The notes beneath the pieces were generated by a model that was not told the origin of the DNA, did no database searches, and worked only from the letters and a program-made list of their open reading frames with translations. 64,000 nt of DNA from Archaeoglobaceae archaeon. GTDB taxonomy: Archaea > Halobacteriota > Archaeoglobi > Archaeoglobales > Archaeoglobaceae. The position numbers and the translations under genes were made by a program. How positions within the stretch are numbered: the first letter of the stretch is position 1; each line of letters starts with the position of its first letter. The stretch is from positions 27,336 through 91,335 of the forward strand of contig WAPX01000053.1 of NCBI GenBank assembly GCA_015520485.1. Direction: 5' to 3'. This document shows positions 1 through 64,000 of the stretch, one piece after another.

Positions 1-84
1 AAAACATGGAAAATAAGACCAAAATAAAACAAAATAAAGCAAAAAGCAAAACCAAAATTTAAAATGCTTCTTTAAAAACCCAGT

Positions 85-387
85 TCAGGCCTGCTTCCTG
101 TATTCTTCAAGAACTGCGTTTACTATCTTCTCTCTCGCTTCCTTACTTGCGGGATGGAATATGTCCTGAAAACTCCCATCCTTCAGCCTTCTACTCGGCA
201 TGCTTACCCAGAGGCCGTTATCCCCCTCAAGCACTTTCAAACCCTTAACAACAAACTCGTTGTCAAGGGACACAGACGCATAGGCTTTTACAGCCCCTTC
301 ACTCCTGGCTTTATATATTCTAACTTCCGTAATTTCTGCCAACTCAAACTCCTCCTTGCTCGTATTTCTACAAGGTAATGCGTTCAT
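85..387 (-). CDS. spoVG: SpoVG family protein
   Basis: 100 aa. Full-length resemblance to bacterial SpoVG (AYASVSLDNEFVVKGLKVLEGDNGLWVSMPSRR...DIFHP). Confidence 0.9.
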   Translation of the reverse strand: MNALPCRNTSKEEFELAEITEVRIYKARSEGAVKAYASVSLDNEFVVKGLKVLEGDNGLWVSMPSRRLKDGSFQDIFHPASKEAREKIVNAVLEEYRKQA

Positions 388-393
388 GTCTAT

Positions 394-804
394 TTAAGCT
401 TTGTTATTGGCAGTAATGAGTTTGAGCAGTATGAAAGCAACTATCAAACAGACCGAAATCTGAAGCAGTGCGGTGTTGAAGTCTGGCAATCCCCTGCTGT
501 ACAGCCATAACACACCATTTACAATGCAGACGACGAAGAAAGTTGCAAACGCTGAAAGAATTGCACCGCTCACGAAGAGGTACGGGACTTCTGCACCCCT
601 GTGCTCTAAGAGTATGGAAAAGAATATGTAAAACAATGCAAAGGCTATGGCGATGTACTGGGGATAAAAGAAGATTTTAAACGTCTTAAAAATACCGTAA
701 AGCCCGTAAGCCCAGAGCAGAAGTATTAAGCTCAGGACAAAAGATAGAGCAGAAGTTATCAACCATTTTCTGATCAGGCTGTCATCCTGAAAACCGTGCG
801 GCAT
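394..804 (-). CDS. hypothetical integral membrane protein
   Basis: 136 aa with about four hydrophobic helices. No recognisable catalytic motif. Confidence 0.5.
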   Translation of the reverse strand: MPHGFQDDSLIRKWLITSALSFVLSLILLLWAYGLYGIFKTFKIFFYPQYIAIAFALFYIFFSILLEHRGAEVPYLFVSGAILSAFATFFVVCIVNGVLWLYSRGLPDFNTALLQISVCLIVAFILLKLITANNKA

Positions 805-843
805 GAACAGCAGTCAAAGCGACCATATTAAATGTTTAGCGTT

Positions 844-1803
844 TTATATGCTTTCAAGCAACCTCAGCACCTCTTTATTTCGGCCAACGTAATTTCTCAG
901 GAGAAATGTTGTCATGTATTCTACCATTATCAGAAGTTTTTCCTTGCTTTCGCAATCCTCAAAAGATGACAGTGCGTTTCTGCTCCTTTCGGTGTGTTTC
1001 CTTATGTGCTCAAGTGTTTTTGCGACTGCCTCCTCAAATCCGTATTTTTCTTCATATATCATCGGTAAAGTTCTCGATTCAAATTCGGATTTTTTATCTT
1101 CAAGAATTTCGAGATACTCTAACAGGTCGTCAACAAGCTGGTAGGCAATTCCAAGGTTGTTTCCGTATTCGTACATCCTCTCAACGTCTTTTCTATCGCC
1201 ACTCACAATTTTGCAGGCACTTTCAGCGCTGAAAGCAAAAAGAGAAGCTGTTTTTGATTCAATACATTTAAAATATTCTTTTTCGTCAAAATCTGGAGTT
1301 TTAATACTGTAAACGTCAAGAATTTCTCCTTCTGCCATCAGCATACCTATTCTCGCAAAATCACTTATTACCTCCTCCCCGTAAGAGGACACGAGTTCTA
1401 TGGACTTCGAAATCAGCCAGTCTCCGACGAGGATCGCTACAGCCGTGTCGTACTTTACGTGCAGGGTCTCAACGTTTCTCCTCATTACGCCCTTATCGAT
1501 CACATCGTCGTGAGCCAGACTTGCCGTGTGAATTAACTCTACTGCCAGAGCTATGTTAAGCACGTCCTCCCAGCTTCCACCGCACAGCTTGCCACTGAGA
1601 AGAGTGATGACGGGTCTCGTCCTCTTTCCTCCAGCACTTATTATGTGTTTCAGAGCGGATTTAACTTCGCCAATCGATTCAACATCGTTTACAAGGTCAC
1701 TCAGAGCTTTATTGATAACCGCGTACTCAACCCAGCTCTCAATCATTTGAATTTCCTCTCCTCTTTTGTTTAAACAGTTTACTAAATGTTGCCACCCTGA
1801 CAT
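844..1803 (-). CDS. polyprenyl (geranylgeranyl-type) diphosphate synthase
   Basis: Two Asp-rich trans-prenyltransferase motifs, LAHDDVIDKG and YQLVDDLLE. The true start is probably the internal MIESW at nt 1746. Confidence 0.9.
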   Translation of the reverse strand: MSGWQHLVNCLNKRGEEIQMIESWVEYAVINKALSDLVNDVESIGEVKSALKHIISAGGKRTRPVITLLSGKLCGGSWEDVLNIALAVELIHTASLAHDDVIDKGVMRRNVETLHVKYDTAVAILVGDWLISKSIELVSSYGEEVISDFARIGMLMAEGEILDVYSIKTPDFDEKEYFKCIESKTASLFAFSAESACKIVSGDRKDVERMYEYGNNLGIAYQLVDDLLEYLEILEDKKSEFESRTLPMIYEEKYGFEEAVAKTLEHIRKHTERSRNALSSFEDCESKEKLLIMVEYMTTFLLRNYVGRNKEVLRLLESI

Positions 1804-1909
1804 TTTTCGATAGGTTTTCCAAGCAGCTCATTATTTGCCAATAAAAATTTTATGCTGTTTTGAGGTTTGCCAAATTTGCAATTCACTCCGTAACTTACTC
1901 GACAGTCAA

Positions 1910-2953
1910 TCATTCAAAGACCCTCAGGATATTATAAAAAGTGTTTCTTTCCGCTGGCTTTTTTCCAGCTCCCCTTATAATCCACATGAGCTTTTCCACG
2001 GGCATGTATAATGGGGTTCTCGCTCCCGCAGCATGTGTTACCCTCTCCTCAATTAAAGTTCCGTCAACGTCGTTGGCGCCGTAGCAGAGGGCAACACTCG
2101 CAAGCCTTTCCCCCATCATAACCCAGTAGGCTCTCACGCTCCTGAAGTTGTTCAGGACAATTCTTGAAACAGCTATCGTCTTCAAAATGTCAACCGGATC
2201 AGTTCTTCTTGTAACGAGACCCATCTCCTTCAGCTTTGTGTTTTCTGGGTGAAATACGAGAGGTATGAACGCTATAAAACCTCCCGTTTTCTCCTGAAGT
2301 TTCCAGAGCCTGTACAGGTGTTTTGCTCTGTGCCTATAGTTTTCCACGTGGCCAAAGAGCATCGTTGCATTGCTTTTTATTCCGAGTTCGTGGGCTTTTT
2401 TCATCACCCCAAGCCACTCATCCGCGTTAGCTTTGTTTGGACATATCTTCGCCCTTATATCGTTGTCGAGTATCTCCGCCCCTCCACCGGGCATCGCCTG
2501 CAGACCCGCTTTTTTCAACCTGTCAAGCACTTCCTCAACGCTCGTTTTTTCGATTTTACTCAAAAAGTGAACTTCCGTTGCCGTCAAGGCTTTTATCACG
2601 ACGCCGGGAAACCTGCTCTTTATCGCTTTGAACATTTCTTCAAAGTACTCTATACTCACCTCAGGGTTGTGCCCCCCAACTATGTGCAGCTCCGTTGCCC
2701 CGAGTTTTACTGCCTCTTCAGCTTTTTTCAGAACCTCCTCCACGCTCATCAGGTAACCTTCTTCTTTATTTTTGTGAAAGGCACACAAGGGGCATTTTGA
2801 AACGCACACATCGGTGTAGTTTATGTGCCGGTTCACGACAAAAGTCACGATATCGCTGTTGAGAGAATCCGCAAGAGTTCCAAGCTCGTGGAGATCGCTG
2901 TGGAAAAGCTCTTCAATCTCCTTAATGCCCCAATTTTCCTGCACTTCCAGCAT
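1910..2953 (-). CDS. radical SAM enzyme, MqnC/MqnE (futalosine menaquinone pathway)/CofH-like family
   Basis: CVSKCPLCAF (CxxxCxxC) cluster motif after NYTDVC. A GATELHIVGG TIM-barrel segment and a C-terminal GANDVDGT motif are typical of the MqnC/MqnE/CofH clade. Adjacent to a prenyl synthase. Confidence 0.75.
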   Translation of the reverse strand: MLEVQENWGIKEIEELFHSDLHELGTLADSLNSDIVTFVVNRHINYTDVCVSKCPLCAFHKNKEEGYLMSVEEVLKKAEEAVKLGATELHIVGGHNPEVSIEYFEEMFKAIKSRFPGVVIKALTATEVHFLSKIEKTSVEEVLDRLKKAGLQAMPGGGAEILDNDIRAKICPNKANADEWLGVMKKAHELGIKSNATMLFGHVENYRHRAKHLYRLWKLQEKTGGFIAFIPLVFHPENTKLKEMGLVTRRTDPVDILKTIAVSRIVLNNFRSVRAYWVMMGERLASVALCYGANDVDGTLIEERVTHAAGARTPLYMPVEKLMWIIRGAGKKPAERNTFYNILRVFE

Positions 2954-2957
2954 ACAA

Positions 2958-3887
2958 TCAACCCCGTTTCGAGTTTATTTTCTCAATCTCGTCTCTGATT
3001 TCGTCTTTCAGCTTTTTAATTTCTTCTCTCGTTCTCTTAACCTCCTTTCTCAGCTCAACGTTTCCCCTGTACAGTAAATCCGTAATCGTTCCGAACACTA
3101 TGACCTGCAGTCCCAGAATTATGAGTAACGCAGTCAGTATCGCCAGTAAATAGTGTGTTACGTGCCTGAACCAGTCCCTTATCACGTAAATACCCACGCC
3201 AACACCAGTAGCCATCATGGCAAGGCCTATGAAGTAAAAGTACCTGCCGGGACTGTACTTTTTTAGCAGGTCGTATATGGCCATTCCAATTCTCAACCCG
3301 TCTTTGAAAGGGTTCAGCTTTGTTCTTCCACCTCTCTTTCTGTAGGTTATGGGAACTTCAACTATGCGAAAACCCTTTGCTATAGTTTCAACCGTCAGCT
3401 CCGTTTCCACCTCAAATCCGGACTTTTCGAGGTCAACGCTCTTGTAAAGGTCTTTCGTTAAAGCTCTGTATCCCGAAAGTATGTCGTGAAGCTCCACTCC
3501 GTAAACAACCCTGAATATAAAATTTATTATTTTATTTCCGATCAGGTTAAGTCTCGTGAAAGCGCCCTTCTCGAAGTTGGCAAACCTGTTACCGACAACG
3601 TGATCGGCGAAGTTCCTCTTTATCGGTTCGAGAAGCACGTTCACTTCTTCTGGCAGGTAAGTGCCATCTCCGTCAATTATCACGACCACCGGCGAGTCGA
3701 TAATACTGAAAGCTTCCTTTATAGCCCTTCCCTTTCCTTTCCCCGTCTGAATTAACACTCTCGCACCGAGCCTTTCGGCTATCTCCCTTGTTCTGTCCGT
3801 GCTGTTTCCGTCGATGACGAGAATGTTGTGAAATCCCTGCTTTAAAAAACCCTCGACTACCTCACCAATCGTCGCCTCTTCATTCAA
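2958..3887 (-). CDS. family 2 glycosyltransferase (dolichyl-phosphate sugar synthase-like) with C-terminal membrane anchor
   Basis: GT-A motifs DGNSTDRT and DGDGTY (DxD), two C-terminal TM helices and a charged coiled tail. Confidence 0.85.
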   Translation of the reverse strand: MNEEATIGEVVEGFLKQGFHNILVIDGNSTDRTREIAERLGARVLIQTGKGKGRAIKEAFSIIDSPVVVIIDGDGTYLPEEVNVLLEPIKRNFADHVVGNRFANFEKGAFTRLNLIGNKIINFIFRVVYGVELHDILSGYRALTKDLYKSVDLEKSGFEVETELTVETIAKGFRIVEVPITYRKRGGRTKLNPFKDGLRIGMAIYDLLKKYSPGRYFYFIGLAMMATGVGVGIYVIRDWFRHVTHYLLAILTALLIILGLQVIVFGTITDLLYRGNVELRKEVKRTREEIKKLKDEIRDEIEKINSKRG

Positions 3888-3957
3888 AGTGGGAATTAAT
3901 ATGCATACGTCATCCTTCGTCAGCTCGGAGTTTAGCAGAACCTTTCCCCCTCGCAGT

Positions 3958-4545
3958 TCAAAGTCTGATTATCCTGAAAACACTCAACACGGGTATTCCG
4001 GCTATTCTGTCCCTGCTCTGCTTGTCAACGATAACGCAGGCACACTGTATTTTCGCCTCTCTCTTTTTAGCGTAAGCCGCAACGTCCTCTATGGTTCTAC
4101 CTGTTGATATTACGTCGTCAACAACGACGCACTTCTTACCGTCAATTCTTGCAAAATTTTCACTTATTACTCCTTCAAGCCTTTCCTCCTCTTCCTGCTC
4201 CCACTTCAGCTTTTTGGGGTAGAATATGGCTAAGGAGCAGCCAAGTTCTTCAGCAACAAGGGTGGCGAGAGGGACACCACTCGTAGCAACGCCTATTACA
4301 ACCTGCGGGCTCGTAACCTCCTCAATCATGTCAACCATAATAGACGCTATGTGACCCATTCTCTCTCCATTCATGGCTATGCTACTCCATGAAACGTATA
4401 TATCGGCTGGAGAAACGTCACCCTGAGTTAAAAGCCACATCGCCGTCTCTCTCGAGACGTTGAGCTCATCTGCTATTTCTCCCGTTGTAAGACCTTTCTC
4501 CTTTAATTTTTTCGCTCTCTGCACGAGATCTTCAAGTTTTCTCAC
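3958..4545 (-). CDS. gfcR: PyrE-like (orotate phosphoribosyltransferase-like) protein with N-terminal HTH, GfcR-type regulator
   Basis: N-terminal HTH (GLTTGEIADELNVSRETAMW) fused to a PRTase fold with PRPP loop VVVDDVISTGRT. Confidence 0.75.
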   Translation of the reverse strand: MRKLEDLVQRAKKLKEKGLTTGEIADELNVSRETAMWLLTQGDVSPADIYVSWSSIAMNGERMGHIASIMVDMIEEVTSPQVVIGVATSGVPLATLVAEELGCSLAIFYPKKLKWEQEEEERLEGVISENFARIDGKKCVVVDDVISTGRTIEDVAAYAKKREAKIQCACVIVDKQSRDRIAGIPVLSVFRIIRL

Positions 4546-5005
4546 GCTTGACCCTCCTTAAAACGACTTCACTACCACAAACGGGGCAGACATCTCCATC
4601 GACTCTTCTTCCACACCCCTTACAGACTTTAACCCATTTAAATGCTTTGGATATTCCCGGCTGGACTACTACCTCTACCTGTATACCAAGAGTTCTCGCC
4701 ACATTCTGAATAGAGTAATCGTCGGTAACGAGAACTGCTTTTCTTAAATTGGCGAGTTCAAGAGCTTTTGCCAGAACCTTAATATCGGTTTCGGAGAGCT
4801 TGTAGATGTCTCCCGTTTTCTTCGCCGCACTGATAACTCTCGAAATGTACGGTTCTTTCGCCTCCTCCACCCTGACGTCTTTCAGAGAGAAGTAAAGTCT
4901 CGACTCATCATCTAATATCTCGTCAACTACCTCCGGCACTGTTACAGCTTCGCCATGAACCTTTCTCAGGAATACCGCCGGGGAATCTATAACGTAAACC
5001 ACCAC
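4532..5005 (-). CDS. nob1: archaeal Nob1-like endonuclease (PIN domain + zinc ribbon)
   Basis: 157 aa. N-terminal PIN-like fold (VIDSPA..., VLVTDDYSIQN) and a C-terminal CKGCG-x8-CPVCG ribbon. Confidence 0.7.
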   Translation of the reverse strand: MVVYVIDSPAVFLRKVHGEAVTVPEVVDEILDDESRLYFSLKDVRVEEAKEPYISRVISAAKKTGDIYKLSETDIKVLAKALELANLRKAVLVTDDYSIQNVARTLGIQVEVVVQPGISKAFKWVKVCKGCGRRVDGDVCPVCGSEVVLRRVKREKT

Positions 5006-5052
5006 ACCAGTAAGTCGTTGCAGAGGTAGAAAAACATTTATGTTGATTTGTT

Positions 5053-6546
5053 ATGACGGTGTCGATGTTCAGCAAGATTCTCGTTGCCAACAGGGGAGAA
5101 ATAGCTGTAAGAGTTATGAGAGCTTGTAAAGAGCTCAACATAAAAACAGTTGCCATTTACAGCACAGCCGATAAGCGTGCTTTTCACAGAGTTTATGCAG
5201 ATGAAGCTTATCTGATTGGCAAGGCTGAGGCGAAGGACAGCTACCTGAACATGGACAGGATAATTGAAGTCGCAAAGAAGTGCGGCGCTGAAGCGATACA
5301 TCCGGGATATGGTTTTCTGGCTGAAAATGCCGAATTTGCGAGGAGGTGCGAGGAGGAGGGAATCAAATTCATAGGGCCGAGACCGGAGACGATAGAGGCC
5401 ATGGGTTCGAAGCTCAACGCAAGAAAGCTCATGAGCGAGGCGGGAGTTCCGGTCGTGCCGGGAAGTCCGGAGCTCAGAAGCCTAGAAGATGCAAAGGAGT
5501 GGGCTGAAAAAATAGGGTACCCGGTAGCGGTAAAGGCGTCTGGAGGTGGAGGAGGAATAGGAATATCCATAGCATGGAACGAAAACGAGATAGAAAAAGC
5601 CTACAACAGGTCGAGAACCCTTGGAGAGAAGTACTTCAGGGATCCGGCTGTTTACATCGAGAAGTACCTGCCGAAGCCGAGACACATAGAGTTTCAGATT
5701 CTGGCAGATGAACACGGAAATGTAATACACCTCGGAGAGAGGGACTGCAGCATTCAGAGGAGACACCAGAAATTGGTTGAGGAGGCCCCCTCTCCAGTCG
5801 TAAGCGAGGAGGAAAGGGAAAGGATGGGCAAAATAGCAGTTAAGGGTGCGAAGCACATAAAATACGCAAATGCCGGAACGATGGAGTTTCTGTACTACGA
5901 CGGGAAGTTCTACTTCCTCGAGATGAACACAAGAATTCAGGTAGAGCATCCGGTAACGGAGATGATAACCGGAATAGACCTCGCGAAATACCAGATAAAA
6001 ATAGCCTATGGAGAGGAACTCGAACACTCTCAGGAAGACGTGAGGTTTATGGGGCACGCAATAGAGTGCAGAGTTTACGCCGAAGACCCCGTTACCTTCA
6101 TGCCGAAGACCGGGATAATCGTCCACTACAGAAGTCCCGGTGGTATAGGCGTAAGGGTTGATAGCGGAGTCTTCATGGGTTGCGAGATAACCCCGTACTA
6201 CGACCCGATGATTTCGAAGCTCATAGTCTGGGGAAACGATAGAAGTGAGGCTGTTAGCAGGCTGAGAAGGGCACTTTACGGATACATAATTGACGGGGTT
6301 GAAACGAATTTACCCCTGCACATGGCAATAGCGAACGATGAAGCGTTTTTGAGAGGAGAAACGCACACCAAATTCCTTGAAGAGAGGAACATTGCAGAGA
6401 AGGTCAGGGCAATAGCTGAGAATTACGCACCTCTGAAGAAGAGAATGGCTGAAGTCTTCTGGACGGCTGAGCTGACGAATGAAGAACTCATAGCTGCAAC
6501 TCTCGCCGCTCTCTGCTACATAAAGGCAAAGGGGAAGGTTAGCTGA
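5053..6546 (+). CDS. accC: biotin carboxylase (acetyl-CoA/pyruvate carboxylase subunit A)
   Basis: ATP-grasp hallmarks: [17 protein letters not shown], a GGGGGIGI loop, [14 protein letters not shown]. The 497-aa size fits archaeal PycA. No BCCP or carboxyltransferase gene is adjacent. Confidence 0.92.
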
Positions 6547-6610
6547 CTTCATCATCAACTTAACAATTCAATTTTTATGCCTTCGGGTAAAATTGGATTG
6601 GTGAAAGAAA

Positions 6611-8320
6611 ATGTACATAATTATTGCGGGGGAGGAAGCTGGACCCGTATCAAACAAGCTCGGCGGAGTATGGAACGTAATAGATGCTGAAGCTAGGCAC
6701 ATGTGTGGAATTGCGAAAGACGAGATCGTCGTTGTGGGTCCTTTTTTCGAAAGAATAGGTCAGGACTGGAGTCCAAAAAACAGAATCACAAAAGACCACT
6801 TTCCATTGAAAGTAAGTGAGGAAATAGAGGAAGCAGCGAAAAAAGTTGGAATACCTTACGTTGCCGGAAGAACTGAAGTAAAGCGCAGATGCGGGGGTGA
6901 GGAGAGAAGCTGTTACCTGAACTACGTTCTCTTCAACGTCGAGTACTGTCTGACGAAACAGGTGGAGTACGACGGACAGAAAATGAGGCTAAGCGATGCC
7001 GTTAAGGCTGAGGCTTACAAACTCGTGGGACTCGACTCGCTTCTCTACGAATCTCAGAATTACGGGAGGGAGTACACGCACTACCTGAATTTGAGCTACG
7101 CAGTTTCGGAGTTTGCAAGACATCTCAACGAGTTCGGGGAAACCGCAATGCACTGTCATGAGTATCCTGTATTCTACGCTGCTGCAAGGCTCGAAAAACT
7201 GAAAATTCCAATCAGAACTGTTGTTACCTTTCATGCCACGAAAATTGGAAGGACGCTTGGAGCAAAGGTTTTCGAAAAAATAAGGAAGAACGACCCGACA
7301 ATACCTTCGGGAGTGCAGGAAGGATTCGTCGAGCTTGAAAAACTTGCGAAATATGCGGATACTGTAACGTTCGTCAGCGATAAAACGAGAACTGAGGCAA
7401 GGCTTTTCTACGGCGTTGACGGCATAGTTATAAGGAACGGAATAGACGTTTGCTGTGAAGCTATAGACTGGGAGTTCAAGGACAGGTGCCTCAGGAAAAT
7501 AAGGTACAGTCTCGCAAAAAAACTGAAGGACGTTTACGGTTACGAAATCGATGAAGAAAGCATCGTTCCAGTTTACACAATTTCGAGACTTGAGCTTGAG
7601 AATAAAGGTTATCCCGATCTGCTCGACTCTCTCGTAATACTCGACAGAATACTCACCAACAGAATAAACAACGGGGAAATAGACGAGGTAAAAGTAGTCT
7701 GTCTTCTGATTACGGCTCTCGGAAGAAAAGACCCACAATCCCTGCCCGAAGGTTTTCCGGTTGATTTACCGGAGGACATACTCATAGGGGATGAGCTAAG
7801 GCTCAAGAAAATGGTGGAGGAGAGAAATATAGACGTATCAAAAATCGGTAAGAGGAGCGTTTGTGCCCTGCCCTATCCTCAGTGGGTTGGCAGAGATGAC
7901 GGTGGATTTGGCATGACCATAGATGAGATTGCTGCTGGCTGCGTTGCTGGCATTTTCCCTTCTCGTTACGAACCCTTCCTGCTAACAGCTCTGGAGGCGT
8001 GCAGAGAAGCCTGTCCGGTAGTCATAAGTTCTGCCTGTGGATTCAGCGGTGCCGTGAAGGAACTCCACAAAGAAAAAGGGATATTTGGAGGAGTTATCTT
8101 AGTTGACAACATAAACCAGAGCCACCTCGAAGTAATAACGGATTACGCTTTTGGACTGCACGTAATAGTGGATGCCTTCATGAGGGACAGAGTGAAGGAC
8201 AGAATGATGTGCTCAACCGCTTTCGTCCTCGCATGCGAGATGAGTTGGGAAGAGCCCGTCAGAAATTACTACGAGATCCTCAAGGGCTTTAAAGAGAGGC
8301 CAGACCTGTCTTCTGATTAA
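6611..8320 (+). CDS. eukaryote-type (GT3-like) glycogen synthase homologue
   Basis: The N-terminal NKLGGVWNV and HEYPV...TFHATKIGRTL segments resemble the KVGGIYTV and HEW...THATLLGR segments of GT3 glycogen synthases. 569 aa. Confidence 0.6.
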   Translation: MYIIIAGEEAGPVSNKLGGVWNVIDAEARHMCGIAKDEIVVVGPFFERIGQDWSPKNRITKDHFPLKVSEEIEEAAKKVGIPYVAGRTEVKRRCGGEERSCYLNYVLFNVEYCLTKQVEYDGQKMRLSDAVKAEAYKLVGLDSLLYESQNYGREYTHYLNLSYAVSEFARHLNEFGETAMHCHEYPVFYAAARLEKLKIPIRTVVTFHATKIGRTLGAKVFEKIRKNDPTIPSGVQEGFVELEKLAKYADTVTFVSDKTRTEARLFYGVDGIVIRNGIDVCCEAIDWEFKDRCLRKIRYSLAKKLKDVYGYEIDEESIVPVYTISRLELENKGYPDLLDSLVILDRILTNRINNGEIDEVKVVCLLITALGRKDPQSLPEGFPVDLPEDILIGDELRLKKMVEERNIDVSKIGKRSVCALPYPQWVGRDDGGFGMTIDEIAAGCVAGIFPSRYEPFLLTALEACREACPVVISSACGFSGAVKELHKEKGIFGGVILVDNINQSHLEVITDYAFGLHVIVDAFMRDRVKDRMMCSTAFVLACEMSWEEPVRNYYEILKGFKERPDLSSD

Positions 8321-8408
8321 TTTTTAAAGTTTATACAAGTTTTTTAAAAAATTTTCATCCTGTTCATCTGCTCAGAAAAATTTTTTAATCAGACAGGTAA
8401 GGGCGGTT

Positions 8409-9488
8409 ATGCATTCAATTCCACCAAATCCAGTGCTGCCCGTAACCACAGGTCTGTCAATTATCTTCCTCTTGGTGCTGATTCTCCCGTTCAGGGTGAA
8501 AAAAATCGAGGAAAACTTAGAGATATTCTTTCTCATTATGGGTATTTCCGCAGTAACGATTTCCGGCCTGTGGAGCAAAGAGATAGTGATAGATGCGATA
8601 AGAGACCCGGTGAGCATAGGAGGGACCCCTATTGGAATATTTCAGGTCGTGCTCGTTGCGGGAATACTCATATACAGGTATAACGAAGTAATATACAAAA
8701 GCATAATAAATCTGATGAATAGGATTGGTATAAGACCTTTCGTCTTCGGTATGATTCTGGTTTTGAGCGTAGTTTCGAGCGTAATATCCGTAATAGTCTC
8801 GGCAGTAATTCTTTCAGAGGTAATAGCGGCAATGCCCGTGGACCGGGACAGAAAGGTAAAGATAACTGTTGTTACCTGCTTTGCCGTCGGTCTCGGTGCA
8901 GCTTTAACTCCTGTTGGAGAGCCTCTCGCCACCATAGCCATATCAAAGCTTAAGGGAGCACCATACCATGCAGACTTCTTCTTCCTTTTGAGATTGCTTG
9001 CCGACCTCGTAATCCCTGGAATAATCGGCATGGCTCTGCTTGGAGCTTACTACGCCAGTAAGGCTGAGGTGGTTGAAGCTGAGTTACCGGAATACACGGA
9101 AACCTTCAGAACCGTTATTTTAAGAGCTTTTAAAGTTTACACGTTCGTGGCCGCTTTAGTGCTGCTCGGCAGGGGTTTAACGCCCCTCGTGGTGTGGTAC
9201 TTCACGAAGATACCGCCAGAAGTTCTGTTCTGGGTGAACATGATTTCCGCAATACTCGACAACGCGACCCTGACAGCTGCTGAAATAGCGCCGGTAATGA
9301 GTCTGACTCAGATAAAGAGTGCTTTAATGGGTTTGCTCGTCTCGGGAGGTATGCTCATCCCCGGAAACATACCAAACATAATCTCAGCCGGAAGGTTGAG
9401 AATAAAAAGCGGAGAGTGGGCAAAAATAGGAGTTCCACTTGGCATTCTGATGATGTTCGTTTACTTCGCAGTGCTGTTTTTTATTTAA
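8409..9488 (+). CDS. polytopic membrane permease, DUF1646/ArsB-NhaD (IT superfamily)-like
   Basis: 359 aa with about 10 TM segments. The LDNATLTAAE and GNIPNII motifs are reminiscent of ion-transporter superfamily permeases. Confidence 0.5.
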   Translation: MHSIPPNPVLPVTTGLSIIFLLVLILPFRVKKIEENLEIFFLIMGISAVTISGLWSKEIVIDAIRDPVSIGGTPIGIFQVVLVAGILIYRYNEVIYKSIINLMNRIGIRPFVFGMILVLSVVSSVISVIVSAVILSEVIAAMPVDRDRKVKITVVTCFAVGLGAALTPVGEPLATIAISKLKGAPYHADFFFLLRLLADLVIPGIIGMALLGAYYASKAEVVEAELPEYTETFRTVILRAFKVYTFVAALVLLGRGLTPLVVWYFTKIPPEVLFWVNMISAILDNATLTAAEIAPVMSLTQIKSALMGLLVSGGMLIPGNIPNIISAGRLRIKSGEWAKIGVPLGILMMFVYFAVLFFI

Positions 9489-9548
9489 GTACATGGTTCA
9501 GGCAACTGTGGCAAGGTATTTATCACGCTGAGGCAAAAAAACTGAACA

Positions 9549-10103
9549 ATGAAAGTAAAAATTTTTATTTTGATTCTCTTAGCGCTTCTCGCCGGTTGTG
9601 TTCAGAGTGGTCAGGTAAAAGGTACAGGTAACGCCGGTAAAGCGAATAGAGCAAACACGTCCAGCAATACCAGCGAAAAACTCGAGGTTTTCTTCTACTA
9701 CGAAAACGGCTGTCCGAACTGCAGGATGATTGAACCGTACATGAAGCTGCTAAAAAAAGAGCTCGTAAACGTGGACTTTCACTTCTGCAACTGGGATGAC
9801 CACAAGAACTGGAGTGGCATGGAAAAGGAGGTTTATTCAGAGGTAAACCCCTACGGTTTTCCCGCTGTGGTCGTCGTTAACAAAACCAGAAAAAACGTTT
9901 TCATAGGCTGGAAGGACATAGGCCTAAACTTCACCGCATACCTAAAAAAGCTGGGCTTTCGAACGCCAAGGGTATTCTACAACAGAACGCCCTACAACGT
10001 CACGGAATGTCTGAACTGCCACGCAAAAAGACACATTAAACCTCCAAGCAGGTACAGCTGCACGTACTGCTGTCACATGTCCCGCATCAATTCGACGTCA
10101 TGA
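9549..10103 (+). CDS. thioredoxin-fold lipoprotein with C-terminal haem-binding motif(s)
   Basis: Lipobox-like signal LLALLAGC and a CPNC redox motif (aa 55-58). CLNCH (CxxCH, aa 154-158; nt 10008-10022) and CTYCCH (possible Cx3CH, aa 171-176). Confidence 0.6.
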   Translation: MKVKIFILILLALLAGCVQSGQVKGTGNAGKANRANTSSNTSEKLEVFFYYENGCPNCRMIEPYMKLLKKELVNVDFHFCNWDDHKNWSGMEKEVYSEVNPYGFPAVVVVNKTRKNVFIGWKDIGLNFTAYLKKLGFRTPRVFYNRTPYNVTECLNCHAKRHIKPPSRYSCTYCCHMSRINSTS

Positions 10104-10144
10104 GCAAAACATTTATTTGATTTTTTACTGCAGTGAATTTGTAC

Positions 10145-10216
10145 GGGCTCGTAGCTCAGGGGCAGAGCGCCGCCTTCGCAAGGCGGAGGCCGCGGGTTCA
10201 AATCCCGCCGAGTCCA
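10145..10216 (+). tRNA. tRNA-Ala (anticodon CGC)
   Basis: Folded by hand as a cloverleaf: acceptor GGGCTCG/CGAGTCC with a G3:U70 pair, anticodon loop TTCGCAA, T-arm GCGGG-TTCAAAT-CCCGC, discriminator A. CCA is not encoded. Confidence 0.93.
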
Positions 10217-10350
10217 CTGCTTTTATTTACGTGCTGTTTGCGTGCTGTCAGTTTAACGCACAGGTTATCCGGCTAATACGCCAGCAGAAGTGCATTAAAG
10301 ATGCGTTAAGGATCGAAAGGTTAGTGGATTAAAAATAAAAAGTTGCAAAA

Positions 10351-11139
10351 TCACGCATTCACCTCGCAGCGCCATATCCGGGCTATCCAGACTATTAGCA
10401 ATACGATAAGACAAGTTACGAGCAACACGATTGAATTGCCTGAGATCATACCCGCATTGTAGAGCAGAGCGAGCGTTACAGCAGTTGCAACGATAAACTG
10501 CACGCCCGTGAGAACTTTGAAGACCGCTTTTTGACTTCCCCTCGGATAGCGGACGAGCATCGGCTCCTTTAAAGACACTGCCGTAATCACCGGAACTATA
10601 GCCATAACAATCAGGGGAATTGCGAGAGCTCCGGAGAGCTTGCTGGCGTAACCGTTGGGTCTACCACTTGCACTGAAGTGTACAGCAACGGTATCCGGAA
10701 GTTTATTCCACAGAACCAAAGCGAGAATCAGGTAAACCACAACGGGAATTAACTGGATGAGCAGATACAGTTTTAAATCTGCTGGTTTTGCTTCTACCTT
10801 TTCCAGTCTCGCAGCACTTACAGGGGTTTTCATGTCTTCCCTTTCGTACGTTTCCTTTGCTATTCTGTAGCTCTGAACTGCGAGTACTGCAGCCAGAATC
10901 AGGATTATCGCGAGAAAGATAAGCTTGGAAGGGTGAAAGATTAAAGATACTGCGAGAAGGGTTAAACCGAGTACTATGCAGTAAATGCCGGCGAAGGCGT
11001 TCGCTTTCCTCCAAGCTTCCTCTGAAAGGTAAGTGTATCCGATCCTTATACCTATGTAGGGATTGGGGGTGTTTCTGAAAGCGTAGAGCAGTACACCCAC
11101 CAATATGGAAATGGCGGAAACAACAATCTGGTAATTCAT
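10351..11139 (-). CDS. SdpI/YhfL-family + DUF1648-like membrane protein
   Basis: The NPYIGIRIGYTYLSEEAWRKAN (SdpI-type) and VAVHFSASGRPNGYASK (DUF1648-type) motifs, with multiple TM helices. 4-nt overlap with the upstream PadR gene. Confidence 0.65.
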   Translation of the reverse strand: MNYQIVVSAISILVGVLLYAFRNTPNPYIGIRIGYTYLSEEAWRKANAFAGIYCIVLGLTLLAVSLIFHPSKLIFLAIILILAAVLAVQSYRIAKETYEREDMKTPVSAARLEKVEAKPADLKLYLLIQLIPVVVYLILALVLWNKLPDTVAVHFSASGRPNGYASKLSGALAIPLIVMAIVPVITAVSLKEPMLVRYPRGSQKAVFKVLTGVQFIVATAVTLALLYNAGMISGNSIVLLVTCLIVLLIVWIARIWRCEVNA

Positions 11140-11489
11140 TTCTCCACCTCCTCGAGGTTTTCAATTACTCCTTTCAGGAGAGTTATCTCCTCCTTCAACT
11201 CTTTCAGAACTTTCCTTCCCAGTTCCGTGAGCCTGTAGCACTTTCTCGGTCTTGCATCCATAACCCAGAAACCTTTTACCAGTCCCTGTTTCTGCAGGCT
11301 CTTCAGAATGTCGTACAGAGCACCCTCACTCGGAACGAACTTTCCGGATGTGAGACTTTCAAAGAGTTTTCTTATGGCGTATCCGTGCATTTCTCCCGAT
11401 TCAAGAATCTTCAATACTAAGTAAGAGTAGATTCCTGCTCTGATTTCCTTTCTGAGTTTTCTGAGTGCTTTATCTTTTCTGTTAACCAT
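11136..11489 (-). CDS. PadR family transcriptional regulator
   Basis: 117 aa. wHTH segment YLVLKILESGEMHGYAIRK...PSEGALYDILKSLQKQGLV is typical of PadR. Confidence 0.85.
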   Translation of the reverse strand: MVNRKDKALRKLRKEIRAGIYSYLVLKILESGEMHGYAIRKLFESLTSGKFVPSEGALYDILKSLQKQGLVKGFWVMDARPRKCYRLTELGRKVLKELKEEITLLKGVIENLEEVEK

Positions 11490-11606
11490 CCCGTACCTCC
11501 AGCCTCGATGCCTCGAACTTAGATGTATTTGCGCAACAAACCTTTAAAAGATTAGCGGTTTAAAGTGAAGACAGTAAAGATGTGCAGTAAAGAGGTGCTG
11601 GAAAGA

Positions 11607-11858
11607 ATGAAAATGAGAGCTACCGTCTGTGAGTTACAACAGGGGCTTTCTGGAAAAGAGGAATGATTCACTGAATGATTTAACCCGGCACGTTAGAGAT
11701 GAAAGAAGCGATCTGGTTGTTTTACCCGAAATGCCTGCCTATCCGTGGTTTGCCTCACTACCCCGGTTCAGCGAAGACGTCTGGCAGAAGCAGTAAAGGC
11801 TCACGATGAATTCGTCTCCATGTTCAGCAGCCTTCCAGCAGCGGTAATTTTTACATAG
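11607..11858 (+). pseudogene. fragmented N-terminal remnant of a carbon-nitrogen hydrolase (nitrilase superfamily)-like gene
   Basis: MKMRATVCELQ..., SDLVVLPEMPAYPWF and AVKAHDEFVSMFSSLPAAVIF lie in three different frames separated by stops. The remnant ends near the IS remnant. Confidence 0.4.
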
Positions 11859-12003
11859 ACCTGTTCAGAAGCTCGTTTTCCACTGGTAGTTTATGCTTCC
11901 GTAGTGAGAAACGAAGTAATTCACACTAAAGCCCAATGGCAAGCACAAGTCCAAGGATCAGGACAGCTACGATTGTTATAATAAGACCACTTTTAAGCTT
12001 TCC

Positions 12004-12470
12004 GGGGGTGTCAAGATAACCACTTATAGAAAGCCATAAAAACTAACCAGCTCTACATTCAAAAGAACTGTTAAGGAAACTCGTTCCAGAACCTGTTCGT
12101 TCTTTCTTTAAGCTTAAAGAAGAATCCCTCAACTGCATTTCTCTCACCAAACGTGTCTGTATCTCAAACCGAGCCTCTGTAAAGCCTGTACAAGATCTCC
12201 TATCAACAACCACTTCTGGCCTATTTTCGTGCTTAAGGGCTTCTCTCAAAACGTAAGCGTGGAAAGAACTACTTCCTTCTGAAGCCCATGGTTAAGTACT
12301 CCTTTATATCTACGCCTATAGCAGCCCATACAAAGATCTGTTTCTTCTCCAGCCTGATTTTTGTTTCATCTATCGCTATTAACCTTCTTTTCTTCTTTCC
12401 CGGTTGCTTTAAAGCTATGGGGTTTGTGGTAGTATAATTCTTACTGACATGGACTGATCTCCTCAAAAAG
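12004..12470 (-). mobile_element. decayed IS6-family-like insertion sequence remnant (broken transposase)
   Basis: Two out-of-frame ORF pieces: RLIAIDETKIRLEKKQIFVWAAIGVD (DDE region) and RPEVVVDRRSC...KKERTGS. An end-like sequence GGTGTCAAGATAACC lies at about 12006. Homologous at DNA level to 38137-38560. Confidence 0.6.
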
Positions 12471-12686
12471 AGATAGGAATTTACCCGTGGCCAACTGCTG
12501 GGATTTAAATTTATTTTTGAAGACGAAGACTATGAATTTAAACAATCTGCGTGGGAATATCGTTCTGCTAGGAATTACCGTTAGTGCGCTGGAGTGGATA
12601 TTTATTGAACACGTGGATGGCAATTTTGTCAGCAATAACACTGCAAGTTACGACAACGTTCGAAACATCCGATTCCTAAGTGCAGG

Positions 12687-13391
12687 CTAAAATGTAGCTT
12701 TCAGAATTGTGATAACAATACCGGCTGCTACGAGAAGTCTCGTGTCCATGCACATGTCCTCTATCTTCATCGTATACCTGAAATTTAGCATTTTTCTGTG
12801 CTGTCTGAATGTGCCCACGGCATTTCCATCCTGTGCCACTATTTTGTACGTTCTCGGCCAGATAATACTGTGCAAAAAGTATCGGGTGGACACAAGCCTG
12901 CCAGCCGTTTTTCCACCAGAAATTAGATCCCATTCATCTTTTACGAATATCAACCTGCTTCTCTGAACGACACTTCCAATTACCTCACCTGTTACTGCAT
13001 CGGTCACTGTATATTCTATGCGCGGCGGAATTATGAAGAAAATCAGGTTGAGAAGAAGCGAACGGTCTCCAAGATAGTAAAGAAGTTCTTTTCGACCCTT
13101 TGGCGAGCATAGCGTCAGAAGCTCCTCGGTTCGGTGCCTGCTCGTATAAACATGTATGGCTTTCCCATCCTTGTTCGTTCCCTCTCGCTCGGCGTAGAGA
13201 ACGGGATTGCCATCACCATCGAAAACTCCGACCGCTCCCGCGTACCTGTAGAAGATGTACTCGCTATGGTTGAAAGGGCCGCTTGCTGTCATGCCGGTAG
13301 ATCTGTTTTTTAGTGCATGTATAATTACTGCTGTCTGAATTGCTTTCATCTTTATAATGCCTTCGCAGTTTTCTGAAATCTTAAAATACAC
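12687..13391 (-). CDS. hypothetical protein, possibly scramblase/LURP-one (tubby-like fold) family
   Basis: 234 aa with a beta-rich repeat pattern. The C-terminal hydrophobic tail DTRLLVAAGIVITILKATF resembles scramblase family C-termini. Weak assignment. Confidence 0.35.
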   Translation of the reverse strand: MYFKISENCEGIIKMKAIQTAVIIHALKNRSTGMTASGPFNHSEYIFYRYAGAVGVFDGDGNPVLYAEREGTNKDGKAIHVYTSRHRTEELLTLCSPKGRKELLYYLGDRSLLLNLIFFIIPPRIEYTVTDAVTGEVIGSVVQRSRLIFVKDEWDLISGGKTAGRLVSTRYFLHSIIWPRTYKIVAQDGNAVGTFRQHRKMLNFRYTMKIEDMCMDTRLLVAAGIVITILKATF

Positions 13392-13669
13392 AGAATCTAG
13401 ATACTAAGATTTTACTTTTTCAATTTTTTGTCCGGCAAATACGGTTAAAATATTCTTCTCATAAGGATAAGAACATCTGGAAGTTTTCCCCTTTTCAGGA
13501 GCTCTTTTGAATGCGGAACTGGCTAAAAAGTTTTATAGATTTCCATAATCACCGGAAGTTGTTATCTTGGTTCTTTACTTCTTAGCAAAATCACCAAAAA
13601 CTCAAAACCTATCATTATCTATTCAAACCAGAAAAATTAAATTAAACAAGCAATAAACCTAAACATATC

Positions 13670-14359
13670 ATGGGAAACGCTGTAAAAATCGTACTACTGC
13701 TCATCACAGTAATTGCTGTTGGAACTCTCGTAATGCCACAGACAGCTTCGCTTTTCGCCGGACAGCACTGGTGGTACAACATAAGCGGTAACGGAAATCA
13801 GGTGCCGTGTCAGAAGTGCCACGCAGATGTGTACGAGGAACTAAAGTACAGCTATCATAAAAATCTGGGCTGTATATGTCATAGAGCAAACCTGAGCATA
13901 ACGTATGCTGAAGTTCAGGGAGGAAGTATAACGAACTACACTCCCGGAAAACAGGCTCATGCAGCAACAACAGTGGCATGCATGCTCTGCCACCAGATAA
14001 ACGCATCGCTCAACAGCTCGATGCCCGGCCCCTTCGCTGGAGCTTTTAACGTCACAGCCTTTGGTGCGACATCGAACTTCAGGTACTCCAACGCAACTTT
14101 TAACGGTTTATGTGCTGCGCACAACGCTTTCGTTGCTAATGCAATAAAGAACAACACGTTAAAGGACTCGACTGAAGCCTGCATAGCCTGTCACATGAAG
14201 GTCAACATCACCTTAAACTTCCATACCATGAGAGGAATAAATATAGTGACAAAGCACGTGATACTCGGATACTATGCTCTAACAGGTTTGAACGAATCCT
14301 ACATAAATGTTACATCTAACACATTCACGTATACAAACGTTACGGAGGTGAAACCTTGA
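13670..14359 (+). CDS. membrane-anchored multihaem c-type cytochrome (3 canonical CxxCH)
   Basis: N-terminal TM/signal helix. CQKCH, CMLCH and CIACH motifs, and about 12 N-x-S/T sequons in 229 aa. Confidence 0.85.
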   Translation: MGNAVKIVLLLITVIAVGTLVMPQTASLFAGQHWWYNISGNGNQVPCQKCHADVYEELKYSYHKNLGCICHRANLSITYAEVQGGSITNYTPGKQAHAATTVACMLCHQINASLNSSMPGPFAGAFNVTAFGATSNFRYSNATFNGLCAAHNAFVANAIKNNTLKDSTEACIACHMKVNITLNFHTMRGINIVTKHVILGYYALTGLNESYINVTSNTFTYTNVTEVKP

Positions 14360-15630
14360 CCTCCAAGATCTTGCCTGCAGTACTGATAGGAGTTGCCATA
14401 ACGGCGCTGTTTCTGCTGTACTCGCCACACTCTACATCACTCTTTGTGGGAGACCATACGATGTTCAACTTCTCCAACAACGCAACAACCGGGATAATAT
14501 ACGTTAACACCACGAGCGGTAAAACTGAGTACTGTAAGCTCTGCCACTACCACATCTGGGAGGAACTCTACTCTAACCCGAACGCACCTCACTACGACCT
14601 GAGCTGTGAAACCTGCCACAGGTTTAACGGTACCGGAGTTAAATTTGCTGTGATTAACACTTCAGCCCATCCCGGAATGCAGGCTCACGCTGCCTACGTT
14701 CCGAGCTGTCTGGACTGTCACGGAGGAAACGGAAGATATGTCAGGGATAGATTTGGAAAACTCGTTTACGCTCCTCCAGCAAAAGTGTTTAACGATACGA
14801 TTACCGTAAACCACCACAACGTCACTGTTATACCCTCCATTCCATACTTTGCTGCACACAAAGCCATGGTTGCTTACTTCGAGAAAGAAGGTGATGAAAA
14901 TCTTGCCTGCCTCATGTGTCACACAAACGTAACCAAGCACATGGTGTTCAGCTACCAGTACAACCTGAACTACACGCTGTACGATTGGATATTCACGTCA
15001 TTTGCACCAAACGGAACGAGGTACGCTAACATAACTGTAAACACTTCGGCGATTTTTAACGGAATGCACGAGTTTTTACCTGTAAAGGACATAAACTGCT
15101 CGTCCTGTCACAAGAACATATACCTCGGCCTTATAAACGGAACTCACGCTCCTATTTACTACGCTTGGAGATGGGGACCAGACAACTTGTGGAATAATCC
15201 GAGGTATCACGCTCTCGCAGAATACGGCTTAACTTTGAACACTTCATGGATTAACAACTCCTACTGCGACGAATGTCACAACCTGTACAGGTATGCAGAG
15301 GAAAATCCGACTGCAAATGCAACTTACGACCTGTATCCCGCTGCCATAGAGATAAATTCGACAAAAATCCACTGTGCGGAGAAAGTTTCCTGCCTCACGT
15401 GCCATGGCAGTGGTAAACCCTATGATCCATATCCTGTAACTGGTAATATAGGACACGAAGACATGCTAAACGAAACAGCCAACTACTCGAGAATGTACCA
15501 CGGTGACGTGTGCATGGGATGCCACGAAGCGGCAATACACGGCACTGCATCCTGTAGCAAGACATGTCATGCAGGATATGCCGGATTTGACATTCAGTCT
15601 GAGCCGAGTGGAGTGGATAGATGGATTTAA
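14356..15630 (+). CDS. multihaem c-type cytochrome (8 CxxCH + 1 Cx3CH)
   Basis: CKLCH, CETCH, CLDCH, CLMCH, CSSCH, CDECH, CLTCH and CMGCH, plus CSKTCH. N-terminal TM helix and about 20 N-x-S/T sequons in 424 aa. The TTG start overlaps the upstream stop. Confidence 0.9.
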   Translation: MTSKILPAVLIGVAITALFLLYSPHSTSLFVGDHTMFNFSNNATTGIIYVNTTSGKTEYCKLCHYHIWEELYSNPNAPHYDLSCETCHRFNGTGVKFAVINTSAHPGMQAHAAYVPSCLDCHGGNGRYVRDRFGKLVYAPPAKVFNDTITVNHHNVTVIPSIPYFAAHKAMVAYFEKEGDENLACLMCHTNVTKHMVFSYQYNLNYTLYDWIFTSFAPNGTRYANITVNTSAIFNGMHEFLPVKDINCSSCHKNIYLGLINGTHAPIYYAWRWGPDNLWNNPRYHALAEYGLTLNTSWINNSYCDECHNLYRYAEENPTANATYDLYPAAIEINSTKIHCAEKVSCLTCHGSGKPYDPYPVTGNIGHEDMLNETANYSRMYHGDVCMGCHEAAIHGTASCSKTCHAGYAGFDIQSEPSGVDRWI

Positions 15631-15660
15631 AATATACTAAAAATTTTAGGTTTTTCAAGA

Positions 15661-16332
15661 GTGGTGTACATGGCACATACCGGAATAAATGTAATAGAAA
15701 AAATAACCCACAACGTGTACCTGCTGAACATAGGGGACAGAAACGTGCTGACGACGAAAAGTCGTTACAGCCCGCATTACGGTGAGAGAAAGTTCGGAGA
15801 GTACAGGGAATGGATGCCGTCGAGGAGCAAACTCGCATCAATGCTTTTGAACTACAGAATCGATATTAAACCCGAGTGGAAATGCCTCTATCTCGGAGCT
15901 GCAAGTGGGACAACTGTAAGCCACCTCTCGGACATTTTAGACAGAGGAGTGATATACGCTGTAGAATACGCGGCCAAACCCTTTACGAAACTTATAGAGC
16001 TGGCTGAAGAGCGGAAGAACGTAATACCCCTGCTGAAAGACGCTTCGAAGGTTGAGTACTACTCAGGAATAGTCGAAAAGGTGGATTTTCTGTATCAGGA
16101 CGTTTCACAGCGAAATCAGGTGGAAATCTTCCTGAAAAACATAGAATTCTTCCTTAAAAGAAAGGGGGAAGCGGTGGTAATGGTGAAGGCAAGAAGCATA
16201 GACTCCACAGTGGAGCCGGAAAAAGTTTACAGAGACGTAATCAAACAGCTGGAAAAAGAGCTTAAAATTTTGAAATACGACGTTTTAAAACACCACAGAG
16301 ATCACATTTTCGTCCACTGCCTGAATATTTAA
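15661..16332 (+). CDS. flpA: fibrillarin-like rRNA/tRNA 2'-O-methyltransferase
   Basis: YGERKFGEYREWMPSRSKLASMLL and the SAM motif LYLGAASGTTVSHLSDI. The ATG at 15670 is a possible alternative start. Confidence 0.9.
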   Translation: MVYMAHTGINVIEKITHNVYLLNIGDRNVLTTKSRYSPHYGERKFGEYREWMPSRSKLASMLLNYRIDIKPEWKCLYLGAASGTTVSHLSDILDRGVIYAVEYAAKPFTKLIELAEERKNVIPLLKDASKVEYYSGIVEKVDFLYQDVSQRNQVEIFLKNIEFFLKRKGEAVVMVKARSIDSTVEPEKVYRDVIKQLEKELKILKYDVLKHHRDHIFVHCLNI

Positions 16333-16417
16333 ATAAATAATGTTTAAATAAATTTTGTAAAACATTTTAAAATATAAAACACAAAAGAATTTGCGAACTA
16401 AACCAGAATTAGTCCGG

Positions 16418-16636
16418 TTACTCCACAACTTCAGCAAAAGCGTACTTTCTAAGAACTCTCGTAACGCGGATGGTTACATCATCCCCAACACTGGTACCGG
16501 GGACGAATATAACAAATCCACCAATTCTCGCTATTCCGTCTCCACCGCTACCAAGTGCTTCAATTTTCACAGTCCTAACATCTCCGACCTCTACTGGAGG
16601 TCTTCTAACAAATTCTTCCAAATCTGGCACCTCCAA
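16418..16636 (-). CDS. TRAM domain protein
   Basis: 72 aa. VKIEALGSGGDGIARIGGFVIFVPGTSVGDDVTIRVTRV matches the TRAM beta-barrel pattern. Confidence 0.8.
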   Translation of the reverse strand: MEVPDLEEFVRRPPVEVGDVRTVKIEALGSGGDGIARIGGFVIFVPGTSVGDDVTIRVTRVLRKYAFAEVVE

Positions 16637-16742
16637 ATTTCAATTTCTTGAAGGTGTGAGGCAGACTATATAACCTTTTTGGATGATCACATTACAATTT
16701 AAAATTTATATTTAAAAGAACTAAAAACATGTAAAAAAATAA

Positions 16743-17288
16743 CTAATCTTCAACTTCCACAATCCTGTCTGGAGACGTTTCCTTTTTCAGAACGAGCTTG
16801 CCACCTCTAATCTCGTACTCAACGACGTACTCGTCTTCTCTTTCTTCTTCCGGAATTTCCGGACCGTTCACGAGTTTTTCTGTCGTTAGCAGCATTTCGT
16901 CCACGCTCTTGAAGGCAACGTCCATAAAGTTCGTGGTCTTCCAAGCACCCTTAGAGCAGGTGTCTCTGCAGAAGTGGCAGAATATGCACTTTGCGTAATC
17001 CACGCACGGGTAGTACTTTCCATTGGGCGCTTTCTTCATGTGTATTGCGTTGGCTGGACAGACAAATGCACACTGAAAGCAGCTAATGCACTTAGATATG
17101 TCGAATACGAGCATACCTCTAAAACCCTTCGGCCTTTTTCTGAGCTCTCTCGGGTACTGAACTGTCATCCTGCTCGGCTTTACAGCCTCTCTCAGTCCAA
17201 CCCCAAATGCGTCGAGGTGCAGCTTTATCGTTTCCAGAAAGTCAGGAGAGGGTGGCTTTATTTTCTTAACTCCAGCCATTACAACCAC
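16743..17288 (-). CDS. nuoI: complex I (Nuo/Fqo/Fpo) subunit I, 2x[4Fe-4S] ferredoxin
   Basis: CISCFQCAFVCP and CIFCHFCRDTC cluster motifs. Last gene of the operon. Confidence 0.88.
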   Translation of the reverse strand: MVVMAGVKKIKPPSPDFLETIKLHLDAFGVGLREAVKPSRMTVQYPRELRKRPKGFRGMLVFDISKCISCFQCAFVCPANAIHMKKAPNGKYYPCVDYAKCIFCHFCRDTCSKGAWKTTNFMDVAFKSVDEMLLTTEKLVNGPEIPEEEREDEYVVEYEIRGGKLVLKKETSPDRIVEVED

Positions 17289-18433
17289 CCCGCAATGTTA
17301 ATGACTCCAAGACCGAGGCTGATCCCAAGACTAACTACTGCAAAACCCATGAGTGTGCTCCATCCAATCTTCAGCGCCTGATCGAGTCTGTACCTTCCGT
17401 AGAAAGTTCTGAAGAACACGAAGATCATCATGAGTGCAAAAGTCTTCAAAAACAGCCAGAGCACTGGCGACAGGTCTCCGAGCGGTGGTATGAACGGTCC
17501 ATTCCACCCGCCGAGGAACAGTATGCTGAATAACAGGCAGAGCAGGTAGAGTTTCTCGTAAGCGATGGTCATGACCAACCCAAAGATGATGCCTGTATAC
17601 TCAACAAAAGGACCGAACACGACTTCCGGGTCGGCTTCAGGTATCTCAAACGGAAAACGGGATGTTGCCATTATTATTGCTATAAAGAATACAAGGGCAG
17701 CCACCGGGTTTAAAATTACTCCGGGAACTACGCTCTGCTCCCTGACTATTTCAATTGCATTTGCACTTCCGTATAGTATAACCATTGACATGGCTGCAAC
17801 TATCAGTATAATTTCATAGGAGAAATACATGAAAGCTTCTCTGAGAGATCCCACGTATGCGTACTTGCTGTTTGATGCCCAGCCTATCGCGACAATTATC
17901 ATAGGAATGAGTGAAATTAAAGCTATAGCAGCTGGAATCGAGTAAGGAGTGTTTATCGCGTATATGGCTCCAACAGGTATAACCAGTATCGGCAGCAGCA
18001 CGGGCAGGAACGTTAGCAGAGGAAACTGGAGGAAGTAGGGTCTGTGAGCCTCTCTGTGGGTTATAACTTCCTGAAAGAAGTATCGCATACCGTCAGCCAT
18101 TGGCTGTATCAATCCACCAATATCTCTTGATATTTCAAGAGGGCCATAACGCCACTGCACTCTTGCAGTAACCTTCCTTTCAAACCATATTATTGGCAGT
18201 AACGCTATCAGCATGCACACAAGCCCCGGAGCGAACAGAACAGCAAAGAACGGCTTCCAGAACAACAAAGCGACTATCAAATTAAGTATCGGTATCTTGG
18301 CGAATAGACTTGTTACCGGTGGTATGTATGCGACCTTTGTCGCTGTGTGGTACAGCACAACCTTCCTTGTTATTAACGGTATTCCAACAGAGTTCTGCCT
18401 GAACATTTCCAGAAGGGCGTTATAGGAAAGCAT
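17279..18433 (-). CDS. nuoH: complex I subunit H
   Basis: 384 aa, polytopic. ERKVTARVQWRYGP signature. Confidence 0.9.
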   Translation of the reverse strand: MLSYNALLEMFRQNSVGIPLITRKVVLYHTATKVAYIPPVTSLFAKIPILNLIVALLFWKPFFAVLFAPGLVCMLIALLPIIWFERKVTARVQWRYGPLEISRDIGGLIQPMADGMRYFFQEVITHREAHRPYFLQFPLLTFLPVLLPILVIPVGAIYAINTPYSIPAAIALISLIPMIIVAIGWASNSKYAYVGSLREAFMYFSYEIILIVAAMSMVILYGSANAIEIVREQSVVPGVILNPVAALVFFIAIIMATSRFPFEIPEADPEVVFGPFVEYTGIIFGLVMTIAYEKLYLLCLLFSILFLGGWNGPFIPPLGDLSPVLWLFLKTFALMMIFVFFRTFYGRYRLDQALKIGWSTLMGFAVVSLGISLGLGVINIAGWL

Positions 18434-18444
18434 TTTTAATCACC

Positions 18445-19737
18445 TCATCTATCCGCTTCAGGCGGGAAATACCCAAAGCTACCGTAAACAGCCTGCAAAT
18501 CCGCAAGTCTGCAGCCCTTCAGAGACTCCATAAAACCTTTGAGGTAGTACCATCCCGGAGTAACTATTCTTAACCTGTAGGGAACGTTGGACTTGCCGTC
18601 GCTTACTATGGTGTACAGCAGTGTTCCCCTTGCCGCCTCTGTAAGCGTCGTGTACTCACCTGCTGGAAGCGTTAGCCTTCCAAAAAGCCTGAAAAAGGCG
18701 CCGTTAACTGTGTCAAGACCTTTCTTTTCTTCGCCCTCTTTGGCCTTCTTCTTTCCAGCCACGTCAGCGCTCACTATGTTTCCCTGAGGCATATCTTTCA
18801 GAGTTTTGATACACTGATTTATTATGGATATACTCTGCTGTATCTCGTTCACTCTAACGAGGAAACGGGAGTAGGAATCCCCTTCATCAGCCACAACTAT
18901 ATCCCACGTCAACTCATCGTAGGCATCGTATGGTTCTACGGCTCTGACGTCGTACTCAACACCACACGCTCTCAGAAAAGGCCCCACAATACCGTACTTT
19001 ATGGCTTCTTTTTTGCTGAGAGCAGCAACATCCTTCAGTCTGGCAATCGTTACGGGATTTCTGACAAATATCCTCTCGAAATCCTTGGCCTTACGCTGTA
19101 TGTACGTCATTGCCTCGTATATGTAGTTTAAAGTACTGTTGTCCACATCTCTTCTGACACCTCCCGGAACCACGTAGGACGCCGTAATTCTTGCTCCAGC
19201 AACTCTCATCAGCGCCTCACACGTAAGCTCTCTCAGGGCAAAAGGCCACATGAAACCAGTGGTGTGTCCGAGAAATACAGACAGTATTCCTGCATCGTAG
19301 AAGTGTGTTCCTATTCTGCATATCTCCGCGAGCATAGTTCTTATGTACCTTGCTCTCTCCGGCACTTCGATATCCAAGGCCTGCTCTATTGCCCTGACGT
19401 AACCGAGACTGAAGTTCACGCAATCCATTATCGCCGGTCTCTCAACGAGTGGAATGTTCTGTACATAGAGTTTGTTTTCAGCTAATTTTTCTACGCCCCT
19501 GTGCACAAAGCCCGGATCAGGTATGACTTCCCTTATAACGTCACCGTGAACCCTAACTATTAGACGCATGTGACCGCTCCCGCCGTGCTGGGGGCCCACA
19601 AACAGAACTATCTCATCACCTTTCGTCGCCTTTTCATCCAGTCCCGGAGGGACGGGCAGCTCAAGGCTTTTTATTTCAGCGGGAGGTTTTACGGGTACGG
19701 GAAGCGAATATTCTTTCATTTCACTCACGCTTCTCAC
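18445..19737 (-). CDS. nuoD: complex I subunit D (49 kDa, NiFe-hydrogenase large subunit-like)
   Basis: GPQHGGSGHMRLIVRVHGDVI and the C-terminal GSFGYFPPEADR resemble NuoD/FpoD. Confidence 0.92.
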   Translation of the reverse strand: MRSVSEMKEYSLPVPVKPPAEIKSLELPVPPGLDEKATKGDEIVLFVGPQHGGSGHMRLIVRVHGDVIREVIPDPGFVHRGVEKLAENKLYVQNIPLVERPAIMDCVNFSLGYVRAIEQALDIEVPERARYIRTMLAEICRIGTHFYDAGILSVFLGHTTGFMWPFALRELTCEALMRVAGARITASYVVPGGVRRDVDNSTLNYIYEAMTYIQRKAKDFERIFVRNPVTIARLKDVAALSKKEAIKYGIVGPFLRACGVEYDVRAVEPYDAYDELTWDIVVADEGDSYSRFLVRVNEIQQSISIINQCIKTLKDMPQGNIVSADVAGKKKAKEGEEKKGLDTVNGAFFRLFGRLTLPAGEYTTLTEAARGTLLYTIVSDGKSNVPYRLRIVTPGWYYLKGFMESLKGCRLADLQAVYGSFGYFPPEADR

Positions 19738-19752
19738 CTCTTAAAAAATTAT

Positions 19753-20847
19753 TCACTTATTTTCCTCAAGCACATAACTTGGCTCTTCAAGCTTGAAATC
19801 CTTTCTGAGCGGTGTCTCCACCTCGGGAGCTATGAGGAACTTCTGACCCATGTTCGGATTGCCTTCAAACCAGACGCCAAAGAAGTCGTGCATTTCCCTC
19901 TCCTGATAATCCGCTGACAGCCACACATCAATAAGGCTTGGAATTCTCGGATTGCATCTATCTATTTCAGCTGCAAAGGTCACTATGACCGGCATGAACT
20001 CCTTAATGCTGTAACTCGAAACCGAACACTCGACTATGAACTTGTTTTCGTGCAAAACGTCTATCACGTTTATTGACTTGACGTGGTCAAAGCCCTCACA
20101 CTCAAGGGCCTTAGCCACCTTTTTGTAAAACTTTGCATCGGTTTTGATGTAAATTCTGTTGACGTCCGTCGTGAATACCTCTGCATACGGTATCCTCTCC
20201 TTCAGTTTACCTACAAGCTGCTTTCCGAGTTCCCATTCAACTTCTTTTGGTTCTACTTTTATCTCCGGCTTTTCAGCTATTTTTAGCGGTGGTTTTGGTG
20301 GTTTTCTCTCCTTACCGGCTTCTGTGCCGAGGAGTTCTGCCAGATCGGTCTCCCTGAACTTTACAGTTGTTCTCGCCTCTCCCTTCTCTATCTTTTTCTG
20401 CAACGCTCTTATCGCAGAAATCAGCCCTTCTGGGGTTGGAGGACATCCGGGCACGAAGTAGTCCACCGGTACTATTTTCCAAGGTCTCGTTATGTGGTAG
20501 CTGTTCCAGAACAGTCCACCTTCAATACCGCACGCGCCTATGAGAATTACAAATTTTGGATCTGGCATCTGTTCCCACGTAATCCTCAAAGCTCTTGCCA
20601 TCTTCTTCGTTATCGTACCTTCAACAATTATCAAGTTCGTCTGCCTCATCATACCAAAGTTTAGAGTACCCCATCTTTCAGCATCGTAACCGCTCGCGTA
20701 AGCGTGAGCCAGCTCAACACCGCAGCACGAAGTGACAAGATGTACCGCCCAGAGACTCCACTTCGCACCCCACTTCTTTACTGGAGCTATGGCTCCACTA
20801 CTAAGGAATTCTATGTTTTCAGCATTGACGTCCCTCACTTCCTTCAC
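19753..20847 (-). CDS. nuoBC: fused complex I subunits B and C
   Basis: The N-terminal half has NuoB motifs (SCCGVE, GACGIEGG, PGCPPTPE). A Lys/Pro-rich linker follows. The C-terminal half is NuoC-like (EREMHDFFGVWFEGNP). Confidence 0.9.
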   Translation of the reverse strand: MKEVRDVNAENIEFLSSGAIAPVKKWGAKWSLWAVHLVTSCCGVELAHAYASGYDAERWGTLNFGMMRQTNLIIVEGTITKKMARALRITWEQMPDPKFVILIGACGIEGGLFWNSYHITRPWKIVPVDYFVPGCPPTPEGLISAIRALQKKIEKGEARTTVKFRETDLAELLGTEAGKERKPPKPPLKIAEKPEIKVEPKEVEWELGKQLVGKLKERIPYAEVFTTDVNRIYIKTDAKFYKKVAKALECEGFDHVKSINVIDVLHENKFIVECSVSSYSIKEFMPVIVTFAAEIDRCNPRIPSLIDVWLSADYQEREMHDFFGVWFEGNPNMGQKFLIAPEVETPLRKDFKLEEPSYVLEENK

Positions 20848-21233
20848 CTCCCACCTTCAGCATAAGCAGCCTCACAGGCAAATTTATAACCAGTATATAT
20901 TGCTGGAGTTAACATGATAAACGCTACTGTTATCAGCGGTATTGCCACCCTGAGCGGTGCCAGAATAAACAGCAAAACCGCTATCGGTTCAACTCCAAGG
21001 AAAACCAGCAGGTAGCCCGTGTACTGCATTGGCAATGCGTACTTTGGAGTCATGAAGGGCAGGTTCCCGGATTCGAACCTCTCCACTTTAACGACCGAAG
21101 GTGTTTTGCTCGGAGTCAGTATCTTTGCAAGCATAACTATTGTGGCATCAATAAATATACACAGGCCTATCACGATTGCTACAACAACGACATTGCTAAG
21201 GACACCTGACTGCAACATTTCAGACACCTCCAA
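20844..21233 (-). CDS. nuoA: complex I subunit A
   Basis: 129 aa with 3 TM helices. FESGN motif and position before B. Confidence 0.75.
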   Translation of the reverse strand: MEVSEMLQSGVLSNVVVVAIVIGLCIFIDATIVMLAKILTPSKTPSVVKVERFESGNLPFMTPKYALPMQYTGYLLVFLGVEPIAVLLFILAPLRVAIPLITVAFIMLTPAIYTGYKFACEAAYAEGGR

Positions 21234-22467
21234 TAACGAGTTTGGCTACGTTGATGAACCAGTTCGGTGGCAGCACCGTTATCAGCATTGCAGCGCTCGC
21301 TACAAGAGCTATTGCCGTTACCTTTCCCGGAACAGTATCCTTTGCCAGATTTCTTGCTATTCTCAGGTAGTAGGGAATGGATATTGCAGAGTTAACTATC
21401 AGCAGGAACGCCAACCAGACGAGTCCTGCTCCAACAAGGGATGTCAGTATGAAGAACTTTGACCAGAATCCCATGAGCGGTGGTAGCCCTATGAAGGACA
21501 GAGCTAAGACGTACATAAGTGGTCTTGAGCACCCATCTGTTTTTATGGAGGCAAAAAACGAGGCTTTACCAAACGCGTTGACTATCAGCTGCAGCAGAGC
21601 GCCGGCGAAAGCCAAGTACAGGTAGTTCTTTGATGTTATGACTGCGAGCGTTGCTATTATGTAACCCATGTTGGCTACTGTAGAGTAGGCGAGGATTCTT
21701 CCCGTCTCCTTTGCCGTCAGAGCACCAATGTTACCGGTAAACATCGAAATGACAGCAATAAATGCCACGAATAACGTCAGGTTGTTGAGCTGGGGCAGTG
21801 AAGTTAAAAGCAGGATCTTGTAAGCGGCTATGAACGGAACTATTTTTGTTATCGATGCTATAACCGAGAGTGGTAGAGGGTCTGCTGCGCTGAAAACGTC
21901 TGGCACCCATTCGTGCATGGGTGCACATCCAACCTCCATTCCAAGACCGAGAATCAGCATGACGAAGCCGAGCGTGTAAAGTACGGTGTCTTTAACAGAG
22001 CTGGAGTAAACTAGCAGCAGCGTGCCTATTATGAACAGAACTGTTGCGAGAACCATGAAGGCTATGTACTTTATCGCCACGTCGACGTGGGGCTTTCCAT
22101 CTGTGCTGACAAATATTAAAGCGTAGGTGGGAACCGAAGCGATTACGAAGGCTGCGAGGACGAATGCTATGTCACTCGTATACGCCACGTAAACAGTAAT
22201 TACTGTTATCAGAGCCACAAGTGCGTAGTCGACACCGCTCATCTGGTTCTCTTTTACATTCATGCTGAAAACCGTGAGCACACCTATCGCTATGACCAGC
22301 AGAACGTACATGAACAGCTGCGGAGTTGATACCGCCGCTGCGAGCACTATGGCTAAGGCGAGTAAACTAGTTGCGAGAGAGATTCTCGCATCTTTCAGAG
22401 AGCAGGCGGCTCCTACAGTCAACACCACAAGTGCCAAAACTGCTGAAAACTCAAGCATTACAACCAC
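21220..22467 (-). CDS. nuoN: complex I antiporter-like subunit N
   Basis: 415 aa, Mrp-antiporter-like polytopic protein. Assignment rests on operon position after L. Confidence 0.8.
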   Translation of the reverse strand: MVVMLEFSAVLALVVLTVGAACSLKDARISLATSLLALAIVLAAAVSTPQLFMYVLLVIAIGVLTVFSMNVKENQMSGVDYALVALITVITVYVAYTSDIAFVLAAFVIASVPTYALIFVSTDGKPHVDVAIKYIAFMVLATVLFIIGTLLLVYSSSVKDTVLYTLGFVMLILGLGMEVGCAPMHEWVPDVFSAADPLPLSVIASITKIVPFIAAYKILLLTSLPQLNNLTLFVAFIAVISMFTGNIGALTAKETGRILAYSTVANMGYIIATLAVITSKNYLYLAFAGALLQLIVNAFGKASFFASIKTDGCSRPLMYVLALSFIGLPPLMGFWSKFFILTSLVGAGLVWLAFLLIVNSAISIPYYLRIARNLAKDTVPGKVTAIALVASAAMLITVLPPNWFINVAKLVIGGV

Positions 22468-24365
22468 CCCAGCATTGAAACTACTATTGCTGCCATCACA
22501 AAGGCGAGAGCTATTTTCATGTAAACCCTCATGTATCCAACCTGAATTGCCCTAATGCGTCTGGAAATTCCCAGCATGAAGTCTGGCAGTCCAAAGTGGC
22601 AGAACCAGTCTATTGCTCTGTGAGTGTACTCTATAAGCTTGGATATCGCCCAGCCTATGGACGGAACTATGAAGTCGTTCAGAGCTGGCAGGTACATTCT
22701 GTCTCCGAGGAAAGTACCTATGGGTGAGAGGGCTCTGATCCTAGGAACAACAAGTGCGAACAGGTACGTACCGGTAACCCCCAGACCGACTATGAGTGAG
22801 TCCTTATCAAGGCCGTATTCGAGCAGGTGGGTTTCGACGAGCGGATCAGTGCCCGTCAGTATTCTGTACAGCAGCAGGAAGACCATTGAAACCACACAGG
22901 CATATGCGAGGGGCATCAGCTTTTCTCCGTGCAGGTGAAGGCGGTACTTGTCACCTTTCCAGAAGTTCAGGCTGAGGAACTTGGCGAGGAATGCTGAGTA
23001 AAGCAGGGACGTTATCAGCAGCAGGTCTAAGGGTAAGCTTCCAACCATCTCCACTATATGGTGCATGACAGTATCCATACCTGCCTTAACCCAGTACGCC
23101 GTGAGAGGTGGCAACCCTCCGAGTGCTATCGTTGCTATTATCGTGGCGATGAAAGCTGTTTTCATCTTCCTGGCCAGGTTCAGGTCTCCACAGCAGAACC
23201 TGTCGTGAGTTGCATGTATCAAATGTCCGGCAACGAGGAAGAGCGTTGCCTTTGCAAATGCGTGGGTCATCAGGTACCAGAACGCTATGAGGACTGCGAG
23301 CTTTCCGTACCAGTAGGAAGCTGCTGCACATCCGAACATCAAACCTAAACTTGACATCGTAGATGCAGCGAGCAAAACCTTCCTTTCAAGACATCCTATA
23401 GCTACTGAAGCTCCGTACAGGGCAGAAAACAGTCCCAGCAGCAGGACTATGTAGTACAGCACACCAACTCCCGGAACTGCATGCAAAGTCCATGGGTGTA
23501 TGTACCAGCTCAGCCTTATGAACAGGTACGTTCCAGCAGCAACCATCGTTGCCGAGTGAAGTAAGGCACTGACAGTTGTAGGGCCTGTCATGGCTGTCAT
23601 CAACCACTCGCTAAACGGAAGCTGGGCCGATTTCGTGAAAGGTCCCATGAGGAGGCAGAGCATCAGGAATACTGTACCGGCAAGACCTATTTTTGTGAAA
23701 AGCGCTCCCCAGTGTATCTGGGAGATGTTCAAATTGCCCGTTAAGGCGTAGATCGCTGCGACTGCAAAGAACATCGGCATGTCTCCGACTCTTATAGTCG
23801 ATATGGCTCTCCACCCGCCGTAGCTCGGTGGCCAGTACATCTTCAGCGGTCCAACTTTTCTCCCCACAATTCCGACGTAAGACAGGTGGTCATCGTCTCT
23901 GAACCAGTGCCCTATCAGTCCCCAAGATGCGAGGCCGAGACCTTCCCATCCTATGAGGAGCATGAGCAGGTTATCGCTGTAAACAACGAGCAACATCGAG
24001 GCCGTGAACATGTTGAAGAAGAACCAGTACCATCCAAGCCTGTAATCGTGTTTCATGTACTCCAGACCATAGAGACCAATCATGAATGCGATAAAAGCGG
24101 TTAAAGCACCCATGTACTTGCTCAGGTAATCAAATATGAATACGAAGTTTATGTTGTATTCAGGTAGCCAAGGTATCGTGTAGGTTCCATTTGGATACAT
24201 AAGCAGTATGTGTATTGCTATCACAAACGATATGAACAGGCCAAATACTGAAAGCATTGGTAGCTTTCTTGCTCTGTCACTCCCCGGCTCCTTAACCCAG
24301 TAAAATGCTATGGGTAGGCTGCAAATAACCGGGGCAACAAAGAGGAGTACAATTTCCCAGTTCAT
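22458..24365 (-). CDS. nuoL: complex I antiporter-like subunit L
   Basis: 635 aa, the largest antiporter-like subunit, with a C-terminal extension. Confidence 0.85.
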   Translation of the reverse strand: MNWEIVLLFVAPVICSLPIAFYWVKEPGSDRARKLPMLSVFGLFISFVIAIHILLMYPNGTYTIPWLPEYNINFVFIFDYLSKYMGALTAFIAFMIGLYGLEYMKHDYRLGWYWFFFNMFTASMLLVVYSDNLLMLLIGWEGLGLASWGLIGHWFRDDDHLSYVGIVGRKVGPLKMYWPPSYGGWRAISTIRVGDMPMFFAVAAIYALTGNLNISQIHWGALFTKIGLAGTVFLMLCLLMGPFTKSAQLPFSEWLMTAMTGPTTVSALLHSATMVAAGTYLFIRLSWYIHPWTLHAVPGVGVLYYIVLLLGLFSALYGASVAIGCLERKVLLAASTMSSLGLMFGCAAASYWYGKLAVLIAFWYLMTHAFAKATLFLVAGHLIHATHDRFCCGDLNLARKMKTAFIATIIATIALGGLPPLTAYWVKAGMDTVMHHIVEMVGSLPLDLLLITSLLYSAFLAKFLSLNFWKGDKYRLHLHGEKLMPLAYACVVSMVFLLLYRILTGTDPLVETHLLEYGLDKDSLIVGLGVTGTYLFALVVPRIRALSPIGTFLGDRMYLPALNDFIVPSIGWAISKLIEYTHRAIDWFCHFGLPDFMLGISRRIRAIQVGYMRVYMKIALAFVMAAIVVSMLGWL

Positions 24366-25816
24366 GGAGCCACACCTCCTATGGTAGCAATGGCAACCTT
24401 AGCTATAACCGCCTTAACAGCGTTGAGGAGTATTGCCGCGAGAGGTGGGAAGATTAGTAGGATTGAAACGATTCCTATAATGAAGAGCGGCGTGTCAAGC
24501 AGTCTGTTCACCTTTACCTTCTCGTAGCCAGCTGGCTTTCCGCAGTATATCCTCTTGTAAGTGTAGAAGCTGTAGAGACCGGAGATTATGAAGACAAAGA
24601 CCACTGCAAGTATTGCCGAAATGTCCAGTCCAAATGTATCAACAACTCCTTTGAGTATGAAGAACTCTCCAAACATGCCAACCGTAAGTATTCCTCCGAG
24701 GTTCATGAACCCGAGTAAAGCGGCGTTTGATATCGTTGGTATGTACTCGTGCATGCCACCCATCTTTGTTATGTCTCTCAATCCGTGGTAGTTTGCGATA
24801 ATTCCTCCAGCAGTCATAAAGAGGATTGCTTTTCCGAAGGCGTGGGATATGTACTGTATTATGACTGCCATTATTCCGTAGGTTCCCAGACAGAACGCAA
24901 TCAGACAGTAACCCATCTGGGAAATCGTGGAGAAAGCGAGCAGCCTCTTGTAGTCGTTCTGTCTGAAAACCATGAAACCGGCGTAAATGCTTGAAATAAC
25001 CCCATAAACGAAGATTGGCATCGTGTACGCTTTTATGAACCACGGGCTTATCAGGTAAGCTCTGAGAATAACGTAAGCTCCGAGACCGACAGTAAGCGGG
25101 CTTAGCAAAGCACTAACGGGAGTTGGAGCTTCAGCATGTGCCCATGGAAGCCAGACATGAGGTCCGAGACCAGGTAACTTGATTATCATTCCCAGGAATA
25201 TCAGCAGCCACGCCACAAACCCGATCTTGGCTATTGCATCGAAAGCAAGACTGCCGTTTGCAGCAGCGGTCATCAGGAATCCTATTAGAGCGAGCATACC
25301 TGCGATGTGTGTCCAGACAAAGTAGAGGGTCGCAACTTTTCTCCTGTCGCCGTAACCGTACATGTATATCAGCAGGAACGACGCGAGCAGTGAAATCTCG
25401 AGGAATATATAGAGCATTATAAAGTTACCGCTGAAAACAAGCCAGAGCATAGAGGTTGCATAGAGGTTGTAGAAAAATATGTACTTTCTGTATTCGCTTT
25501 CGAGTTCCTTACCCATCTCCTCGAAGCGGTGCGCCATGTACGGCAGAGAATACAAGGCAACCATTGCAGAAACGAGGCATATGGCAAGGGCAAAAGAGAA
25601 CGAAACCTGATCTCCAAGAATGTAGAATTTTCCTATTGGACGAACTATGTCCACCACAGGTATTTTGACAACCAGCCCCGATGCAAGACCGTATACCGTG
25701 TATGCAAACGGGATCAGAAATGCGACAGCAGAAACGGCCGTAGCGAGTTTGGGTCTCATCAAAGGCGTTAAAAACGTTACGACGAGCGGTAAAAGCAGAA
25801 CGTACAGCAGCATCAT
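24362..25816 (-). CDS. nuoM: complex I antiporter-like subunit M
   Basis: 484 aa, antiporter-like. HVWLPWAHAEAPTPVSALLS motif. Confidence 0.85.
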   Translation of the reverse strand: MMLLYVLLLPLVVTFLTPLMRPKLATAVSAVAFLIPFAYTVYGLASGLVVKIPVVDIVRPIGKFYILGDQVSFSFALAICLVSAMVALYSLPYMAHRFEEMGKELESEYRKYIFFYNLYATSMLWLVFSGNFIMLYIFLEISLLASFLLIYMYGYGDRRKVATLYFVWTHIAGMLALIGFLMTAAANGSLAFDAIAKIGFVAWLLIFLGMIIKLPGLGPHVWLPWAHAEAPTPVSALLSPLTVGLGAYVILRAYLISPWFIKAYTMPIFVYGVISSIYAGFMVFRQNDYKRLLAFSTISQMGYCLIAFCLGTYGIMAVIIQYISHAFGKAILFMTAGGIIANYHGLRDITKMGGMHEYIPTISNAALLGFMNLGGILTVGMFGEFFILKGVVDTFGLDISAILAVVFVFIISGLYSFYTYKRIYCGKPAGYEKVKVNRLLDTPLFIIGIVSILLIFPPLAAILLNAVKAVIAKVAIATIGGVAP

Positions 25817-26121
25817 AATCTATCACCCCCCGCAACTACGTCGTCTGTGGATATGCTGCGGAATTTTTTGCTGAACGTGACCATCGCAGCTATGAGTATC
25901 ATCAGCTCACCGCCACTAGTGAATATAGTCAGCACTGCTATGCTGAAAGCCTGCGTTGTCAAATTCGGTATCGTAAACAGGGGCATCAGTGCCAGAAATA
26001 CAGCTCCGAACATCAGTTCGAGTGATATCAGCAATCTCACGAGCTCCTTGCTCGACATGGCCATTACGTATGCGATCAGGAGTATAGCTGCAGAGGTCAC
26101 AAGAGTTACGTAGACCATCAT
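25813..26121 (-). CDS. nuoK: complex I subunit K
   Basis: 102 aa with 3 TM helices and conserved membrane Glu residues (LISLELMF, GGELMIL). Confidence 0.8.
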   Translation of the reverse strand: MMVYVTLVTSAAILLIAYVMAMSSKELVRLLISLELMFGAVFLALMPLFTIPNLTTQAFSIAVLTIFTSGGELMILIAAMVTFSKKFRSISTDDVVAGGDRL

Positions 26122-26588
26122 ACTTCTTCCCTCCTAACAAATTTAACAACCGAAAGCATCAGCAGTATTGCCAGAGCAAAGAAGAACAGTGCAAACACAG
26201 CGTATTTTTCGACAAACGCTGAAACCTCAGAACCTGTGAAAGCAGAAGAGACGTTTTTGAATCCAAAAATGGCATTGAAAATCGCACCGAACGTTATTAT
26301 CGCCGGTATAAACCAGACGAAGTCTACTTGAATTTTTGGTCTTGGGTCTCTATACATCGCTGCTAATGCAAATGTAACAGCCCCTATCGCTCCGACGAAT
26401 ATAAATGTTATCAGCACAAACACTGGCTGAATGTTGTTCAGTGCATATATTCCGGCTATTGTTACGAGAGTTATTGACATGTAGAGTGCAGAATAGAATG
26501 TATCTTTTGTGAACAAAGCTGCAAATGCTGTCAAAACTGCAAAGCAGCACATTGCTATTAAAGCTAAGGATACTGTGTCCATAGGCAA
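26118..26588 (-). CDS. nuoJ: complex I subunit J
   Basis: 156 aa, polytopic. First gene of the operon, with a 4-nt overlap with K. Confidence 0.75.
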   Translation of the reverse strand: MPMDTVSLALIAMCCFAVLTAFAALFTKDTFYSALYMSITLVTIAGIYALNNIQPVFVLITFIFVGAIGAVTFALAAMYRDPRPKIQVDFVWFIPAIITFGAIFNAIFGFKNVSSAFTGSEVSAFVEKYAVFALFFFALAILLMLSVVKFVRREEV

Positions 26589-26847
26589 GGGCTGCTATTT
26601 AGATTAAATAAACATTACTATTTTTATCTTTTCAAAAAGCTGCAGGAAGGAAAAAAGAAAAAGACGTGAAATTTGTTTTGCATTTTTTTATTGACCTCGA
26701 AGAAGCCAAGAAATGTTAATTTTAAATCCTGATATTACAAACATTTAGTACTCAATAACAACTGGTTCGATAACAAAACTTTGCAGAAAAAACAGTCTGG
26801 AATTCAAGAGTTTATTACATAATCTACGTAAAATAAAAAATTTTAGA

Positions 26848-28302
26848 TTAAATATCCAGATACTTCATGAACTCCCAGGGCGTAACGTACAGGCAGTACT
26901 GGTTCCACTCGTTTGTCTTTATCTCCACGAAGGCATCGTATATGTGGCTTCCGAGTACCTTCTGAATTACTTCATCGCTCTGTAGGCACTCTATTGCGTC
27001 TCTCAGCGTTGTTGGCAGCTCTCCAACTCCGAACTCCTTCTTTTCCTTTGGAGATAGCTCGTAAACGTCCTTCATCAGCGGGTCTCCCGGATCGATCTTC
27101 TTCTTGATTCCATCGAGACCTGCGGCGAGCATCGCTGAGAACGCTAGGTACGGGTTGCAGCTCGGGTCGGCGCCTCTGTACTCGCATCTGATAGCCTCTG
27201 GCTTTCTGAGGTACATTGGAACTCTCACGAGAGCTGACCTGTTTCTCGGGCTCCAGCAGATGTATATTGGAGCTTCGAAGCCCGGAACGAGTCTCTTGTA
27301 GGAGTTCACTGTTGGTGCACACAAAGCAGTTAGAGCCTTCGCGTGTTCGAGCAAACCTCCTATGTAGTACCTCCCGGTCTGGCTCAGCATGAATTCGTCG
27401 TCGGGATCTGCAAAAACGGCTTCGCCTTTGAAGGGCTCACCCTTCCAGAGCGACTGGTGGGTGTGCATTCCGCTTGCGTTGTCGAGATAGAGCGGCTTGG
27501 GCATGAATGTCGCAATCATTCCGTACATTGCAGCTATGTTCTTGGCTGCAAACTTGTAGAGGTAGAAAGCATCGCCAACATCGACGAGCTGCTTTGGCTT
27601 GAAGTCGAGCTCTATCTGTCCGGCAGTGGCGACTTCGTGGTGGTGGTACTCTATGTAAACGCCGAGCTTTTCAAGGTTATCTACAAGTTCATTTCTGTAC
27701 TCCACAGTCGTGTCCTCCGGTGGTGACCTGAAGTAACCTTCCTTTGGCCTGATTACAAAGCCACCCGGAGTCAGCTCTGGGCTCTCCGGCATGACTCTCG
27801 GCGGTCCCCAGCTGTCTCCATCTCCACCGTTTGGTGAGACCCACAGGTCGTAAACGAGCTTTGTCGGATCAGCTGCGTCAAACACGAAGTACTCTATTTC
27901 AGGCCCGAATACGGCGGACATCCCCTCATCTTCAAGCTTCTTCTGCAGGTTCTTGGCAACGTATCCTCTTGGATCGCAGTCAGCCACTTCCTCACCCCAA
28001 GCCTCACAGCAGTCACCAAACATTATTGCCGTCTTCTGCACGGGGTCGTCGATCCACGGAATAACTCTTATCGTGGATGGATCCGCTTTCCATACCATGT
28101 CACTCTGCTCTATGGTTTTGAATCCTCTTATTGATGAACCGTCAAATCCTATCCCCTCAAAACCACTCCCATCTATAAACTCTCTCGCCGGAATTGAGAA
28201 CTGCTGCATGTAACCCCTGACATCACAAAAAGTGCAGAGCACCTGTTTTACATTGTTCTCTTTAAGAATTCTTATTGCCTCGTTTACCTCCTCGGACATC
28301 AC
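26848..28302 (-). CDS. glnA: glutamine synthetase, type I
   Basis: 484 aa. GS motifs FDGSSI, GPEIEYF, HHHEVA..GQIELDF, NASGMHTHQSLW, NSYKRLVPGFEAP. Confidence 0.93.
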   Translation of the reverse strand: MMSEEVNEAIRILKENNVKQVLCTFCDVRGYMQQFSIPAREFIDGSGFEGIGFDGSSIRGFKTIEQSDMVWKADPSTIRVIPWIDDPVQKTAIMFGDCCEAWGEEVADCDPRGYVAKNLQKKLEDEGMSAVFGPEIEYFVFDAADPTKLVYDLWVSPNGGDGDSWGPPRVMPESPELTPGGFVIRPKEGYFRSPPEDTTVEYRNELVDNLEKLGVYIEYHHHEVATAGQIELDFKPKQLVDVGDAFYLYKFAAKNIAAMYGMIATFMPKPLYLDNASGMHTHQSLWKGEPFKGEAVFADPDDEFMLSQTGRYYIGGLLEHAKALTALCAPTVNSYKRLVPGFEAPIYICWSPRNRSALVRVPMYLRKPEAIRCEYRGADPSCNPYLAFSAMLAAGLDGIKKKIDPGDPLMKDVYELSPKEKKEFGVGELPTTLRDAIECLQSDEVIQKVLGSHIYDAFVEIKTNEWNQYCLYVTPWEFMKYLDI

Positions 28303-28568
28303 ATCACCTTTTCCAATTTTTTCAGCAACAGTGGATGGTATGTATATAATCTTTTCTCTCCGGCTTCGGTAAATGATAAATTTTCACGGGAATATATAAA
28401 ATAGCATGAACTGTCGATTAACCGGCTTCGAATCCAGACGTTCCGTCAGATTTTCCGTCAGACCACGCTTTCTTATATATAAAACATTAACCAAAATTAC
28501 CTTTTCCAGCAACGTGGTGTAAAACTGCACCAAAACATATATATTCTTTCCCCTGAACCCTTAGAGGA

Positions 28569-29792
28569 ATGAGCGTAATACATTTCCTTGGTGGTTGCAG
28601 AGAAGTTGGAAGATCGGCAATATTAGTTGACTCCATCATGCTCGACTACGGCATAAAGCCGTCCTCACCTCCGGAATTTCCGCTTAACGGAGTCTCACCC
28701 TCACAGGCAGTGATAACACACGCTCACCTCGATCACGTGGGTGTTGCACCCAACCTCGTTGGCTGCAGTCCGGACATATACATGACTCCTCCTTCGAGAG
28801 AACTCTCGCACATACTGCTCAAGGACTCCATGAACATAATGGAGTGTCCACCATACACAAAAAGGGAATTCAGACAGTTTGAAGACAGCATAGTCGAGGT
28901 GGAGTTCTGCGAACCTTTTGAGATAAACGGATGGGAAGTAACTCTCTACAATGCTGGACACATACCGGGAAGTGCTATGGTACACATGTCGGGGGACATT
29001 GACATACTCTACACGGGAGACATAAAACTGGAAGACACGAGGTTAATGAGGAAAGCAGATACAAGATTTCCGGAAACCGATATACTCATCATCGAGAGCA
29101 CGTACTTTGGCGTAATTCATCCGGAAAGAGAAGAACTCGAAAGAGAGTTTGTGGAGAGCGTCGTGGAGACTCTGGACATGGGTGGGCATGCGATAATACC
29201 GGCTTTCGCTGTAGGGAGAACTCAGGAAATTCTTATGATTCTCGAAAAGCACGGAATAACCCCTTACGTGGACGGCATGGGCAAGGAGGTCGGAAAAGTG
29301 TTAGAACAGCATCCGGAGTACGTGAAGAACGTTAAGGAGCTGAAAAAAGCACTCAGAAAAGCTATACCGGTGGAAAAAGGCAGAAGAGAAGACGTGCTTG
29401 AAGAGCCGGCAGCAATAGTTACCACTGCTGGAATGCTGAACGGAGGTCCGGCAATGTTCTACATATCAAGGCTTTACAGGGACGAGAAATCGAAGATCCT
29501 GCTCACGGGCTATCAGGTGGAAGGAACGAACGGTGACATGGCTTTGAAAACAGGAATGCTGAACCTCGGTGTAAGGACGGTAAAGCTCAGCATGGGTGTT
29601 GAACAGTACGATTTCTCGGCTCACGCAGACGACGAGCAGCTCAAGGAGTTCGTGAGAAAGGCAGCTGACAGAGGAGTTGAAATCGTGTTTACAGTACATG
29701 GAGAGGAGTGCGAAAAATTTGCAGAGTGGATAGAGAAAGAGGTTGGCATCGAAGCCTATGCTCCGAAGAACGGGGAAGTTTATGTAATCTAA
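28569..29792 (+). CDS. MBL-fold beta-CASP family ribonuclease (short aCPSF-like)
   Basis: HAHLDHVG metal motif, beta-CASP insertion, C-terminal FSAHAD and VHGE motifs. Confidence 0.8.
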   Translation: MSVIHFLGGCREVGRSAILVDSIMLDYGIKPSSPPEFPLNGVSPSQAVITHAHLDHVGVAPNLVGCSPDIYMTPPSRELSHILLKDSMNIMECPPYTKREFRQFEDSIVEVEFCEPFEINGWEVTLYNAGHIPGSAMVHMSGDIDILYTGDIKLEDTRLMRKADTRFPETDILIIESTYFGVIHPEREELEREFVESVVETLDMGGHAIIPAFAVGRTQEILMILEKHGITPYVDGMGKEVGKVLEQHPEYVKNVKELKKALRKAIPVEKGRREDVLEEPAAIVTTAGMLNGGPAMFYISRLYRDEKSKILLTGYQVEGTNGDMALKTGMLNLGVRTVKLSMGVEQYDFSAHADDEQLKEFVRKAADRGVEIVFTVHGEECEKFAEWIEKEVGIEAYAPKNGEVYVI

Positions 29793-29859
29793 CAGAGAAA
29801 GAGTTTTAACTGGAACATTAAAAAACTTAAATAAAAAACTTAAAAATTTTTATTAAACA

Positions 29860-30732
29860 TCATTCGTCAAGCCCGTACTTCTTCGCGTTCTCGTCAGCTA
29901 TCCTCTGCAGTTCGGCTATTACCTCCTTACCCTTCGGATGCTTGAACAGGTGCCTGAACCTTCTCTGAGGTTTGAGGTACTCTTCCACAGGTTTTCTGTC
30001 CTTTATTTTTCTGACTCTAACGAGCTGTCCGTCCTCGTACTCCACAAGCGGGTAGAGCGCTGTTTCTACCGCCAGCCTCGCTACCGGTATTGCCTGCTTT
30101 CCAGCTATTCCCCAGCCCGTAACGCATACCGAGTGTATTTGAAGGTACTTTGGCCCTTCAAACTCCAGAGCTCTCTTGGCTTTCCTCGTTATGTCTCTCG
30201 GGAAAGCCACGCTTGCGGTGGCAACATATCTGGCTTTGTGAGCTAAAGCAATCGAAACCATGTCTTTCTTTGGCTTTACTTTGCCCGGCAAAACTTTCCC
30301 GGCCGGAGTTGTTGTTGTGTTGGAGCCGGGTGGAGTTAAACCGCTCTGCTGATTTCCGGTATTTTGGTAAGCCTCGTTATCAAGGCAGACGTAGAGCACG
30401 TCATGCCCTCTATCGAACATTCCCGAGAGGCAGCCTATACCTATATCAGCAGTCGCTCCATCTCCAGCGAATACAACTACAGGCCCCTCGTCCTTCCTTC
30501 CAAGAGCTTTTAACGCCGCTTCTATTCCTGCCGCTACAGCAGCGGAGTTTTCAAACACGGAATGAATGTAAGGCACGCCCCACGCACTTTTACCGTACTG
30601 AGAGCTTATGATTTCGAGGCAGCCGGTAGCGTTTGCGACGAAGCACGGGCCAGTTCCTTCAAGAACGCTTTTAACTGCTATGGGAAGGCCGCAACCGGGA
30701 CAGGCTCCATGACCCGAACCGAAGAGCTTCAC
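29860..30732 (-). CDS. porB: 2-oxoacid (likely pyruvate):ferredoxin oxidoreductase beta subunit
   Basis: GACPGCG and the TPP-binding motif GDGATADIG..NEAYQNTG. Gene order is G-D-A-B. Confidence 0.88.
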   Translation of the reverse strand: MKLFGSGHGACPGCGLPIAVKSVLEGTGPCFVANATGCLEIISSQYGKSAWGVPYIHSVFENSAAVAAGIEAALKALGRKDEGPVVVFAGDGATADIGIGCLSGMFDRGHDVLYVCLDNEAYQNTGNQQSGLTPPGSNTTTTPAGKVLPGKVKPKKDMVSIALAHKARYVATASVAFPRDITRKAKRALEFEGPKYLQIHSVCVTGWGIAGKQAIPVARLAVETALYPLVEYEDGQLVRVRKIKDRKPVEEYLKPQRRFRHLFKHPKGKEVIAELQRIADENAKKYGLDE

Positions 30733-31913
30733 ACTATCACCTCTTCACAGTCTTTGAGCCCTCTAAAGTACGTTCCGGGCTCCACCCTGTTCTCCATGAC
30801 TTCTTCAACTACGCTCTTTACGAGTTTGTGCGGAACATCTCTCCCTCCAAGTCCTACAACTGGCGAGTAAACGTCGATCGCTTTCTTGTGTATCGCAGAT
30901 TTAACGTCAAGAGTTACCGGAGCGTCGCTTCCCATCGACAAACTTCTCTCGAAAACTATCACCTTTTCAGCGTTATCGACTGCTTTTGCAATTTCTTTCG
31001 CGGGGAACGGTCTGAACGTTCTTATCTTTATGAAACCGACTTTTTTACCTTCGTCTCTCATCTCCTTAGTCACTTCTCTGGCAAGCCCCACGAGAGAACC
31101 CATTGCCATTACGCATACATCAGCATCCTCGCAGTTCTCCGCAACTATGTGTCCGCCCCAGTCTCTACCGCTGACCTCAGCCCACTCTTTGTACACATCC
31201 TCTATAACCTTTCTCGACCTGTCCATTGCCCTGTAAACGGCAGCCCTGAACTCCATGTAACTCGCGGGAGTTGCGTAACTTCCGAAGGTGTAGGGTTCCT
31301 TGGTCGTCATTTTGACAGGAGGATCGTACGGGGGCAGGAATTCGTCAACCATCTCCTGACTAAGCAAATCAACAGGTTCGTAGGCGTGAGTTAGCTTGTA
31401 CCCGTCCATGCAGACCATCATTGGCAGCATTACCTTGTGGTTTTCGGCAATCTTGAAAGCCTGAGGCATCATGTCGTGAACTTCCTGGTTGTTCTCGACG
31501 TACATCTGTATTATTCCGGCATCTCTCATGGCCATGCTGTCCTGATGGTCGTTCCATATGCTGAGCGGAGCACTTAGAGACCTGTTGGCTATTGTGAGCA
31601 CTATTGGCAGCCTCATTCCAGCGGCGCACCACAGTACCTCGCTCATGAGTATCAATCCCTGAGAGCATGTTGCAGTGTACGTTCTCGCTCCGGTTGCAGA
31701 TGCCCCGACGAGAATGGATGCCGCTCCAAATTCGGATTCGGCTGTTATGTACTCGCAGTTGCCGAGTTCTCCGTTGGCGTACATCTGGGCTATGTTCTCG
31801 ACTATTTCTGATTGAGGAGTGATCGGATAAGCGCATATAACGTCGGGCCTGCACAGCTTGACGCTGTGGGCAACAGCATAAAAACCTCTGACAACTCTCA
31901 TCATAGATATCAC
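30729..31913 (-). CDS. porA: 2-oxoacid (likely pyruvate):ferredoxin oxidoreductase alpha subunit
   Basis: 394 aa. AYPITPQSEI motif and 4-nt overlaps on both sides. Confidence 0.88.
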   Translation of the reverse strand: MISMMRVVRGFYAVAHSVKLCRPDVICAYPITPQSEIVENIAQMYANGELGNCEYITAESEFGAASILVGASATGARTYTATCSQGLILMSEVLWCAAGMRLPIVLTIANRSLSAPLSIWNDHQDSMAMRDAGIIQMYVENNQEVHDMMPQAFKIAENHKVMLPMMVCMDGYKLTHAYEPVDLLSQEMVDEFLPPYDPPVKMTTKEPYTFGSYATPASYMEFRAAVYRAMDRSRKVIEDVYKEWAEVSGRDWGGHIVAENCEDADVCVMAMGSLVGLAREVTKEMRDEGKKVGFIKIRTFRPFPAKEIAKAVDNAEKVIVFERSLSMGSDAPVTLDVKSAIHKKAIDVYSPVVGLGGRDVPHKLVKSVVEEVMENRVEPGTYFRGLKDCEEVIV

Positions 31914-32218
31914 CCTTTGTAAAGTTCTTTAATCTCCATTTTAATTGCCTCATGCCTGCAGACGACGCTGCAGGTTCCACAACCCTTGCAGTAATCGTAG
32001 TTTACCTTTGCGACTTTCTTTTTCCTGCCCTTCTCGTCAACCTCTCCAGTTTCCACGAGCTCTATGCAGAGGTCCGGGCAGTAAACCACGCAGTCCCCAC
32101 ATGCTTTGCAGTTCTCTTCAATTACAACTGGATACTCGGCACCCCAGTCCCCAGTCTTTACTTTCAGAGATTCCAATGGTCTGGAAACGGCACCGAGCGT
32201 AATTCTGAGTTTTTCCAC
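31910..32218 (-). CDS. porD: 2-oxoacid:ferredoxin oxidoreductase delta subunit (2x[4Fe-4S])
   Basis: CKACGDCVVYCP and CKGCGTCSVVC motifs. 102 aa. Confidence 0.88.
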   Translation of the reverse strand: MEKLRITLGAVSRPLESLKVKTGDWGAEYPVVIEENCKACGDCVVYCPDLCIELVETGEVDEKGRKKKVAKVNYDYCKGCGTCSVVCRHEAIKMEIKELYKG

Positions 32219-32254
32219 CTTACCACCTCTTTAAACAAAACATTTCAAACAATT

Positions 32255-32887
32255 TTACTTCTGCACGACAAGCTCCGGAAGCTTCAAACCTAGTTCCTTA
32301 ACTTCGCCCCTTCTCTCTTCAAGCATTCTGTAGGCTTTTTCCACAAGATCGGCGTTTTTGTTTGCTATTTCTTCACCCTTCTTTGAGAACCACTCAAGAA
32401 TCGTTTCCCTTAAAGTTTCAAGCCTGACCAGTCCTGTGAGGCCTGCAAATGCCCCGACCATCACGGTGTTTGTTATGGGCCTTCCGAGGTACTCCATTGC
32501 GAGCTTGGTTGCATTTATTGCAAACACCTTGACTCCAAGCTTCTCCTCGAGTTCTTTCTCTCTCGGATAATTCGCCACAACGAACCCACCTTCCTTGAGA
32601 CCCGAAACGACGTTTACCGATTCCATAACCGTTGGGTCGAGAACGACAACATAGTCCGGTTCGTATATTTCATCCCTCAGCACGACAGGTCTGTCAGAAA
32701 CCCTCAGAAACGATGCCACTGGCGTTCCTCTCTTTTCAGCGCCAAACGTTGGAAAAGATAGAGTGTAAAAACCTTCCTTAAAAGCAGCTACGGCCAGCAC
32801 ATCAGCAGATGTTACTACACCCTGTCCACCTCTACCGTGGAATCTTATCTCCAGTAGAATAAAAATCCCCCCAATACTTTGCGACAA
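32255..32887 (-). CDS. porG: 2-oxoacid:ferredoxin oxidoreductase gamma subunit
   Basis: IRFHGRGGQGVVT motif near the N-terminus. The start may lie a few codons downstream. Confidence 0.85.
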   Translation of the reverse strand: MSQSIGGIFILLEIRFHGRGGQGVVTSADVLAVAAFKEGFYTLSFPTFGAEKRGTPVASFLRVSDRPVVLRDEIYEPDYVVVLDPTVMESVNVVSGLKEGGFVVANYPREKELEEKLGVKVFAINATKLAMEYLGRPITNTVMVGAFAGLTGLVRLETLRETILEWFSKKGEEIANKNADLVEKAYRMLEERRGEVKELGLKLPELVVQK

Positions 32888-32940
32888 AAAACGTAGAGCT
32901 GTTTAATAAATTTTGTCATTATTGTTTATTGTGACGCGTT

Positions 32941-33807
32941 ATGTCACTCGAACTAAGTTTTAAATATCTGCCCACCCAATGTTTGAGCCAGTCGAGAGTG
33001 ACGGTGGTAACGGTGAGCGAGGAGTTTACTCTTACGGAGCTTGCAGAAATTCTCGTGATGATAAGGAAAAAGCTACTGAAAGTTTTTGCTATAATCCTGG
33101 TAGTGTGGTTTATCAGCTTTGCTTTTATTGCAGATCCACTGGTGTTAAAGATAAAACACGATTTACTACCAAAAGGAGCTGAACTGATATACAGAACTCC
33201 TCTTGAAGGTTTTATGCTCAAGATGAAGATATCCCTCGCACTCGGCGTAGTTGCGGCTATACCTTACGTTCTTTACATAGCTTACAGAACGCTTAAAGAT
33301 AGAACGGACATACTGAAAAATTTTGAGTTTACAAAAGGACAATCTGTAAAGTACGGCATAGCATCAGTGTTGCTCTTCATTGCCGGAGTCGCTTACGGAT
33401 ACGTAATCATGCTGCCAATTTTCATGAAGTTCCTTTTCAACATGGCTCAGAGCGAGGGTGTTCTCTCCTACTACACGATATCTGACTTTATTATGTTCGT
33501 CGTGAAAATGCTGCTCGTTTTCGGGCTTGTTTTTCAGATGCCATTGGTTATGATTTTGCTCGTCGGAAACGGAATTGTAAAGTATTCAACAGTAAAGTAC
33601 TACTGGAGGCATGTAGTCGTTGCGATATTCACAATTGCTGCTATAATAACTCCACCGGATGTTTTAACGCAGCTAATGGTTGCAGGACCGATGGTAACCT
33701 TCTTTGGCATCAGTCTGGCAATAACTAAACTCGTTTACAGGAATAAAATAAAGCAGGAAATGGAAGTGGAAAAGAAGACAGTAAAAGTTGCTGAAATCCA
33801 CGGATAA
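32941..33807 (+). CDS. tatC: twin-arginine translocase subunit TatC
   Basis: Six TM helices. N-terminal LTELAEILVMIRKKLL matches the TatC H-L-x-E-L-R-x-R-L pattern. A GTG at 33013 (MSEEFTLTEL) is the more likely start. Confidence 0.85.
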   Translation: MSLELSFKYLPTQCLSQSRVTVVTVSEEFTLTELAEILVMIRKKLLKVFAIILVVWFISFAFIADPLVLKIKHDLLPKGAELIYRTPLEGFMLKMKISLALGVVAAIPYVLYIAYRTLKDRTDILKNFEFTKGQSVKYGIASVLLFIAGVAYGYVIMLPIFMKFLFNMAQSEGVLSYYTISDFIMFVVKMLLVFGLVFQMPLVMILLVGNGIVKYSTVKYYWRHVVVAIFTIAAIITPPDVLTQLMVAGPMVTFFGISLAITKLVYRNKIKQEMEVEKKTVKVAEIHG

Positions 33808-33854
33808 TCGATACTTGCAAAAGAAAATAAGTAAAAAAAACAAAGGCTGAGAAC

Positions 33855-34607
33855 ATGCTGGTTCTTGCAGGAACCGGAGTTCACGACGCAAAAGACATGT
33901 CGCTGAAAGCTTTAGAGGTGGTTGCTGAGGCAGACTCTGTTTACGTCGAAATGTACACGTCCATTCCCGCTTCAAGCCTGCGAGAGATCGAAGGGGTCGT
34001 GGGAAGGAAGGTAAAGGTCCTCGAAAGAAGCGATCTGGAGGAGAACTCCCGCAAAATAATAGAGGAGGCGAGAAGGAAAAAAGTGGTGATTCTCGTGCCG
34101 GGAGATCCGATGGTGGCAACAACCCACTCCGCTCTGAGGCTCGAAGCTGAAAAGGCTGGAGTTGAAACTGAGGTCGTGCACGGGTCGAGTATTTCTTCTG
34201 CTGTCTGCATTACGGGGTTGCAGTTTTATAGGTTTGGAAAGACTGCGACTGTCAGCTATCCTGCCGGCTCGAGAGTTTCCACGTATCCGGTTGACGTTGT
34301 CAGGCGAAACTGGGGTATAAACGCCCACACACTGCTCCTCCTGGATTTAAATCCCAGACCCATGCGGGTTGGCGAAGCTGTTGACCTGCTGTTTCAGGCG
34401 GGAATGGAGAACTGGTTTGGCGTTGCCATCGCTGATGTGGGCGGGAAAAACGAAATGATGTGTGACAGGCTTGACAGGCTCAGGAGCTTTGAAAGCGAGG
34501 GTCTGCACTCACTTATAATCCTCGCCAGAACACTGCACTTTATGGAGTTCGAGTGTCTGAAGGCTTTTGCAAACGCCCCGGACGAGCTCGAGGAAATAGT
34601 GGAGTGA
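33855..34607 (+). CDS. dph5: diphthine synthase
   Basis: Tetrapyrrole-methylase fold: LAGTGVHDAKDMSLKALEVV..ADSVYVEMYTS, PGDPMVATTH. Confidence 0.9.
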   Translation: MLVLAGTGVHDAKDMSLKALEVVAEADSVYVEMYTSIPASSLREIEGVVGRKVKVLERSDLEENSRKIIEEARRKKVVILVPGDPMVATTHSALRLEAEKAGVETEVVHGSSISSAVCITGLQFYRFGKTATVSYPAGSRVSTYPVDVVRRNWGINAHTLLLLDLNPRPMRVGEAVDLLFQAGMENWFGVAIADVGGKNEMMCDRLDRLRSFESEGLHSLIILARTLHFMEFECLKAFANAPDELEEIVE

Positions 34608-34618
34608 AAACCCGGAAT

Positions 34619-34680
34619 GACTCAGAACTCAATACCCTCATCACAGCGTTAAAGCTCAGAGGGGTCCTTTCATCATCGTC
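34619..34680 (-). ncRNA. candidate C/D box sRNA
   Basis: Minus strand reads GACG-ATGATGA(C)-AAGGACCCCT-CTGA(D')-GCTTTAACGCT-GTGATGA(C')-GGGTATTGAGTT-CTGA(D)-GTC. All four boxes are perfect consensus and in the right order. GAC/GTC forms a terminal stem. The 62-nt element lies in the dph5-argG spacer. Confidence 0.6.
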
Positions 34681-34748
34681 CAATTTACTCTTTCTGCAAA
34701 ACTAAATTAAATTGTCGGTCGATAGTTTTTTAATCGAAAATCGGAACT

Positions 34749-35930
34749 ATGGTCATGAGTAAGGTCGTGCTCTCGTATTCCGGAGGTCTGGACACAACTG
34801 TGTGCATTCCTTTACTCAGAGAAAAATACGGTTTTGAAGAGGTAATTACAGTTACCGTTGACATAGGTCAGCCGAGAAGCGATATTGAACTGGCGGAAAA
34901 GAGAGGGAAAAAATATGCCGACAGGCACTATACGGTGGACGCCAGAGAAGATTACGTTAAAGCCCTTTTTCAGCTAATAAAAGCGAATGGAAATTACGAG
35001 GGTTACGTTCTCGGTACAGCCCTTGCAAGACCCGTAATCGCCGAGAAAATAGTCGATATAGCGAGAAAAGAAAACGCAGAGGTTATAGCACATGGATGTA
35101 CGGGAAAGGGTAACGACCAGCTCAGGTTTGAGAACGTTTTCAGACAGTACGGCTTTAAAGTAATAGCTCCGATGAGGGAAATGAACCTGACAAGGGAGTG
35201 GGAAATCGACTACGCTCAGAAACACGGAATAGAAGTCCCCGTAACAAAGGAGAAACCCTACAGCATAGACGAAAACCTGTGGAGCAGAAGTATAGAGGGA
35301 GGCAGGCTTGAAGACCCATCATACATTCCGCCAGAGGACGTATTCGAGTGGACTTCTATCTCAGATGAAGTTTCGGACGGGCAGGAGATCGTGGAAATAG
35401 GGTTTGAGAAAGGGGTTCCTGTCAGCCTGAACGGAGAAGAGCTCGATGGCCTTGAGCTGATAGACAGACTCAACAGACTTGCGGGAAAGTACGGAATTGG
35501 AAGAACTGACATGATTGAGGACAGGGTTCTCGGGTTTAAGGCGAGAGAGAACTACGAACATCCCGCTGCCACTGTCCTCATAACGGCTCACAGAGATTTA
35601 GAGAGGCTCGTACTCTCCCGCAGGGAACTGAAGTTCAAGAAATTCGTGGAGGAGGAATGGGCTGAGCTCGTTTACTACGGTTTAACAAACGATCCTCTGT
35701 TCGACTCTCTGAACGCGTTCATCGATAAAACCCAGGAGAGAGTGACGGGCTGGGTAAAGCTCAGGCTTTTGAAGGGAAGCGTCATGCCGGTTGCAAGGGA
35801 TTCTCCGTATTCGCTGTACAGGGAGGAGCTCGTCTCCTTCGACAAGTTTGGTATAGACCAGAAGTACGCTGAGGGCTTCTCAGTCTTTCACGGCATTCAG
35901 GGCAGGATATACAGGATGCTTAAAAAGTGA
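34749..35930 (+). CDS. argG: argininosuccinate synthase
   Basis: [15 protein letters not shown]-PPase motif and [15 protein letters not shown]. Confidence 0.93.
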
Positions 35931-36005
35931 GTTGCAATTTTTTGATTTTAATTTCGATAGTTTGCCAGTTCATCAATTGCTTAAGTTGTTTAAAATACTC
36001 AGAAA

Positions 36006-36470
36006 CTAAAAGGTAAAAATCCAGTAAGGTCTTCTTCCTATCCTGTAGCCGTAGTAAAGACCTGTGAGTATTCCGGCGAGGTGTGCGGAATACGCTATTC
36101 CGGTAGCGGAGCTGAAAGGCATTGACAGAAGGTTGTAGAGAATGAACAGCAGGAGTGCAACCCTTATACTCAGAGGAATGAAAAAGAACAGCAGAACTTT
36201 TATTTCGGGTGCAATTATTGCAAGAGCGGCCATAACCCCGTAAATGGCTCCACTCGCTCCGAGTGCGGGGTAAAAACTGTGAGTTGCGTAACAAAACGCC
36301 AGATATCCGAGGTTACCAGCTATTCCGGAAACAAGAAATATTTCCAGGTATTTTCCACTGCCAACTCTTCTCTCAAGCTCTCCTCCGAAGAAAAAGAGAA
36401 CGATCATGTTAACAAGGTAGTGTCCAAAACCACCGTGGAGAAATATTGCCGTTACAAGCTGCCACGGCAT
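36006..36470 (-). CDS. rhomboid family intramembrane serine protease
   Basis: GASGAIYGV (GxSG) and HLAGILTG motifs, plus the FLHGGFGHYLVNM motif. The frame stays open upstream to nt 36707 and encodes a TM1-like helix, but no ATG/GTG/TTG occurs there. Confidence 0.75.
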   Translation of the reverse strand: MPWQLVTAIFLHGGFGHYLVNMIVLFFFGGELERRVGSGKYLEIFLVSGIAGNLGYLAFCYATHSFYPALGASGAIYGVMAALAIIAPEIKVLLFFFIPLSIRVALLLFILYNLLSMPFSSATGIAYSAHLAGILTGLYYGYRIGRRPYWIFTF

Positions 36471-36907
36471 GTAGGCAACTCTGGTAGGCCAGAGCGCGAA
36501 GTAATTAATTATCTGTGGAAAAACGAGCTCGAGGAAAAATACAACCGTGCATATGCCTATTATTATGTTGTTGTACCCGTAAGCAGCCAGTCCTCTTCTC
36601 GGAGGGGGATACGGAGAGCTGTACCTGAAAGCCCTTTTTCGCTTTACCTTAACAGGTATATCCCAGTCGTCGCTGGAGTTCGTTGGAACACCTCCCAGCT
36701 TTTGACCTTAACTTACCCCAATTAACTGTTTTTCAGGTTAGCAGAGTTGTATTTAACTGTTTGCCAGCTGTTTGTGCCTTACGGAAGTTCACGTTTTCGG
36801 AATTCAGGTTCTGTGCAGTTTATATTAGGTATAAACATTTACTAAAATTTAGATTTCAAACAACATAAAACAAAAGCTTAACTAACTTTCAGGTGTAACG
36901 CAATCTG

Positions 36908-37612
36908 GTGATGACCATGGTTAAAATAACGTGGCTCGGGCATGCGGCTTTTTTGATAGAGGGTAGCAAGACTGTACTCATCGACCCATTTATAACGGGA
37001 AATCCAGCATCTCCCGTAAAACCTCAGGACCTGAAACCGGACGTGATAGCAGTGACTCATGGGCACGGAGACCACGTTGGAGATACTGTGGAAATAGCCA
37101 AGGCAAACAACTGTCCGGTTGTGTGCATCCACGAGCTGTCGAGGATACTGGCAGATGCTGGCGCTGAAAGTGTTGGAATGAACATCGGCGGTACCGCTGT
37201 TGTGAATGACGTAGCTTTTACGATGACCCCAGCACTGCACTCTGCAGACGTGGAAGCTGGAGGAAAAATAATCAGTGCCGGATGTGCTGCGGGTTTTGTG
37301 GTTGGGCTGGATGGTGTAAAGATCTATCACGCCGGAGACACCGGAGTTTTTTACGACATGAAGCTCATAGGCGAGCTTTACGAGCCAGATGTGGCTCTTC
37401 TCCCAGTAGGAGACTGGTACACAATGGGTCCAAAAGAGGCTGCAAAAGCAGTGGAGCTGATAAAACCGAAAGTGGTAATTCCAATGCATTACGGAACATT
37501 TCCTGTAATATCTGGAAGCCCTGAAGAATTCTCGAGACTCGTTGAGGAATGCTGTCCGGAAGTTAAGGTCGTTGTGCTGAAGCCGGGAGAAAGTTTTGAA
37601 TATCAGCAGTAG
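36908..37612 (+). CDS. UPF0173-type metal-dependent hydrolase (MBL fold)
   Basis: MVKITWLGHAAFLIEG..VLIDPF and VTHGHGDHVGD. The probable start is the MVKITW ATG at nt 36917. Confidence 0.85.
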   Translation: MMTMVKITWLGHAAFLIEGSKTVLIDPFITGNPASPVKPQDLKPDVIAVTHGHGDHVGDTVEIAKANNCPVVCIHELSRILADAGAESVGMNIGGTAVVNDVAFTMTPALHSADVEAGGKIISAGCAAGFVVGLDGVKIYHAGDTGVFYDMKLIGELYEPDVALLPVGDWYTMGPKEAAKAVELIKPKVVIPMHYGTFPVISGSPEEFSRLVEECCPEVKVVVLKPGESFEYQQ

Positions 37613-37626
37613 CTGCCGGTTCATCT

Positions 37627-37995
37627 TTAAATTTTTTCAACAATTCTGTCCATCTGGTTAACGAAGCTCTTTATCTCCTCTATCTCGCTTTTTAACGACT
37701 TTATAACACCGTCCACATCCTCCCTTATTATTGCCCCGTACTGCGTGGGCTCTATTATGCCGGACTGCTCGAGCACCCTTAAAGAGTACCTTATTTTGTG
37801 CCTTGGCATGTTCATTATCTCGGATAGCTTGAATATACCTATTGGCTGATTCTCCATTACCGTCTGCAAAACCTCCAAATGCCTCAGCGCGATTTCAGCT
37901 TCCTGTTTCAACTTTTTTAACACCATGCTACTTGATAGCCTGTCTAATATAAAATACTTTTGAACTGCTGAGGCTGAACGGTCTCGATATTGCAC
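37627..37995 (-). CDS. small winged-helix transcriptional regulator
   Basis: LRHLEVLQTVMENQPIGIFKLSEIMNMPRHKIRYSLRVLEQSGIIEP is a wHTH. The likely start is the internal MVLKKL at nt 37926. Confidence 0.65.
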   Translation of the reverse strand: MQYRDRSASAVQKYFILDRLSSSMVLKKLKQEAEIALRHLEVLQTVMENQPIGIFKLSEIMNMPRHKIRYSLRVLEQSGIIEPTQYGAIIREDVDGVIKSLKSEIEEIKSFVNQMDRIVEKI

Positions 37996-38136
37996 CTTGT
38001 GCTTGTGTGCCGTTCCTTATTTAATAAATCTCAGACTCCTATAGTGCCGCTTCGGAATTCATTAAAACAGAGATAATTAAATTACCAACAAGAATCCTTC
38101 AGTAACTCAAAAATCGGAAATTGTGACGCATCAAAA

Positions 38137-38560
38137 GGCTGTGTCAAGTTAACACCTCCAGCAATTACAGTGAGCCATGAAACTCTCCAACCAGCTCTGA
38201 ACCTCTTCGTTCTCTCCTTAAACCCAGAAAAGAATCCTTCTGCGGCATTTCTCTCGAGGTTTCGTGTCTGTATTCTAAACCAAGCCTCTGTAAAGCCTCT
38301 GTGCAGGATCCTCTATCAACGACGATTTCTGGCTTATTTTCGCAGTGTTTAAGGATCTCTTTAAGGAAAACGTAAGCTTCAAAGCTTCCTCTACCTTCAG
38401 AAGCCATACAGCATTCCTTCGAATCAATCTACAGCAGCCCATACAAAGATCTGTTTCTTCTCAAGTTTTTATCTTTGTTTCATCTATTGCAATAAGCCTT
38501 CTCTTCCTCTTTCTCGGTCGCTTTAAGACTCTGAGTTACCTTCACAAATTTACCTTGTCA
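38137..38560 (-). mobile_element. second decayed IS6-family-like remnant (broken transposase)
   Basis: KPEIVVDRGSCTEALQRLGLEYRHET... and, upstream, LIAIDETKIK-stop-EKKQIFVWAAVD. An end-like sequence TGTGTCAAGTTAACACC lies at about 38139. Alignable by eye with 12004-12470. Confidence 0.6.
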
Positions 38561-38608
38561 TTTGTTATCGTAATTTTTTTCAACAGAGCGATCATTACAA
38601 AATACTAT

Positions 38609-39229
38609 GAGTTTAGAGAAAATTTGGGAAGCAGTTAGGAGATTCAAAAGCTCCAGATACTATGCAGATGCTGAATGGGGATCGTGTCAGATCTAGGAAG
38701 GTAAAAGAATTTGTGGAGAAGTTGATAGAGGACTTTTCTGGACTCGATGGAGACCGATTTAAAGAAGAGCTTAGGAACTTCTTTCAAGAGCGTTCAATGG
38801 CAAGGGTGCGGCCCAATTCCTAAAGAGATTGTTGAAAATAATGATTCTACCAAGCTTGCTCTGGCCTTGGTGAATTTACACTTCTCAGAGACGTCAGCTG
38901 AAGAGCGGATAAAGAAATTGATGGAATTACACTCCGTTGGCCCCTTCGTTGCAACTGAACTTGTTGCGTTATTTGATGGAAATTATATCTGCTACCATGA
39001 TAACTTGGTAGAGGCCTTAAAAGACCCAATGATAAAGCAAGTAGTGGAGTATCTGGAAATAGATATGCCAGAAAAAGTCAAAGATGCTGGTAATATTGAA
39101 GATTCTTTAAAGCTAAACGAGATATGCAAGGCGATCAGGAACATTTTCAACTTTAGAGACCTATGGGAAGTTCATGAGTTTCTATGGCACGGCAAGGACA
39201 CGAACTGGAGATTTCAAGATGCACACTAA
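38609..39229 (+). pseudogene. frameshifted gene of unknown function
   Basis: The reading frame continues across three frames: MSLEKIWEAVRRFK..., then DRVRSRKVKEFVEKLIEDFSG..., then the 160-aa ORF 38747-39229. AT-rich. Confidence 0.4.
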
Positions 39230-39235
39230 AGGAGA

Positions 39236-39520
39236 TTAAAGATAGCTTATTGAACTAAAATTGGAGAATAGTTTTGTTATATCTTTCTTTTTTAAACCCT
39301 TCTCAATAAGAGCCTTGACTATCGCTCGCTCTATTTCAAATACTACTTTTGAATACAGTTCGTAGGTATTCTCTTGTAATTTCTCCGGGTCCTTTATTGT
39401 CTTTAACCTATTTAGAGATTGGCTGAGCTCTTTAATGCATTTAACTATCTCTCTCAAAGGTAAAGAATCCAATTCTATTAACTTAGCAATTTGTGCTACA
39501 AGGTTTATTGATTCCATCAT
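39236..39520 (-). CDS. hypothetical small helical protein
   Basis: 94 aa, AT-rich. Its start overlaps the stop of the upstream 62-aa ORF by ATGA. Confidence 0.35.
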   Translation of the reverse strand: MMESINLVAQIAKLIELDSLPLREIVKCIKELSQSLNRLKTIKDPEKLQENTYELYSKVVFEIERAIVKALIEKGLKKKDITKLFSNFSSISYL

Positions 39521-39705
39521 TTTATCAAGCTATGAACCTTACTTCTGCATTCCTCAATTCTATGCAGTACTGCTAAGGCTTGTAAGGATCGTTTGTTCTT
39601 ACCGTACTCTATTAAATCCTTTCCAACGCAGATCCGGTAAATGCATTCATATAATGTTGGAAACACAATTGTTTCACCTTCTTCAAAAGAAAAACTAGCA
39701 ATCAC
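39517..39705 (-). CDS. hypothetical small protein
   Basis: 62 aa, translationally coupled to the 94-aa ORF. No recognisable motif. Confidence 0.3.
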   Translation of the reverse strand: MIASFSFEEGETIVFPTLYECIYRICVGKDLIEYGKNKRSLQALAVLHRIEECRSKVHSLIK

Positions 39706-40019
39706 CTATAACTATTTTTTCTTAGCAAACAATATTAAGTGATTATTTTTATCTCTTATATGGGCCCAAAGGAGCAAGAGTGTAAATACATTTTCCTAGA
39801 ATCCTAGGCCTAAGACAGTTATGAAGTTTTATTGTTGTTCTACCAGACTTTCTAACAATAGGTAGGTGAAAGTAATAAACTCTAAATCCTACTTTTTCCA
39901 GCGTTTGAGAAATTAAGTTTAGAATACTATAATTACTGGAAGTGTTTATCTTGACAGTCCCGCTCTGGTTTATTTCCATTTTTTGTTAAAACTCTAAATC
40001 TAAAATTATTATCTAAATA

Positions 40020-40334
40020 TTAAACAAGCTCAAAGTATATCACCGTTATCAAATCGGAATCCCTTATTCTTCCGTATATCCTTTTCAAGGTTTCCAGCAG
40101 CTCCTCCCTGCTGTTAAACCCATCCTTCCTCGCATCCTCATCGCTGAGCTCCCTGACTCTCTTTACGACTGCCTTCGTTATTCTTGCTTTGGCAAATGGT
40201 CTGGAGGAAGTGGTGAGATAGACGACCTTTCCCGCCTCACAGCTCTTTATACCCTTTCTTATCGTACTTTTTTTCCTTCCGGAGAGTATCAGATCCACGT
40301 ACTCCTCGTCGAAGTTTATCGATTTCATACTCAA
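40020..40334 (-). CDS. ASCH domain protein
   Basis: 104 aa. FDEEYVDLILSGRKKSTIRKG resembles the ASCH/PUA-like N-terminal motif. Confidence 0.7.
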   Translation of the reverse strand: MSMKSINFDEEYVDLILSGRKKSTIRKGIKSCEAGKVVYLTTSSRPFAKARITKAVVKRVRELSDEDARKDGFNSREELLETLKRIYGRIRDSDLITVIYFELV

Positions 40335-40478
40335 AGCTCCGCACGATTTTTAATGCTGTCATTTAAGCCTGTTTTTATTGATTCTGATTAAGCGAGAAAC
40401 AGCTTTTACGACCTCCGAATATTCGATAACCGATATAGTTTTATACAGTGTGCTTTCGTAAACAGATTTAAGCAACCG

Positions 40479-41036
40479 GTGGTTAAAATGTCAGTAAAAA
40501 AAGGTCAGGAATTTAGGGGATTGCTGAAACTGCTGATACTCAACGAGCTTGAAAGTGGTGAAGCTACCGGTTACGAACTCATACAGAAAATAAGCAACAA
40601 GGTAACAAAAAAGCCCTCCCCGGGATCTGTGTATCCAATACTCAAGGAAATGGCCAGTTCAGGTGTACTTAACTGCAGAAATGAGGGAAACAAAAAGCTG
40701 TACTCGCTCTCTTCAAAAGGTAAGGAACTCCTGGAAAAGATATACCAGACCGAAAAAGAGGCGATATTCAGCAAGGTCGAAATACTGAGGCTTGCAGGCG
40801 TTATAAACGAAGAGGAGGCAGAATACATAAACTTATTTATAAGTGAGAAGAGAATGAACTGGTTTAAACTGTATAAGCTCAGAAACTGGATCCCTTTTCT
40901 CGAACTCTTAGTTCAGGCAGCGAAGGTCGACCGCGAGTTCGTTGAAAGAGTAATACGCGAAGCAATGGAAAAGATTCAGGAGTTTTTAGATAAGTACAAT
41001 GAAAATAAAAATGAAGTAAATAAAATTAATAGTTAA
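40479..41036 (+). CDS. PadR family transcriptional regulator with extended C-terminal helical domain
   Basis: LKLLILNELESGEATGYELIQKI...PSPGSVYPILKEMASSGVL. Confidence 0.8.
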   Translation: MVKMSVKKGQEFRGLLKLLILNELESGEATGYELIQKISNKVTKKPSPGSVYPILKEMASSGVLNCRNEGNKKLYSLSSKGKELLEKIYQTEKEAIFSKVEILRLAGVINEEEAEYINLFISEKRMNWFKLYKLRNWIPFLELLVQAAKVDREFVERVIREAMEKIQEFLDKYNENKNEVNKINS

Positions 41037-41048
41037 GGTGATGTAAAA

Positions 41049-43148
41049 ATGAAAAAATTAATGATTGTAACGGCAGTTCTGTTTGTGCTTGTGGCTTTGC
41101 AGCCTGTCTCAGCTATCTCAGCTGAAATGAACTTCCACGCAACGTGTGTTCCAGACACTCTGCACCCGGGAGAGCTCGCAAAGCTGACGATTCTAATAGA
41201 CAACGACGCCAAAGCCAGTGGATTTGTTGTAAACGCAAACACTTCAGAACTGCTTAAGATGATAACAACTGTTTACAACGTTAGAGCAAATTTAAGCGGA
41301 GACCTGCCGTTTACGGTTGAGAACGCACACTATCAGTTCGTTGGAACGATTCCGCAGGGAATGCCCGGAAAGGCTGTTTTTATCGTTAAGGTTCCCGATA
41401 ACGCAAAGCCGGGTACGTACAGCATACCAGTTACTCTGAAATACACGCAAATAGTGGCAACTCCAACATCACAGGGCTTCTCTCTCACGTACCTTGATGA
41501 CCAGGTGGATACGGTTTACGCTAAGATAAGCATAGCGAGAAAGGATTTCGATGTAAGCCTGAAGTCAAATTCTGCTCTCTACGCAGGGGCCGAGGGTACT
41601 GTAAAAATTGCGGTAATCAACACTGGCAGATACACGATGGACAACGTGAGCGTTGCTGTTAACACAACACCGCCCTTCATGCCCAACGTCGGAGCGGCCA
41701 CAGCGTTTCTGGGAAAGCTGAGTCCGGGTCAAACGAAGTACGCAAGCATAAAGCTCTTCGTCTCAAGTTCAGCGGTAAATCAGACCTACCCGCTTAGAGT
41801 TCTCGTGGTTTTCACGACTCCCGGTGGAAAGCCAGTCATGATACCCAAGGAAGTTGGAATCAGAGTTCTGAGCAGAGATGTGTTTGAGGTTAGCGTTCTG
41901 AACTCGAGAGTTCCCAGATACGTGCCTCTTCCACCTACCACAGGTTTATCGCAGCCTCAAACTCTTCAACAAGCACAATCAACGCCTTCCGTGATGTCTC
42001 CAACTTCAACGCATCTTCCATCGATGTCATCGCCTCTTCCGTCAGCTCTGTCGGGCGCCAGCACGCAGTCCACTGCATCAAACACAGTACCTTCCATAGG
42101 CTACATGACTCTTGAAGTTAAGGACTGCTCATCGCTTGCCAAAGATGTAACGGTCAACGTTATTTTCACGAACCCTATGCTCACCGCAGTAAACAATCCG
42201 TATCTCGGAACGCTGAAACCGGGTCAGACTAAAAAAGCGTTAATCTACGTTCGCTCTCTCGCACCCGAGGGTACGTACAAGGCTTACGTCGTAATATCCT
42301 ACAAGAACGCAGAGGGAGACAGCGTTGTGAGCAAGAAGTATCCAGTTGCTGTGAGAATAACCTCTCCAGCTTTCAAAGTTGTTGAGATAGAAACCAAGAA
42401 CCTTTACGTGGGAAACACGGGAGAAGTCGACGTAACGGTTTCTGGAAACGTCAGCAACGCAAACTTCTACCTGCTTTCTCCCGACCCGTCAATAAAGCCA
42501 GTAAGTCTGACGAGCTACGCTTTCAGTTCTAACTCAACTCTGAAGTTCAGGGTTTACGTTTCATCTCAGGCTGCTGACGGGTACCACTGCATGTACCTGA
42601 TTGGAAGGTACGACGAAGGAAATGCAACGAACCTCGTCTCAGTTCTCAAAGTGCCAGTATTCGTGGAGTCAAAGATGGTTCTATTCAGAGTCGTTAAAGT
42701 TGAAAGCATAGGTCTGTATCCTGACGAGACCGGAACTGTGAAGGTGACTGTAGTCAACGCCGGAAATACTCCTGTTTACAACGCCGTGGTTGAACTGGGC
42801 ATATCTCCACCACTATCGATAGCAGGAGAGAGCGAAATAAGCAGCATGATTGGCGTATCTACGCCCGGAATGTACTTCGTTGGAACGCTCAAGCCCAATC
42901 AGAGCGCGACTGCGTCGTTCAGAATAAAGGTGGACAAACACGCAGGAGCTGGCAGTTATCCGGCTAACGTGAGAATACTGTACTACGACAGTAACGGCTA
43001 CAAACATGTGTCCAACTCGATAACAGTGTCCGTGGAAGTTAAGAACAAGCCACTACTAACGCCTTTAACAGCTTCTGCTCTCGTATTCACGCTGATTGGT
43101 ATAGCAATAGCGGTTAGATACGCGAGAAAACGCAGGAACAAAACGTGA
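41049..43148 (+). CDS. secreted, C-terminally anchored surface protein with repeated CARDB/COG1361-like beta-sandwich domains
   Basis: Sec signal (VALQPVSA|IS). Repeated x-V-x-V-x-N-x-G modules (VKIAVINTGRYTMDNVSV, VKVTVVNAGNTPVYNAVV). A Pro/Ser/Thr/Gln-rich linker at about nt 41930-42100. C-terminal TM helix plus a basic tail RKRRNKT. Confidence 0.6.
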   Translation: MKKLMIVTAVLFVLVALQPVSAISAEMNFHATCVPDTLHPGELAKLTILIDNDAKASGFVVNANTSELLKMITTVYNVRANLSGDLPFTVENAHYQFVGTIPQGMPGKAVFIVKVPDNAKPGTYSIPVTLKYTQIVATPTSQGFSLTYLDDQVDTVYAKISIARKDFDVSLKSNSALYAGAEGTVKIAVINTGRYTMDNVSVAVNTTPPFMPNVGAATAFLGKLSPGQTKYASIKLFVSSSAVNQTYPLRVLVVFTTPGGKPVMIPKEVGIRVLSRDVFEVSVLNSRVPRYVPLPPTTGLSQPQTLQQAQSTPSVMSPTSTHLPSMSSPLPSALSGASTQSTASNTVPSIGYMTLEVKDCSSLAKDVTVNVIFTNPMLTAVNNPYLGTLKPGQTKKALIYVRSLAPEGTYKAYVVISYKNAEGDSVVSKKYPVAVRITSPAFKVVEIETKNLYVGNTGEVDVTVSGNVSNANFYLLSPDPSIKPVSLTSYAFSSNSTLKFRVYVSSQAADGYHCMYLIGRYDEGNATNLVSVLKVPVFVESKMVLFRVVKVESIGLYPDETGTVKVTVVNAGNTPVYNAVVELGISPPLSIAGESEISSMIGVSTPGMYFVGTLKPNQSATASFRIKVDKHAGAGSYPANVRILYYDSNGYKHVSNSITVSVEVKNKPLLTPLTASALVFTLIGIAIAVRYARKRRNKT

Positions 43149-43191
43149 ATAAATTTTTACAATTAATTTTTTATTTTTCAGGTGATAATCT

Positions 43192-44742
43192 ATGAACCAG
43201 AACGATAACACTTCAGAGGAGTTACCAAAGGTTAAAACGAGAGTTGGAGAAGTGAGTCCCTGGTTATCGCTGATACCCGTAATAGTTGGAACTTTCATGG
43301 TCGTTCTCGACATGAGCATCCTCATGGTTGCATTGCCGAAGATAACACAGGACTTTCAGGCAACGGCATCTGAAGTGCAGTGGCTGCTCAACGCGTACCT
43401 GATTACGCTTGTTGTTTTGCAGACCATATTCGGAAAAATAGGTGATGCCACCAGAAGAGACCTGTTTTACGCTGCTGGAATGGCGATATTTCTTACAGGA
43501 AGCTACCTCTCTGCAAAATCATGGTGTATCAGCGTGTTCATACTTTTCAGAGTTATACAAGCAGTGGGTGGAGCAATCATAATGGGTAACGGCCTCGCAC
43601 TCGTGACAGAGCTATTTCCTCCCGGTAAGAGAGGAGCCGCAATGGGTGTGGAGTCAATACTCATTGCAGCCTCTTTTGCTTTAGGCCCGGTAATCGGTGG
43701 CTGGCTCACAACCAACCTGAGCTGGCACTGGGTGTTCTACATAAACGTTCCCGTGGGACTCTTTGGTGTTTTAACGGCGTTTCTGCTATTCCCTCCACTT
43801 GGAAACGTTTCGAAGGAACCCTTGGACTACATAGGAGTCCTCCTCCTCGCAGTGGGACTGGGCTTTTTCACATTGGCTGTAATTAAAGGGCAGGACTGGG
43901 GCTGGTGGAACAGAAAGACGATATGGAGCTTTATAATCTCCTTCGCCTGGCTCACGGCATTCATAATGCGGGAGCTGAACTACGATTATCCCGTCCTTGA
44001 CTTAAGTCTGTTCAAAATAAGGAACTTCACTGCTCCAATGACAGCCCTTTTCTTCATGTCGTGGGGAATGGCGGCAGCCATATTTCTGATTCCATACTAT
44101 CTTCAGGACGTTCTCCGTCTTACAGCAGAAAGTGCAGGACTGTGGATGCTTCCGATGTCGAGCGTAAACCTCGTAGTAGCACCCATAACTGGTAAGTTAA
44201 GTGACAGGATAAATCCACAGATTATGATGTGTGCATCCCCATTTGTCTTCATATCCGGACTTGTAATGCTGTCAAATATCGGTGTAAACAACGACTTTTA
44301 CAGCCTCGTCTTACCCTTCCTCGCTCTCGGTTCGGGTATAGGGATGATAATGCCAGCAGCCATGAACGTGATGATGAGTGCCGTACCAAAAGAGAAAGCC
44401 GGTATGGCGAGCGGAACCATTCAGACCTCAAACTCTCTCGCAAGAAGCATAGGAATAAGCTTTGGAGGTGCTGTGCTTACAGGGAAGATGAACGAACTGA
44501 TAGTTAACGCTGGAAACAGAATTCCAAGTCCACAGGAGATAAAGCTTCTCGGCCTCCTCGCAGTAAAGGGTAACCCGCTACCGCTTCTCGAGATAGTCGA
44601 TGCCTTCCTCAAAGGACTGCATGCTGTCTTTATCTCAGCAATACCGATTATAGTGCTCAGCCTAATAATCTCGGTGTTCTTCGTCAGCGGAGAGGAACAC
44701 CTCAGAAAGGTCGGAACAACCAAGGTCAGCGTCGCTCTGTAA
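43192..44742 (+). CDS. MFS transporter, DHA2 (EmrB/QacA-like, 14-TMS) family
   Basis: 516 aa with about 14 TM helices. Motifs GKIGDATRRD and LFRVIQAVGGAIIM are typical of MFS drug:H+ antiporters. Confidence 0.85.
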   Translation: MNQNDNTSEELPKVKTRVGEVSPWLSLIPVIVGTFMVVLDMSILMVALPKITQDFQATASEVQWLLNAYLITLVVLQTIFGKIGDATRRDLFYAAGMAIFLTGSYLSAKSWCISVFILFRVIQAVGGAIIMGNGLALVTELFPPGKRGAAMGVESILIAASFALGPVIGGWLTTNLSWHWVFYINVPVGLFGVLTAFLLFPPLGNVSKEPLDYIGVLLLAVGLGFFTLAVIKGQDWGWWNRKTIWSFIISFAWLTAFIMRELNYDYPVLDLSLFKIRNFTAPMTALFFMSWGMAAAIFLIPYYLQDVLRLTAESAGLWMLPMSSVNLVVAPITGKLSDRINPQIMMCASPFVFISGLVMLSNIGVNNDFYSLVLPFLALGSGIGMIMPAAMNVMMSAVPKEKAGMASGTIQTSNSLARSIGISFGGAVLTGKMNELIVNAGNRIPSPQEIKLLGLLAVKGNPLPLLEIVDAFLKGLHAVFISAIPIIVLSLIISVFFVSGEEHLRKVGTTKVSVAL

Positions 44743-44848
44743 GGTTTGAATTAACCTGAATTAATTTGAGAAATCCAAGAGGAATTTAAATAAAGCGACG
44801 CAAAAGCGACAGGTAAAAAGCAAAAACGAAAGTAATCGGGGTGATTTC

Positions 44849-45742
44849 ATGCTGAGCATAGTAACGGACTGGGAAGGCCCGTGGGTTCTGAACGATTTCG
44901 CTTACGAGATATGCAGGGAACTTTTTCCTCCACTTTTTTTTGAAAAACTGAGCAGTTATGACGATTACCTCGCCTACGAGGTAAAAAAACCGGACTACAA
45001 TCCCGGAGACACACTTAGGTTAATAGCACCCTTCCTCGTCGCGAAGGGCGTTAATTCGGCATGGCTTAAAATGAAATCAAAGCCAGTTTACGTGAAAGAC
45101 GCTTTCGCCTCACTCAAAGCGCTGCGCAGGTTCAGCCTTACCGTGGCTTCGACCTCTTACGAACAGTTTCTGGAAGTCAGCTGTGGAAAGCTCGGAGTGA
45201 GGTTTACCGGAACCAAGTTCATACCTGAAAGGTACAGAATGGATACTGAGGAAAGAAAGTTTATACTCGATTCAGTTGAAAAAGTTCTTAAAGCGGACTT
45301 CGACTGGCTTGACAGGTTTTTCTGGGAAGAACTGCAAAGTTTCAAGACATCGAAAAAAATAATGGAAGAAGTAAAGGTCATGGGTGGCAGGAGAAAAATG
45401 GAAGTTGCTGCAGCTGAAAACGCCGACATCAGCATAGGTGACAGCATTTCAGACATATACATGCTCGAGCTGACGGCAAGGAAAGGTCTCGCCATCTCTT
45501 TCAACGGAAACAGGTACGCACTCGAAAAGGCAAACCTTGCAGTTGTTTCCGACACGGCTCTCGCCACCGCTGCTTCTGTGTACGTTTACGCTCTGGAGGG
45601 AGTTGAAGGCGTAAAAGAGATGTGCGGGAGCGATGGATTCTACTGGCTTCCGGAGCTGAGTGAAGAGGAGTTCGAGGATGTGATCAGAAAATCGGAGAAC
45701 CAGAGAAAAAAGGTGAGAGGAGATGCCGGAAAGCTCGGATAG
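44849..45742 (+). CDS. HAD-superfamily-like protein (possibly EhaR-like)
   Basis: N-terminal IVTDWEGP and the C-terminal IGDSISDIYM resemble HAD motifs I and IV. Assignment is tentative. Confidence 0.4.
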   Translation: MLSIVTDWEGPWVLNDFAYEICRELFPPLFFEKLSSYDDYLAYEVKKPDYNPGDTLRLIAPFLVAKGVNSAWLKMKSKPVYVKDAFASLKALRRFSLTVASTSYEQFLEVSCGKLGVRFTGTKFIPERYRMDTEERKFILDSVEKVLKADFDWLDRFFWEELQSFKTSKKIMEEVKVMGGRRKMEVAAAENADISIGDSISDIYMLELTARKGLAISFNGNRYALEKANLAVVSDTALATAASVYVYALEGVEGVKEMCGSDGFYWLPELSEEEFEDVIRKSENQRKKVRGDAGKLG

Positions 45743-46625
45743 CTACGATGCTGTATGTTTTGGAGCTCTGAATGCTGATGTAATCTTCATTGTCGATAAA
45801 ATACCGCAAAAAGACGATGAAACTTACGTTCTGGATGTGAAGGTATCCTCTGGAGGTTCAGCAGCAAACACCGCTTCTGCTCTTGCGAGTTTTGGAAACA
45901 GGGTTGCATTCGTCGGTGGAGTTGGAAAGGACGAATACGGAGAAATGCTCGTCAGTGAACTCAGGAGGTTTGGCGTTGTACCGTTTCTGACTGAAGGCAA
46001 GAGAAGCGGGAAGGCAATCGTCCTCGTAAACACCGCCGGTGACAGGGCAATTCTCGTGGATCCGGGAGTTAATGACGAGATAAACTCTTTCCCCAAAGTT
46101 AAGGGGAAGATCCTTCATCTCACGTCTTTCGTATGCAGAACAAGTGATGCTCCTTTTCTTGCTCAGCTAAAAGCCGCCAGCGTGTTCGATGTCGTCAGCT
46201 TCGACCCTGGAATGATATACGCTGAAAGAAGTGACGTGTGGAGGCTGATAGAGAAGTGCTCGGTATTCCTGCCAAACGCCAGAGAAGTTGAGAAGATAAC
46301 TGGTCTCGATTACAGGAGAGGTGCGGAGAAAATATTTAGCAGGATGAAAAATGGGGTCGTGGTTGTAAAACTCGGGAGCAAGGGATGCTACGCAACTGAT
46401 GGAAAAACGGAGCTGAAGATACCGGCTTTTGACGTTAAAGTTATCGACACAACGGGAGCTGGAGACGCTTTCAACGCCGGCTTTCTGCATGCATGGTTAA
46501 AGGGATACAGCCTGGAAATCTGCATGAAAGCTGGAAATTTCGTGGCTGCACATAACATACAGTACTACGGAGCGAGAAATTTTCCAGATTTGAACGATTT
46601 AAAAGCGTTTCTCGATTCCCTGTGA
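45723..46625 (+). CDS. PfkB-family carbohydrate kinase
   Basis: GGSAANTA and DTTGAGDAFNAGFL motifs. Overlaps the upstream gene by 20 nt. Confidence 0.88.
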   Translation: MPESSDSYDAVCFGALNADVIFIVDKIPQKDDETYVLDVKVSSGGSAANTASALASFGNRVAFVGGVGKDEYGEMLVSELRRFGVVPFLTEGKRSGKAIVLVNTAGDRAILVDPGVNDEINSFPKVKGKILHLTSFVCRTSDAPFLAQLKAASVFDVVSFDPGMIYAERSDVWRLIEKCSVFLPNAREVEKITGLDYRRGAEKIFSRMKNGVVVVKLGSKGCYATDGKTELKIPAFDVKVIDTTGAGDAFNAGFLHAWLKGYSLEICMKAGNFVAAHNIQYYGARNFPDLNDLKAFLDSL

Positions 46626-46630
46626 TGTTT

Positions 46631-47038
46631 TTACCTCATGAAATAGTAAGCGAGAGCTATTATTAGTATTAGGGCTGCTACTGCTATGGCAATGTCTATA
46701 ACAATGAGCTTCCCTCTCGAGTACGGTTTCGCTCTGCGTCTGGGAACTTCTCTGATTACGTTCAGCTCGCAGTCTATGTAACCTTTTTCTATGAGTCTCT
46801 CTATCGCCTTGCTGACGACTATCTCCGGATACCCGGTCATTCTGGATACAGCTCTGACGTTTTTTGTCTCTTTCAGACACCTGAGCACATTAAGCTCGAC
46901 GTCTGAAATCTGCCCTGCCACTCTGAATCTGGCTTTTTCAGTTTTTTGTTTTCTCTTTTCACTTTTTTCAGTTTTCTCAATTTTCTCAGTCTCCATATAC
47001 GTATCGTCGTCCATCAGAGCATCGATTACGTCGCTCAT
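46631..47038 (-). CDS. membrane-anchored winged-helix protein (paralogue of 49849-50226)
   Basis: Start chosen at MSDVIDAL (nt 47038), preceded by GGGGGTGGAG immediately after the MinD stop. Acidic/Lys-rich N-terminus. wHTH NVLRCLKETKNVRAVSRMTGYPEIVVSKAIERLIEKGYID and a C-terminal TM helix. Confidence 0.6.
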   Translation of the reverse strand: MSDVIDALMDDDTYMETEKIEKTEKSEKRKQKTEKARFRVAGQISDVELNVLRCLKETKNVRAVSRMTGYPEIVVSKAIERLIEKGYIDCELNVIREVPRRRAKPYSRGKLIVIDIAIAVAALILIIALAYYFMR

Positions 47039-47049
47039 GCTCCACCCCC

Positions 47050-47799
47050 TCATAGCCTGAGTATGTACTTCAGCTTTCCGTATGGTCTGGGATAAACGTT
47101 CTCCCCGGCAACCCTTCTTGCAAGCAGGTAAAACTCCTCTGACACCTTTGCCTCCGGTTTTACAGCTGTAACTACATAACTTTTTTCCCATCCTCTCTTA
47201 ATTGCCTTTGACTCCCTGATTATGCCTGCGATTCTGCCAACTCTCTTTTCAGCCATGGCAACAGCCCACTTTTCGCCCTTATACCTGTTCACTATTACAC
47301 CTTCAAAATCGACGTCCATCTGATCTATGACCTTTCTCACTCTCCATGCATCCATTATCGATGTCTCTTCCGGATTGAGAACTATGTAGATCTTTTCACA
47401 CCCCATCATGGGTACGAGAGCGTATTTGCTCAGTCCGGCAGCTACATCAACAACAACGAAATCATAAGCCTCTCCAAGCTCTTCGAGTATGTTTGTAAAC
47501 GCCTGAATGTTCTTTACCTCAGAAGGAGTTTGAGACGAGGGCATGACGTCTAAGGAAATATCTCCTACTCTGATTCTGTACAGAGCATCTTCAATTCTGG
47601 CTTTTCCTGAAATAACGTCAATAAGAGTTACATTTGGTTCAAATCCAAAAATGGCGTGCAGGTTCGGGAGAACGACATCACCATCCACGACAGCAACACT
47701 TCCAAAATTCGTTAACACGGCAGAAAGGTTGGCAGATACCGTGGTTTTTCCAACACCCCCCTTTCCGGAACATATACCAACAACTGGCATAAGCTGCAC
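47050..47799 (-). CDS. MinD/ParA-family P-loop ATPase
   Basis: Deviant Walker A SGKGGVGKTT and the Walker B-like motif FVVVDVAAG. 249 aa. Confidence 0.85.
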   Translation of the reverse strand: MQLMPVVGICSGKGGVGKTTVSANLSAVLTNFGSVAVVDGDVVLPNLHAIFGFEPNVTLIDVISGKARIEDALYRIRVGDISLDVMPSSQTPSEVKNIQAFTNILEELGEAYDFVVVDVAAGLSKYALVPMMGCEKIYIVLNPEETSIMDAWRVRKVIDQMDVDFEGVIVNRYKGEKWAVAMAEKRVGRIAGIIRESKAIKRGWEKSYVVTAVKPEAKVSEEFYLLARRVAGENVYPRPYGKLKYILRL

Positions 47800-47906
47800 C
47801 TTTGCAGCTCTATTGCAATCGTGCTTTTATGCTTTCAGTTTTTTTAACAGCCTCAGAATTTTACGGCATTGTCAGCTTCTTTGATTTATCCTCGATCTCT
47901 TGAAAA

Positions 47907-49844
47907 ATGATAAACTATTTATCTCTTTTCATTAATTCGCCCGATATGGCTGCACTCTCAAACTCAGGTAAGAAAGGTGCAGTATTGATTTTCACGATTA
48001 TATTTGTTCTCATACTTTCATCACAACCCTGTCTCGGTTTCTCACCGGCCGATTTTCATGCTGCAATAGTTACTGAAGTTTACAGCTACGGGCATTACAT
48101 TCCACGATACTGCAACGTATTCAAGCCCGGAGACACGATGAAACTGTACTTGGCGGTTGATAACGTGAACGTAAACAGGGCTGCTGCCGTTGACTTCGTC
48201 ATAATCATAAAAGACCCAAATGGTTACGTTGTTTACGGTAATGTGGAAAGCGTAACTACTTTAAGTTATAAAGACAAAATATACAGAGTTATAGACATCA
48301 GCATCCCAGACGACTGGATATGCGGGAAATACACTGTTGACGCTTACGCATTCGACATCCTCAACACTCTCCCAACCCAGGTAAGTTACAACAACCTGTA
48401 CAACAAAATCCTGTACTCCGGCAATGCTTCTCCTTCCATATCCACGATTTCAAGAAAAAATGCTCCTTACGCCAAAAAAGAACTGACGTTCTACGTGAGC
48501 GAAACTCTGCCGGAAAAGTTCTACATCTTCAACCCGAAGTTAGAGGCAAAAACTCTGCCAGTCGGCGTTTCCAACACGCTTGAAGTTTCCGTTCTCAACC
48601 CTGCAGATGTAAACGCCAGAACAACAGTTAGGGTTCTGGTCGACGGCAGGGTTGTGGATTCAAAGGAAGTTACAATTCCGCCGAGAGATGCAAGGAATGT
48701 AGCCCTAACGATCCCACCTCTCAAAGGTGGAACGCACTTTATAAGGGTTGAAGCTGAACACGCAGGCTACATGCTAACCCTGCCCATCGTTATTTCGCCT
48801 TTGATTTACGATAAAAGTATTGTTACCGGACAGGTTCTCAATGGAACAGTCATATATTCTCCAAACAACTACATCCTTGGTAGCTGCGGAATAAGCTCGG
48901 AAAACAACATAAGTCTCAGCAGGGCTCTCAGCAACCTGAACGTATCCAGCATAAACAGAGACGATGCCGTAATCATGATTACGAACATGCTTGCATACGT
49001 TTACAGAACCAACCACTACAGCGGTGTCGTTAACGTAGCTTTGCTCAGAGGGAGCGATAAAAGAGCTGAAATAATACTCCCGCAGTTACTGGACATAGTA
49101 AAAAGGGAAAGTCACGCTCCACTAAATTACGTTGGAGTTAGAGATGCGTTACACCTGAAAGATGTTAAAGTACTGTTCTACGTTGGAAGTCATCCTGATT
49201 TTAAAGTTACTTTTTTAAAGTACTTCTTCAGGAATAACGGTACACTTATATGCGATAACCCGAACTACTGGAGTTCGTACAAAGACGAGCTCGCAAACAT
49301 GCTTCTAACAATCGGCGGGTGGAGAATAGGCTCGAATTCCGGTATATACAATTCCTACTACAACCTGAGGATCGACAAAGGTTTTGTCGTGAAGATTTCC
49401 ACAGTAACGCAGATGCCAACAAAGTTTGAGTTCCTTTCGCTCAGAGTTGAAGGTCCACCCGGCACAGGCATGCCTCCTCTCGTTAACGTCAGCACTCCCG
49501 TGAACGTAACGCTTAAGATCAGAAACGTTGGAAGGAGCGGTGGGGAGGAGATTAAGGTTAACATAAACGGAAAGACTGTGTTCGACAAAAAGGTATTTCT
49601 CGAAACGGGACAGTACAAGACCATAACATTCCAGTACATTCCTCAGAAACCGGGCAGCTACAGAGTTACCGTTCCGGGAACGAGTTTAATGCAGATCTTT
49701 TTCGTCAAGTCACCAAGCGGTCAGGTTGCAGCACCAACTCCGGTCAAAAAACCCCCATCGCACAGAGCGGGAGCGGCAGTGGTCGCAATTTCAGCAGCAG
49801 TACTGGCAGTGCTCGTCATAGCAAGGATACTTCTTAGAGATTAA
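47907..49844 (+). CDS. large secreted, C-terminally anchored protein with CARDB-like domains
   Basis: N-terminal hydrophobic signal (KKGAVLIFTIIFVLILSSQPCLG). CARDB-like modules (LEVSVLNPADVNARTTVRVLVDG..., VNVTLKIRNVGRSGGEEIKVNINGK...). C-terminal TM helix. Confidence 0.5.
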   Translation: MINYLSLFINSPDMAALSNSGKKGAVLIFTIIFVLILSSQPCLGFSPADFHAAIVTEVYSYGHYIPRYCNVFKPGDTMKLYLAVDNVNVNRAAAVDFVIIIKDPNGYVVYGNVESVTTLSYKDKIYRVIDISIPDDWICGKYTVDAYAFDILNTLPTQVSYNNLYNKILYSGNASPSISTISRKNAPYAKKELTFYVSETLPEKFYIFNPKLEAKTLPVGVSNTLEVSVLNPADVNARTTVRVLVDGRVVDSKEVTIPPRDARNVALTIPPLKGGTHFIRVEAEHAGYMLTLPIVISPLIYDKSIVTGQVLNGTVIYSPNNYILGSCGISSENNISLSRALSNLNVSSINRDDAVIMITNMLAYVYRTNHYSGVVNVALLRGSDKRAEIILPQLLDIVKRESHAPLNYVGVRDALHLKDVKVLFYVGSHPDFKVTFLKYFFRNNGTLICDNPNYWSSYKDELANMLLTIGGWRIGSNSGIYNSYYNLRIDKGFVVKISTVTQMPTKFEFLSLRVEGPPGTGMPPLVNVSTPVNVTLKIRNVGRSGGEEIKVNINGKTVFDKKVFLETGQYKTITFQYIPQKPGSYRVTVPGTSLMQIFFVKSPSGQVAAPTPVKKPPSHRAGAAVVAISAAVLAVLVIARILLRD

Positions 49845-49848
49845 CGGG

Positions 49849-50226
49849 ATGATCAGGAAATCGATTGGTGGTATAATGGATGTTGAAAGTTTACCCGAAC
49901 TGTCAGATCTGGAAGAATGCGTGCTTGAAAGAATACTCATGGGAGAGAAAAAGAGTAGTAAAATTACTTCAGGATGCGGAATAACGGAAATAGTTCTAAA
50001 TGTCATCATCGAGAGACTCGTGGAAAAGGGCTACATAGACTGGGAGCTGAATCCAACTGACCTCGCTTACAAAAAGCTTTTCTGGGTTGGAGGAACTTAT
50101 CCGGTGGAATACTACATGGACACGAAGAAGTACCTGAAAATGGTTCTGGAGCTTGCAATAGCAGTGGCGTTCTTCATGTTTATATCGTTCCTTGCAATAT
50201 ACGTAAAAATGCTTTCATGGGGTTAG
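49849..50226 (+). CDS. membrane-anchored winged-helix protein (paralogue of 46631-47038)
   Basis: CVLERILMGEKKSSKITSGCGITEIVLNVIIERLVEKGYIDWELN plus a C-terminal TM helix. Shares the ERL-x-EKGYID-x-ELN block with the other copy. Confidence 0.6.
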   Translation: MIRKSIGGIMDVESLPELSDLEECVLERILMGEKKSSKITSGCGITEIVLNVIIERLVEKGYIDWELNPTDLAYKKLFWVGGTYPVEYYMDTKKYLKMVLELAIAVAFFMFISFLAIYVKMLSWG

Positions 50227-50230
50227 TCGC

Positions 50231-50968
50231 ATGGAGTTCGAACTTGAAATGTTGGCATCGGAAGCTTTTGGACTTACGCTGCTGGCAGGAATGTCCCTAA
50301 TTTTAACACTTTACAAGATGGGATGCAGAATCCCTCTTTTTGAAAGGGTGAGGCTGTTCAGTTTTGGTAAGAAGAGAAAGGACTTCGTTAACTTTTCAAT
50401 TCAGGTTTTAAAGCACGAAAATCCACCGTACGGCAGAATTGCCACAACTCTTACCATTTTCTGCATTCTGCTCTATCTAACTCTATCGCACAAGTTGTTC
50501 TTTGCTGTGGTGGTTTCGGACAGCATGTACCCGACTTTCCAGAGAGGGGATATGTATCTCGCTCAGGCGATATACGTCAATCCAAAACCGGGAGACATAA
50601 TAATGTTCAGGAGACCTGACGTTGGTTTGCCCGTTTCTCACAGAGTGCTGAAGATAGTCGGAAATAAAATATACACTGGAGGAGACGCTTCTGGTCCGGA
50701 TCTGATACCCATAACAAGAAAGGACGTTATAGCTCAGGCAGTAATGGTAAGTGGCAGGCCAATAGTGATTCCCGGAATAGGTAAGTACTTCATACTGAAC
50801 GCCAAGCAGATGAGAAGCATTGGACCCTACGGAGAGGAGTACCTATTTTACCAGCAGCTCATTAAAACCTTCAAGAGCTACGCCATAGCCATAATCGTAA
50901 TCTGCCTAAGTGCCTACGTATATCTGGAGCTGGAGAGCTACAGCTACCGGAAAATGGTGAAAAAGTAA
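50231..50968 (+). CDS. Sec11/SipW-type (archaeal/ER-type) signal peptidase I with extra N-terminal TM region
   Basis: Catalytic Ser box VVVSDSMYPTF, His box PVSHRVLKI and a GD box YTGGDASGPD. TM helices at both ends. Confidence 0.75.
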   Translation: MEFELEMLASEAFGLTLLAGMSLILTLYKMGCRIPLFERVRLFSFGKKRKDFVNFSIQVLKHENPPYGRIATTLTIFCILLYLTLSHKLFFAVVVSDSMYPTFQRGDMYLAQAIYVNPKPGDIIMFRRPDVGLPVSHRVLKIVGNKIYTGGDASGPDLIPITRKDVIAQAVMVSGRPIVIPGIGKYFILNAKQMRSIGPYGEEYLFYQQLIKTFKSYAIAIIVICLSAYVYLELESYSYRKMVKK

Positions 50969-50975
50969 CTCGTTT

Positions 50976-51854
50976 TTAGCTCCTGAGCCACCTGGTAACC
51001 TCACTTATAAACGATCTGGTCTTTCTGAACAGGAAATTTGGCTTGGACTTTGAAACGTATATTTCGTCTCCTTCATTTCTGGACAATACTGTACCCCCAG
51101 AACCTTCACTTCCTTTCTTCTCACTCTTTTCGCTTCCTGCCAGCTCCTGAGCGTACAGGTAGTACAGGTATGCGTAGAGAAGGGACGTTGCAAAAATTAC
51201 GCCCATTAGAGGTGCAACGCCGAAAAGCGTCTGAATAACTATGGACATTGCCGGAACTATTAAAACTGGAATACCCATGACAAGCCAAGCCTCAAACCTG
51301 CTGAACAGTCCGAATTCCTTGGTTATGTATGCCCACCATATTATGTAGAGTACAGGAAACAGGTAGGGAGAATACCCCATGTAGTAGTTCAGCATGAACA
51401 GGTAGGCACCTATGTAAATTAAGCTTACAACGATAGATTTCATGTAAAACGAAATCCTTCCGAGAGGTATGCTCTCCACTTCTGTTTTTTCAAGTCTCTC
51501 TACCTTAGTTGCAAGTTTTTCGAGTTCAGCCTTAACTTCGCTGAGCTCAACCGTACTGTATGCAATTTCCTCAAGAACTGGTCTTAGCCTTGCAAAGACG
51601 AGCTCGTCAAAAACCTCGTCTGTCATTGCAGAAAGCTTTAAAAGCTGCTTGTAGAGCTTCAGACCTCCACCTGTGAGCACTATCCCAAAAGTAAAGAAAA
51701 CGACATCTGTCATCAGGTATTCGAATCCTCTTCCAGATGAAAAATCGTTGTAGAGCGAGACTATTGAAGCGACCAGAACACCCAGTCCAATGACAACGGA
51801 AACTGCAATTACTGTTTTTTCCACGTACTTCATTGCACTGCGTTTCAATCTCAT
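50976..51854 (-). CDS. polytopic membrane protein with central coiled coil
   Basis: 292 aa. Two N-terminal TM helices, a coiled-coil segment (ELSEVKAELEKLATKVERLEK), about four further TM helices and a Ser/Gly/Lys-rich tail. Confidence 0.45.
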   Translation of the reverse strand: MRLKRSAMKYVEKTVIAVSVVIGLGVLVASIVSLYNDFSSGRGFEYLMTDVVFFTFGIVLTGGGLKLYKQLLKLSAMTDEVFDELVFARLRPVLEEIAYSTVELSEVKAELEKLATKVERLEKTEVESIPLGRISFYMKSIVVSLIYIGAYLFMLNYYMGYSPYLFPVLYIIWWAYITKEFGLFSRFEAWLVMGIPVLIVPAMSIVIQTLFGVAPLMGVIFATSLLYAYLYYLYAQELAGSEKSEKKGSEGSGGTVLSRNEGDEIYVSKSKPNFLFRKTRSFISEVTRWLRS

Positions 51855-51878
51855 AATTTATAAGCATTTTCTAAATGT

Positions 51879-51896
51879 GCTCGAAAAAATTCGAGC
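51879..51896. promoter_or_regulatory. perfect 18-bp palindrome in divergent intergenic region
   Basis: GCTCGAAAAAATTCGAGC (7-bp arms, 4-nt centre). It lies between the divergently oriented genes 50976-51854 (-) and 51981-52892 (+). Confidence 0.4.
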
Positions 51897-51980
51897 TTCA
51901 GAAAATGGAGTTAAAGCATTTCTGGAAAACATTCAATCTGTGCTGAGCGAAACCGATTTATAGGCTGCAATCGCATTATA

Positions 51981-52892
51981 ATGATAGTGAAGATGAGAAA
52001 AAAAAGTAGCGGTCAGCTCAGCCTAGATGTGCTTGTCGGTCTTACAATATTCATGATTACGTTTATATTTATACTTCAATACTTACCTTCAGTTTTCGTT
52101 GTTCAGAGAAGTGACATATCTCTTAGTTCTGAAGCTTACAGAGTGGCAGCACTGCTTGCTGAAAGTCCCGGGTACTGGACTAACGGAACACATAACGGTA
52201 CTGACTGGGAAAACCACTGGAAGAACAGTGATGTGACCGTGAGAGCCGGTTTGTGCGGTAATAATCCCGGGGAGCTGCTAATATCCAAAATACTGAACTT
52301 TTCCGAGATGTACGAACAGAAGGGATACGACAGCATAGCGGAGATGTTTGGAATCGAGAACTACAACATATCACTGCAGTACCCGTACAGCAACTCATCC
52401 AACCCTGTTTATTCGTACTACAACGGAAAGCCCCTTCTTTCAATAGGAAAACCTGTACCCAGATATGGAGATGTTGTGAGGTATGAGAGAATTGTTTACT
52501 TTGATAATGCCTCTTTCTTTTACGACATTACGACTTCAAAACCGGGAGTAAATAAAACGAAAATTCTGAACGTTACAGCACCCATAGGTGTATTCACGTT
52601 TGTTGTTACAAAAACCGGAATCTGGGGTAACGGAACTGGAGGTAGCTGGATAATCGTAAAAATTAGTAGGGGTAATGGATGGGGCGGGCAAAAAATACTC
52701 AGAATTCCCGCAAATGGGGGTTACCTTGCTCCGGGAGTTTACAACTTGGCAGATCAGATATCTGAGAAAATTCCCGGGGTTGTTAATCTGACTGTCATCT
52801 CTCACAATCTGGCAGGCTATCTGATTTATTCGAGTGCCGGACAGTACATTGCCGGCAGGGTTGTAGCCAAGCTCGTCGTCTGTGTCTGGTGA
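51981..52892 (+). CDS. type IV pilin-like protein (class III signal peptide)
   Basis: N-terminus MRKKSSG|QLSLDVLVGLTIFMITFIFIL. The remainder is sequon-rich and beta-rich. Confidence 0.65.
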   Translation: MIVKMRKKSSGQLSLDVLVGLTIFMITFIFILQYLPSVFVVQRSDISLSSEAYRVAALLAESPGYWTNGTHNGTDWENHWKNSDVTVRAGLCGNNPGELLISKILNFSEMYEQKGYDSIAEMFGIENYNISLQYPYSNSSNPVYSYYNGKPLLSIGKPVPRYGDVVRYERIVYFDNASFFYDITTSKPGVNKTKILNVTAPIGVFTFVVTKTGIWGNGTGGSWIIVKISRGNGWGGQKILRIPANGGYLAPGVYNLADQISEKIPGVVNLTVISHNLAGYLIYSSAGQYIAGRVVAKLVVCVW

Positions 52893-53457
52893 GTGCGGAG
52901 GTGGTTCTTTGAGAGTGTTTACTGACATTAAATTGATTAAATCGGACTGTAAGGCTCAGGCATTTACGTTGGAAAGCATAGCGGCAGCTCTGCTGTTACT
53001 AATAGTGGCTTACTTTCTCTTTCGCTCCACTCTCATAATAGCACCTCAATCCACGCAGGTTGTGGATGTTCAGCTCAGCCAGTACGCAAAAGACACGCTC
53101 AGAATACTGGACAACCCGTCCTCTCCCACAAACGATACGCTGGAATACGTGGTGGAGCACTTGAATTCAAGTGATTTTAAAGAGGTCGTTGCACCCCTCG
53201 TAAACGCCACAAGAGAGTGCTTACCGAAAGATGTTGGATTTAATTTTGCTGTTTACTACTACAACTACACTACGAAAAAAGTTGAGAGATTAAACCTCAC
53301 GGACTTCGAACCATTTTCAAGCACAGTCACAGCTTCGAGGTACATAGTTCTGAACAGCAAGGACTTCGTTAGCGGTTCTCCATTCGTCAGCACAGCTCCT
53401 GAAAGTGGCAACTATCCTGTCGTTGTGGAGGTGAGGTTAACGCTATGGCGGATCTGA
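52882..53457 (+). CDS. type IV pilin-like protein (class III signal peptide)
   Basis: SDCKA|QAFTLESIAAALLLLIVAYFLF. A TTG/GTG start about 5-10 nt after GGAGGTGG (about 52906-52914) is more likely than the track start. Confidence 0.6.
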   Translation: MSGECGGGSLRVFTDIKLIKSDCKAQAFTLESIAAALLLLIVAYFLFRSTLIIAPQSTQVVDVQLSQYAKDTLRILDNPSSPTNDTLEYVVEHLNSSDFKEVVAPLVNATRECLPKDVGFNFAVYYYNYTTKKVERLNLTDFEPFSSTVTASRYIVLNSKDFVSGSPFVSTAPESGNYPVVVEVRLTLWRI

Positions 53458-53855
53458 TGAAGGATAACAGGGGTCAGATAATTATAATACTGACGCTGTT
53501 CATATCAGTCCTGCTTGCAGAGCTATCTCTTGTTTACACTCAGAACATACTTGCGGGAATGGAGAGCAGTACAGCTCAGCTGATGTTTCCCAAGTACCCC
53601 ATAGAAAACCTCAGAAGAATAGCGCTGGTTGACCTGAAAAACTACGCCAAGTCAAATCCATCTGGATTTCTTGAATACGCACAGAAGATTGACCAGCAGG
53701 TTGAGAGGCTCTATGCTGAACACGGCTGTTATGCGAGCATAGATATACTCGATGTAAAATATACCAGCTCAAATCAAATCTCTTGCTATACTGTTAAAAT
53801 AATATTTTTCAATTCAGGTGTAGATTATGAAGATACGGAGACGGTTGCTGTGTGA
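53445..53855 (+). CDS. type IV pilin-like protein (class III signal peptide)
   Basis: MKDNRG|QIIIILTLFISVLLAELSLVY. 136 aa. Confidence 0.6.
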   Translation: MADLMKDNRGQIIIILTLFISVLLAELSLVYTQNILAGMESSTAQLMFPKYPIENLRRIALVDLKNYAKSNPSGFLEYAQKIDQQVERLYAEHGCYASIDILDVKYTSSNQISCYTVKIIFFNSGVDYEDTETVAV

Positions 53856-56208
53856 TAGAAAAGGAGTGTCTGTACTTGTGGAATACATCCTGATAATCGG
53901 AGTACTTGCCCTGCTCATGACGTTCATAGTTCCCCAGCTGAACACTCTGATGTCCAGAATGCCAACTGCAAACGCCATGAAAAATCAGTTTCAGGACGTT
54001 GCAAGTGAAATCTCAGCTCAGATAACGGATATGCTTCTTGTTTCACCAAAAAACGGGATTGTTAAAAGCAGGGTTTACATGCCCGCTTCGGTGGGCAGGG
54101 AAACTTATGACGTTAAACTGGAGAACGGTAAGCTCGTGGTTAAATCAAATCTGTGGACACAGAAAGTTGATCTGGGTAAATCAACTTTGGGCTTCTTAAC
54201 CAAGGGGAGGACTTTCAGCAGCGAGTTAACTCACGAGATAGTTCTTAATTCGTCAATTCATATACTGCCCACTGCAGTGGCAATAGTTTACCCGACTGAG
54301 GCTGCTGTCGGAGAGAACGTAACTCTTGACATGACGCATTCGTACGGGGAAGGAACACTGTACTACAGATGGATAATAAGCAGCAGTAGCGGTACTATTA
54401 CCGTTTTACCACAAAACTCTTGGAAAGAATACAATCCAGTAAACCCCGAAACCGGGATAACGAGCTGGAAATTTAACGCTCCGGGTAACTACACGGTAAA
54501 GCTGGAAGTTAAAGATAGCCTTGGTTACGTAAGCTCGGATAGCGTTGAAGTTAACGTTACCTCAAATCCACAACCGAAACTCTACGTGAACAAGTACATC
54601 GTTCCTTCAACAATCACACCCGGGCAGAGCTCAACTATTAACATCTTTCTCTTTGGTAACGGAATAAACCAGACTTCACTCAACATCACGGTCATTCACA
54701 CAATAGATGCGTCTGGAAGCATGAACGAGGTCACACCGCTTTCAAGTACAACTGGAAATGTTACCTCTTCTCCGACAATTGTAAAAATAAACATAAACAA
54801 CAGCAATTACGACTACCTGATTTTTGTTACAACTAACGATTTCGACAGCTTTTACTGGGACTACGGTATAAGACCAGTATCCCTGTACGTTAAATCTCCA
54901 GATCAAAACTACTTCGTACAGGCCTCAGACGTCTGGTCAAATGGGAGTCAGGATGGTTACGGTTACTTAATCACCAATCCAAACACAGGCACGTGGTATT
55001 TAGCAATAAACGACCTGAACCCAAAGTCCGATGAAACCGTCAGTATTCAGGTTTACTCGGGACGTTACTTTATCAGGTGGTTTGAAATTTACGGCACGGT
55101 TTACAGCACTTCTGTTGTTGCACACAAAACTTATAGCAGTTATGGAATAAACGTTCCGGAAGAAGCAACGGAATTCGATGTACAGCTGATACCTGTTCAA
55201 ACTCCAGCAAGTCTCTATTTGTGGTTGAAAGATAACTCCACGGGCACATATTACATTAACTCCTCAAACTACTGGATAAACATAACCAGTCCATCAGCCG
55301 GCTATACGGCGTATGTTGTTCCAAGTATGCCTCCAGACACAACTACGGGATACTACCTCAATACGTACATACCAAAGATAGATGCTGCAAAAATTGCTGC
55401 CAAGACGTTTAACGGGATGCTGAGAAAGTACGACTACGTTGGTGTTGTAAAGTTCAACGACTATTACGCCACCTACGTTGTGAACCCGCCAACCAACGAT
55501 ACCGATTCGGTGAACAATTCCATAGATTTGATAACTGCTGATGGTTACACTCCAATGGCTTCAGGGTTGAGTTACGCAATAAACGAGCTCGACAGCTTTA
55601 ACAATAGCAAAAACAGCCCTGCAGTTGACGTTATAATTCTTCTCTCCGATGGAAACCCCAACATAGATCTGGCTGGTCACTACAACGTCAGACAGGCGAT
55701 TTCAGATACCATTAAGGAAGCAGAAATAGCGAAAAGCAAGGGCTACATAATCTACACGATAGGTTACGGAACTGATGCAAACGTAACTCTTCTACAACAA
55801 ATAGCGGAAATCACCGGGGGTAAGTTCTACTTTGCCGCCAGCGCTCAGGAACTGAAGAACATATACCAGTCCATAGCAAAAGATGTCTTCACAAAAGTAG
55901 CCGAAAACGTTACCGTTACGGATGTGATACCCTCCGGTGTTGAAGTACTTTCAACGACTGGAAACGTGACGAAAACTGCAAAGGGGACTGTTGTTTCTTG
56001 GACGCTTCCAGTTGTGAGAATTAACCAGAGCTGGACGGGAAGCATAACGATTACCACGACCAGAACTGGAGTTGTTCTGACAGATGTCGTTAACGTTTCA
56101 AACGTAACGTACTTTGACGTTGTGAACTCCAAACAGGTTACAGTTCCTTTGCCCGTTAAGGAGCTAAACGTTACCGTAACGAAGTCGGCGAGTTTTGAAC
56201 TTAAATGA
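53827..56208 (+). CDS. large pilin-like adhesin: class III signal + PKD-like domain + vWA domain (split by an insertion) + C-terminal beta-sandwich
   Basis: CDRKG|VSVLVEYILIIGVLALL. PKD-like WKFNAPGNYTVKLEVKDSLGYVSSDSVEVNV. vWA MIDAS residues DASGS (aa 294-298), GYT (T575) and LLSDG (D608). Confidence 0.75.
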   Translation: MKIRRRLLCDRKGVSVLVEYILIIGVLALLMTFIVPQLNTLMSRMPTANAMKNQFQDVASEISAQITDMLLVSPKNGIVKSRVYMPASVGRETYDVKLENGKLVVKSNLWTQKVDLGKSTLGFLTKGRTFSSELTHEIVLNSSIHILPTAVAIVYPTEAAVGENVTLDMTHSYGEGTLYYRWIISSSSGTITVLPQNSWKEYNPVNPETGITSWKFNAPGNYTVKLEVKDSLGYVSSDSVEVNVTSNPQPKLYVNKYIVPSTITPGQSSTINIFLFGNGINQTSLNITVIHTIDASGSMNEVTPLSSTTGNVTSSPTIVKININNSNYDYLIFVTTNDFDSFYWDYGIRPVSLYVKSPDQNYFVQASDVWSNGSQDGYGYLITNPNTGTWYLAINDLNPKSDETVSIQVYSGRYFIRWFEIYGTVYSTSVVAHKTYSSYGINVPEEATEFDVQLIPVQTPASLYLWLKDNSTGTYYINSSNYWINITSPSAGYTAYVVPSMPPDTTTGYYLNTYIPKIDAAKIAAKTFNGMLRKYDYVGVVKFNDYYATYVVNPPTNDTDSVNNSIDLITADGYTPMASGLSYAINELDSFNNSKNSPAVDVIILLSDGNPNIDLAGHYNVRQAISDTIKEAEIAKSKGYIIYTIGYGTDANVTLLQQIAEITGGKFYFAASAQELKNIYQSIAKDVFTKVAENVTVTDVIPSGVEVLSTTGNVTKTAKGTVVSWTLPVVRINQSWTGSITITTTRTGVVLTDVVNVSNVTYFDVVNSKQVTVPLPVKELNVTVTKSASFELK

Positions 56209-56920
56209 GGTGAGATGGGTGGGCTCCAGAGCAGTTTCAGAAGTCTTCGGAAACCTTTTGATTTTGATCATAATAGCTATAACCATCTCCGTCATGCTCT
56301 CCTACGGATATCCAGTAATAATGTCCGGGCAGGAAAAGGTAAAGATGAGAAACGTCATTTCGTCGATGGTGTTTGCGAAAGAGAAAATAGAAGTCGTTTC
56401 TTCAGACGTTGAACCTTGCACGACCCTGAAGTTTCCACCATCGGGCGGAGCTTTAAGCGTCTCGAAGAGCTGCACACTGTACGTTTACGTAAACGGTAAA
56501 GAATTGAGTTACGTTCCAGAAAAACCGGGAGAGCTGCTTTACACTTCAGGAAATAGGAAGGTAGCAGTGGAGCTGGGAGGGGTCTGGGAAAGCGAGGGCG
56601 GCAGGAGCTGGATGGTCTATCCCCCCCTCATAGAGGTTGCAGGGGGGAACATTGTCGTTACCATACCTGCTATCTCAGGTATAGGTTCTGCAGGAGGTTA
56701 CGGGATTGCGAACGTTCTTCTGAGTTATAACTCGACCGAAATACACGACTACGCAGATTCGTACTTAAAACTTGTAATACAGACTGAATTTCCACAGGCG
56801 TGGGAAAACTACCTGAAAGATAGTGGCTTTGCTGTAACTGCGAGTGGAGATACCGTTACTGCCACTGCAAGCGGAAACGTTACGCTGGTCGTGCACTGGA
56901 TAAACGTTTCAATTTACTGA
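56195..56920 (+). CDS. type IV pilin-like protein (archaeal pilin N-terminal, DUF1628-type)
   Basis: GSRA|VSEVFGNLLILIIIAITISVML. Confidence 0.65.
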   Translation: MNLNEVRWVGSRAVSEVFGNLLILIIIAITISVMLSYGYPVIMSGQEKVKMRNVISSMVFAKEKIEVVSSDVEPCTTLKFPPSGGALSVSKSCTLYVYVNGKELSYVPEKPGELLYTSGNRKVAVELGGVWESEGGRSWMVYPPLIEVAGGNIVVTIPAISGIGSAGGYGIANVLLSYNSTEIHDYADSYLKLVIQTEFPQAWENYLKDSGFAVTASGDTVTATASGNVTLVVHWINVSIY

Positions 56921-56922
56921 GA

Positions 56923-57750
56923 GTGATTGATATGACTGGCTCGAGTGCGATATACGGTAAAACAGAAGGTAAAACGGTCATTAAAGAGCTCAAAAACAGG
57001 AAAGGCGTTTCAAGCGTACTCGGCTATACCTTAATACTTGGAATAATCATACTCGTTTTATCGATAATTTTTGTGCACACATACGCAATGGTTAATCAGG
57101 CAAAAGAAAAAGTAAGATATGGCAGCATGGCTCAGGGTTTTGAAAAGATACAGAACACTGTAAACTACGTTGCTTACTCAGGAACGAGCGAGAGGTACGT
57201 AAGAATACTGCTGAACGAAGGGAGCTTAGCTGTTACGAAGGGGTGCAGGATAAACATATCCGTTTACAACACCACGAGTGCGACTCCCGTTTACAGTTGT
57301 TCCACTTATTCAGGGGCAGTAGACTACTCCTACGGGAACTACAGGATTGCTTTTGAGAACGGTGGCGTCTGGCTGAGCAGTCATGGAATGGCTACCATCG
57401 TTTCCTCGCCAAGAATATTTATATACAAGAAGATAGTAAACAATCAAACTATTTTCTTCATGACCCTTACTCTCATAAACGGTAAGGGTTCTGCTGGAGG
57501 TAACAGCTTTGCAAGCATCTTCGTTAAGTTTAACTCATCTCAGGTAAAAGTTTTTGGACCGGGTTACGTCAGCATAAACATAACTTCAGACTTTGCAAGA
57601 GCATGGTACGAGTACTTCAACAGCCTGAAAAACGGTCAGGGAAACGCAGCTTCCATACAGACAAGCCTCAGGGGAAACAACGTTTACGTGACGATACACT
57701 TTTCCGAAATGATACTGACTTCGTACAGGCTCAACGTGAGTGTGAGCTGA
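56923..57750 (+). CDS. type IV pilin-like protein (archaeal pilin N-terminal, DUF1628-type)
   Basis: KNRKG|VSSVLGYTLILGIIILVLSIIF. Confidence 0.65.
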   Translation: MIDMTGSSAIYGKTEGKTVIKELKNRKGVSSVLGYTLILGIIILVLSIIFVHTYAMVNQAKEKVRYGSMAQGFEKIQNTVNYVAYSGTSERYVRILLNEGSLAVTKGCRINISVYNTTSATPVYSCSTYSGAVDYSYGNYRIAFENGGVWLSSHGMATIVSSPRIFIYKKIVNNQTIFFMTLTLINGKGSAGGNSFASIFVKFNSSQVKVFGPGYVSINITSDFARAWYEYFNSLKNGQGNAASIQTSLRGNNVYVTIHFSEMILTSYRLNVSVS

Positions 57751-58133
57751 TGCTGTCCTACATTTTAGTCGTCAGAGTAATGGAAGATTTCGTAACCACT
57801 GTTGGCTCTATCGGCGAGATAAATTTCAGGAAAGGGTATTACATGTACGTCGGGAGTGCGAATACTGGCATTTCGAGAATATGCAGGCACTTCAGGAAAG
57901 AGAAAAAACTGAGATGGCACATAGATTACCTGACGACTTCCAGATTTGCAGAACCCGTCTGTGCTTACTTATTTGATAGGGAGGAATGCTACCTCTCCAA
58001 AATGCTATCAGAAGAATACGCAGGCGTGAAGGGTTTTGGCTGTTCAGACTGCAGGTGCCACACGCACCTTTACTACTCCCGGGAAATGCCCGCTTTTAAA
58101 GCCAAGGTGTTATACCCCGAGGATTGCCTGTAA
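57750..58133 (+). CDS. GIY-YIG superfamily DUF123-like protein
   Basis: GYYMYVGSANTGISRICRHFRKEKKLRWHIDYL pattern plus the C-terminal CSDCRCHTHLY. The ATG overlaps the TGA of the last pilin gene (cTGATGc). The track ORF start at 57603 lies inside the pilin gene. Confidence 0.6.
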   Translation: MLSYILVVRVMEDFVTTVGSIGEINFRKGYYMYVGSANTGISRICRHFRKEKKLRWHIDYLTTSRFAEPVCAYLFDREECYLSKMLSEEYAGVKGFGCSDCRCHTHLYYSREMPAFKAKVLYPEDCL

Positions 58134-58178
58134 ATTGCTGGTTGAGAACTTCAAAAGCTGAACGCCAAATTTGATAAC

Positions 58179-58649
58179 CTAAGTTTGACGGTTTAAAACT
58201 GATAAAAACCCTTCAGAGTCTCTAACACCAAAAACGTAGTTTCTTTCAGCTTTAAGCATGACGAGGTCTCTTCTCTTTCTTGAGTAAACGAGAGCTGTTT
58301 CTCCATTAACGATGAACACGCCGTACCACCCGAAAAGACCTGCTGTGCCTATTAAAAGGCCTCTGTCAAGCTTTTCCACCATTTCAACTTCCTTAACTCT
58401 GCACCTTATACGAGTGCTGCCGAGTATCCTGTTCACCTTTATGAGGTTGCCGTCCGCTGAACTGTTTTCGACTTCAACCGATGTTGGCATCATTAGAAAG
58501 AGAAGCATTACCGCAAGAGCAAGGAAAGTGAAAAGCAGGGTTTCTCTGTATCCTGATTTCAGACAGTAAACGCCGAAAGTGGCCAGCAGGAGCAGGCCTG
58601 TTGCTGTAATTTTCTTCGTACTCTCATCAAAGTCGAGCTCGAACTTCAT
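58179..58649 (-). CDS. membrane protein with bacterial-PH-like domain
   Basis: Two TM helices followed by a beta-rich domain of about 90 aa. Weak assignment. Confidence 0.35.
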   Translation of the reverse strand: MKFELDFDESTKKITATGLLLLATFGVYCLKSGYRETLLFTFLALAVMLLFLMMPTSVEVENSSADGNLIKVNRILGSTRIRCRVKEVEMVEKLDRGLLIGTAGLFGWYGVFIVNGETALVYSRKRRDLVMLKAERNYVFGVRDSEGFLSVLNRQT

Positions 58650-58653
58650 GGTT

Positions 58654-59337
58654 TCATCCTGTTAATACTCTCACGAGCCTCGGGTTTTTCTCCAAAACAA
58701 CTCTGAATCCGAGTTTTTTTAAGAACTTACCTGTGTTCGAATCCGGAGCGTGAAGCAAAACCTCAAGCAAATCATCGGGAGTGTCAACATCGCAGCCGGC
58801 AAAGAAAGAGTCGAAGATTTTGAGCTTTAAATTCATGAATCTGGCTGTGCTGACGTGTTTGACAAAGCTACCGTAGTGGTAACTCGTCCTGAAAGGCTTT
58901 CTTACCAGCAGCATGTTTGTTCCACCCCTCCTGCCCGGAGCAATTACAACATCCCCTTCCTCCTGCAGAAACTTTCTTAAGATTTTCTCGTTGAGCAGGG
59001 GCAAGTCGGAAACTATTACCGCCACAGGTGATGAGTTGATAAGATCGTTCAGCACATCGTTTATCGCCGTGTTCAGGTCTCTCGTATCAACCTGAAGTTT
59101 CGCAGGTTTCAGCTTTCTTTGCATTTCCTCAATTTTCTCGTCGCTCTGAAGCAGGATTACCACATCTCTAACACCTGAATTGAATACCGTTTTCAGCACG
59201 TCGATGAGCATGAAAAATGCAAGCTCTTCCCTCTCTTTTCTATTCAGAAACAGGGAAAGTCTCGATTTTGGATTTAACTGCCGGAAGGGAATTACAGCAA
59301 CAACTTCTGCAACGACTTCTGCCATAACCTCCACCAC
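58654..59337 (-). CDS. cofC: 2-phospho-L-lactate guanylyltransferase (F420 biosynthesis)
   Basis: AVIPFRQLNPKSRLS...MLIDVL N-terminal signature and a later GGTN motif. Confidence 0.8.
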   Translation of the reverse strand: MVEVMAEVVAEVVAVIPFRQLNPKSRLSLFLNRKEREELAFFMLIDVLKTVFNSGVRDVVILLQSDEKIEEMQRKLKPAKLQVDTRDLNTAINDVLNDLINSSPVAVIVSDLPLLNEKILRKFLQEEGDVVIAPGRRGGTNMLLVRKPFRTSYHYGSFVKHVSTARFMNLKLKIFDSFFAGCDVDTPDDLLEVLLHAPDSNTGKFLKKLGFRVVLEKNPRLVRVLTG

Positions 59338-59447
59338 TGTGTTTTGTTCAGGTCTGCTTTTTACCGCTTCGCTTTATTGCCCGTTCAGCGTTTGAATCAA
59401 TCCGTCAGCTTGATTAGCATCTGTCAGCATCCGGTTAATCCGGAAGG

Positions 59448-60368
59448 TCAGCCGAGAAGCATGACCTTTGCTATTGAATATGTCAGGATAAACGCCAGCG
59501 CTGGAGATAAAACCCACATAGACACTATTTTCTTTATCAGCTTTACTCTAACGGTATTGACTCCCTTTAACAGCCCGACACCAACTATGCCCCCTATGAG
59601 ACAGTACGTGGTTGATACGGGCATGCCGAGAACTGTGAAGAGAAACACCGTGAGACCGGCAGAACTCTGGGCAGAAAATCCGGAGAGGGGGTCGAGAGTG
59701 GTTATGTTTTTTCCCACGGTCTCAATAACCCTGCCGCCAAGCAGCAGAGCTCCGGCAAAGAGCGAAGCTGAACCGACAACTGACGCTTCGAAGTGCGGGA
59801 GCAAACCTGAGGAAACAACGGGAGCTAAAGCCGCTGCGAGCTCATTCGCTCCTGTGTTGTAGGCAACGAGAATTCCGCTGAGTATCAGCATCACGTAGAT
59901 CAACCTCTCGGCAAAGAATACGGGAACTCTCGATAGAACTCTCTCAAGTGCGATGTAAACGAGAATTGCGAGTACCATGGCACCTGCCGGTGAAATTACC
60001 CACGACATGATTATGGAAGCTAAAATCCCGAACTTTGCCGTACCTACGGCAAATCCGGCACCGGCCATGCTTCCAATTATTGCCTGATGACTCGATATCG
60101 GGAGTTTTCTCCAGTTCAGGAGTACTATCATTCCGGCAGAAACCACGAGCACAACCAGAATGAGCGTGCTGTTGAGCTTCGCTATACTTCCAACTGTCTC
60201 CAGTACCTTTCTCTGCGTCAGAGAGCCGAGAGTGACGAATATTCCTATCAGCAGAATTGCTGACCTGAAACTTATAACTCCACATCCCACCGGAACGCCA
60301 AAAGCGTTTGAAGTGTTGTTCGAACCTATGCTGAAGGCTATAATCGAGGCGACGATTTCAGATAGCAT
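59448..60368 (-). CDS. PiT-family inorganic phosphate transporter
   Basis: 306 aa, polytopic. GSNNTSNAFG and GANELAAALAP repeats are typical of PiT. Confidence 0.85.
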   Translation of the reverse strand: MLSEIVASIIAFSIGSNNTSNAFGVPVGCGVISFRSAILLIGIFVTLGSLTQRKVLETVGSIAKLNSTLILVVLVVSAGMIVLLNWRKLPISSHQAIIGSMAGAGFAVGTAKFGILASIIMSWVISPAGAMVLAILVYIALERVLSRVPVFFAERLIYVMLILSGILVAYNTGANELAAALAPVVSSGLLPHFEASVVGSASLFAGALLLGGRVIETVGKNITTLDPLSGFSAQSSAGLTVFLFTVLGMPVSTTYCLIGGIVGVGLLKGVNTVRVKLIKKIVSMWVLSPALAFILTYSIAKVMLLG

Positions 60369-60384
60369 GTCTCTCCCTGAAGCG

Positions 60385-61038
60385 TTAACGCAGACTGACG
60401 TTGAGAATCTGAATTAGGTCCGCTGCATCTTCAATTATGTCGCTCACGTAAACGAGGTGGTCTATAAAATCCGAAAGAATTTTTCCCTCCCAGTAGCTGC
60501 TGACCTCCCTCTCCACCAGTTTTTCGTATATTCTGTTCCTCAAGATGTCAACCTCTTTCTCTCTTGTCCTTATCTTTACAGTTCTGTTTTCAAGCCCCTC
60601 CCCACTTTTTAAACCATCGAAAGCTTCTGCGAGGTCTCTGCTCATCTTTACATTTATCTTTGCCACCCTCACGCACATCTCTCTGAGCTCTTCGTCGAGG
60701 TGCAGGTTGAGTCTCAAGTAGTCTATTGCCGTGTCTTCGAGCATGTCGAGTATTTCGTCAACCGTTTCAGCGAGCTTGTAAAGAGTCCCCCTCATGGCAG
60801 GGAGAAAAGCACCTCCGTAGAGTTTAAGAGCTATTTCCCTTCTTATTCTATCCCCGGTTCTTTCGAGTTCGCACACCTGATTGAAAAGACCCTTATCATC
60901 GGTCTCGAGTGCCTTCAAAAAGACCTCGCAGGCGAGCTTTACAGTATTCATGTGTCTTCTGAAAAGCTCCACAACCTCTCTCTCAGTCCTGCCAAACGAG
61001 AACCTTCTTAAAAACCTCATTGTCTGTTGTGAGTGCAC
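60385..61038 (-). CDS. DUF47/PhoU-like phosphate transport regulator
   Basis: 217-aa helical-bundle protein in the canonical pairing upstream of pit. Confidence 0.8.
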   Translation of the reverse strand: MHSQQTMRFLRRFSFGRTEREVVELFRRHMNTVKLACEVFLKALETDDKGLFNQVCELERTGDRIRREIALKLYGGAFLPAMRGTLYKLAETVDEILDMLEDTAIDYLRLNLHLDEELREMCVRVAKINVKMSRDLAEAFDGLKSGEGLENRTVKIRTREKEVDILRNRIYEKLVEREVSSYWEGKILSDFIDHLVYVSDIIEDAADLIQILNVSLR

Positions 61039-61065
61039 AGAAAGTTATAACACTTTGCCGAAAAA

Positions 61066-62493
61066 TTGATTTTTCTCACCAGCTCATTACAGGTAATGAA
61101 TGTTTTTGAGGAAGCGAGGAGAGAGCTGTACTTTCCACCGGTTCGGTTCAGGCTGGTTGATGGAGAGAGGATATGGCTCAACTTTGCGGGCAGATACAGG
61201 AAGCCCGAGGTCGCTGCTGGTAGAGGTGTTTTCTTCAAGTTCTCAAATTCAGCACTTAAAGGTCTTTTCCAGCTCTCTCTTGCTAGGTGGATGAAACACC
61301 CGTATTCCCTGAAAGTCGCTCTGCTTGAGGAGTTCTGGTTAAAGAATTACGAAAAGAGAAAGAGAATCGTGGAGTTGTTCGACACCGTGGTATGCGCGCT
61401 CTACCTGATTGGAAGAGGTTGCTACGCTGTCAGATCAGCAATGGTTGAGGCCATGTGCTCTGATAAAGCTAATACTGCTGTTAAGGCTTACCTCTCGAGA
61501 AAAACAGGGCTTAACTTTGGAGGAAAACTGGATGACGAAGAAGTCAGGAAAGCGGTTGGGGCAATGGAAAAAATAAGCTTCGAAAGGTGCTCGAATCTGG
61601 AGGTGCTGAGACAGAACCTGCAATCCTTTGCAGAAATAATAGACAACTTGATAGAGAGCAACAAGGAGGAAATGCTCGAATTCAACATAAGTGCTGTGGA
61701 TAAAGCAATTCAGGAAGTCGCGGGAGAGGTTGGAGTTAAGGAGTTCAGAGAAATTTCGGAATACTTTGGAGTTGGAAAGGGTGCTGGAGATGAGAGAAGT
61801 GCCGACGTGAGGTGGTACATGCAGAGGAGTGCGAGGTACAGCGTGAGAGTTGAAGGTTCCGTGAACGCGGGAAACTATCCCGGTAGACTGGTGGATTTTT
61901 CACCGGACGAGGGGGTGGAGACTTTCTCTCCGGTGGAAAGCCTTGGAAAAGTCCTTCCGGGAATTGCAAAAATGCACAGGCCTGAGGGGTTTGAGGGCAG
62001 GGGAAACGAGAGCAGAAATGCCGTAATAATTCTCGATTCTTCTGGCAGTATGAAAAATCCCGAGAGCGGGAGCTGTGCGATAATCGGAGCTTTTGCAATA
62101 GCGAGGAAGTACATGGAAACGGGTGGTAAGGTTGGAGTCGTAAACTTCTCGTGGAAAACCAAATGCCTCAAACCGAGCAGGAGCGAGGACGTTTTCAAAG
62201 TCTTAGCGGAATATCAGGGTGGAGGGACTGAGCTTAAAGCCGATGTCGTTGTCGATTACGTGAGGAGTGAGGCTGAGGGTTACGACGTCATACTGATAAC
62301 GGATGCGGGAATAGACAACCTCGGAGAGGTAAAGGAAATGCTCAAAAAGCTGAAGGAAATCGGATGCAGGAACTACGTGATATGGATATCTTCAGAGGCT
62401 TTCAGGAGGCAGAAAGACGAACTGTCGAAGCACGCCAGGGTGATACCGGTAAGTGATGAAAGAGACATACCCAAAATAGCAATCACGATTTAA
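61066..62493 (+). CDS. cytoplasmic protein with C-terminal vWA domain
   Basis: No signal peptide. Helical N-terminal region of about 300 aa. vWA with a complete MIDAS (ILDSSGSM, GGGTEL, LITDAG). The likely start is MNVFEE at nt 61096. Confidence 0.7.
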   Translation: MIFLTSSLQVMNVFEEARRELYFPPVRFRLVDGERIWLNFAGRYRKPEVAAGRGVFFKFSNSALKGLFQLSLARWMKHPYSLKVALLEEFWLKNYEKRKRIVELFDTVVCALYLIGRGCYAVRSAMVEAMCSDKANTAVKAYLSRKTGLNFGGKLDDEEVRKAVGAMEKISFERCSNLEVLRQNLQSFAEIIDNLIESNKEEMLEFNISAVDKAIQEVAGEVGVKEFREISEYFGVGKGAGDERSADVRWYMQRSARYSVRVEGSVNAGNYPGRLVDFSPDEGVETFSPVESLGKVLPGIAKMHRPEGFEGRGNESRNAVIILDSSGSMKNPESGSCAIIGAFAIARKYMETGGKVGVVNFSWKTKCLKPSRSEDVFKVLAEYQGGGTELKADVVVDYVRSEAEGYDVILITDAGIDNLGEVKEMLKKLKEIGCRNYVIWISSEAFRRQKDELSKHARVIPVSDERDIPKIAITI

Positions 62494-62507
62494 TAATTTG
62501 GGAGGAG

Positions 62508-63302
62508 TTGAAGGTGAAGGAGAGTGCGAGGAAAGAGATGCTAAAGGACGTTTTAAAAGGATTTGAAGAAAGAGAAGTTAAGCTGGAAAAGCTCGGGGAA
62601 GAGAAGAGTTTGAACGAGCTGAAAAACATAGTTTTACACTACCTCGATCTGGAGCTGAAGGGGGAATTTCAGCTTAAACCGAATAAAGTTTTTGAGCTTG
62701 GCAGAAAGATGAGAAACGAGCACTCTCTGACTCTGAAGGACGTGGAAAGGCTCGTAAACTTCGCTACTCCTGATGCGTTTAAAGAGAGGACAGGAGATAT
62801 AAAAATGAGGCTGTGCCACCAGTTTTACGAAAATTACCTTGGATACTTCGTTTCCGGGCTGTACCACGACATAATAGGAGATAGAAGGCTTAGAATAGAT
62901 TTATCAAAGTTACCAGGGTTTATAATAAGGAGCAGAATTGGCGTTAAATGGGGTTTCGGCTACAAACACCCGGGAGGGGTGCTGATCATTTCCGGTTATG
63001 CTGGAGGCTACCTGGGAGAAAAGATGAGAGGCGGTACAATAATTGCCAGCGGATACACAGGAGATTACGTTGGAAAGGACATGAAGGGGGGAAAAATTGT
63101 GCTCAAGGGAAATACCGGCTGGAGACTTGGGGATGGTATGAGTGGTGGAAAAATAGTTGTTGTGGGAAATGCCGGGGAATTCGTTGGAATAAACATGAAA
63201 TCTGGATTGATAAGAGTTAAGGGAAAAGTCTTATCCTTTGGAAGGAGAACGGGCGGAAAAATCGAGGTCTGGAAAGATAGGGGGTGGGTTGAGGTTCAAT
63301 AG
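62508..63302 (+). CDS. GXGXG-motif beta-helix protein (FwdC / glutamate synthase C-terminal domain-like)
   Basis: Repeats GYAGGYLGEKMRGGTIIASGYTGDYVGKDMKGGKIVLKGNTGWRLGDGMSGGKIVVVGNAGEFVGINMKSGLIRVKG. The N-terminal 130 aa are unassigned. GGGAGGAG lies 5 nt before the start. Confidence 0.8.
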   Translation: MKVKESARKEMLKDVLKGFEEREVKLEKLGEEKSLNELKNIVLHYLDLELKGEFQLKPNKVFELGRKMRNEHSLTLKDVERLVNFATPDAFKERTGDIKMRLCHQFYENYLGYFVSGLYHDIIGDRRLRIDLSKLPGFIIRSRIGVKWGFGYKHPGGVLIISGYAGGYLGEKMRGGTIIASGYTGDYVGKDMKGGKIVLKGNTGWRLGDGMSGGKIVVVGNAGEFVGINMKSGLIRVKGKVLSFGRRTGGKIEVWKDRGWVEVQ

Positions 63303-63383
63303 GTGTTTTTATGTTTTTTAATTGTTGATTTTAATTTTAATTATTTAGATTGATTAACTTGATTAATATATATTAATATATAT

Positions 63384-64000
63384 TTAGATATCTCCAAGCT
63401 CTCCGAGATACGTTCCATCGAGCATTGTGGCTTTCATCGATTTCAAATTCAGGTTTCTCAAAATTCCCGGAGCTTTTTCCACGTTTAAAGCTGTTGAGGC
63501 GCAGACTTCGTTAAAAGCAGGTAAAACCGTTACGTTTCTTCTCTTTTCCTCTATCTCCAGCTCCCCTTCGAGCCAGACCTGCTCCTTTATGCCTCCTGCT
63601 CCGTGCCTTATCAGTACAGCTGGATGAACGTGCCCCATCACGATGTGCCTGCTCTCGGTTTCCGGTTTCGCGTGCCCGTGCAGAATGCAGTACCTGCCTA
63701 CCTCCAGTTCTCTGACACCGTCCAGACCACCGTCGTGGTTTCCCTTTACGAGAGCAAGGTTTACAAGTTCTTTAAGCCTCAGGAACTCACTCACCTCCCT
63801 TCGCGCAGGTGCAATCGGGTGTTTGAAGTCCCCTGCAATAACAAGCTCGCTCGCATTGCAATCTTCGCAGAGCTTTACGAGAGAGTTGACGAGCTCGCGG
63901 TCGATGTAGCCACCTATACCAATGTGCAGGTCGGCTACGACAACAATCCTGCTCCTGCCTTTTAACAGCAGTGCCGGAATGCCGGCAATTTTCAGGAGCT
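63384..64000 (-). CDS. metallophosphoesterase (calcineurin-like), partial at window edge
   Basis: The frame is open beyond the track start. ADLHIG, AGDF, GNHD, LHGH and GHVHP motifs occur in order. The N-terminus lies outside the window. Confidence 0.8.
   Translation of the reverse strand, partial: LLKIAGIPALLLKGRSRIVVVADLHIGIGGYIDRELVNSLVKLCEDCNASELVIAGDFKHPIAPARREVSEFLRLKELVNLALVKGNHDGGLDGVRELEVGRYCILHGHAKPETESRHIVMGHVHPAVLIRHGAGGIKEQVWLEGELEIEEKRRNVTVLPAFNEVCASTALNVEKAPGILRNLNLKSMKATMLDGTYLGELGDI

What the first reader, a model, noticed from the sequence alone, without database searches (positions are those of the whole stretch)
13670..15630. Tandem membrane-anchored multihaem cytochromes with extreme N-glycosylation sequon density and paralogous N-termini
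ORF1 (229 aa) has 3 CxxCH motifs. ORF2 (424 aa) has 8 CxxCH plus one CSKTCH (Cx3CH). The genes overlap (TTG start inside the TGA). Both start with a TM helix followed by a shared block (TASLFAGQHWWYNIS / STSLFVGDHTMFNFS) just before the first haem motif. I count about 12 and about 20 N-x-S/T sequons respectively, roughly one per 20 residues. That argues for an extracytoplasmic, heavily glycosylated location. Multihaem c-cytochromes are rare in archaea and are linked to extracellular electron transfer in Fe(III)-reducing Archaeoglobales. The pair lies about 1 kb from the complex I operon, with fibrillarin and TRAM genes in between.
Basis: partly seen in the sequence, partly recalled or inferred. 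Interest (0 to 1): 0.6.

Follow-up and report, generated by a model that had tools for sequence, protein, structure and literature searches.

The report
Archaeal nanowire-family cytochrome gene pair
These two overlapping genes of an uncultured hydrothermal-vent archaeon encode sugar-coated, multi-haem proteins of the family that builds the known Archaeoglobus "cytochrome nanowire"; new here are an undescribed short haem-binding motif and a partner protein made of two fused wire modules.

Summary
ORF1 (13670-14359, 229 aa) and ORF2 (14356-15630, 424 aa, TTG start inside the TGA stop) carry 3 and 8 CxxCH motifs, ORF2 also has CSKTCH, and they hold 12 and 20 N-x-S/T sequons against 3.5 and 4.7 expected.

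The interpretation needs revising. Both proteins belong to the AvECN family, the Archaeoglobus veneficus extracellular cytochrome nanowire (PDB 8E5G). ORF1 matches it at E=3.5e-44.

- ORF1 is a full tetrahaem module. Its second site reads C-I-C-H (CX1CH), and all eight axial His are kept.
- ORF2 is two such modules in tandem (profile E=1.2e-42 and 1.4e-12) plus a ninth haem.
- The hydrophobic N-termini look like cleaved Sec signal peptides rather than anchors.

The tetrahaem + nona/decahaem cassette is conserved, with a Shine-Dalgarno site inside the first gene's last codons. It occurs in at least 12 Archaeoglobaceae MAGs, A. veneficus and Geoglobus ahangari (twice), and is uncharacterised in all of them.

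CX1CH recurs in two distant clades, is under strong purifying selection (dN/dS about 0.04), and has no indel in four independent metagenomes. I found no description of it.

Most likely function: a secreted, glycosylated extracellular electron conduit. Filament formation is untested. Verdict: new variant of a known kind.

The parts
13633..13647 (+). A/T-rich TATA-like box (AAAAATTAAATTAAA) about 23-37 nt upstream of the ORF1 ATG. There is no Shine-Dalgarno site before ORF1, which suggests a leaderless or short-leader transcript starting the two-gene operon.
   Evidence: Read directly from the sequence. This is inference only; no RNA data were available.
13670..14359 (+). ORF1: 229-aa AvECN-family tetrahaem cytochrome c of the 'short / ...TEVK' subfamily.
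   Evidence: phmmer against PDB 8e5g_A gives E=3.5e-44 over residues 3-191. Foldseek's only significant hit is 8e5g, E=3.4e-8. Orthologues are 81-97% identical, with dN/dS of 0.03-0.07 wherever dS was not saturated.
13670..13750 (+). Probable Sec signal peptide of ORF1 (residues 1-27). It has an n-region MGNAVK, a 16-residue h-region, and a c-region P-Q-T-A-S, followed by the start of the mature protein, LFAGQH.
   Evidence: Sequence features and invariant P23/T25/F29/G31/H33. The homologous AvECN is an extracellular filament with 220 of 262 residues modelled. Cleavage is inferred, not shown.
13808..13822 (+). ORF1 haem site 1, CQKCH (residues 47-51).
13871..13882 (+). ORF1 haem site 2, the non-canonical C-I-C-H (CX1CH, residues 68-71). 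It lies in register with CGECH of AvECN and CEDCH of the sister clade.
   Evidence: Alignments. There is no indel or mismatch in contigs from four independent metagenome runs. The motif recurs in A. veneficus (CSCH) and in ANME-1/Syntrophoarchaeum homologues (C[DNLG]CH).
13979..13993 (+). ORF1 haem site 3, CMLCH (residues 104-108).
14180..14194 (+). ORF1 haem site 4, CIACH (residues 171-175).
14344..14351 (+). Shine-Dalgarno GGAGGTGA for ORF2, embedded in the T-E-V-K codons at the end of ORF1. The stop/start overlap TTGA follows 4 nt later.
   Evidence: Conserved in 16 of the 18 compared loci as GGAGGTGA, GGAGGT or GAGGTGA, with an ATGA overlap in 12 of them (GTGA in L006). The window has TTGA and L001 has CTGA. 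A. veneficus (L079) and L044 have separate stop and start codons instead.
14356..15630 (+). ORF2: 424-aa nonahaem cytochrome c. It consists of a signal peptide, AvECN-like module A (haems 1-4), module B (haems 5-8), a ninth haem (CSKTCH) and a conserved SEPSG tail.
   Evidence: phmmer against 8e5g_A gives E=3.4e-9. hhalign of the ORF1 family against the ORF2 family gives 100%, E=1.2e-42. ORF1 family against the module B alignment gives 97.7%, E=1.4e-12, covering all four haem motifs. There are 18 conserved His for 9 haems. AF2 pLDDT is 70, and Foldseek's only significant hit is 8e5g, E=2e-4.
14356..14439 (+). Probable Sec signal peptide of ORF2 (residues 1-28, ...LLYSPHSTS, followed by LFVGDH).
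   Evidence: Sequence, and alignment to the ORF1/AvECN N-termini. Cleavage is inferred.
15043..15627 (+). ORF2 module B plus terminal haem. It begins with T-S-A-I-F-N-G-M-H, an internal repeat of the mature N-terminal motif (S-L-F-x-G-x-H).
15553..15570 (+). ORF2 haem site 9, CSKTCH (CX3CH). The same column is CX2CH or CX3CH in relatives.
15631..15660 (+). 30-nt A/T-rich spacer with T-runs (TTTTAGGTTTTTC) between ORF2 and the fibrillarin gene. It could act as a terminator and/or the next promoter.
   Evidence: Sequence only. Inference.

Best explanation
The two genes form a bicistronic, translationally coupled cassette. It encodes two secreted, N-glycosylated, all-bis-His multihaem c-type cytochromes of the AvECN family, the archaeal extracellular cytochrome nanowire family.

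**ORF1** is one nanowire-type tetrahaem module. Its second haem is held by a non-canonical CX1CH site.

**ORF2** is two such modules fused head to tail, plus one extra C-terminal haem, so it behaves like a pre-assembled nine-haem stretch of wire.

**Proposed sequence of events.**
1. Both proteins are exported by Sec, and the signal peptides are removed.
2. Haem is attached by the archaeal Ccm system.
3. The proteins are glycosylated at conserved sequons, several of which lie directly after haem motifs.
4. The two associate outside the membrane into a continuous haem chain. This chain carries respiratory electrons from membrane quinol-oxidising cytochromes to acceptors beyond the cell surface, such as minerals or partner cells.

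**Shown here:** family membership, module architecture, conservation of every haem ligand, the conserved coupling of the two genes, and sequon enrichment and conservation.

**Inferred:** signal-peptide cleavage, haem occupancy of the CX1CH site, actual glycosylation, physical association of the two proteins, and whether the assembly is a long filament (ORF1 polymer with ORF2 as base, adaptor or cap, or a heteropolymer) or a short fixed-length conduit.
For: **Homology to the solved AvECN filament.**
- ORF1 matches it at E=3.5e-44 and the ORF2 N-terminal half at E=3.4e-9.
- It is the only significant Foldseek hit for both AF2 models.
- 8E5G is identified as the A. veneficus extracellular cytochrome nanowire in PMC12954529 and PMC11176372.

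**Module architecture of ORF2.**
- hhalign of the ORF1 family against the ORF2 N-module gives 100%, E=1.2e-42.
- Against module B it gives 97.7%, E=1.4e-12 over 133 columns, including all four haem motifs.

**Haem ligands.**
- ORF1 keeps 8 conserved His and ORF2 keeps 18, which fits 4 and 9 bis-His haems with no open coordination site.

**Conservation of the cassette.**
- A tetrahaem plus a 9/10-haem gene, with the Shine-Dalgarno inside the last codons of the first gene, occurs in at least 12 Archaeoglobaceae MAG loci, A. veneficus SNP6 and twice in tandem in G. ahangari. In most loci the start overlaps the stop by 4 nt (ATGA).
- ORF1 is under strong purifying selection: dN/dS is 0.03-0.07 in most measurable pairs, and 0.043 for window against L001.

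**Glycosylation signal.**
- Sequon counts exceed all 5000 shuffles.
- Sequon positions are conserved: ORF1 N37, N74, N111, N127, N141 and N213 in at least 24 of 29 relatives; ORF2 N190 and N299 in 40 of 44.

**Genomic context in the sister clade.**
- There the cassette lies 2-8 kb from CcmE, CcmF, CcmC and a nonahaem + cytochrome b pair. This gives both a maturation system and a plausible membrane electron donor.

**Literature.**
- Archaeoglobales use Ccm system I and carry multihaem cytochromes associated with metal respiration (PMC4429474, PMC4600277).
Against: - There is no expression, protein or filament evidence for this cassette in any organism. No RNA run was found.
- The only filament seen for the family is the AvECN paralogue. 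It belongs to a different subfamily (about 260-280 aa, different C-terminus) and is encoded at a different locus.
- The AF2 models are weak (pLDDT 57 and 70; TM to 8e5g 0.26-0.43), so no interface or haem geometry can be read from them.
- An earlier genome annotation scored the G. ahangari orthologue as 'TM = 1, no signal peptide', so an uncleaved anchor is not excluded.
- No Ccm gene or AglB lies in this window.
- CX1CH haem attachment has no precedent that I could find.
- The weak TTG start of ORF2 here, and CTG in the 97%-identical relative, argue against strict 1:1 stoichiometry.
Confidence: 0.65

Rival explanations
1. Both proteins stay tethered to the cytoplasmic membrane by an uncleaved N-terminal signal-anchor. 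They shuttle electrons within the pseudo-periplasm, between the membrane and the S-layer, without leaving the cell or polymerising.
For: Each protein has a single N-terminal hydrophobic helix. TMPred/TMHMM-style predictions in the G. ahangari genome paper list the orthologue GAH_00507 as 1 TM with no signal peptide. The conserved block right after the helix holds a haem ligand (H33), so the haem domain would sit at the membrane surface, close to quinol-oxidising partners.
Against: The h-region is only 16-18 residues. It ends in an invariant Pro followed by small residues at -3/-1, which is typical of Sec signal peptides. AvECN has the same N-terminus and is found as an extracellular filament sheared from cells, with only 220 of 262 residues in the model. 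Very dense, conserved glycosylation sequons fit an exposed surface or extracellular polymer.
Confidence: 0.2
2. ORF1 is a decaying paralogue. The one-residue deletion destroyed haem site 2, leaving a trihaem with a broken chain. In that case only ORF2, or another AvECN-type gene elsewhere in the genome, would carry the function.
For: The canonical motif count in ORF1 is 3. I found no literature precedent for haem attachment to CX1CH. A paralogue with a longer haem-1 to haem-2 spacer is present in the same metagenomes at similar depth.
Against: C68, C70, H71 and R72 are invariant, and the loop His (H63) is kept. dN/dS is 0.03-0.07. The same CX1CH occurs in cultured A. veneficus, and independently in a distant ANME-1/Syntrophoarchaeum clade, always at this site. 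Haem 2 sits mid-chain, so its loss would interrupt electron transfer. The site has no indel or mismatch in contigs from four independent runs.
Confidence: 0.1
3. The pair is a catalytic multihaem reductase or oxidase acting on a soluble substrate (for example nitrite, sulfite or hydroxylamine, NrfA/NrfH-like) rather than an electron wire.
For: There are weak sub-threshold NCBIfam hits to NrfH, NrfB and TorC, and the genes lie near respiratory genes.
Against: Those hits score 10-18 bits against cut-offs of 134-478. Every haem has two conserved His, so there is no open or Lys/Tyr-ligated active-site haem. The only structural and sequence relative is a nanowire subunit.
Confidence: 0.05

Closest known systems
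AvECN, the extracellular cytochrome nanowire of Archaeoglobus veneficus (UniProt F2KMU8 / AEA46122; PDB 8E5G; Baquero et al. 2023, Cell 186:2853, cited through PMC12954529 and PMC11176372)
   Same: The haem core is clearly homologous (ORF1 residues 3-191 against 2-205, E=3.5e-44). The N-terminal hydrophobic segment and the S-L-F-x-G-Q-H-x-W-Y-N-x-S block are the same. Order and spacing of the four haem sites, the bis-His ligand set and the high sequon content also match. ORF2 contains two copies of this module.
   Different: ORF1 lacks about 15-25 residues between haems 1 and 2 and about 30 residues at the C-terminus, ending ...NVTEVKP instead of the W-P...G-N-V tail. Haem site 2 is CX1CH instead of CGECH. 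ORF1 is always coupled to a nona/decahaem partner gene, whereas AvECN-type genes stand alone or precede a roughly 306-312-aa tetrahaem. A. veneficus carries its own orthologue of this cassette (242 aa + 445 aa) at a different locus. Polymerisation of ORF1 or ORF2 has not been observed.
Geoglobus ahangari GAH_00504-GAH_00507 and the A. veneficus 242-aa/445-aa pair (catalogued c-type cytochromes; PMC4600277 table 6)
   Same: These are the same cassette: an AvECN-like tetrahaem ending ...EV[KR] with the Shine-Dalgarno embedded, plus a 9/10-haem two-module protein ending ...SEPSG/SEPTG. The stop/start overlap is ATGA in G. ahangari, and there is a 10-nt gap in A. veneficus. The A. veneficus tetrahaem also has CX1CH (CSCH).
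   Different: Identity is 38-52% for the tetrahaem and 35-50% for the partner. G. ahangari has canonical CXXCH at site 2 and two tandem cassettes. None has been studied functionally, and they were annotated as cytochrome c7/c3 or hypothetical, with a predicted TM helix.
Geobacter sulfurreducens cytochrome filaments OmcS, OmcE and OmcZ, and Pyrobaculum PcECN (PDB 6EF8, 7TFS, 8D9M, 8E5F)
   Same: Functional analogy only. These are secreted multihaem c-type cytochromes whose closely packed bis-His haems form a continuous chain for long-range extracellular electron transfer.
   Different: None gave a significant sequence match (the only hit with E<=0.001 is 8e5g). They are homopolymers of single-module subunits, and none has a tandem-module partner or a CX1CH site.
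Non-canonical haem c attachment motifs: CX3CH and CX4CH (cytochromes c3), CX15CH (MccA), CXXCK (NrfA) and single-Cys (A/F)XXCH (euglenozoan mitochondria). Listed from my own knowledge.
   Same: In each case a variant spacing or ligand at one site of an otherwise canonical multihaem protein is conserved within a lineage. ORF2's last site is an ordinary CX3CH of this kind.
   Different: ORF1's spacing is shortened to one residue. A full-text search of the held library found no paper that describes CX1CH or CXCH as a haem c site. Whether one or both cysteines form thioethers is unknown.

Membership tests
AvECN family (archaeal extracellular cytochrome nanowire subunit, PDB 8E5G) | Significant sequence homology across the haem-binding core | tested here: met
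   ORF1 E=3.5e-44 (residues 3-191 against 2-205). ORF2 N-terminal half E=3.4e-9. Profile-profile E=1.2e-42 for ORF2 module A and 1.4e-12 for module B.
AvECN family (archaeal extracellular cytochrome nanowire subunit, PDB 8E5G) | Four c-type haem attachment sites in conserved order | tested here: inconclusive
   ORF1 has three CXXCH plus CX1CH in register with site 2. Haem occupancy of CX1CH cannot be decided from sequence. ORF2 modules A and B each have four canonical sites.
AvECN family (archaeal extracellular cytochrome nanowire subunit, PDB 8E5G) | Bis-His ligation of every haem (two conserved His per haem) | tested here: met
   ORF1 has H33, H51, H63, H71, H97, H108, H151 and H175. ORF2 has 17 invariant and 1 near-invariant His for 9 haems.
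AvECN family (archaeal extracellular cytochrome nanowire subunit, PDB 8E5G) | Similar three-dimensional fold | tested here: inconclusive
   8e5g is the only significant Foldseek hit for both models (E=3.4e-8 and 2e-4, prob 1.00). However, TM is 0.26-0.43 and the apo AF2 models are of low to moderate confidence (pLDDT 57 and 70).
AvECN family (archaeal extracellular cytochrome nanowire subunit, PDB 8E5G) | Secretion with removal of the N-terminal signal peptide | tested here: inconclusive
   The signal-peptide-like n/h/c architecture is conserved with AvECN. The 8e5g model has 220 of 262 residues. No predictor or protein data were available, and an older annotation of an orthologue predicted a TM anchor.
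AvECN family (archaeal extracellular cytochrome nanowire subunit, PDB 8E5G) | Polymerisation into a helical filament with a continuous haem chain | not testable with these tools
   This needs cryo-EM of sheared appendages or multimer modelling with haems.
System I (Ccm)-matured c-type cytochromes | Ccm genes present in the genome | tested here: inconclusive
   None is in the 64-kb window. CcmE, CcmF and CcmC lie 2-8 kb from the orthologous cassette in two sister-clade contigs. The literature reports that all sequenced Archaeoglobales contain cytochrome c genes and that Ccm (system I) is the only maturation system found in Archaea.
Archaeal N-glycoproteins (AglB-dependent) | N-x-S/T sequons enriched beyond composition and conserved in position | tested here: met
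   12 against 3.5 and 20 against 4.7 expected, with 0 of 5000 shuffles reaching the observed count. Positions are conserved across 29 and 44 relatives.
Archaeal N-glycoproteins (AglB-dependent) | Glycans actually attached | not testable with these tools
   This needs glycoproteomics or cryo-EM density.
NapC/NirT/NrfH membrane-anchored quinol dehydrogenases | Match to the family profile above the curated cut-off | tested here: not met
   NrfH TIGR03153 scores 13-18 bits against a cut-off of 134. TorC scores 17 bits against 478. Neither window protein matches Pfam Cytochrom_NNT.
Archaeosortase / PGF-CTERM or type IV pilin-like surface proteins | C-terminal sorting signal with a TM helix, or a class III signal peptide | tested here: not met
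   Both proteins end in short polar tails (...NVTEVKP...SEPSGVDRWI) without a hydrophobic segment. The N-termini lack a pilin-type cleavage motif before the helix.

The most novel reading that the evidence does not exclude
The cassette builds a two-component cytochrome wire unlike the known homopolymeric nanowires. ORF2, a natural covalent fusion of two wire modules plus a terminal haem, would nucleate or alternate with ORF1 subunits. ORF1's second haem would be covalently bound through a natural CX1CH motif, a haem c attachment site not previously described. That motif has arisen at least twice in archaea and must be accepted by the archaeal Ccm machinery.
Probability: 0.2. Interest if true: 0.8.

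Novelty: new variant of a known kind. Interest (0 to 1): 0.55.

Why it matters
Cytochrome nanowires are the current explanation for long-range extracellular electron transfer. Only five filament types have been solved, and all are homopolymers of single-module subunits. This locus raises three testable points.

1. **A second conserved form of the archaeal wire family.** It is a tetrahaem gene translationally coupled to a tandem-module nonahaem. It occurs in cultured, tractable strains (A. veneficus SNP6, G. ahangari 234T) and in ANME-related lineages.
2. **A clue to filament contacts.** The head-to-tail fusion of two modules in ORF2 gives a natural model of how subunits meet in the filament.
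3. **A possible new haem c motif.** CX1CH sits at a mid-chain haem, recurs in two distant clades and is under strong purifying selection. If haem is bound there, the known substrate range of cytochrome c maturation widens. Genome surveys that count only CXXCH would then systematically undercount haems in these archaea, including methane- and alkane-oxidising lineages.

If none of this holds, the locus is still a correctly classified AvECN-family pair.

Tried and rejected

- Pfam and NCBIfam gave only weak c3/c7/NrfH-type hits, so they did not help with classification.
- AF2 of ORF1 with 29 homologues was poor (pLDDT 57). ORF2 with 44 homologues was moderate (pLDDT 70). Foldseek TM scores are too low to read geometry.
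- The primary AvECN paper (Cell 2023; PMC10330847) is not held. I could not check the first modelled residue, glycan densities or the inter-subunit ligands.
- Literature searches for CXCH, CX1CH or CXnCH haem motifs found nothing relevant. The one 'CxCH motif' hit concerns Rieske proteins.
- Searches for AvECN paralogues, 'MmcX' and Arcve locus tags added only the accession AEA46122 and a note that haem number varies in the family.
- No RNA-seq run holds the locus.
- Pfam on the small ORFs in the gene-poor stretch 11.6-12.7 kb found nothing. I therefore dropped my suspicion of a transposase remnant.

**Readings considered and rejected**
- Assembly error at CICH: rejected and the orthologues.
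- A catalytic haem enzyme: rejected because every haem has two conserved His.
- A NapC/NrfH-type quinol dehydrogenase: scores are far below the cut-offs.
- Archaeosortase or pilin-type sorting: no such signals are present.
- A functional operon with the complex-I-like genes: the immediate neighbours differ between lineages, although a loose proximity recurs in L081.
Full report
**1. Observation**

The window has two overlapping ORFs on the plus strand. ORF1 is 13670-14359 (229 aa, ATG start). ORF2 is 14356-15630 (424 aa), and its TTG start lies inside the ORF1 TGA stop (CCTTGACC). A GGAGGTGA Shine-Dalgarno sits 4 nt upstream of that start, at 14344-14351.

- ORF1 has CxxCH at residues 47, 104 and 171.
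- ORF2 has CxxCH at 60, 84, 118, 185, 248, 304, 346 and 386, plus CSKTCH at 400.
- N-x-S/T sequons number exactly 12 and 20. Composition-preserving shuffles give 3.5 +/- 1.7 and 4.7 +/- 1.9, and none of 5000 reached the observed count.
- At 5.2 and 4.7 sequons per 100 aa these are the densest of the 67 ORFs in the window. Most of the other ORFs have about 1 or fewer, and other predicted surface proteins have 1.1-4.3.
- The stated neighbours are confirmed: fibrillarin, a TRAM gene, then a NuoI/NuoH/NuoD-like operon on the minus strand.

**2. What the proteins are**

Pfam and NCBIfam give only marginal c3/c7/NrfH-type hits. A sequence search of the PDB is decisive. ORF1 matches chain 8e5g_A at E=3.5e-44 (residues 3-191 against 2-205), and the N-terminal half of ORF2 matches the same chain at E=3.4e-9.

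8E5G is the cryo-EM structure of the Archaeoglobus veneficus extracellular cytochrome nanowire, AvECN (F2KMU8/AEA46122). It is a helical homopolymer of a tetrahaem, bis-His subunit (PMC12954529, PMC11176372 and bioRxiv 10.1101/2023.06.12.544705).

AlphaFold models built without haem are weak (pLDDT 57 for ORF1 and 70 for ORF2). Even so, 8e5g is the only significant Foldseek hit in the PDB for either model (E=3.4e-8 and 2e-4).

The family is small. An exhaustive HMMER scan of 1.84 billion representatives found 216 clusters at E<=1e-3. Members occur in Archaeoglobaceae, Geoglobus, ANME-1/Methanophagales, Syntrophoarchaeum and related lineages.

The window itself comes from an uncultured Archaeoglobaceae of hydrothermal vents. 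The closest contig is 97% identical at protein level, from an Archaeoglobaceae MAG. The DNA is present at high depth in four vent metagenome runs.

**3. ORF1 is a tetrahaem with a CX1CH site**

Where AvECN has C-G-E-C-H and the sister clade has C-E-D-C-H, ORF1 reads C68-I-C70-H71. This is a one-residue shortening. Several lines say it is real and functional.

- It is not an assembly artefact. Contigs from four independent runs cover codons 13871-13882 with no indel or mismatch.
- All close orthologues have G-C-[IVA]-C-H-R, and the complete genome of cultured A. veneficus SNP6 has G-C-S-C-H-R.
- C68, C70, H71 and R72 are invariant. A His is kept in the preceding loop (H63). Together with H33, H51, H97, H108, H151 and H175 this gives the eight ligands needed for four bis-His haems.
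- ORF1 is under strong purifying selection. dN/dS is 0.043 against the 97% relative and 0.03-0.07 in most of the other pairs where dS is not saturated.
- The same CX1CH, at the same site, occurs as C-[DNLG]-C-H in a separate ANME-1/Syntrophoarchaeum/Methanosarcinales clade. In a rough NJ tree the two CX1CH groups are separated by CX2CH clades that include AvECN, so the motif arose at least twice.

I know of CX3CH, CX4CH, CX15CH, CXXCK and single-Cys motifs, but of no documented CX1CH (this is from my own knowledge). Full-text searches of the held library found none. Whether haem is attached by one or two thioethers cannot be decided from sequence.

**4. ORF2 is two wire modules plus one haem**

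- The ORF1-family profile aligns to the N-terminal half of the ORF2-family profile with 100% probability, E=1.2e-42.
- The C-terminal half begins with T-S-A-I-F-N-G-M-H. This repeats the mature N-terminal motif S-L-F-x-G-x-H.
- An alignment of 18 such C-terminal halves matches the ORF1-family profile at 97.7%, E=1.4e-12, over 133 columns that include all four haem motifs.
- A ninth site follows, CX3CH here and CX2CH or CX3CH in relatives. After it comes a conserved ...S-E-P-S-G tail.
- Seventeen invariant and one near-invariant His match nine bis-His haems.

ORF2 is therefore a natural head-to-tail fusion of two nanowire-type modules with an extra terminal haem.

**5. The cassette is conserved**

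Every complete locus of the 'short' tetrahaem subfamily (228-243 aa, ending ...TEVK) is followed by a 392-445-aa nonahaem gene. In most loci the stop and start overlap as ATGA, and the Shine-Dalgarno GGAGGTGA is encoded by the T-E-V-K codons. The window has TTGA, and its 97% relative has CTGA.

The cassette is also found in:
- A. veneficus SNP6 (242 aa + 445 aa). It sits at about 0.62 Mb, next to other small multihaem and 4Fe-4S genes, and is distinct from the 262-aa AvECN gene.
- G. ahangari, twice in tandem (230+398 aa and 248+457 aa). These are preceded by two AvECN-like genes and an S26/S24 peptidase gene. By gene order, size and haem count they correspond to GAH_00504-00507. The genome paper lists those as cytochrome c7/c3 or hypothetical proteins with a predicted TM helix, and does not study them (PMC4600277).

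AvECN-type 'long' paralogues have other partners, or none. Immediate neighbours of the cassette vary. Fibrillarin is downstream only in the two nearest lineages that have data. In two sister-clade contigs the cassette lies 2-8 kb from a VWA protein, CcmE, a nonahaem + cytochrome b pair, CcmF and CcmC.

**6. Anchor or signal peptide**

The hydrophobic stretch is 16 residues in ORF1 and 18 in ORF2. It follows a short basic n-region and ends in an invariant Pro, then T-A-S or S-T-S. This gives small residues at -3 and -1, immediately before L-F-x-G-x-H.

AvECN has the same N-terminus, is recovered as an extracellular filament, and has 220 of its 262 encoded residues modelled. I therefore favour cleavage (about 0.7). 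This is inference only, and older predictor-based annotation called the orthologue TM-anchored.

**7. Glycosylation**

High sequon density is a family trait. The mean is 5.0 per 100 aa in the ORF1 family and 3.7 in the ORF2 family. Many positions are conserved: N37, N74, N111, N127, N141 and N213 in at least 24 of 29 relatives, and N190 and N299 in 40 of 44.

Several sequons follow haem motifs directly, for example CICHRANLS, CMLCHQINAS, CIACHMKVNIT and CLMCHTNVT. This would fit a glycan coat over the haem chain, but that reading is speculative. No glycan data could be accessed.

**8. Mechanism and rivals**

The best-supported reading is a secreted, glycosylated extracellular electron conduit built from AvECN-type modules: 4 haems in ORF1 and 4+4+1 in ORF2. 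The two proteins are probably associated, given the conserved translational coupling. Electrons would be supplied by membrane quinol-oxidising cytochromes.

I cannot say what form the assembly takes. ORF1 might polymerise with ORF2 as base, adaptor or cap. The two might form a heteropolymer. Or they might make a short 13-haem bridge. I put filament formation at about 0.35.

Rivals are an uncleaved membrane-anchored carrier (0.2), a decayed trihaem paralogue (0.1) and a catalytic enzyme (0.05). The evidence for and against each is given in the Rival explanations section.

**9. Novelty and score**

The kind is known. AvECN homologues are reported as widespread, and the family is already noted to vary in haem number (bioRxiv 10.1101/2025.05.29.656830). 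Within the literature I could search, two things are not described: the conserved tetrahaem + tandem-module nonahaem cassette, and the recurrent CX1CH site.

I rate this a new variant of a known kind, with interest 0.55.

Noticed in passing
window 9549-10103 (+): A 184-aa predicted lipoprotein (LLAGC lipobox). It has a sub-threshold thioredoxin-like match containing a CPNC motif, a C-terminal CLNCH plus CTYCCH, and 8 sequons (4.3 per 100 aa). It might be an extracytoplasmic thiol-disulfide oxidoreductase that itself carries a haem c site, 3.5 kb upstream of the cytochrome pair.
   Followed up: partly
window 13719-13840 and 13942-13965, as seen in runs X1-X4: Contigs of a paralogue in the same vent metagenomes, at similar depth, match this N-terminal and haem-1 coding DNA with only a few mismatches. 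They then carry 128 nt where ORF1 has 101. This fits an AvECN-type 'long' paralogue in the same or a co-occurring genome, possibly homogenised by gene conversion.
   Followed up: partly
L081 13439-17946 and L082 14945-19564 (sister-clade contigs): A cluster of CcmE, a 340-aa nonahaem cytochrome, cytochrome b (Ni_hydr_CYTB), CcmF and CcmC, plus a 712-aa VWA protein, lies just downstream of the orthologous cassette. It is a candidate membrane electron-input module and maturation system. L081 also has Nuo/Fqo antiporter-like genes about 6 kb upstream.
   Followed up: partly
L083 2079-10094 (G. ahangari CP011267): One cluster holds two AvECN-like tetrahaem genes, two tandem tetrahaem + 9/10-haem cassettes, and an S26/S24-family peptidase gene. 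The peptidase could be the processing enzyme for these conserved N-termini.
   Followed up: no
L001 near 1665 against window 14356: The 97%-identical relative has CTG where the window has the TTG start of ORF2, and most relatives have ATG. This lineage seems to be weakening ORF2 translation initiation.
   Followed up: partly
window 51981-57750 (+): A six-gene cluster of archaeal type IV pilin-like proteins (DUF7287, DUF7288, DUF7266, DUF7289, Pilin_N). It includes a 793-aa VWA/PKD protein with 22 sequons.
   Followed up: partly
window 11490-12690: A stretch of about 1.2 kb between the PadR-like gene and a 234-aa ORF without Pfam hits. It contains only short ORFs with no Pfam or Rfam match. Synteny with relatives breaks upstream of the cytochrome pair.
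   Followed up: partly
L046, L047, L050-L052, L054, L059, L072 (ANME-1 / Syntrophoarchaeum loci): CX1CH-type tetrahaem genes there are followed by a 233-299-aa paralogue with five CX2-3CH motifs (six in L059), often in arrays of three or more family genes. Tandem sets of family members appear to be the rule.
   Followed up: partly
window 10145-10216 (+): A single tRNA gene (Rfam RF00005, 71 bits). It is the only Rfam match in the window.
   Followed up: no

Follow-up and report, generated by a model that had tools for sequence, protein, structure and literature searches.

The window, a stretch of 64,000 nucleotides from an Archaeoglobaceae archaeon, contains six open reading frames between 46631 and 51854. 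All six were found where the original prediction had placed them, and six public assemblies of the organism carry the same gene calls. The features considered here, with the evidence for each, are as follows.

46631-47053 (or to 47038), minus strand: wHTH1 (open reading frame, weak but concordant wHTH matches, predicted TM segment, synteny)
47050-47790 (or to 47799), minus strand: MinD-family ATPase (domain matches, synteny in 15 loci)
47903-47935, plus strand: promoter-like element (invariant in an alignment of seven loci)
47946-49844, plus strand: CARDB632 (Pfam CARDB, AlphaFold model, TM segments)
49876-50226, plus strand: wHTH2 (paralogue of wHTH1, TM prediction, fusion proteins)
50231-50968, plus strand: S26B signal peptidase (TIGR02228, SEC11 profile match, tree)
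50976-51833, minus strand: TM292 (clusters, conserved residues, adjacency to the peptidase)
13670-15630, plus strand: nanowire-subunit homologue and 8-haem cytochrome (match to PDB 8E5G, CxxCH counts)

The genes for CARDB632, wHTH2 and the peptidase form one operon on the plus strand, and the TM292 gene is convergent with it. These four make up the core of the module; MinD and wHTH1, on the divergent strand, are an addition by Archaeoglobus-type lineages. The full module is kept in A. veneficus and about 12 further species-level genomes, and the CARDB, wHTH2, peptidase and TM292 genes are also kept in Geoglobus/Ferroglobus-type loci. Separate look-ups seeded with CARDB homologues again returned the peptidase as a neighbour.

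The largest product had been described as a 645-aa anchored CARDB-like protein. The domain and the anchor hold, but the length does not. Bases 47907-47945 belong to an invariant non-coding promoter-like element, so the start is placed at ATG 47946, giving 632 aa; because of this shift, the divergent spacer, given originally as 107 bp, measures about 146-155 bp. The protein comprises, in order, a signal peptide, Ig-like sandwiches, an alpha/beta domain, the CARDB domain (E 4e-9), a Pro-rich linker and a TM anchor, with TM prediction locating the signal peptide at the N-terminus and the anchor at the C-terminus. Pfam CARDB is detected in 17/17 family members. The predicted signal peptide site, between SQPCLG and FSPADF, is of the ordinary AxA type, and no SipW-cognate signal-peptide model was found for the protein in NCBIfam. 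The AlphaFold model has a mean pLDDT of 80.7; the middle domain modelled alone reaches 87.5, and its comparison with the PDB gave no significant match.

Upstream of CARDB632, at 47903-47935 on the plus strand, lies the element aaatGATAAACTATTTATCtcttttc. Within it is the dyad GATAAA-N3-TTTATC (47909-47923), the sole exact copy in the window, and the conserved dyad-containing element ends 22 nt before ATG 47946. Across the seven aligned loci the element is invariant while the flanking spacer diverges. The exact dyad also occurs 5' of CARDB genes just 36% identical to that of the window, and variants with 1-3 mismatches, at a similar short distance from the CARDB start, are seen at the other Archaeoglobaceae CARDB loci examined, except locus L030. 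We read 47903-47935 both as a candidate operator and as a putative BRE/TATA-like promoter from which a leaderless CARDB operon would be transcribed. The dyad overlaps the apparent BRE/TATA, however, and the element may be only a strong promoter.

On the divergent strand, the GKGGVGKTT motif (a deviant Walker A) reported for the MinD/ParA ATPase is present. The protein has 246 aa and a conserved C-terminal tail, PYGKLKY(I/L)L, and its top matches in the PDB are archaeal MinD structures (1G3Q, E 1.5e-30). Against TIGR01969 (minD_arch) it scores 154 bits, under the cut-off of 201.75, and against A. fulgidus MinD-1 only about 99 bits. This low score and its synteny with the module in 15 loci mark it as a module-specific paralogue. 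According to Makarova et al. (2016), genes for MinD/FleN-type ATPases frequently occur together with those for unrelated membrane proteins and regulators. The module MinD shares with the archaeal MinD/FleN/TadZ group (arCOG00589; H. volcanii MinD4) the deviant Walker A motif, but it is tied to a tail-anchored wHTH protein and a secretion module, not to a type IV pilus or archaellum locus.

Both small proteins consist of a wHTH and one C-terminal TM segment, as weak concordant profile matches and TM prediction support. wHTH1 (135-140 aa) is encoded downstream of MinD in 10 loci and is made up of an N-terminal peptide, a charged linker, the wHTH and a C-terminal TM helix predicted at residues 116-134; the N-terminal peptide carries the motif (I/V)IDxLMDD, aligned across loci. 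Its matches, all weak, are to Pfam HTH_27 (E 0.0013, under the Pfam cut-off), the Csa3 wHTH (E 2.3e-4), the PADLOC CARF-wHTH model (E 5.9e-6) and, with the family profile against the PDB, the Lrp/AsnC wHTH (E 0.0025). wHTH2, whose reading frame opens at 49849 and for which gene callers choose 49876 (116 aa), has the same architecture. The proposed paralogy is borne out by BLASTP (36% identity, E 6e-12), and the shared ERLxEKGYIDxELN block is visible even in the DNA, as a 44-nt, 86% inverted repeat. The wHTH proteins are confined to Archaeoglobaceae, with weak homologues of wHTH2 occupying its place in Geoglobus/Ferroglobus-type loci. In one lineage wHTH2 is fused in frame to the peptidase (P0027 and P0032; loci L075 and L081). 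The fusion proteins, of 337-340 aa, fall into two diverged clusters from several independent assemblies, and the arrangement agrees with the predicted membrane topologies of both parts. Like ArnR and ArnR1 of the Sulfolobus archaellum system, the module proteins are cytoplasmic wHTH proteins with a C-terminal TM tether, and their weak Pfam match is to the same family (HTH_27/PF13463). Unlike ArnR and ArnR1, they are much smaller (116-140 aa), lack a sensor region and have just one tail anchor, they fall under the Pfam cut-off, and one paralogue is peptidase-fused in some lineages.

The assignment of the next gene to the type I signal peptidases is sound: the Ser (SDSM) and His (SHRV) boxes align, as does a GGDAxGPD stretch. 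The enzyme is of the S26B type, with a score of 55.8 bits against TIGR02228 that lies barely above the cut-off of 51.85, and its family profile matches human SEC11C and SEC11A (E about 6e-12 to 8e-12). Its catalytic domain is preceded by an extra N-terminal TM segment and a basic loop of about 40 aa, and a further TM segment lies at the C-terminus. The family comprises 45 clusters, none below 50% identity, and the few with a named source come from Archaeoglobus or Archaeoglobaceae. In the peptidase tree, genomes with a lone peptidase nest inside module-bearing clades, which suggests that the linkage between peptidase and module is ancestral.

The peptidase's most widely conserved partner is a protein that the original prediction did not name in its title. 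This protein, TM292, is encoded by the 292-aa reading frame 50976-51854 on the minus strand, which gene callers start at 51833 to give 285 aa. It is polytopic, with four strong and about two weaker TM segments and a charged helical loop of about 65 aa; in longer family members, two further hydrophobic segments at the C-terminus would bring the count to 8. The family has 57 representative clusters; its motif WWxxITxEF is conserved, and W166, W167 and P194 are invariant. No Pfam family matched TM292, and no fold was assigned. On the topology model the WW pair would lie inside a TM helix, and by the positive-inside rule the large loop would be cytoplasmic. TM292 adjoins the peptidase in Archaeoglobaceae, its homologue does so in 19/33 ANME-like metagenome loci, and in a Methanosarcinales MAG the homologue is directly 3' of the peptidase. 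At locus L040 and in 19 metagenome loci the order is peptidase, TM292 homologue, giant cytochrome. These arrangements suggest that TM292 and the peptidase are partners across archaeal orders, and that the pair is an old cassette common to Archaeoglobaceae and ANME-type Methanosarcinales.

A pair of this kind has been described before. In ANME, Chadwick et al. (2022, PLoS Biol, PMC9012536) reported a signal peptidase and an unannotated integral membrane protein (8x TMH) beside CcmF2/MHC-B. ANME-1 genomes without cytochrome c also lacked this peptidase and membrane protein, the pair was found in Geoglobus and Ferroglobus as well, and BLAST gave no homologues in other organisms (Chadwick et al. 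2022, PMC9012536). From its position and architecture, we infer that TM292 is the '8x TMH' gene. The peptidase and membrane protein of the window are homologous to that pair and in the same order, but here there is no adjacent cytochrome, and the pair is joined to CARDB632, two tail-anchored wHTH proteins and MinD, none of which is mentioned in PMC9012536. In contrast to the reported absence of further homologues, A. veneficus-type Archaeoglobus does carry the pair.

In relatives, the genes that recur beside the peptidase cassette encode multihaem cytochromes, not pilins, an observation that the original prediction had missed. In ANME-like loci, a gene of the family of PDB 8E5G lies directly 5' of the peptidase in all 17 cases with upstream sequence, and the ANME-type cassette is flanked by nanowire-type tetrahaem cytochrome genes on one side and by a giant multihaem cytochrome on the other. 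8E5G is AvECN, the A. veneficus extracellular cytochrome nanowire subunit of Baquero et al. (2023, Cell). Basal Archaeoglobaceae loci have multihaem cytochromes beside the module, one of them also with haem-biosynthesis genes. In Archaeoglobus sp. JdFR-37, two 8E5G homologues (one at PDB E 7.9e-50), 10-haem and 6-haem cytochromes and haem-biosynthesis-like genes surround it. A 6-haem cytochrome gene is divergent from CARDB in Geoglobus-type loci, and a multihaem cytochrome and a cytochrome b lie upstream at L075. No cytochrome gene adjoins the module in the window or in A. veneficus. The window does encode, 33 kb from the module, a nanowire-subunit homologue (13670-14359, plus strand; E 3.5e-44 against 8E5G, also matched by an ECN-family HMM), followed by an 8-haem cytochrome (14356-15630, plus strand), and the two products share the N-terminal motif P(Q/S)TxSLFxGxH. 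They lie outside 46631-51854 and are probably additional clients; AvECN is a candidate client, with homologues in the window, beside the module in JdFR-37 and 5' of the peptidase in ANME-like loci.

Following Chadwick et al. (2022) strictly, the locus would be a cytochrome c maturation cassette in which TM292 handles haem, the peptidase only trims multihaem cytochromes, and CARDB632, MinD and the wHTH proteins are bystanders. The close linkage with cytochrome genes at ANME-like loci, the reported co-absence of the pair and cytochrome c in ANME-1, the haem-biosynthesis-like genes in JdFR-37 and the conserved tryptophans within a TM292 transmembrane helix all fit such a cassette. We nevertheless regard this account as possible but unlikely. 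In Archaeoglobaceae the cassette stays with CARDB632 and wHTH2 even without an adjacent cytochrome gene, and the fusion of wHTH2 to the peptidase is left unexplained. Haem handlers such as CcmC and CcmF typically have conserved His residues and a WWD-type periplasmic loop; TM292 has neither.

We also consider it unlikely that the genes have no joint function, the peptidase being a general Sec11, MinD a cell-positioning paralogue, and the gene order merely inherited. The peptidase family does have one copy per genome in 28 genomes, one clade keeps the peptidase alone among housekeeping genes, and one MAG with a lone peptidase has the rest of the module on another contig. The genes can thus do without tight linkage, and the peptidase may have a broader set of substrates. 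Synteny also extends to unrelated flanking genes (a 297-aa hypothetical, PfkB and ArgG), so part of the conservation reflects vertical inheritance within one family. However, the adjacency of peptidase and TM292 holds from one order to another although the surrounding genes differ widely, no named peptidase match from A. fulgidus or other cytochrome-poor isolates came up among 5.8 billion proteins searched, and the wHTH2 fusion and the reported co-variation of the pair with cytochrome c content in ANME (Chadwick et al. 2022) also run against mere inheritance. In addition, a relative with the same module encodes a second, canonical S26B peptidase (73.5 bits; 29% identical to the module enzyme) on the same 13.7-kb contig. 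This supports the proposal of a dedicated peptidase: in at least this relative the module enzyme is a specialised Sec11 paralogue and not the sole copy.

The original prediction had favored an accessory role for the neighbouring pilin operon (51981-57750), with MinD as TadZ/CpaE, the wHTH proteins as ArnR, and the peptidase and CARDB protein serving the pilus. We find this very unlikely. The module does adjoin the pilin-like operon in the window and its closest clade (L001-L006, L015-L018), and Makarova et al. (2016) report frequent linkage of FleN/MinD ATPases and membrane-bound regulators to archaeal loci for type IV pili. But the operon is absent beside the module in A. veneficus and in at least seven other lineages (L019, L025, L028, L029, L034, L037 and L074), and we regard the pilus reading as largely refuted by this synteny. 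The module's position beside the operon is a recent coincidence. The TadZ/CpaE likeness also fails, as the 246-aa MinD has no TadZ N-terminal domain, and a Pfam scan of 30 window proteins outside the module gave no type IV pilus ATPase, TadC or prepilin peptidase. The scan gave a weak Pilin_N match for the pilin-like proteins, all six of which have class III signal peptides ([KR][GA] followed by a hydrophobic stretch). Such peptides are cut by A24 prepilin peptidases and not by signal peptidase I. What survives of the original prediction is a non-housekeeping module for surface biogenesis and regulation; its functional tie to the pilin operon does not.

Finally, a ParA/ParB-like pair in which MinD and wHTH1 tether or segregate DNA in the manner of SegAB/AspA, unrelated to the secretion genes, would account for the pairing of a Walker-type ATPase with a small downstream protein of DNA-binding type whose N-terminal peptide is conserved, and for weak profile matches to the AspA wHTH (E 0.28-0.41), but is hardly tenable given top matches to MinD rather than ParA, the predicted membrane anchor of wHTH1, the lack of iteron or centromere-like repeats in 46400-52100, the consistently divergent placement of the two genes from the CARDB operon, and the fusion of the paralogue wHTH2 to the peptidase.

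We therefore favor the reading of 46631-51854 as a conserved Archaeoglobaceae cell-envelope module rather than a pilin-operon accessory, and we assign it, together with the working proposed here, a probability of roughly 0.55. We read it as a dedicated module for surface-protein maturation and regulation, probably linked to cytochromes. In the proposed mechanism, the peptidase, coupled to wHTH2 and acting with TM292, would remove the Sec signal peptide of the module's own cargo, CARDB632, and would probably also process the nanowire-type cytochromes whose genes lie away from the module, at 13670-15630. The membrane-tethered wHTH1 and wHTH2 would act on the dyad promoter of the CARDB operon, which would tie expression to the state of the membrane complex. 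MinD, as an ATP-dependent membrane-binding dimer, may position or gate wHTH1 through the N-terminal acidic peptide of the latter.

Two further known systems are close to such a module. In the tapA-sipW-tasA operon of B. subtilis, an ER/archaeal-type signal peptidase is dedicated to the fibre proteins encoded with it, and the module resembles this operon in encoding an S26B (Ser/His) peptidase in one operon with a secreted structural protein and in its co-existence, at least in a relative, with another signal peptidase. However, the module peptidase scores only 21 bits against the SipW model NF046067 (cut-off 190), its cargo, at 632 aa, is an anchored protein of several domains and not a TasA-fold fibre subunit, and TM292, the wHTH proteins and MinD have no counterpart there. 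The closest solved relatives of the peptidase are SEC11A/C of the eukaryotic signal peptidase complex (PDB 7P2P, 7P2Q). The shared idea, on the proposed reading, is a catalytic Sec11 that would work with dedicated membrane subunits; TM292 and wHTH2 have no detected sequence relationship to SPC12, SPC25 or SPC22/23. The cassette of peptidase and TM292 was already known, though uncharacterised, and its union with CARDB632, two wHTH proteins and MinD is new.

All of the open reading frames named in the original prediction exist in the window. The genes of the module at 46631–51854, together with the pilin-like genes beside it and a distant cytochrome pair, are as follows.

13670–14359, plus strand: homologue of 8E5G, the PDB structure of the A. 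veneficus nanowire subunit AvECN (PDB match, E 3.5e-44)
14356–15630, plus strand: 8-haem cytochrome, from its CxxCH count
46631–47053, minus strand: wHTH1, a putative winged-helix protein with one C-terminal TM segment
47050–47790, minus strand: MinD, with a deviant Walker A motif and archaeal MinD matches
47946–49844, plus strand: CARDB632, an anchored surface protein (Pfam CARDB, AlphaFold model)
49876–50226, plus strand: wHTH2, a putative winged-helix protein with one C-terminal TM segment
50231–50968, plus strand: predicted S26B peptidase (TIGR02228 and SEC11A/C profile matches)
50976–51833, minus strand: TM292, a polytopic membrane protein
51981–57750: pilin operon, encoding DUF7287, DUF7288, a 136-aa protein, a 793-aa DUF7266+PKD+VWA protein and two DUF7289 proteins

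The genes for CARDB632, wHTH2 and the peptidase are co-directional with gaps of 4–31 nt, an arrangement kept in more than 20 loci, and form a conserved operon of an anchored secreted protein, a tail-anchored wHTH protein and a Sec11-type peptidase. Gene order suggests that the peptidase is co-operonic with its presumed secreted substrate, CARDB632. The operon is accompanied by the convergent TM292 gene and the divergent MinD–wHTH1 pair, and the peptidase/TM292 pair, which we call the cassette, is linked across orders to nanowire-type and giant cytochromes. The window corresponds gene for gene to contigs of Archaeoglobaceae MAGs, among them GCA_015521425.1 (WAOE01000036.1), GCA_027057715.1 and ENA REYS20-1 scaffolds, and its closest species-level relatives are Archaeoglobaceae or Archaeoglobus sp. 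A genome scan with the peptidase alignment, using one genome per species, yielded 28 loci, one per genome; as it missed A. veneficus although the gene is present there, absence from the scan is uninformative. To read synteny, we compared the window proteins with the 28 loci and A. veneficus by tblastn and hmmsearch. The full module occurs in A. veneficus and about 12 further genomes, where the CARDB, wHTH2 and peptidase genes run opposite to wHTH1 and MinD and convergent with TM292; Geoglobus/Ferroglobus-type loci carry CARDB, wHTH2 (weak), the peptidase and TM292.

The type I signal peptidase that had been proposed, with Ser, His and GD boxes, is borne out by the conservation of all three and by a score above the TIGR02228 cut-off. 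The SDSMYPT box, the catalytic Ser box of S26B enzymes, directly follows a TM segment (residues 76–94), and S96, S98, M99 and P101 are invariant in an alignment of 25 sequences. The general base is His rather than Lys, with H137 and R138 invariant in the same alignment, and the GGDAxGPD stretch contains the invariant residues G150, G151, D152 and D157. Human SEC11C and SEC11A are matched by the family profile (E about 6e-12 to 8e-12); the alignment takes in the Ser box, the His box and GD..D, the HRV and GD region falling on the HRV and GDNN..D of the human proteins. The score against TIGR02228, the archaeal equivalog, is 55.8 bits, barely above the cut-off of 51.85. From these sequence features the protein is predicted to be an S26B (Sec11/SipW-type) signal peptidase I, with the oddity that the catalytic TM segment is preceded by a basic loop of ∼40 aa and a further TM segment at the N terminus.

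The presumed substrate is indeed an anchored CARDB protein, but it starts at 47946 and is 632 aa long instead of the 645 aa first assigned. Its signal peptide, with FSPADF as the predicted mature N-terminus, is followed by Ig-like domains, an alpha/beta domain, a CARDB domain and, at the C terminus, the anchor (AlphaFold model, mean pLDDT 80.7). A fold search with the whole model returned only generic Ig-array matches with TM-scores of at most 0.17, and one with the middle alpha/beta domain returned no match under E 1e-3. Weak Pfam matches to DUF4159 and BatD in 4 of 17 family members were not confirmed. An element of ∼30 nt, aaatGATAAA(C/G)TATTTAT(C/T)tctttyc, lies 5′ of CARDB and stops 22 nt short of the start codon; where the remaining spacer diverges, the element does not vary, and it is recognisable in Geoglobus-type loci. 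Its exact dyad also precedes CARDB genes that are only 36% identical to that of the window, and it is the single exact site in the whole window. We read the element as a putative BRE/TATA-type promoter of a leaderless transcript and, because of its dyad symmetry, as a candidate operator, though it may be nothing beyond a strong promoter.

The two wHTH+TM proteins are paralogous, as had been claimed (36% identity, E 6e-12). Several weak but concordant matches point to a winged-helix fold for both; wHTH1 reaches 19.4 bits against HTH_27 (PF13463), where the cut-off is 22.2, and wHTH2 has no Pfam match. ArnR-type regulators combine HTH_27 with a C-terminal anchor, and of these features wHTH1 and wHTH2 have the TM anchor, with a sub-threshold HTH_27 match in wHTH1. 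A 44-nt block is common to both genes as an inverted repeat (46761–46804 and 50008–50051, 86% DNA identity), for which gene conversion or strong constraint on the region of the recognition helix could be responsible. One lineage has wHTH2 fused to the peptidase in a single protein of 337–340 aa, seen in several independent assemblies and in two protein clusters (P0027 and P0032) that by eye differ at many positions; the fused relative scores 48.7 bits with TIGR02228, under the cut-off. The order in the fusion is wHTH, TM, peptidase TM1, basic loop, TM2 and catalytic domain, exactly that demanded by the separately predicted topologies, in which the wHTH and the loop are cytoplasmic and the catalytic domain is outside. 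By the Rosetta-stone argument, the fusion points to a physical or functional coupling of the two proteins.

Central to the module, yet unnamed in the original prediction, is TM292, a 292-aa ORF at 50976–51854 (285 aa as called). It has no Pfam family, and scans of family members gave only chance-level matches (oleosin, KxDL). In a representative-library search it proved to define a small family in archaea, comprising 57 clusters at 50% identity, with the motif WWxxITxEF; T171 and E173 are nearly invariant, W166, W167 and P194 fully so. Among distant members (the Thermoplasmata-type P0081, P0083 and P0084, and P0104), some have long N-terminal TPR regions (587–663 aa), and one 1483-aa protein carries the TM292 domain behind a beta-propeller/Ig region, so the domain serves as a membrane module in other contexts. 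The cassette of the window, in which the peptidase (50231–50968) adjoins TM292 (50976–51833), recurs in a Methanosarcinales MAG (locus L040; TM292 tblastn E 6.9e-21) and in 19 metagenome loci. These 19, in which the peptidase immediately precedes TM292, come from 33 loci found by a metagenome scan that was seeded with five ANME-like TM292 sequences and is biased to ANME-like relatives. Chadwick et al. 2022 (PMC9012536) reported a peptidase and membrane-protein pair upstream of CcmF2/MHC-B in ANME-2a, 2b and 3, found the same pair in Geoglobus and Ferroglobus, and noted its absence from the ANME-1 subclade without cytochrome c. From position and architecture we take the cassette to be this pair. 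Their “8x TMH” label is consistent with the two additional C-terminal hydrophobic segments of the longer TM292-family members.

The recurrent neighbours of the cassette in relatives are cytochromes. The Methanosarcinales locus reads two small multihaem cytochromes, peptidase, TM292 homologue and a 2204-aa multihaem cytochrome, and the small cytochrome directly 5′ of the peptidase is an 8E5G homologue (E 1.1e-14). In each of the 17 loci whose sequence extends upstream of the peptidase, a family HMM finds an 8E5G-family gene as its immediate neighbour on that side. Downstream, 13 of the 19 metagenome loci have enough sequence, and all 13 show a long ORF after TM292 with up to 32 CxxCH motifs, 1900–2000 aa in most of them. 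In Archaeoglobus sp. JdFR-37 (locus L030), two 8E5G homologues lie near the module, one of them confirmed against the PDB (E 7.9e-50), along with a 10-haem cytochrome and a 6-haem cytochrome co-directional with MinD; the order continues with CARDB, wHTH2, two small secreted proteins and the peptidase. Upstream of the module this strain has three multihaem cytochrome genes, and the four genes directly after its peptidase (9170–13119) were read by eye as CobA-, HemC-, HemL- and HemB-like. Geoglobus-type loci have a 6-haem gene divergent from CARDB, and in a further locus (L075) a multihaem cytochrome and cytochrome b are upstream of CARDB. The window itself has no multihaem cytochrome gene beside the module at 46–58 kb; the nearest are the pair at 13670–15630, on the basis of which the organism may make cytochrome filaments. 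This pair adjoins a fibrillarin gene and a complex I-like operon (NuoH/NuoD/NuoB-C type). The expectation of a surface-protein module is supported, with cytochromes rather than pilins as recurrent company of its cassette in relatives. In both orders, the nanowire-type cytochromes have in common a hydrophobic stretch at the N terminus and, after it, P(S/Q)TxS(L/M)FxG(Q/S)H, with a cut predicted after P-S-T-x-S; the signal peptides of CARDB632 and of the giant cytochromes are of the ordinary AxA type. A strict role of TM292 in cytochrome maturation or haem handling would agree with the ANME loci, but the cassette stays welded to CARDB632 and wHTH2 even without a cytochrome nearby, and TM292 appears to have no obvious haem-handler features, which leaves this role rather unlikely.

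Dedicated S26B peptidases, such as SipW, are already known. The peptidase of the window scores 21.2 bits against the SipW equivalog NF046067, where the cut-off is 190, which places it outside the SipW family, and an NCBIfam scan of CARDB632 found no SipW-cognate signal-peptide model. No second S26 motif was found in the 64-kb window or its flanks, and the literature gave no usable counts of Archaeoglobus Sec11 paralogues. In a relative (L081), however, one 13.7-kb contig carries both the module and a second S26B peptidase. This second enzyme is canonical, with a single N-terminal TM segment, a KGDNN box and 73.5 bits against TIGR02228; it is 29% identical to the module enzyme and is located behind one DUF7344 gene and three DUF1102 genes. 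The stretch concerned (7353–12130; JGI Ga0164311_10000933) holds a DUF7344 wHTH gene and genes for three DUF1102 secreted proteins, then the second peptidase, whose 341 aa include a C-terminal extension and TM segment, and finally two genes lacking annotation. Lying 5 kb from the module, it resembles a further cluster of substrates with a dedicated peptidase.

Among 5.8 billion proteins searched, the module peptidase has no more than 45 close relatives (50–92% identity), and A. veneficus is the sole isolate named among them. In a neighbour-joining tree of 44 peptidases, an ANME-like clade stands apart from the Archaeoglobaceae and cytochrome-adjacent lineages are basal. One clade has the peptidase alone amid housekeeping genes, in the order PcrB, UbiA, LysE, peptidase, EPSP synthase. 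Since this clade is nested within module-bearing clades, separation of the peptidase from the module is derived; in one of its MAGs (GCA_964389535.1), wHTH1, MinD, CARDB and wHTH2 are on a different contig. Two independent assemblies of such a lone-peptidase genome (L077 and L078; GCA_964389535.1 and SRR7051179) both end ∼125 nt past wHTH2, at the peptidase's site in other lineages. The second Sec11 of L081, the narrow result of the protein search and the loss of the pair in cytochrome-free ANME-1 argue for a specialised Sec11 paralogue family. That these are housekeeping genes kept in inherited synteny would account for the lone-peptidase clade but fails on the cross-order pair, the fusion and the second Sec11, and we give it slightly less credence than a strict haem-handling role.

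The pilin operon follows TM292 only in the species of the window and the nearest clade (L015–L018, peptidase identity at least 73%). It is not beside the module in at least 8 other module-bearing lineages, and A. veneficus has a GPN-type GTPase and a helicase after TM292 in its place. Neighbourhood conservation therefore divides the original prediction: the wHTH genes are syntenic with the CARDB surface gene but not, beyond the nearest clade, with pilin genes, and the proposed linkage of module and pilin operon falls with an adjacency restricted to the closest clade and missing in at least 8 lineages. The six pilin-like proteins have an N-terminal [KR][GA] followed by a hydrophobic stretch and so carry class III signal peptides. 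Such peptides are cut on the cytoplasmic side by A24 prepilin peptidases and not by signal peptidase I. Contradicted by both synteny and signal-peptide class, a role of the module as pilus accessory is very improbable, whereas the module is likely to be independent of the pilin operon and to belong with the ANME-type cassette. A Pfam scan of the 30 window proteins outside the module found no pilus ATPase, TadC or prepilin peptidase; Makarova et al. 2016 described pilin sets encoded apart from their ATPase, and the set of the window fits. Our literature search found nothing on DUF7266, DUF7287, DUF7288 or DUF7289. A DUF123 gene (57750–58133) after the pilin operon is also kept there in L015, L016 and L018.

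Upstream, A. veneficus has the order ArgG, a 297-aa hypothetical protein, PfkB and then the module, and the lineage of the window has ∼9 kb extra. This stretch, 35930–44849, lies between ArgG and the 297-aa hypothetical/PfkB genes and is not at the equivalent place in A. veneficus; its G+C is low, 0.371, at 38001–40000. It includes PadR (40479–41036), a surface protein (41049–43148) and an MFS transporter. The surface protein is 699 aa long, anchored and NPCBM_assoc/CARDB-like; a comparison with CARDB632 showed no paralogy. With the pilin operon downstream and the ∼9-kb insertion upstream, both flanks have been remodelled and the module itself has remained intact.

The predicted MinD/ParA ATPase with GKGGVGKTT is present. 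Its Walker A motif is SGKGGVGKTT, and its best PDB matches are the archaeal MinD structures 1G3Q (E 1.5e-30), 1ION and 1HYQ. It scores 154.1 bits against TIGR01969 (minD_arch), below the cut-off of 201.75, and only 98.9 bits against A. fulgidus MinD-1, and is thus a divergent paralogue and not the conserved common orthologue. The analogy with TadZ/CpaE does not hold: those proteins have an N-terminal receiver-like domain and reside within a Tad/type IV pilus locus with ATPase and TadC, whereas the 246-aa MinD is the ATPase domain alone and none of these pilus components is among the window ORFs scanned. Where archaeal MinD has a C-terminal amphipathic membrane-targeting helix, this MinD ends in a conserved but very short tail, PYGKLKY(I/L)L(RL/G). 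In wHTH1 the N-terminal peptide (I/V)IDxLMDD is conserved and there is a charged linker; by analogy, the two proteins might interact as ParB or MinE peptides do with their ATPases. ParA/ParB-like DNA segregation by MinD and wHTH1 is hardly credible, as the ATPase is of MinD rather than ParA type, wHTH1 is membrane-anchored and there are no iterons in 46400–52100. The module was also rejected as a defence or mobile element, with PADLOC matching only the wHTH region of wHTH1, ordinary composition and preserved chromosomal synteny.

Taken together, we assign a probability of roughly 0.55 to an overall picture that joins the module operon, its cassette partner, the cytochrome linkage and the following mechanism of maturation and regulation. 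With TM292 as membrane partner that holds or anchors the substrate, the peptidase would mature CARDB632 and probably nanowire-type cytochromes too. The membrane-tethered wHTH proteins would feed the state of the peptidase complex back to the CARDB promoter, and MinD would control the position or availability of wHTH1. The specific regulatory scheme, meaning wHTH feedback and control by MinD, is doubtful when taken by itself. More speculative still, and unlikely in its full form, is that the cassette and CARDB632, as surface base or scaffold, are the dedicated maturation and anchoring machinery of AvECN-family nanowires, with P(S/Q)TxS(L/M)FxGQH and the h-region as cognate signal and the wHTH proteins, fused to or associated with the peptidase, and MinD coupling nanowire export to transcription and to a defined cell site. 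By the logic of SipW/TapA/TasA, the cassette and CARDB632 would then be the archaeal counterpart of that system.

To our knowledge, no machinery has been described for processing, exporting or anchoring the extracellular cytochrome filaments of archaea or the giant surface cytochromes of ANME, and our literature search found none. Of the cassette pair there are earlier mentions but no characterisation; the literature we searched holds no precedent for the Archaeoglobus-type module that joins CARDB632 to MinD and two tail-anchored wHTH paralogues, for the wHTH::peptidase fusion or for the direct adjacency of the cassette to 8E5G-family genes. A natural fusion of a winged helix with a signal peptidase is unusual and suggests a direct link at the membrane between protein export and gene regulation. 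These results correct a tempting but wrong inference from adjacency to the pilin operon. They also tie a cassette previously recorded from ANME, Geoglobus and Ferroglobus alone to homologues of a nanowire subunit of known structure, and place it in the cultivable A. veneficus within a richer module that includes an anchored Ig-like protein, two wHTH proteins and MinD. Even if the link to cytochromes fails, the module remains a clear archaeal example of a probably specialised Sec11 paralogue that has dedicated partners; if its reading as nanowire machinery is true, it would offer a first handle on how archaea, ANME included, build electron-conducting filaments.

Follow-up and report, generated by a model that had tools for sequence, protein, structure and literature searches.

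The window, a stretch of 64,000 nucleotides from a contig of an uncultured Archaeoglobaceae lineage, carries six pilin-like genes at 51981-57750, all on the + strand in the open reading frame analysis. We conclude that this locus is very probably the pilin-like gene set of a clade 2 (PilB4-type, 'System 2') pilus, with its PilB/PilC pair and A24 prepilin peptidase assumed to be encoded elsewhere in the genome. The pilBC genes are absent from the exact spot that they hold in Archaeoglobus veneficus, and the finding is real but ordinary: the set is already catalogued, and detached pilin sets are already documented. The six-family pilin set belongs to the euryarchaeal clade 2 (PilB4-type) type IV pili of Makarova et al. 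2016, and the same system has been named 'System 2' in a 2026 preprint. While the original prediction could not place the genes in any described filament type, their Pfam families, their order, and their A. veneficus orthologs identify them as the catalogued clade 2 pilin set.

Table 1. Features of the pilin-like locus, in positions of the window. The arCOG labels are transferred from the A. veneficus orthologs.
Feature	Coordinates	Strand	Description
Gene 1	51981..52892	+	303 aa prepilin-like protein, DUF7287, arCOG06117 ortholog
Gene 2	52909..53457	+	182 aa prepilin-like protein, DUF7288, arCOG04652 ortholog
Gene 3	53445..53855	+	136 aa prepilin-like protein without a Pfam family; arCOG06552 by position and size
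Gene 4	53827..56208	+	793 aa protein, DUF7266 + PKD + VWA, arCOG03926 ortholog, candidate adhesin
Gene 5	56219..56920	+	233 aa prepilin-like protein, DUF7289, arCOG02911 ortholog
Gene 6	56932..57750	+	272 aa prepilin-like protein, second DUF7289 paralog, arCOG02911
DUF123 gene	57750..58133	+	127 aa, GIY-YIG/Uri-type, Pfam DUF123 E=4.4e-25

The gene calls of the public contig, which has the same sequence, match the six co-directional frames in the sizes given in Table 1 (136-793 aa). With the public starts, genes 1 and 2 are separated by 16 nt, genes 2 and 3 overlap by 13 nt and genes 3 and 4 by 29 nt, and gaps of 10 and 11 nt precede genes 5 and 6. Tight packing is therefore present as had been proposed, but the three gaps do not fit the statement that all neighbors overlap or lie less than 5 nt apart. 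The operon had also been drawn to 58133, which takes in the DUF123 gene, and the pilin genes stop where that gene begins. The DUF123 gene, the seventh in that span, is unrelated to the set and does not encode a pilin. A TTTATA box at 51957 lies upstream of an ATG at 51993, which may be the true start of gene 1. The start of gene 2 is a TTG located 5 nt past a GGAGGTG motif, the longest frame beginning at 52882.

Five of the six proteins match Pfam families: DUF7287 (gene 1, E=1.7e-9), DUF7288 (gene 2, E=5e-17), DUF7266 in fusion with PKD and VWA domains (gene 4), and DUF7289 twice (gene 5, E=1.5e-23; gene 6, E=5.1e-24). With E-values between 1.7e-9 and 5e-24 across the set, these pilin-like assignments are not due to chance. 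An exact set of orthologs is present in A. veneficus SNP6 (CP002588.1, ~93.9-103.5 kb), with products of 295/178/138/790/234/250 aa and phmmer E-values from 8e-39 to 1.2e-146. Gene 1 pairs with the 295 aa protein at E=6.7e-75 and gene 2 with its ortholog at E=8e-39, and gene 4 has an identity of 36-41%. Gene 3 had no match in the Pfam scan, and its ortholog is the 138 aa A. veneficus protein (E=2.5e-47); its likeness to the proteins at position 3 in Haloferax (DUF7261) and Methanococcoides is weak and limited to the N-terminus (hhalign probabilities of 6-12%). Table S4 of Makarova et al. 2016 lists the A. veneficus locus as clade_2 pilins arCOG06117/04652/06552/03926/02911/02911 beside FlaI and TadC. 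The window likewise presents the clade 2 families arCOG06117/04652/06552-07777/03926/02911 in their fixed order, with a class III signal in all six proteins.

Each of the six N-termini consists of a short charged segment ending in G or A; next come Q in genes 1-3 or VS in genes 4-6, and then a hydrophobic stretch of about 20 residues. Gene 1 begins with MRKKSSG followed by QLSLDVLVGLTIF; the corresponding cleavage-type motifs are CKA before QAFTLESIAAALLLLIV in gene 2, NRG before QIIIILTLFISVLL in gene 3, GSRA before VSEVFGNLLILIII in gene 5, and NRKG before VSSVLGYTLILGII in gene 6. The motif is conserved in 6/6 ortholog families, down to 36-41% identity, and is also present in the Methanococcoides and Haloferax homologs and in nearly all of the best 150 among the 1832 representatives of the DUF7289 family. 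These patterns bear out the proposed class III architecture and support the assignment of the six as pilin-like proteins whose leaders are predicted to be cleaved. For the A. veneficus six, five FlaFind-positive proteins and one PilFind-positive protein are listed in Makarova et al. 2016 (Table S4).

A different reading of the same N-termini is that they are Sec signal anchors cut by a neighboring signal peptidase I, and that the proteins are not pilins. An archaeal-type gene for such an enzyme does lie ~1 kb upstream, scoring 55.8 bits with TIGR02228 (cut-off 51.85). However, the conserved small residue precedes the hydrophobic stretch rather than following it, the A. veneficus orthologs are positive in the two predictors named above, homologous sets belong to pilB-pilC operons, and the peptidase is unlinked to the set outside the window's clade. 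We consider this reading extremely improbable, and the position of the motif and the missing linkage led us to reject the neighboring peptidase as the processing enzyme.

Two further sequence features attributed to the set hold in part or not at all. N-x-S/T sequons are in excess of the expectation from composition in gene 1 (10; shuffle mean 2.8), gene 2 (5; 1.5), and gene 4 (22; 11.7), whereas gene 3 has 0 and gene 5 has 3; the dense sequons reported for the mature parts are not a feature of every member. The last three proteins had been assigned to the archaeal pilin N-terminal (DUF1628-type) pattern; only gene 6 resembles Pilin_N (PF07790, formerly DUF1628), with a score of 21.6 bits, which is under the gathering threshold of 25.2, and genes 4 and 5 have no match to it. 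The AF2 model of gene 5 (mean pLDDT 90.1) does have the type IV pilin fold of a long N-terminal helix and a beta-rich head: a 59-residue helix at 3-61 carries a beta-sandwich, giving the pilin 'lollipop' shape. Foldseek found no significant match of this model to solved pilins or to any solved structure, and a sequence search of the PDB gave nothing better than E=0.077, to PilE1.

The large gene 4 product combines a pilin-like N-terminus (DUF7266, E=2.4e-8) with PKD_4 (9.5e-5) and VWA (2.7e-14) domains. The VWA domain is split by a beta-rich insert of ~215 aa, with beta domains C-terminal to it, and its MIDAS residues are intact (D294-x-S296-x-S298, T575, D608) and invariant among 12 orthologs. 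Over 100% of its length, gene 4 is 39% identical to its 790 aa counterpart in A. veneficus. In the AF2 model (mean pLDDT 69) confidence reaches ~90 in residues 290-690 and is low for a helix at 13-72, and Foldseek matched the model to the VWA pilus tip adhesins SpaC (2e-8) and Mfa5 (4e-8). The gene 4 product is thus plausibly an adhesin, as the original prediction had proposed for the 793 aa member on size; its PKD and VWA domains with an intact MIDAS make it a candidate. Scanning metagenomes with gene 4 orthologs produced six full-length loci, the remaining hits being generic VWA matches.

Pfam scans of candidate frames and inspection of all frames of at least 100 aa revealed no PilB, PilC, or A24 peptidase in the 64 kb window. 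The best tblastn match of the A. veneficus and H. mediterranei PilB/PilC proteins to the window was at E 0.26, with no pilB or pilC fragments, and the GxGD[h][KR] motif is absent from the window. No T2SSE or T2SSF gene is present in ~10 kb past either window end, so the ~84 kb covered in total contain no cognate ATPase or platform gene, and they likewise yielded no A24 peptidase. Scanning the locus and the genes around it with Pfam and NCBIfam models brought up no archaellum components (FlaB/ArlB, FlaH/I/J, FlaF/G) either. The earlier statement that no ATPase, platform protein, or prepilin peptidase is recognizable in the 64 kb was therefore confirmed. Reliance on a distant machine is established for this clade: PilB3-C3 builds pili from pilins of other loci, and cross-complementation occurs among PilB paralogs (PMC4858521, PMC6491452). 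Pilin sets detached from their machine were already discussed by Makarova et al. 2016. As published work counts sets with a distant machine as part of this system, the absence of T2SSE/T2SSF does not exclude membership in the clade 2 pilin set.

The missing machinery also fits a set that has no need of a type IV pilus ATPase, its six membrane-anchored proteins forming a static adhesin complex on the surface, perhaps together with the upstream neighbors. These form a five-gene block encoding a MinD-like ATPase, a CARDB surface protein, a membrane HTH protein, signal peptidase I, and a 292 aa membrane protein. The block adjoins the set in every covered member of the clade (related loci L001, L002, L024, and L030) and does not lie beside it in A. 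veneficus and the JdFR lineages, which, like the absence of machinery within ~84 kb, speaks for such a complex. Against it, the flanks of the clade are syntenic well past the block, with PfkB and CofC/PHO4 also in common; the co-occurrence of block and set therefore says little about function. Moreover, Archaeoglobales genomes usually have several clade 2 ATPase/TadC loci, and detached sets are common in Methanosarcinaceae that do not have the five-gene block. We regard a static complex as unlikely. A related proposal, that the clade is without any clade 2 ATPase and platform and that the set is assembled by a foreign machine, such as the archaellum FlaI/FlaJ, or without a pilus ATPase, seems improbable to a similar degree. 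If true, pilin-like proteins would here be put to use in a novel manner, in a set intact to ~56% identity after clean removal of pilB-pilC.

The site of that removal is marked by the DUF123 gene. The A. veneficus order is the six-gene set, T2SSE, T2SSF, and DUF123, with the second DUF7289 gene directly before T2SSE, and related locus L008 repeats the order DUF7289-T2SSE-T2SSF-DUF123. In the window the gene 6 stop overlaps the DUF123 ATG (TGATG), and pilB-pilC are therefore missing exactly there. The loss of the ATPase and platform genes that A. veneficus and L008 retain, with gene 6 abutting DUF123, could also be taken as the sign of a decaying remnant left by a pilB-pilC deletion. However, tblastn detected no pilB or pilC fragments, and the six frames, signal motifs, and MIDAS are intact in junction-sharing lineages that have diverged to 56-65% identity, making a remnant very unlikely. 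In at least four related lineages with the same gene 6-DUF123 junction, all six genes are intact at protein identities of 56-95%, which argues that the set was kept in use after loss of the adjacent pilBC.

If the set serves a clade 2 pilus, as we favor, the six preproteins would insert into the membrane, and an A24 prepilin peptidase encoded elsewhere would cut after the conserved G/A. A PilB/PilC pair, likewise encoded elsewhere, would then build the hydrophobic N-terminal helices of the mature proteins into a filament or a priming/tip complex, with the gene 4 product presenting a metal-dependent VWA adhesin domain. The bulk filament subunit could be one of the six or a PilA-type pilin encoded elsewhere. 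arCOG03926 has been predicted as the major pilin (Makarova et al. 2016); a 793 aa fusion fits poorly with that role, and we instead infer, by analogy, a minor-pilin or tip set with a vWA adhesin, since five small to mid-size proteins with one large VWA protein resemble bacterial sets of this kind. Among PilB4-type systems none has a demonstrated filament or function, and the visible pili of H. volcanii come from pilB3C3 only. The VWA-fused member is a sensible adhesin candidate for follow-up.

Inside a single family, the locus shows a pilin set cleanly and naturally separated from the genes for its ATPase and platform protein, and A. veneficus keeps the ancestral-looking order; this provides a defined comparison for how archaeal pilin sets are matched to machines encoded elsewhere. 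Of small practical value, the Pfam names DUF7287, DUF7288, DUF7266, and DUF7289 can be tied to the arCOG clade 2 pilin set; our literature search returned no paper mentioning any of these four, and the Haloferax open-issues paper contains nothing on pilins. A contig scan with a degenerate [IV][AS][FY]ENGGVW DNA pattern gave only 14 short loci, mostly from Archaeoglobaceae MAGs. The fixed family order recurs in related loci L005, L006, L021, and L069. The original prediction had allowed that the locus would be an ordinary satellite operon if orthologous sets always lie beside a PilB/PilC pair. In substance this is the case: orthologous or homologous sets directly adjoin T2SSE/T2SSF in A. veneficus, an Archaeoglobales MAG, A. 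sulfaticallidus, and H. mediterranei. The arrangement is not universal, as other Archaeoglobi and also Methanococcoides and Methanolobus have sets detached from these genes.

Bacterial minor-pilin and tip sets include FimU-PilVWXE with PilY1, TadE/F/G, and GspHIJK. The window set may be likened to them in encoding several low-abundance pilin-like proteins together with one large VWA protein; signal motif and peptidase type differ, and the likeness is one of analogy only. Closer parallels are the six-position modules of Methanococcoides methylutens and Methanolobus sp., which also have no pilB/pilC within 10 kb. In these Methanosarcinaceae, however, DUF7266 is small and DUF7308 extensions are present on the last DUF7289 copies; the Methanolobus module is tandemly duplicated, and an Arch_fla_DE protein precedes that of Methanococcoides. 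The haloarchaeal PilB4-type locus (H. mediterranei pHME505; Fig. 4B of Makarova et al. 2016) shares the gene order and the class III type N-termini. Its DUF7287-DUF7288-X-DUF7266-DUF7289 genes directly follow pilB-pilC (T2SSE, 931 aa; T2SSF, 674 aa), its DUF7266 protein is only 147 aa, without the PKD or VWA of the 793 aa window fusion, and it has one DUF7289 copy and a 314 aa DUF7261 protein at position 3.

The nearest relative is the A. veneficus locus, with the same six families in the same order at near-identical sizes, including a ~790 aa PKD + VWA fusion, and with DUF123 downstream. The upstream neighbors differ, being Nob1/OPRT/GT2 in A. veneficus and MinD/CARDB/S26 in the window; the Nob1 block of the window lies 47 kb away from the set. 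A further difference lies between the second DUF7289 gene and DUF123: A. veneficus carries T2SSE (534 aa) and T2SSF (627 aa) there, and the window neither.

The six tightly packed genes of the pilin set belong to clade 2, the euryarchaeal PilB4-type type IV pili, a known and catalogued system. Conserved gene order is the decisive evidence for this placement. Methanococcoides methylutens has the order DUF7287, DUF7288, an unassigned protein, DUF7266 and three DUF7289 proteins, and Haloferax mediterranei pHME505 has KaiC-like, T2SSE (931 aa), T2SSF (674 aa), DUF7287, DUF7288, DUF7261, DUF7266 and DUF7289. The Archaeoglobus veneficus orthologs match those of the window in size (295, 178, 138, 790 (PKD and VWA), 234 and 250 aa), and after them come T2SSE (534 aa), T2SSF (627 aa) and DUF123 (128 aa). 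Window proteins matched these orthologs by phmmer at E values of 8e-39 to 1.2e-146, and gene 4 is 39% identical end to end to the 790 aa protein, with the MIDAS residues (D294-x-S296-x-S298, T575, D608) invariant.

The A. veneficus locus itself appears in Table S4 of Makarova et al. 2016 (PMC4858521), where the six proteins are labeled arCOG06117, arCOG04652, arCOG06552, arCOG03926 and, in two copies, arCOG02911, and each is classed as a clade_2 pilin. Their genes adjoin those for a FlaI-type ATPase, TadC and a Uri-superfamily endonuclease, and five of the proteins are FlaFind-positive and one PilFind-positive. The main text of that work assigns the PilB4-type system its own pilin set, and arCOG02911 is a duplication-prone family (PMC4858521). 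A 2026 preprint names these loci 'System 2' and points to their large adhesin-like proteins and to a function not yet known. From this listing and the preprint, the gene set has therefore already been described, and the original view that it could not be placed in a described filament type is not supported.

Features of the window (protein lengths of genes 1-6 are from gene calls on an identical public contig)
Feature	Position	Strand	Description
Pilin set	51981-57750	+	Genes 1-6
Gene 1		+	303 aa, DUF7287
Gene 2		+	182 aa, DUF7288
Gene 3		+	136 aa, no Pfam family
Gene 4	53827-56208	+	793 aa, DUF7266 N-terminus, then PKD and VWA
Gene 5		+	233 aa, DUF7289
Gene 6		+	272 aa, DUF7289
DUF123 gene	ends 58133	+	127 aa, Pfam E=4.4e-25
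Five-gene block	47050-51854		The following five genes
MinD-like ATPase	47050-47799	minus	MinD/ParA-type
CARDB surface protein	47907-49844		645 aa, C-terminal anchor
HTH-like protein	49849-50226		Small membrane protein
Signal peptidase I	50231-50968		Archaeal
Membrane/coiled-coil protein	50976-51854	minus	292 aa, no family
HTH-like paralog	46631-47191		Weak paralog of the HTH-like protein
Nob1 block	844-5005		Polyprenyl synthase-CofH-GT2-phosphoribosyltransferase-Nob1(PIN)
CxxCH proteins	13670-15630		Two adjacent secreted proteins, many CxxCH heme-binding motifs
Fpo/Nuo-like membrane complex	~16.7-26.6 kb		Near the CxxCH proteins
Low-GC segment	38001-40000		GC 0.37 vs ~0.45-0.47 elsewhere; few long ORFs
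CofC	58654-59337		Just downstream of the pilin set
MIDAS-motif protein and neighbor	61066-63302		475 aa protein, no Pfam match, and the GXGXG-motif protein after it

The prepilin-type N-termini first noted from the sequence were found in all six proteins: a short charged leader and G/A are followed by Q in genes 1-3 or VS in genes 4-6, and then by a hydrophobic stretch of about 20 residues. The pattern recurs in all alignable ortholog families, including the Methanococcoides and Haloferax homologs, and in nearly all of the best 150 DUF7289 representatives. The DUF7289 profile retrieved 1832 cluster representatives of 220-680 aa, and the family is therefore a large archaeal one. A loose class III regular expression, applied to the 226 window ORFs of at least 60 aa, matched four of the six set genes and yielded no extra small pilin; genes 2 and 3 fell marginally under the hydrophobicity cut-off used. 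The operon had been drawn to position 58133, which takes in a seventh gene, DUF123, whose ATG overlaps the gene 6 stop codon (TGATG). The mature parts had also been called sequon-rich, which holds for genes 1, 2 and 4 (above composition-matched shuffles) and fails for gene 3 (none) and gene 5 (three), the mean in 30 other window proteins being 0.35 N-x-S/T sequons per 100 aa. Elsewhere in the window, the CxxCH proteins, likely multiheme c-type cytochromes, have a very high sequon density of ~5 per 100 aa.

Every search agreed with the earlier observation that PilB, PilC and prepilin peptidase are missing from the 64 kb. None was found among the neighbors by Pfam and NCBIfam scans or by reading all window ORFs of at least 100 aa by eye, tblastn with A. 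veneficus and H. mediterranei PilB/PilC queries gave a best E of 0.26 in the window, and no A24 peptidase signature turned up in a motif scan of the window. On near-identical contigs, T2SSE and T2SSF were not found in the ~10 kb past either window end.

Three arrangements emerged when the Archaeoglobi loci that could be fetched were surveyed with phmmer. In A. veneficus and one Archaeoglobales MAG (L008), the set is followed by pilB, pilC and DUF123; in the window, as in at least four related lineages, DUF123 comes directly after the set; and in Archaeoglobus MAGs from Juan de Fuca, among others, the set has neither pilBC nor DUF123. Orthologous loci beside PilB/PilC, which the original prediction had named as evidence against itself, occur in several genomes. 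Where pilBC is present, as in the first arrangement, DUF123 borders it, whereas gene 6 and DUF123 adjoin in the second. The most parsimonious account is a clean loss or relocation of pilB-pilC in the window's clade; tblastn found no leftover pilB or pilC fragments in the window. The set could then be a simple decay remnant, but the six genes are intact across lineages with the gene 6-DUF123 junction, even where identity has fallen to 56-65%, which argues against decay. The Nob1 block, compared with its A. veneficus counterpart (L021, 3959-8178), directly adjoins the pilin set in that species and lies 47 kb from it in the window, so the region has been rearranged besides losing pilBC. In A. sulfaticallidus (NC_021169, 213784-220472), CofC adjoins a TadC-TadC-FlaI-arCOG02911 locus (Makarova Table S4), and the CofC neighborhood common to this genome and the window may be ancestral.

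The five-gene block just upstream accompanies the set in every covered member of the window's clade and is absent beside it in A. veneficus, the Juan de Fuca MAGs and the other lineages examined. Synteny in the clade reaches well past this block, so the linkage alone says little about function. A MinD/FleN ATPase is predicted to work with clade 2 pili (Makarova et al., PMC4858521).

In the AlphaFold2 model of gene 5 (mean pLDDT 90.1, from 41 sequences), the N-terminal helix spans 59 residues and leads into a beta-sandwich head, the overall form expected of type IV pilins; Foldseek found no significant match to the model in the PDB. The gene 4 model (mean pLDDT 69; ~90 over residues 290-690) has a helix at its N-terminus as well as PKD and VWA domains. 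A beta-rich, confidently predicted insert of ~215 aa (residues ~300-516) separates strand 1 and the DxSxS MIDAS motif (287-300) from the remainder of the VWA domain (517-691), which is why the Pfam VWA match covers only residues 533-681. Among the Foldseek matches of gene 4 are inter-alpha-inhibitor heavy chain (2.4e-13) and two pilus tip adhesins with VWA domains, SpaC (2e-8) and Mfa5 (4e-8), supporting an adhesin role by analogy only. The separate 475 aa protein carries a VWA-like MIDAS motif (ILDSSGSM) in its C-terminal part and is followed by a GXGXG-motif protein, a pair kept in two loci of the window's clade (L001 and L002).

The firm part of this picture is that the set belongs to clade 2, that its proteins have prepilin-type N-termini and that no machinery lies in cis. 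An A24 peptidase encoded elsewhere would remove the leaders, and a PilB/PilC pair encoded elsewhere would assemble the six proteins. These may form either a filament or the priming and tip complex of one, gene 4 being a putative metal-dependent adhesin. A minor-pilin role is suggested by likeness to bacterial minor-pilin operons and by the 793 aa protein, which seems implausible as a bulk subunit. Contrary to this reading, arCOG03926 is a predicted major pilin (Makarova et al., PMC4858521). There is a residual possibility that the window's clade lacks a cognate machine altogether.

In Methanococcoides methylutens (CP199767.1), the DUF7287-DUF7289 module is immediately preceded by a gene (L005, 5357-7465) for a 702 aa protein bearing an Arch_fla_DE (archaellum FlaD/E-type) domain, at the position that pilB-pilC occupy in haloarchaea. 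Methanolobus sp. (JASUSG010000001.1; L069, 2841-12307) carries the six-position module twice in tandem, each copy ending in a gene with a DUF7308 extension, and has no pilB or pilC within 10 kb. PilB paralogs have been shown experimentally to cross-complement in H. volcanii (PMC6491452), and a pilin set detached from its ATPase is a known pattern.
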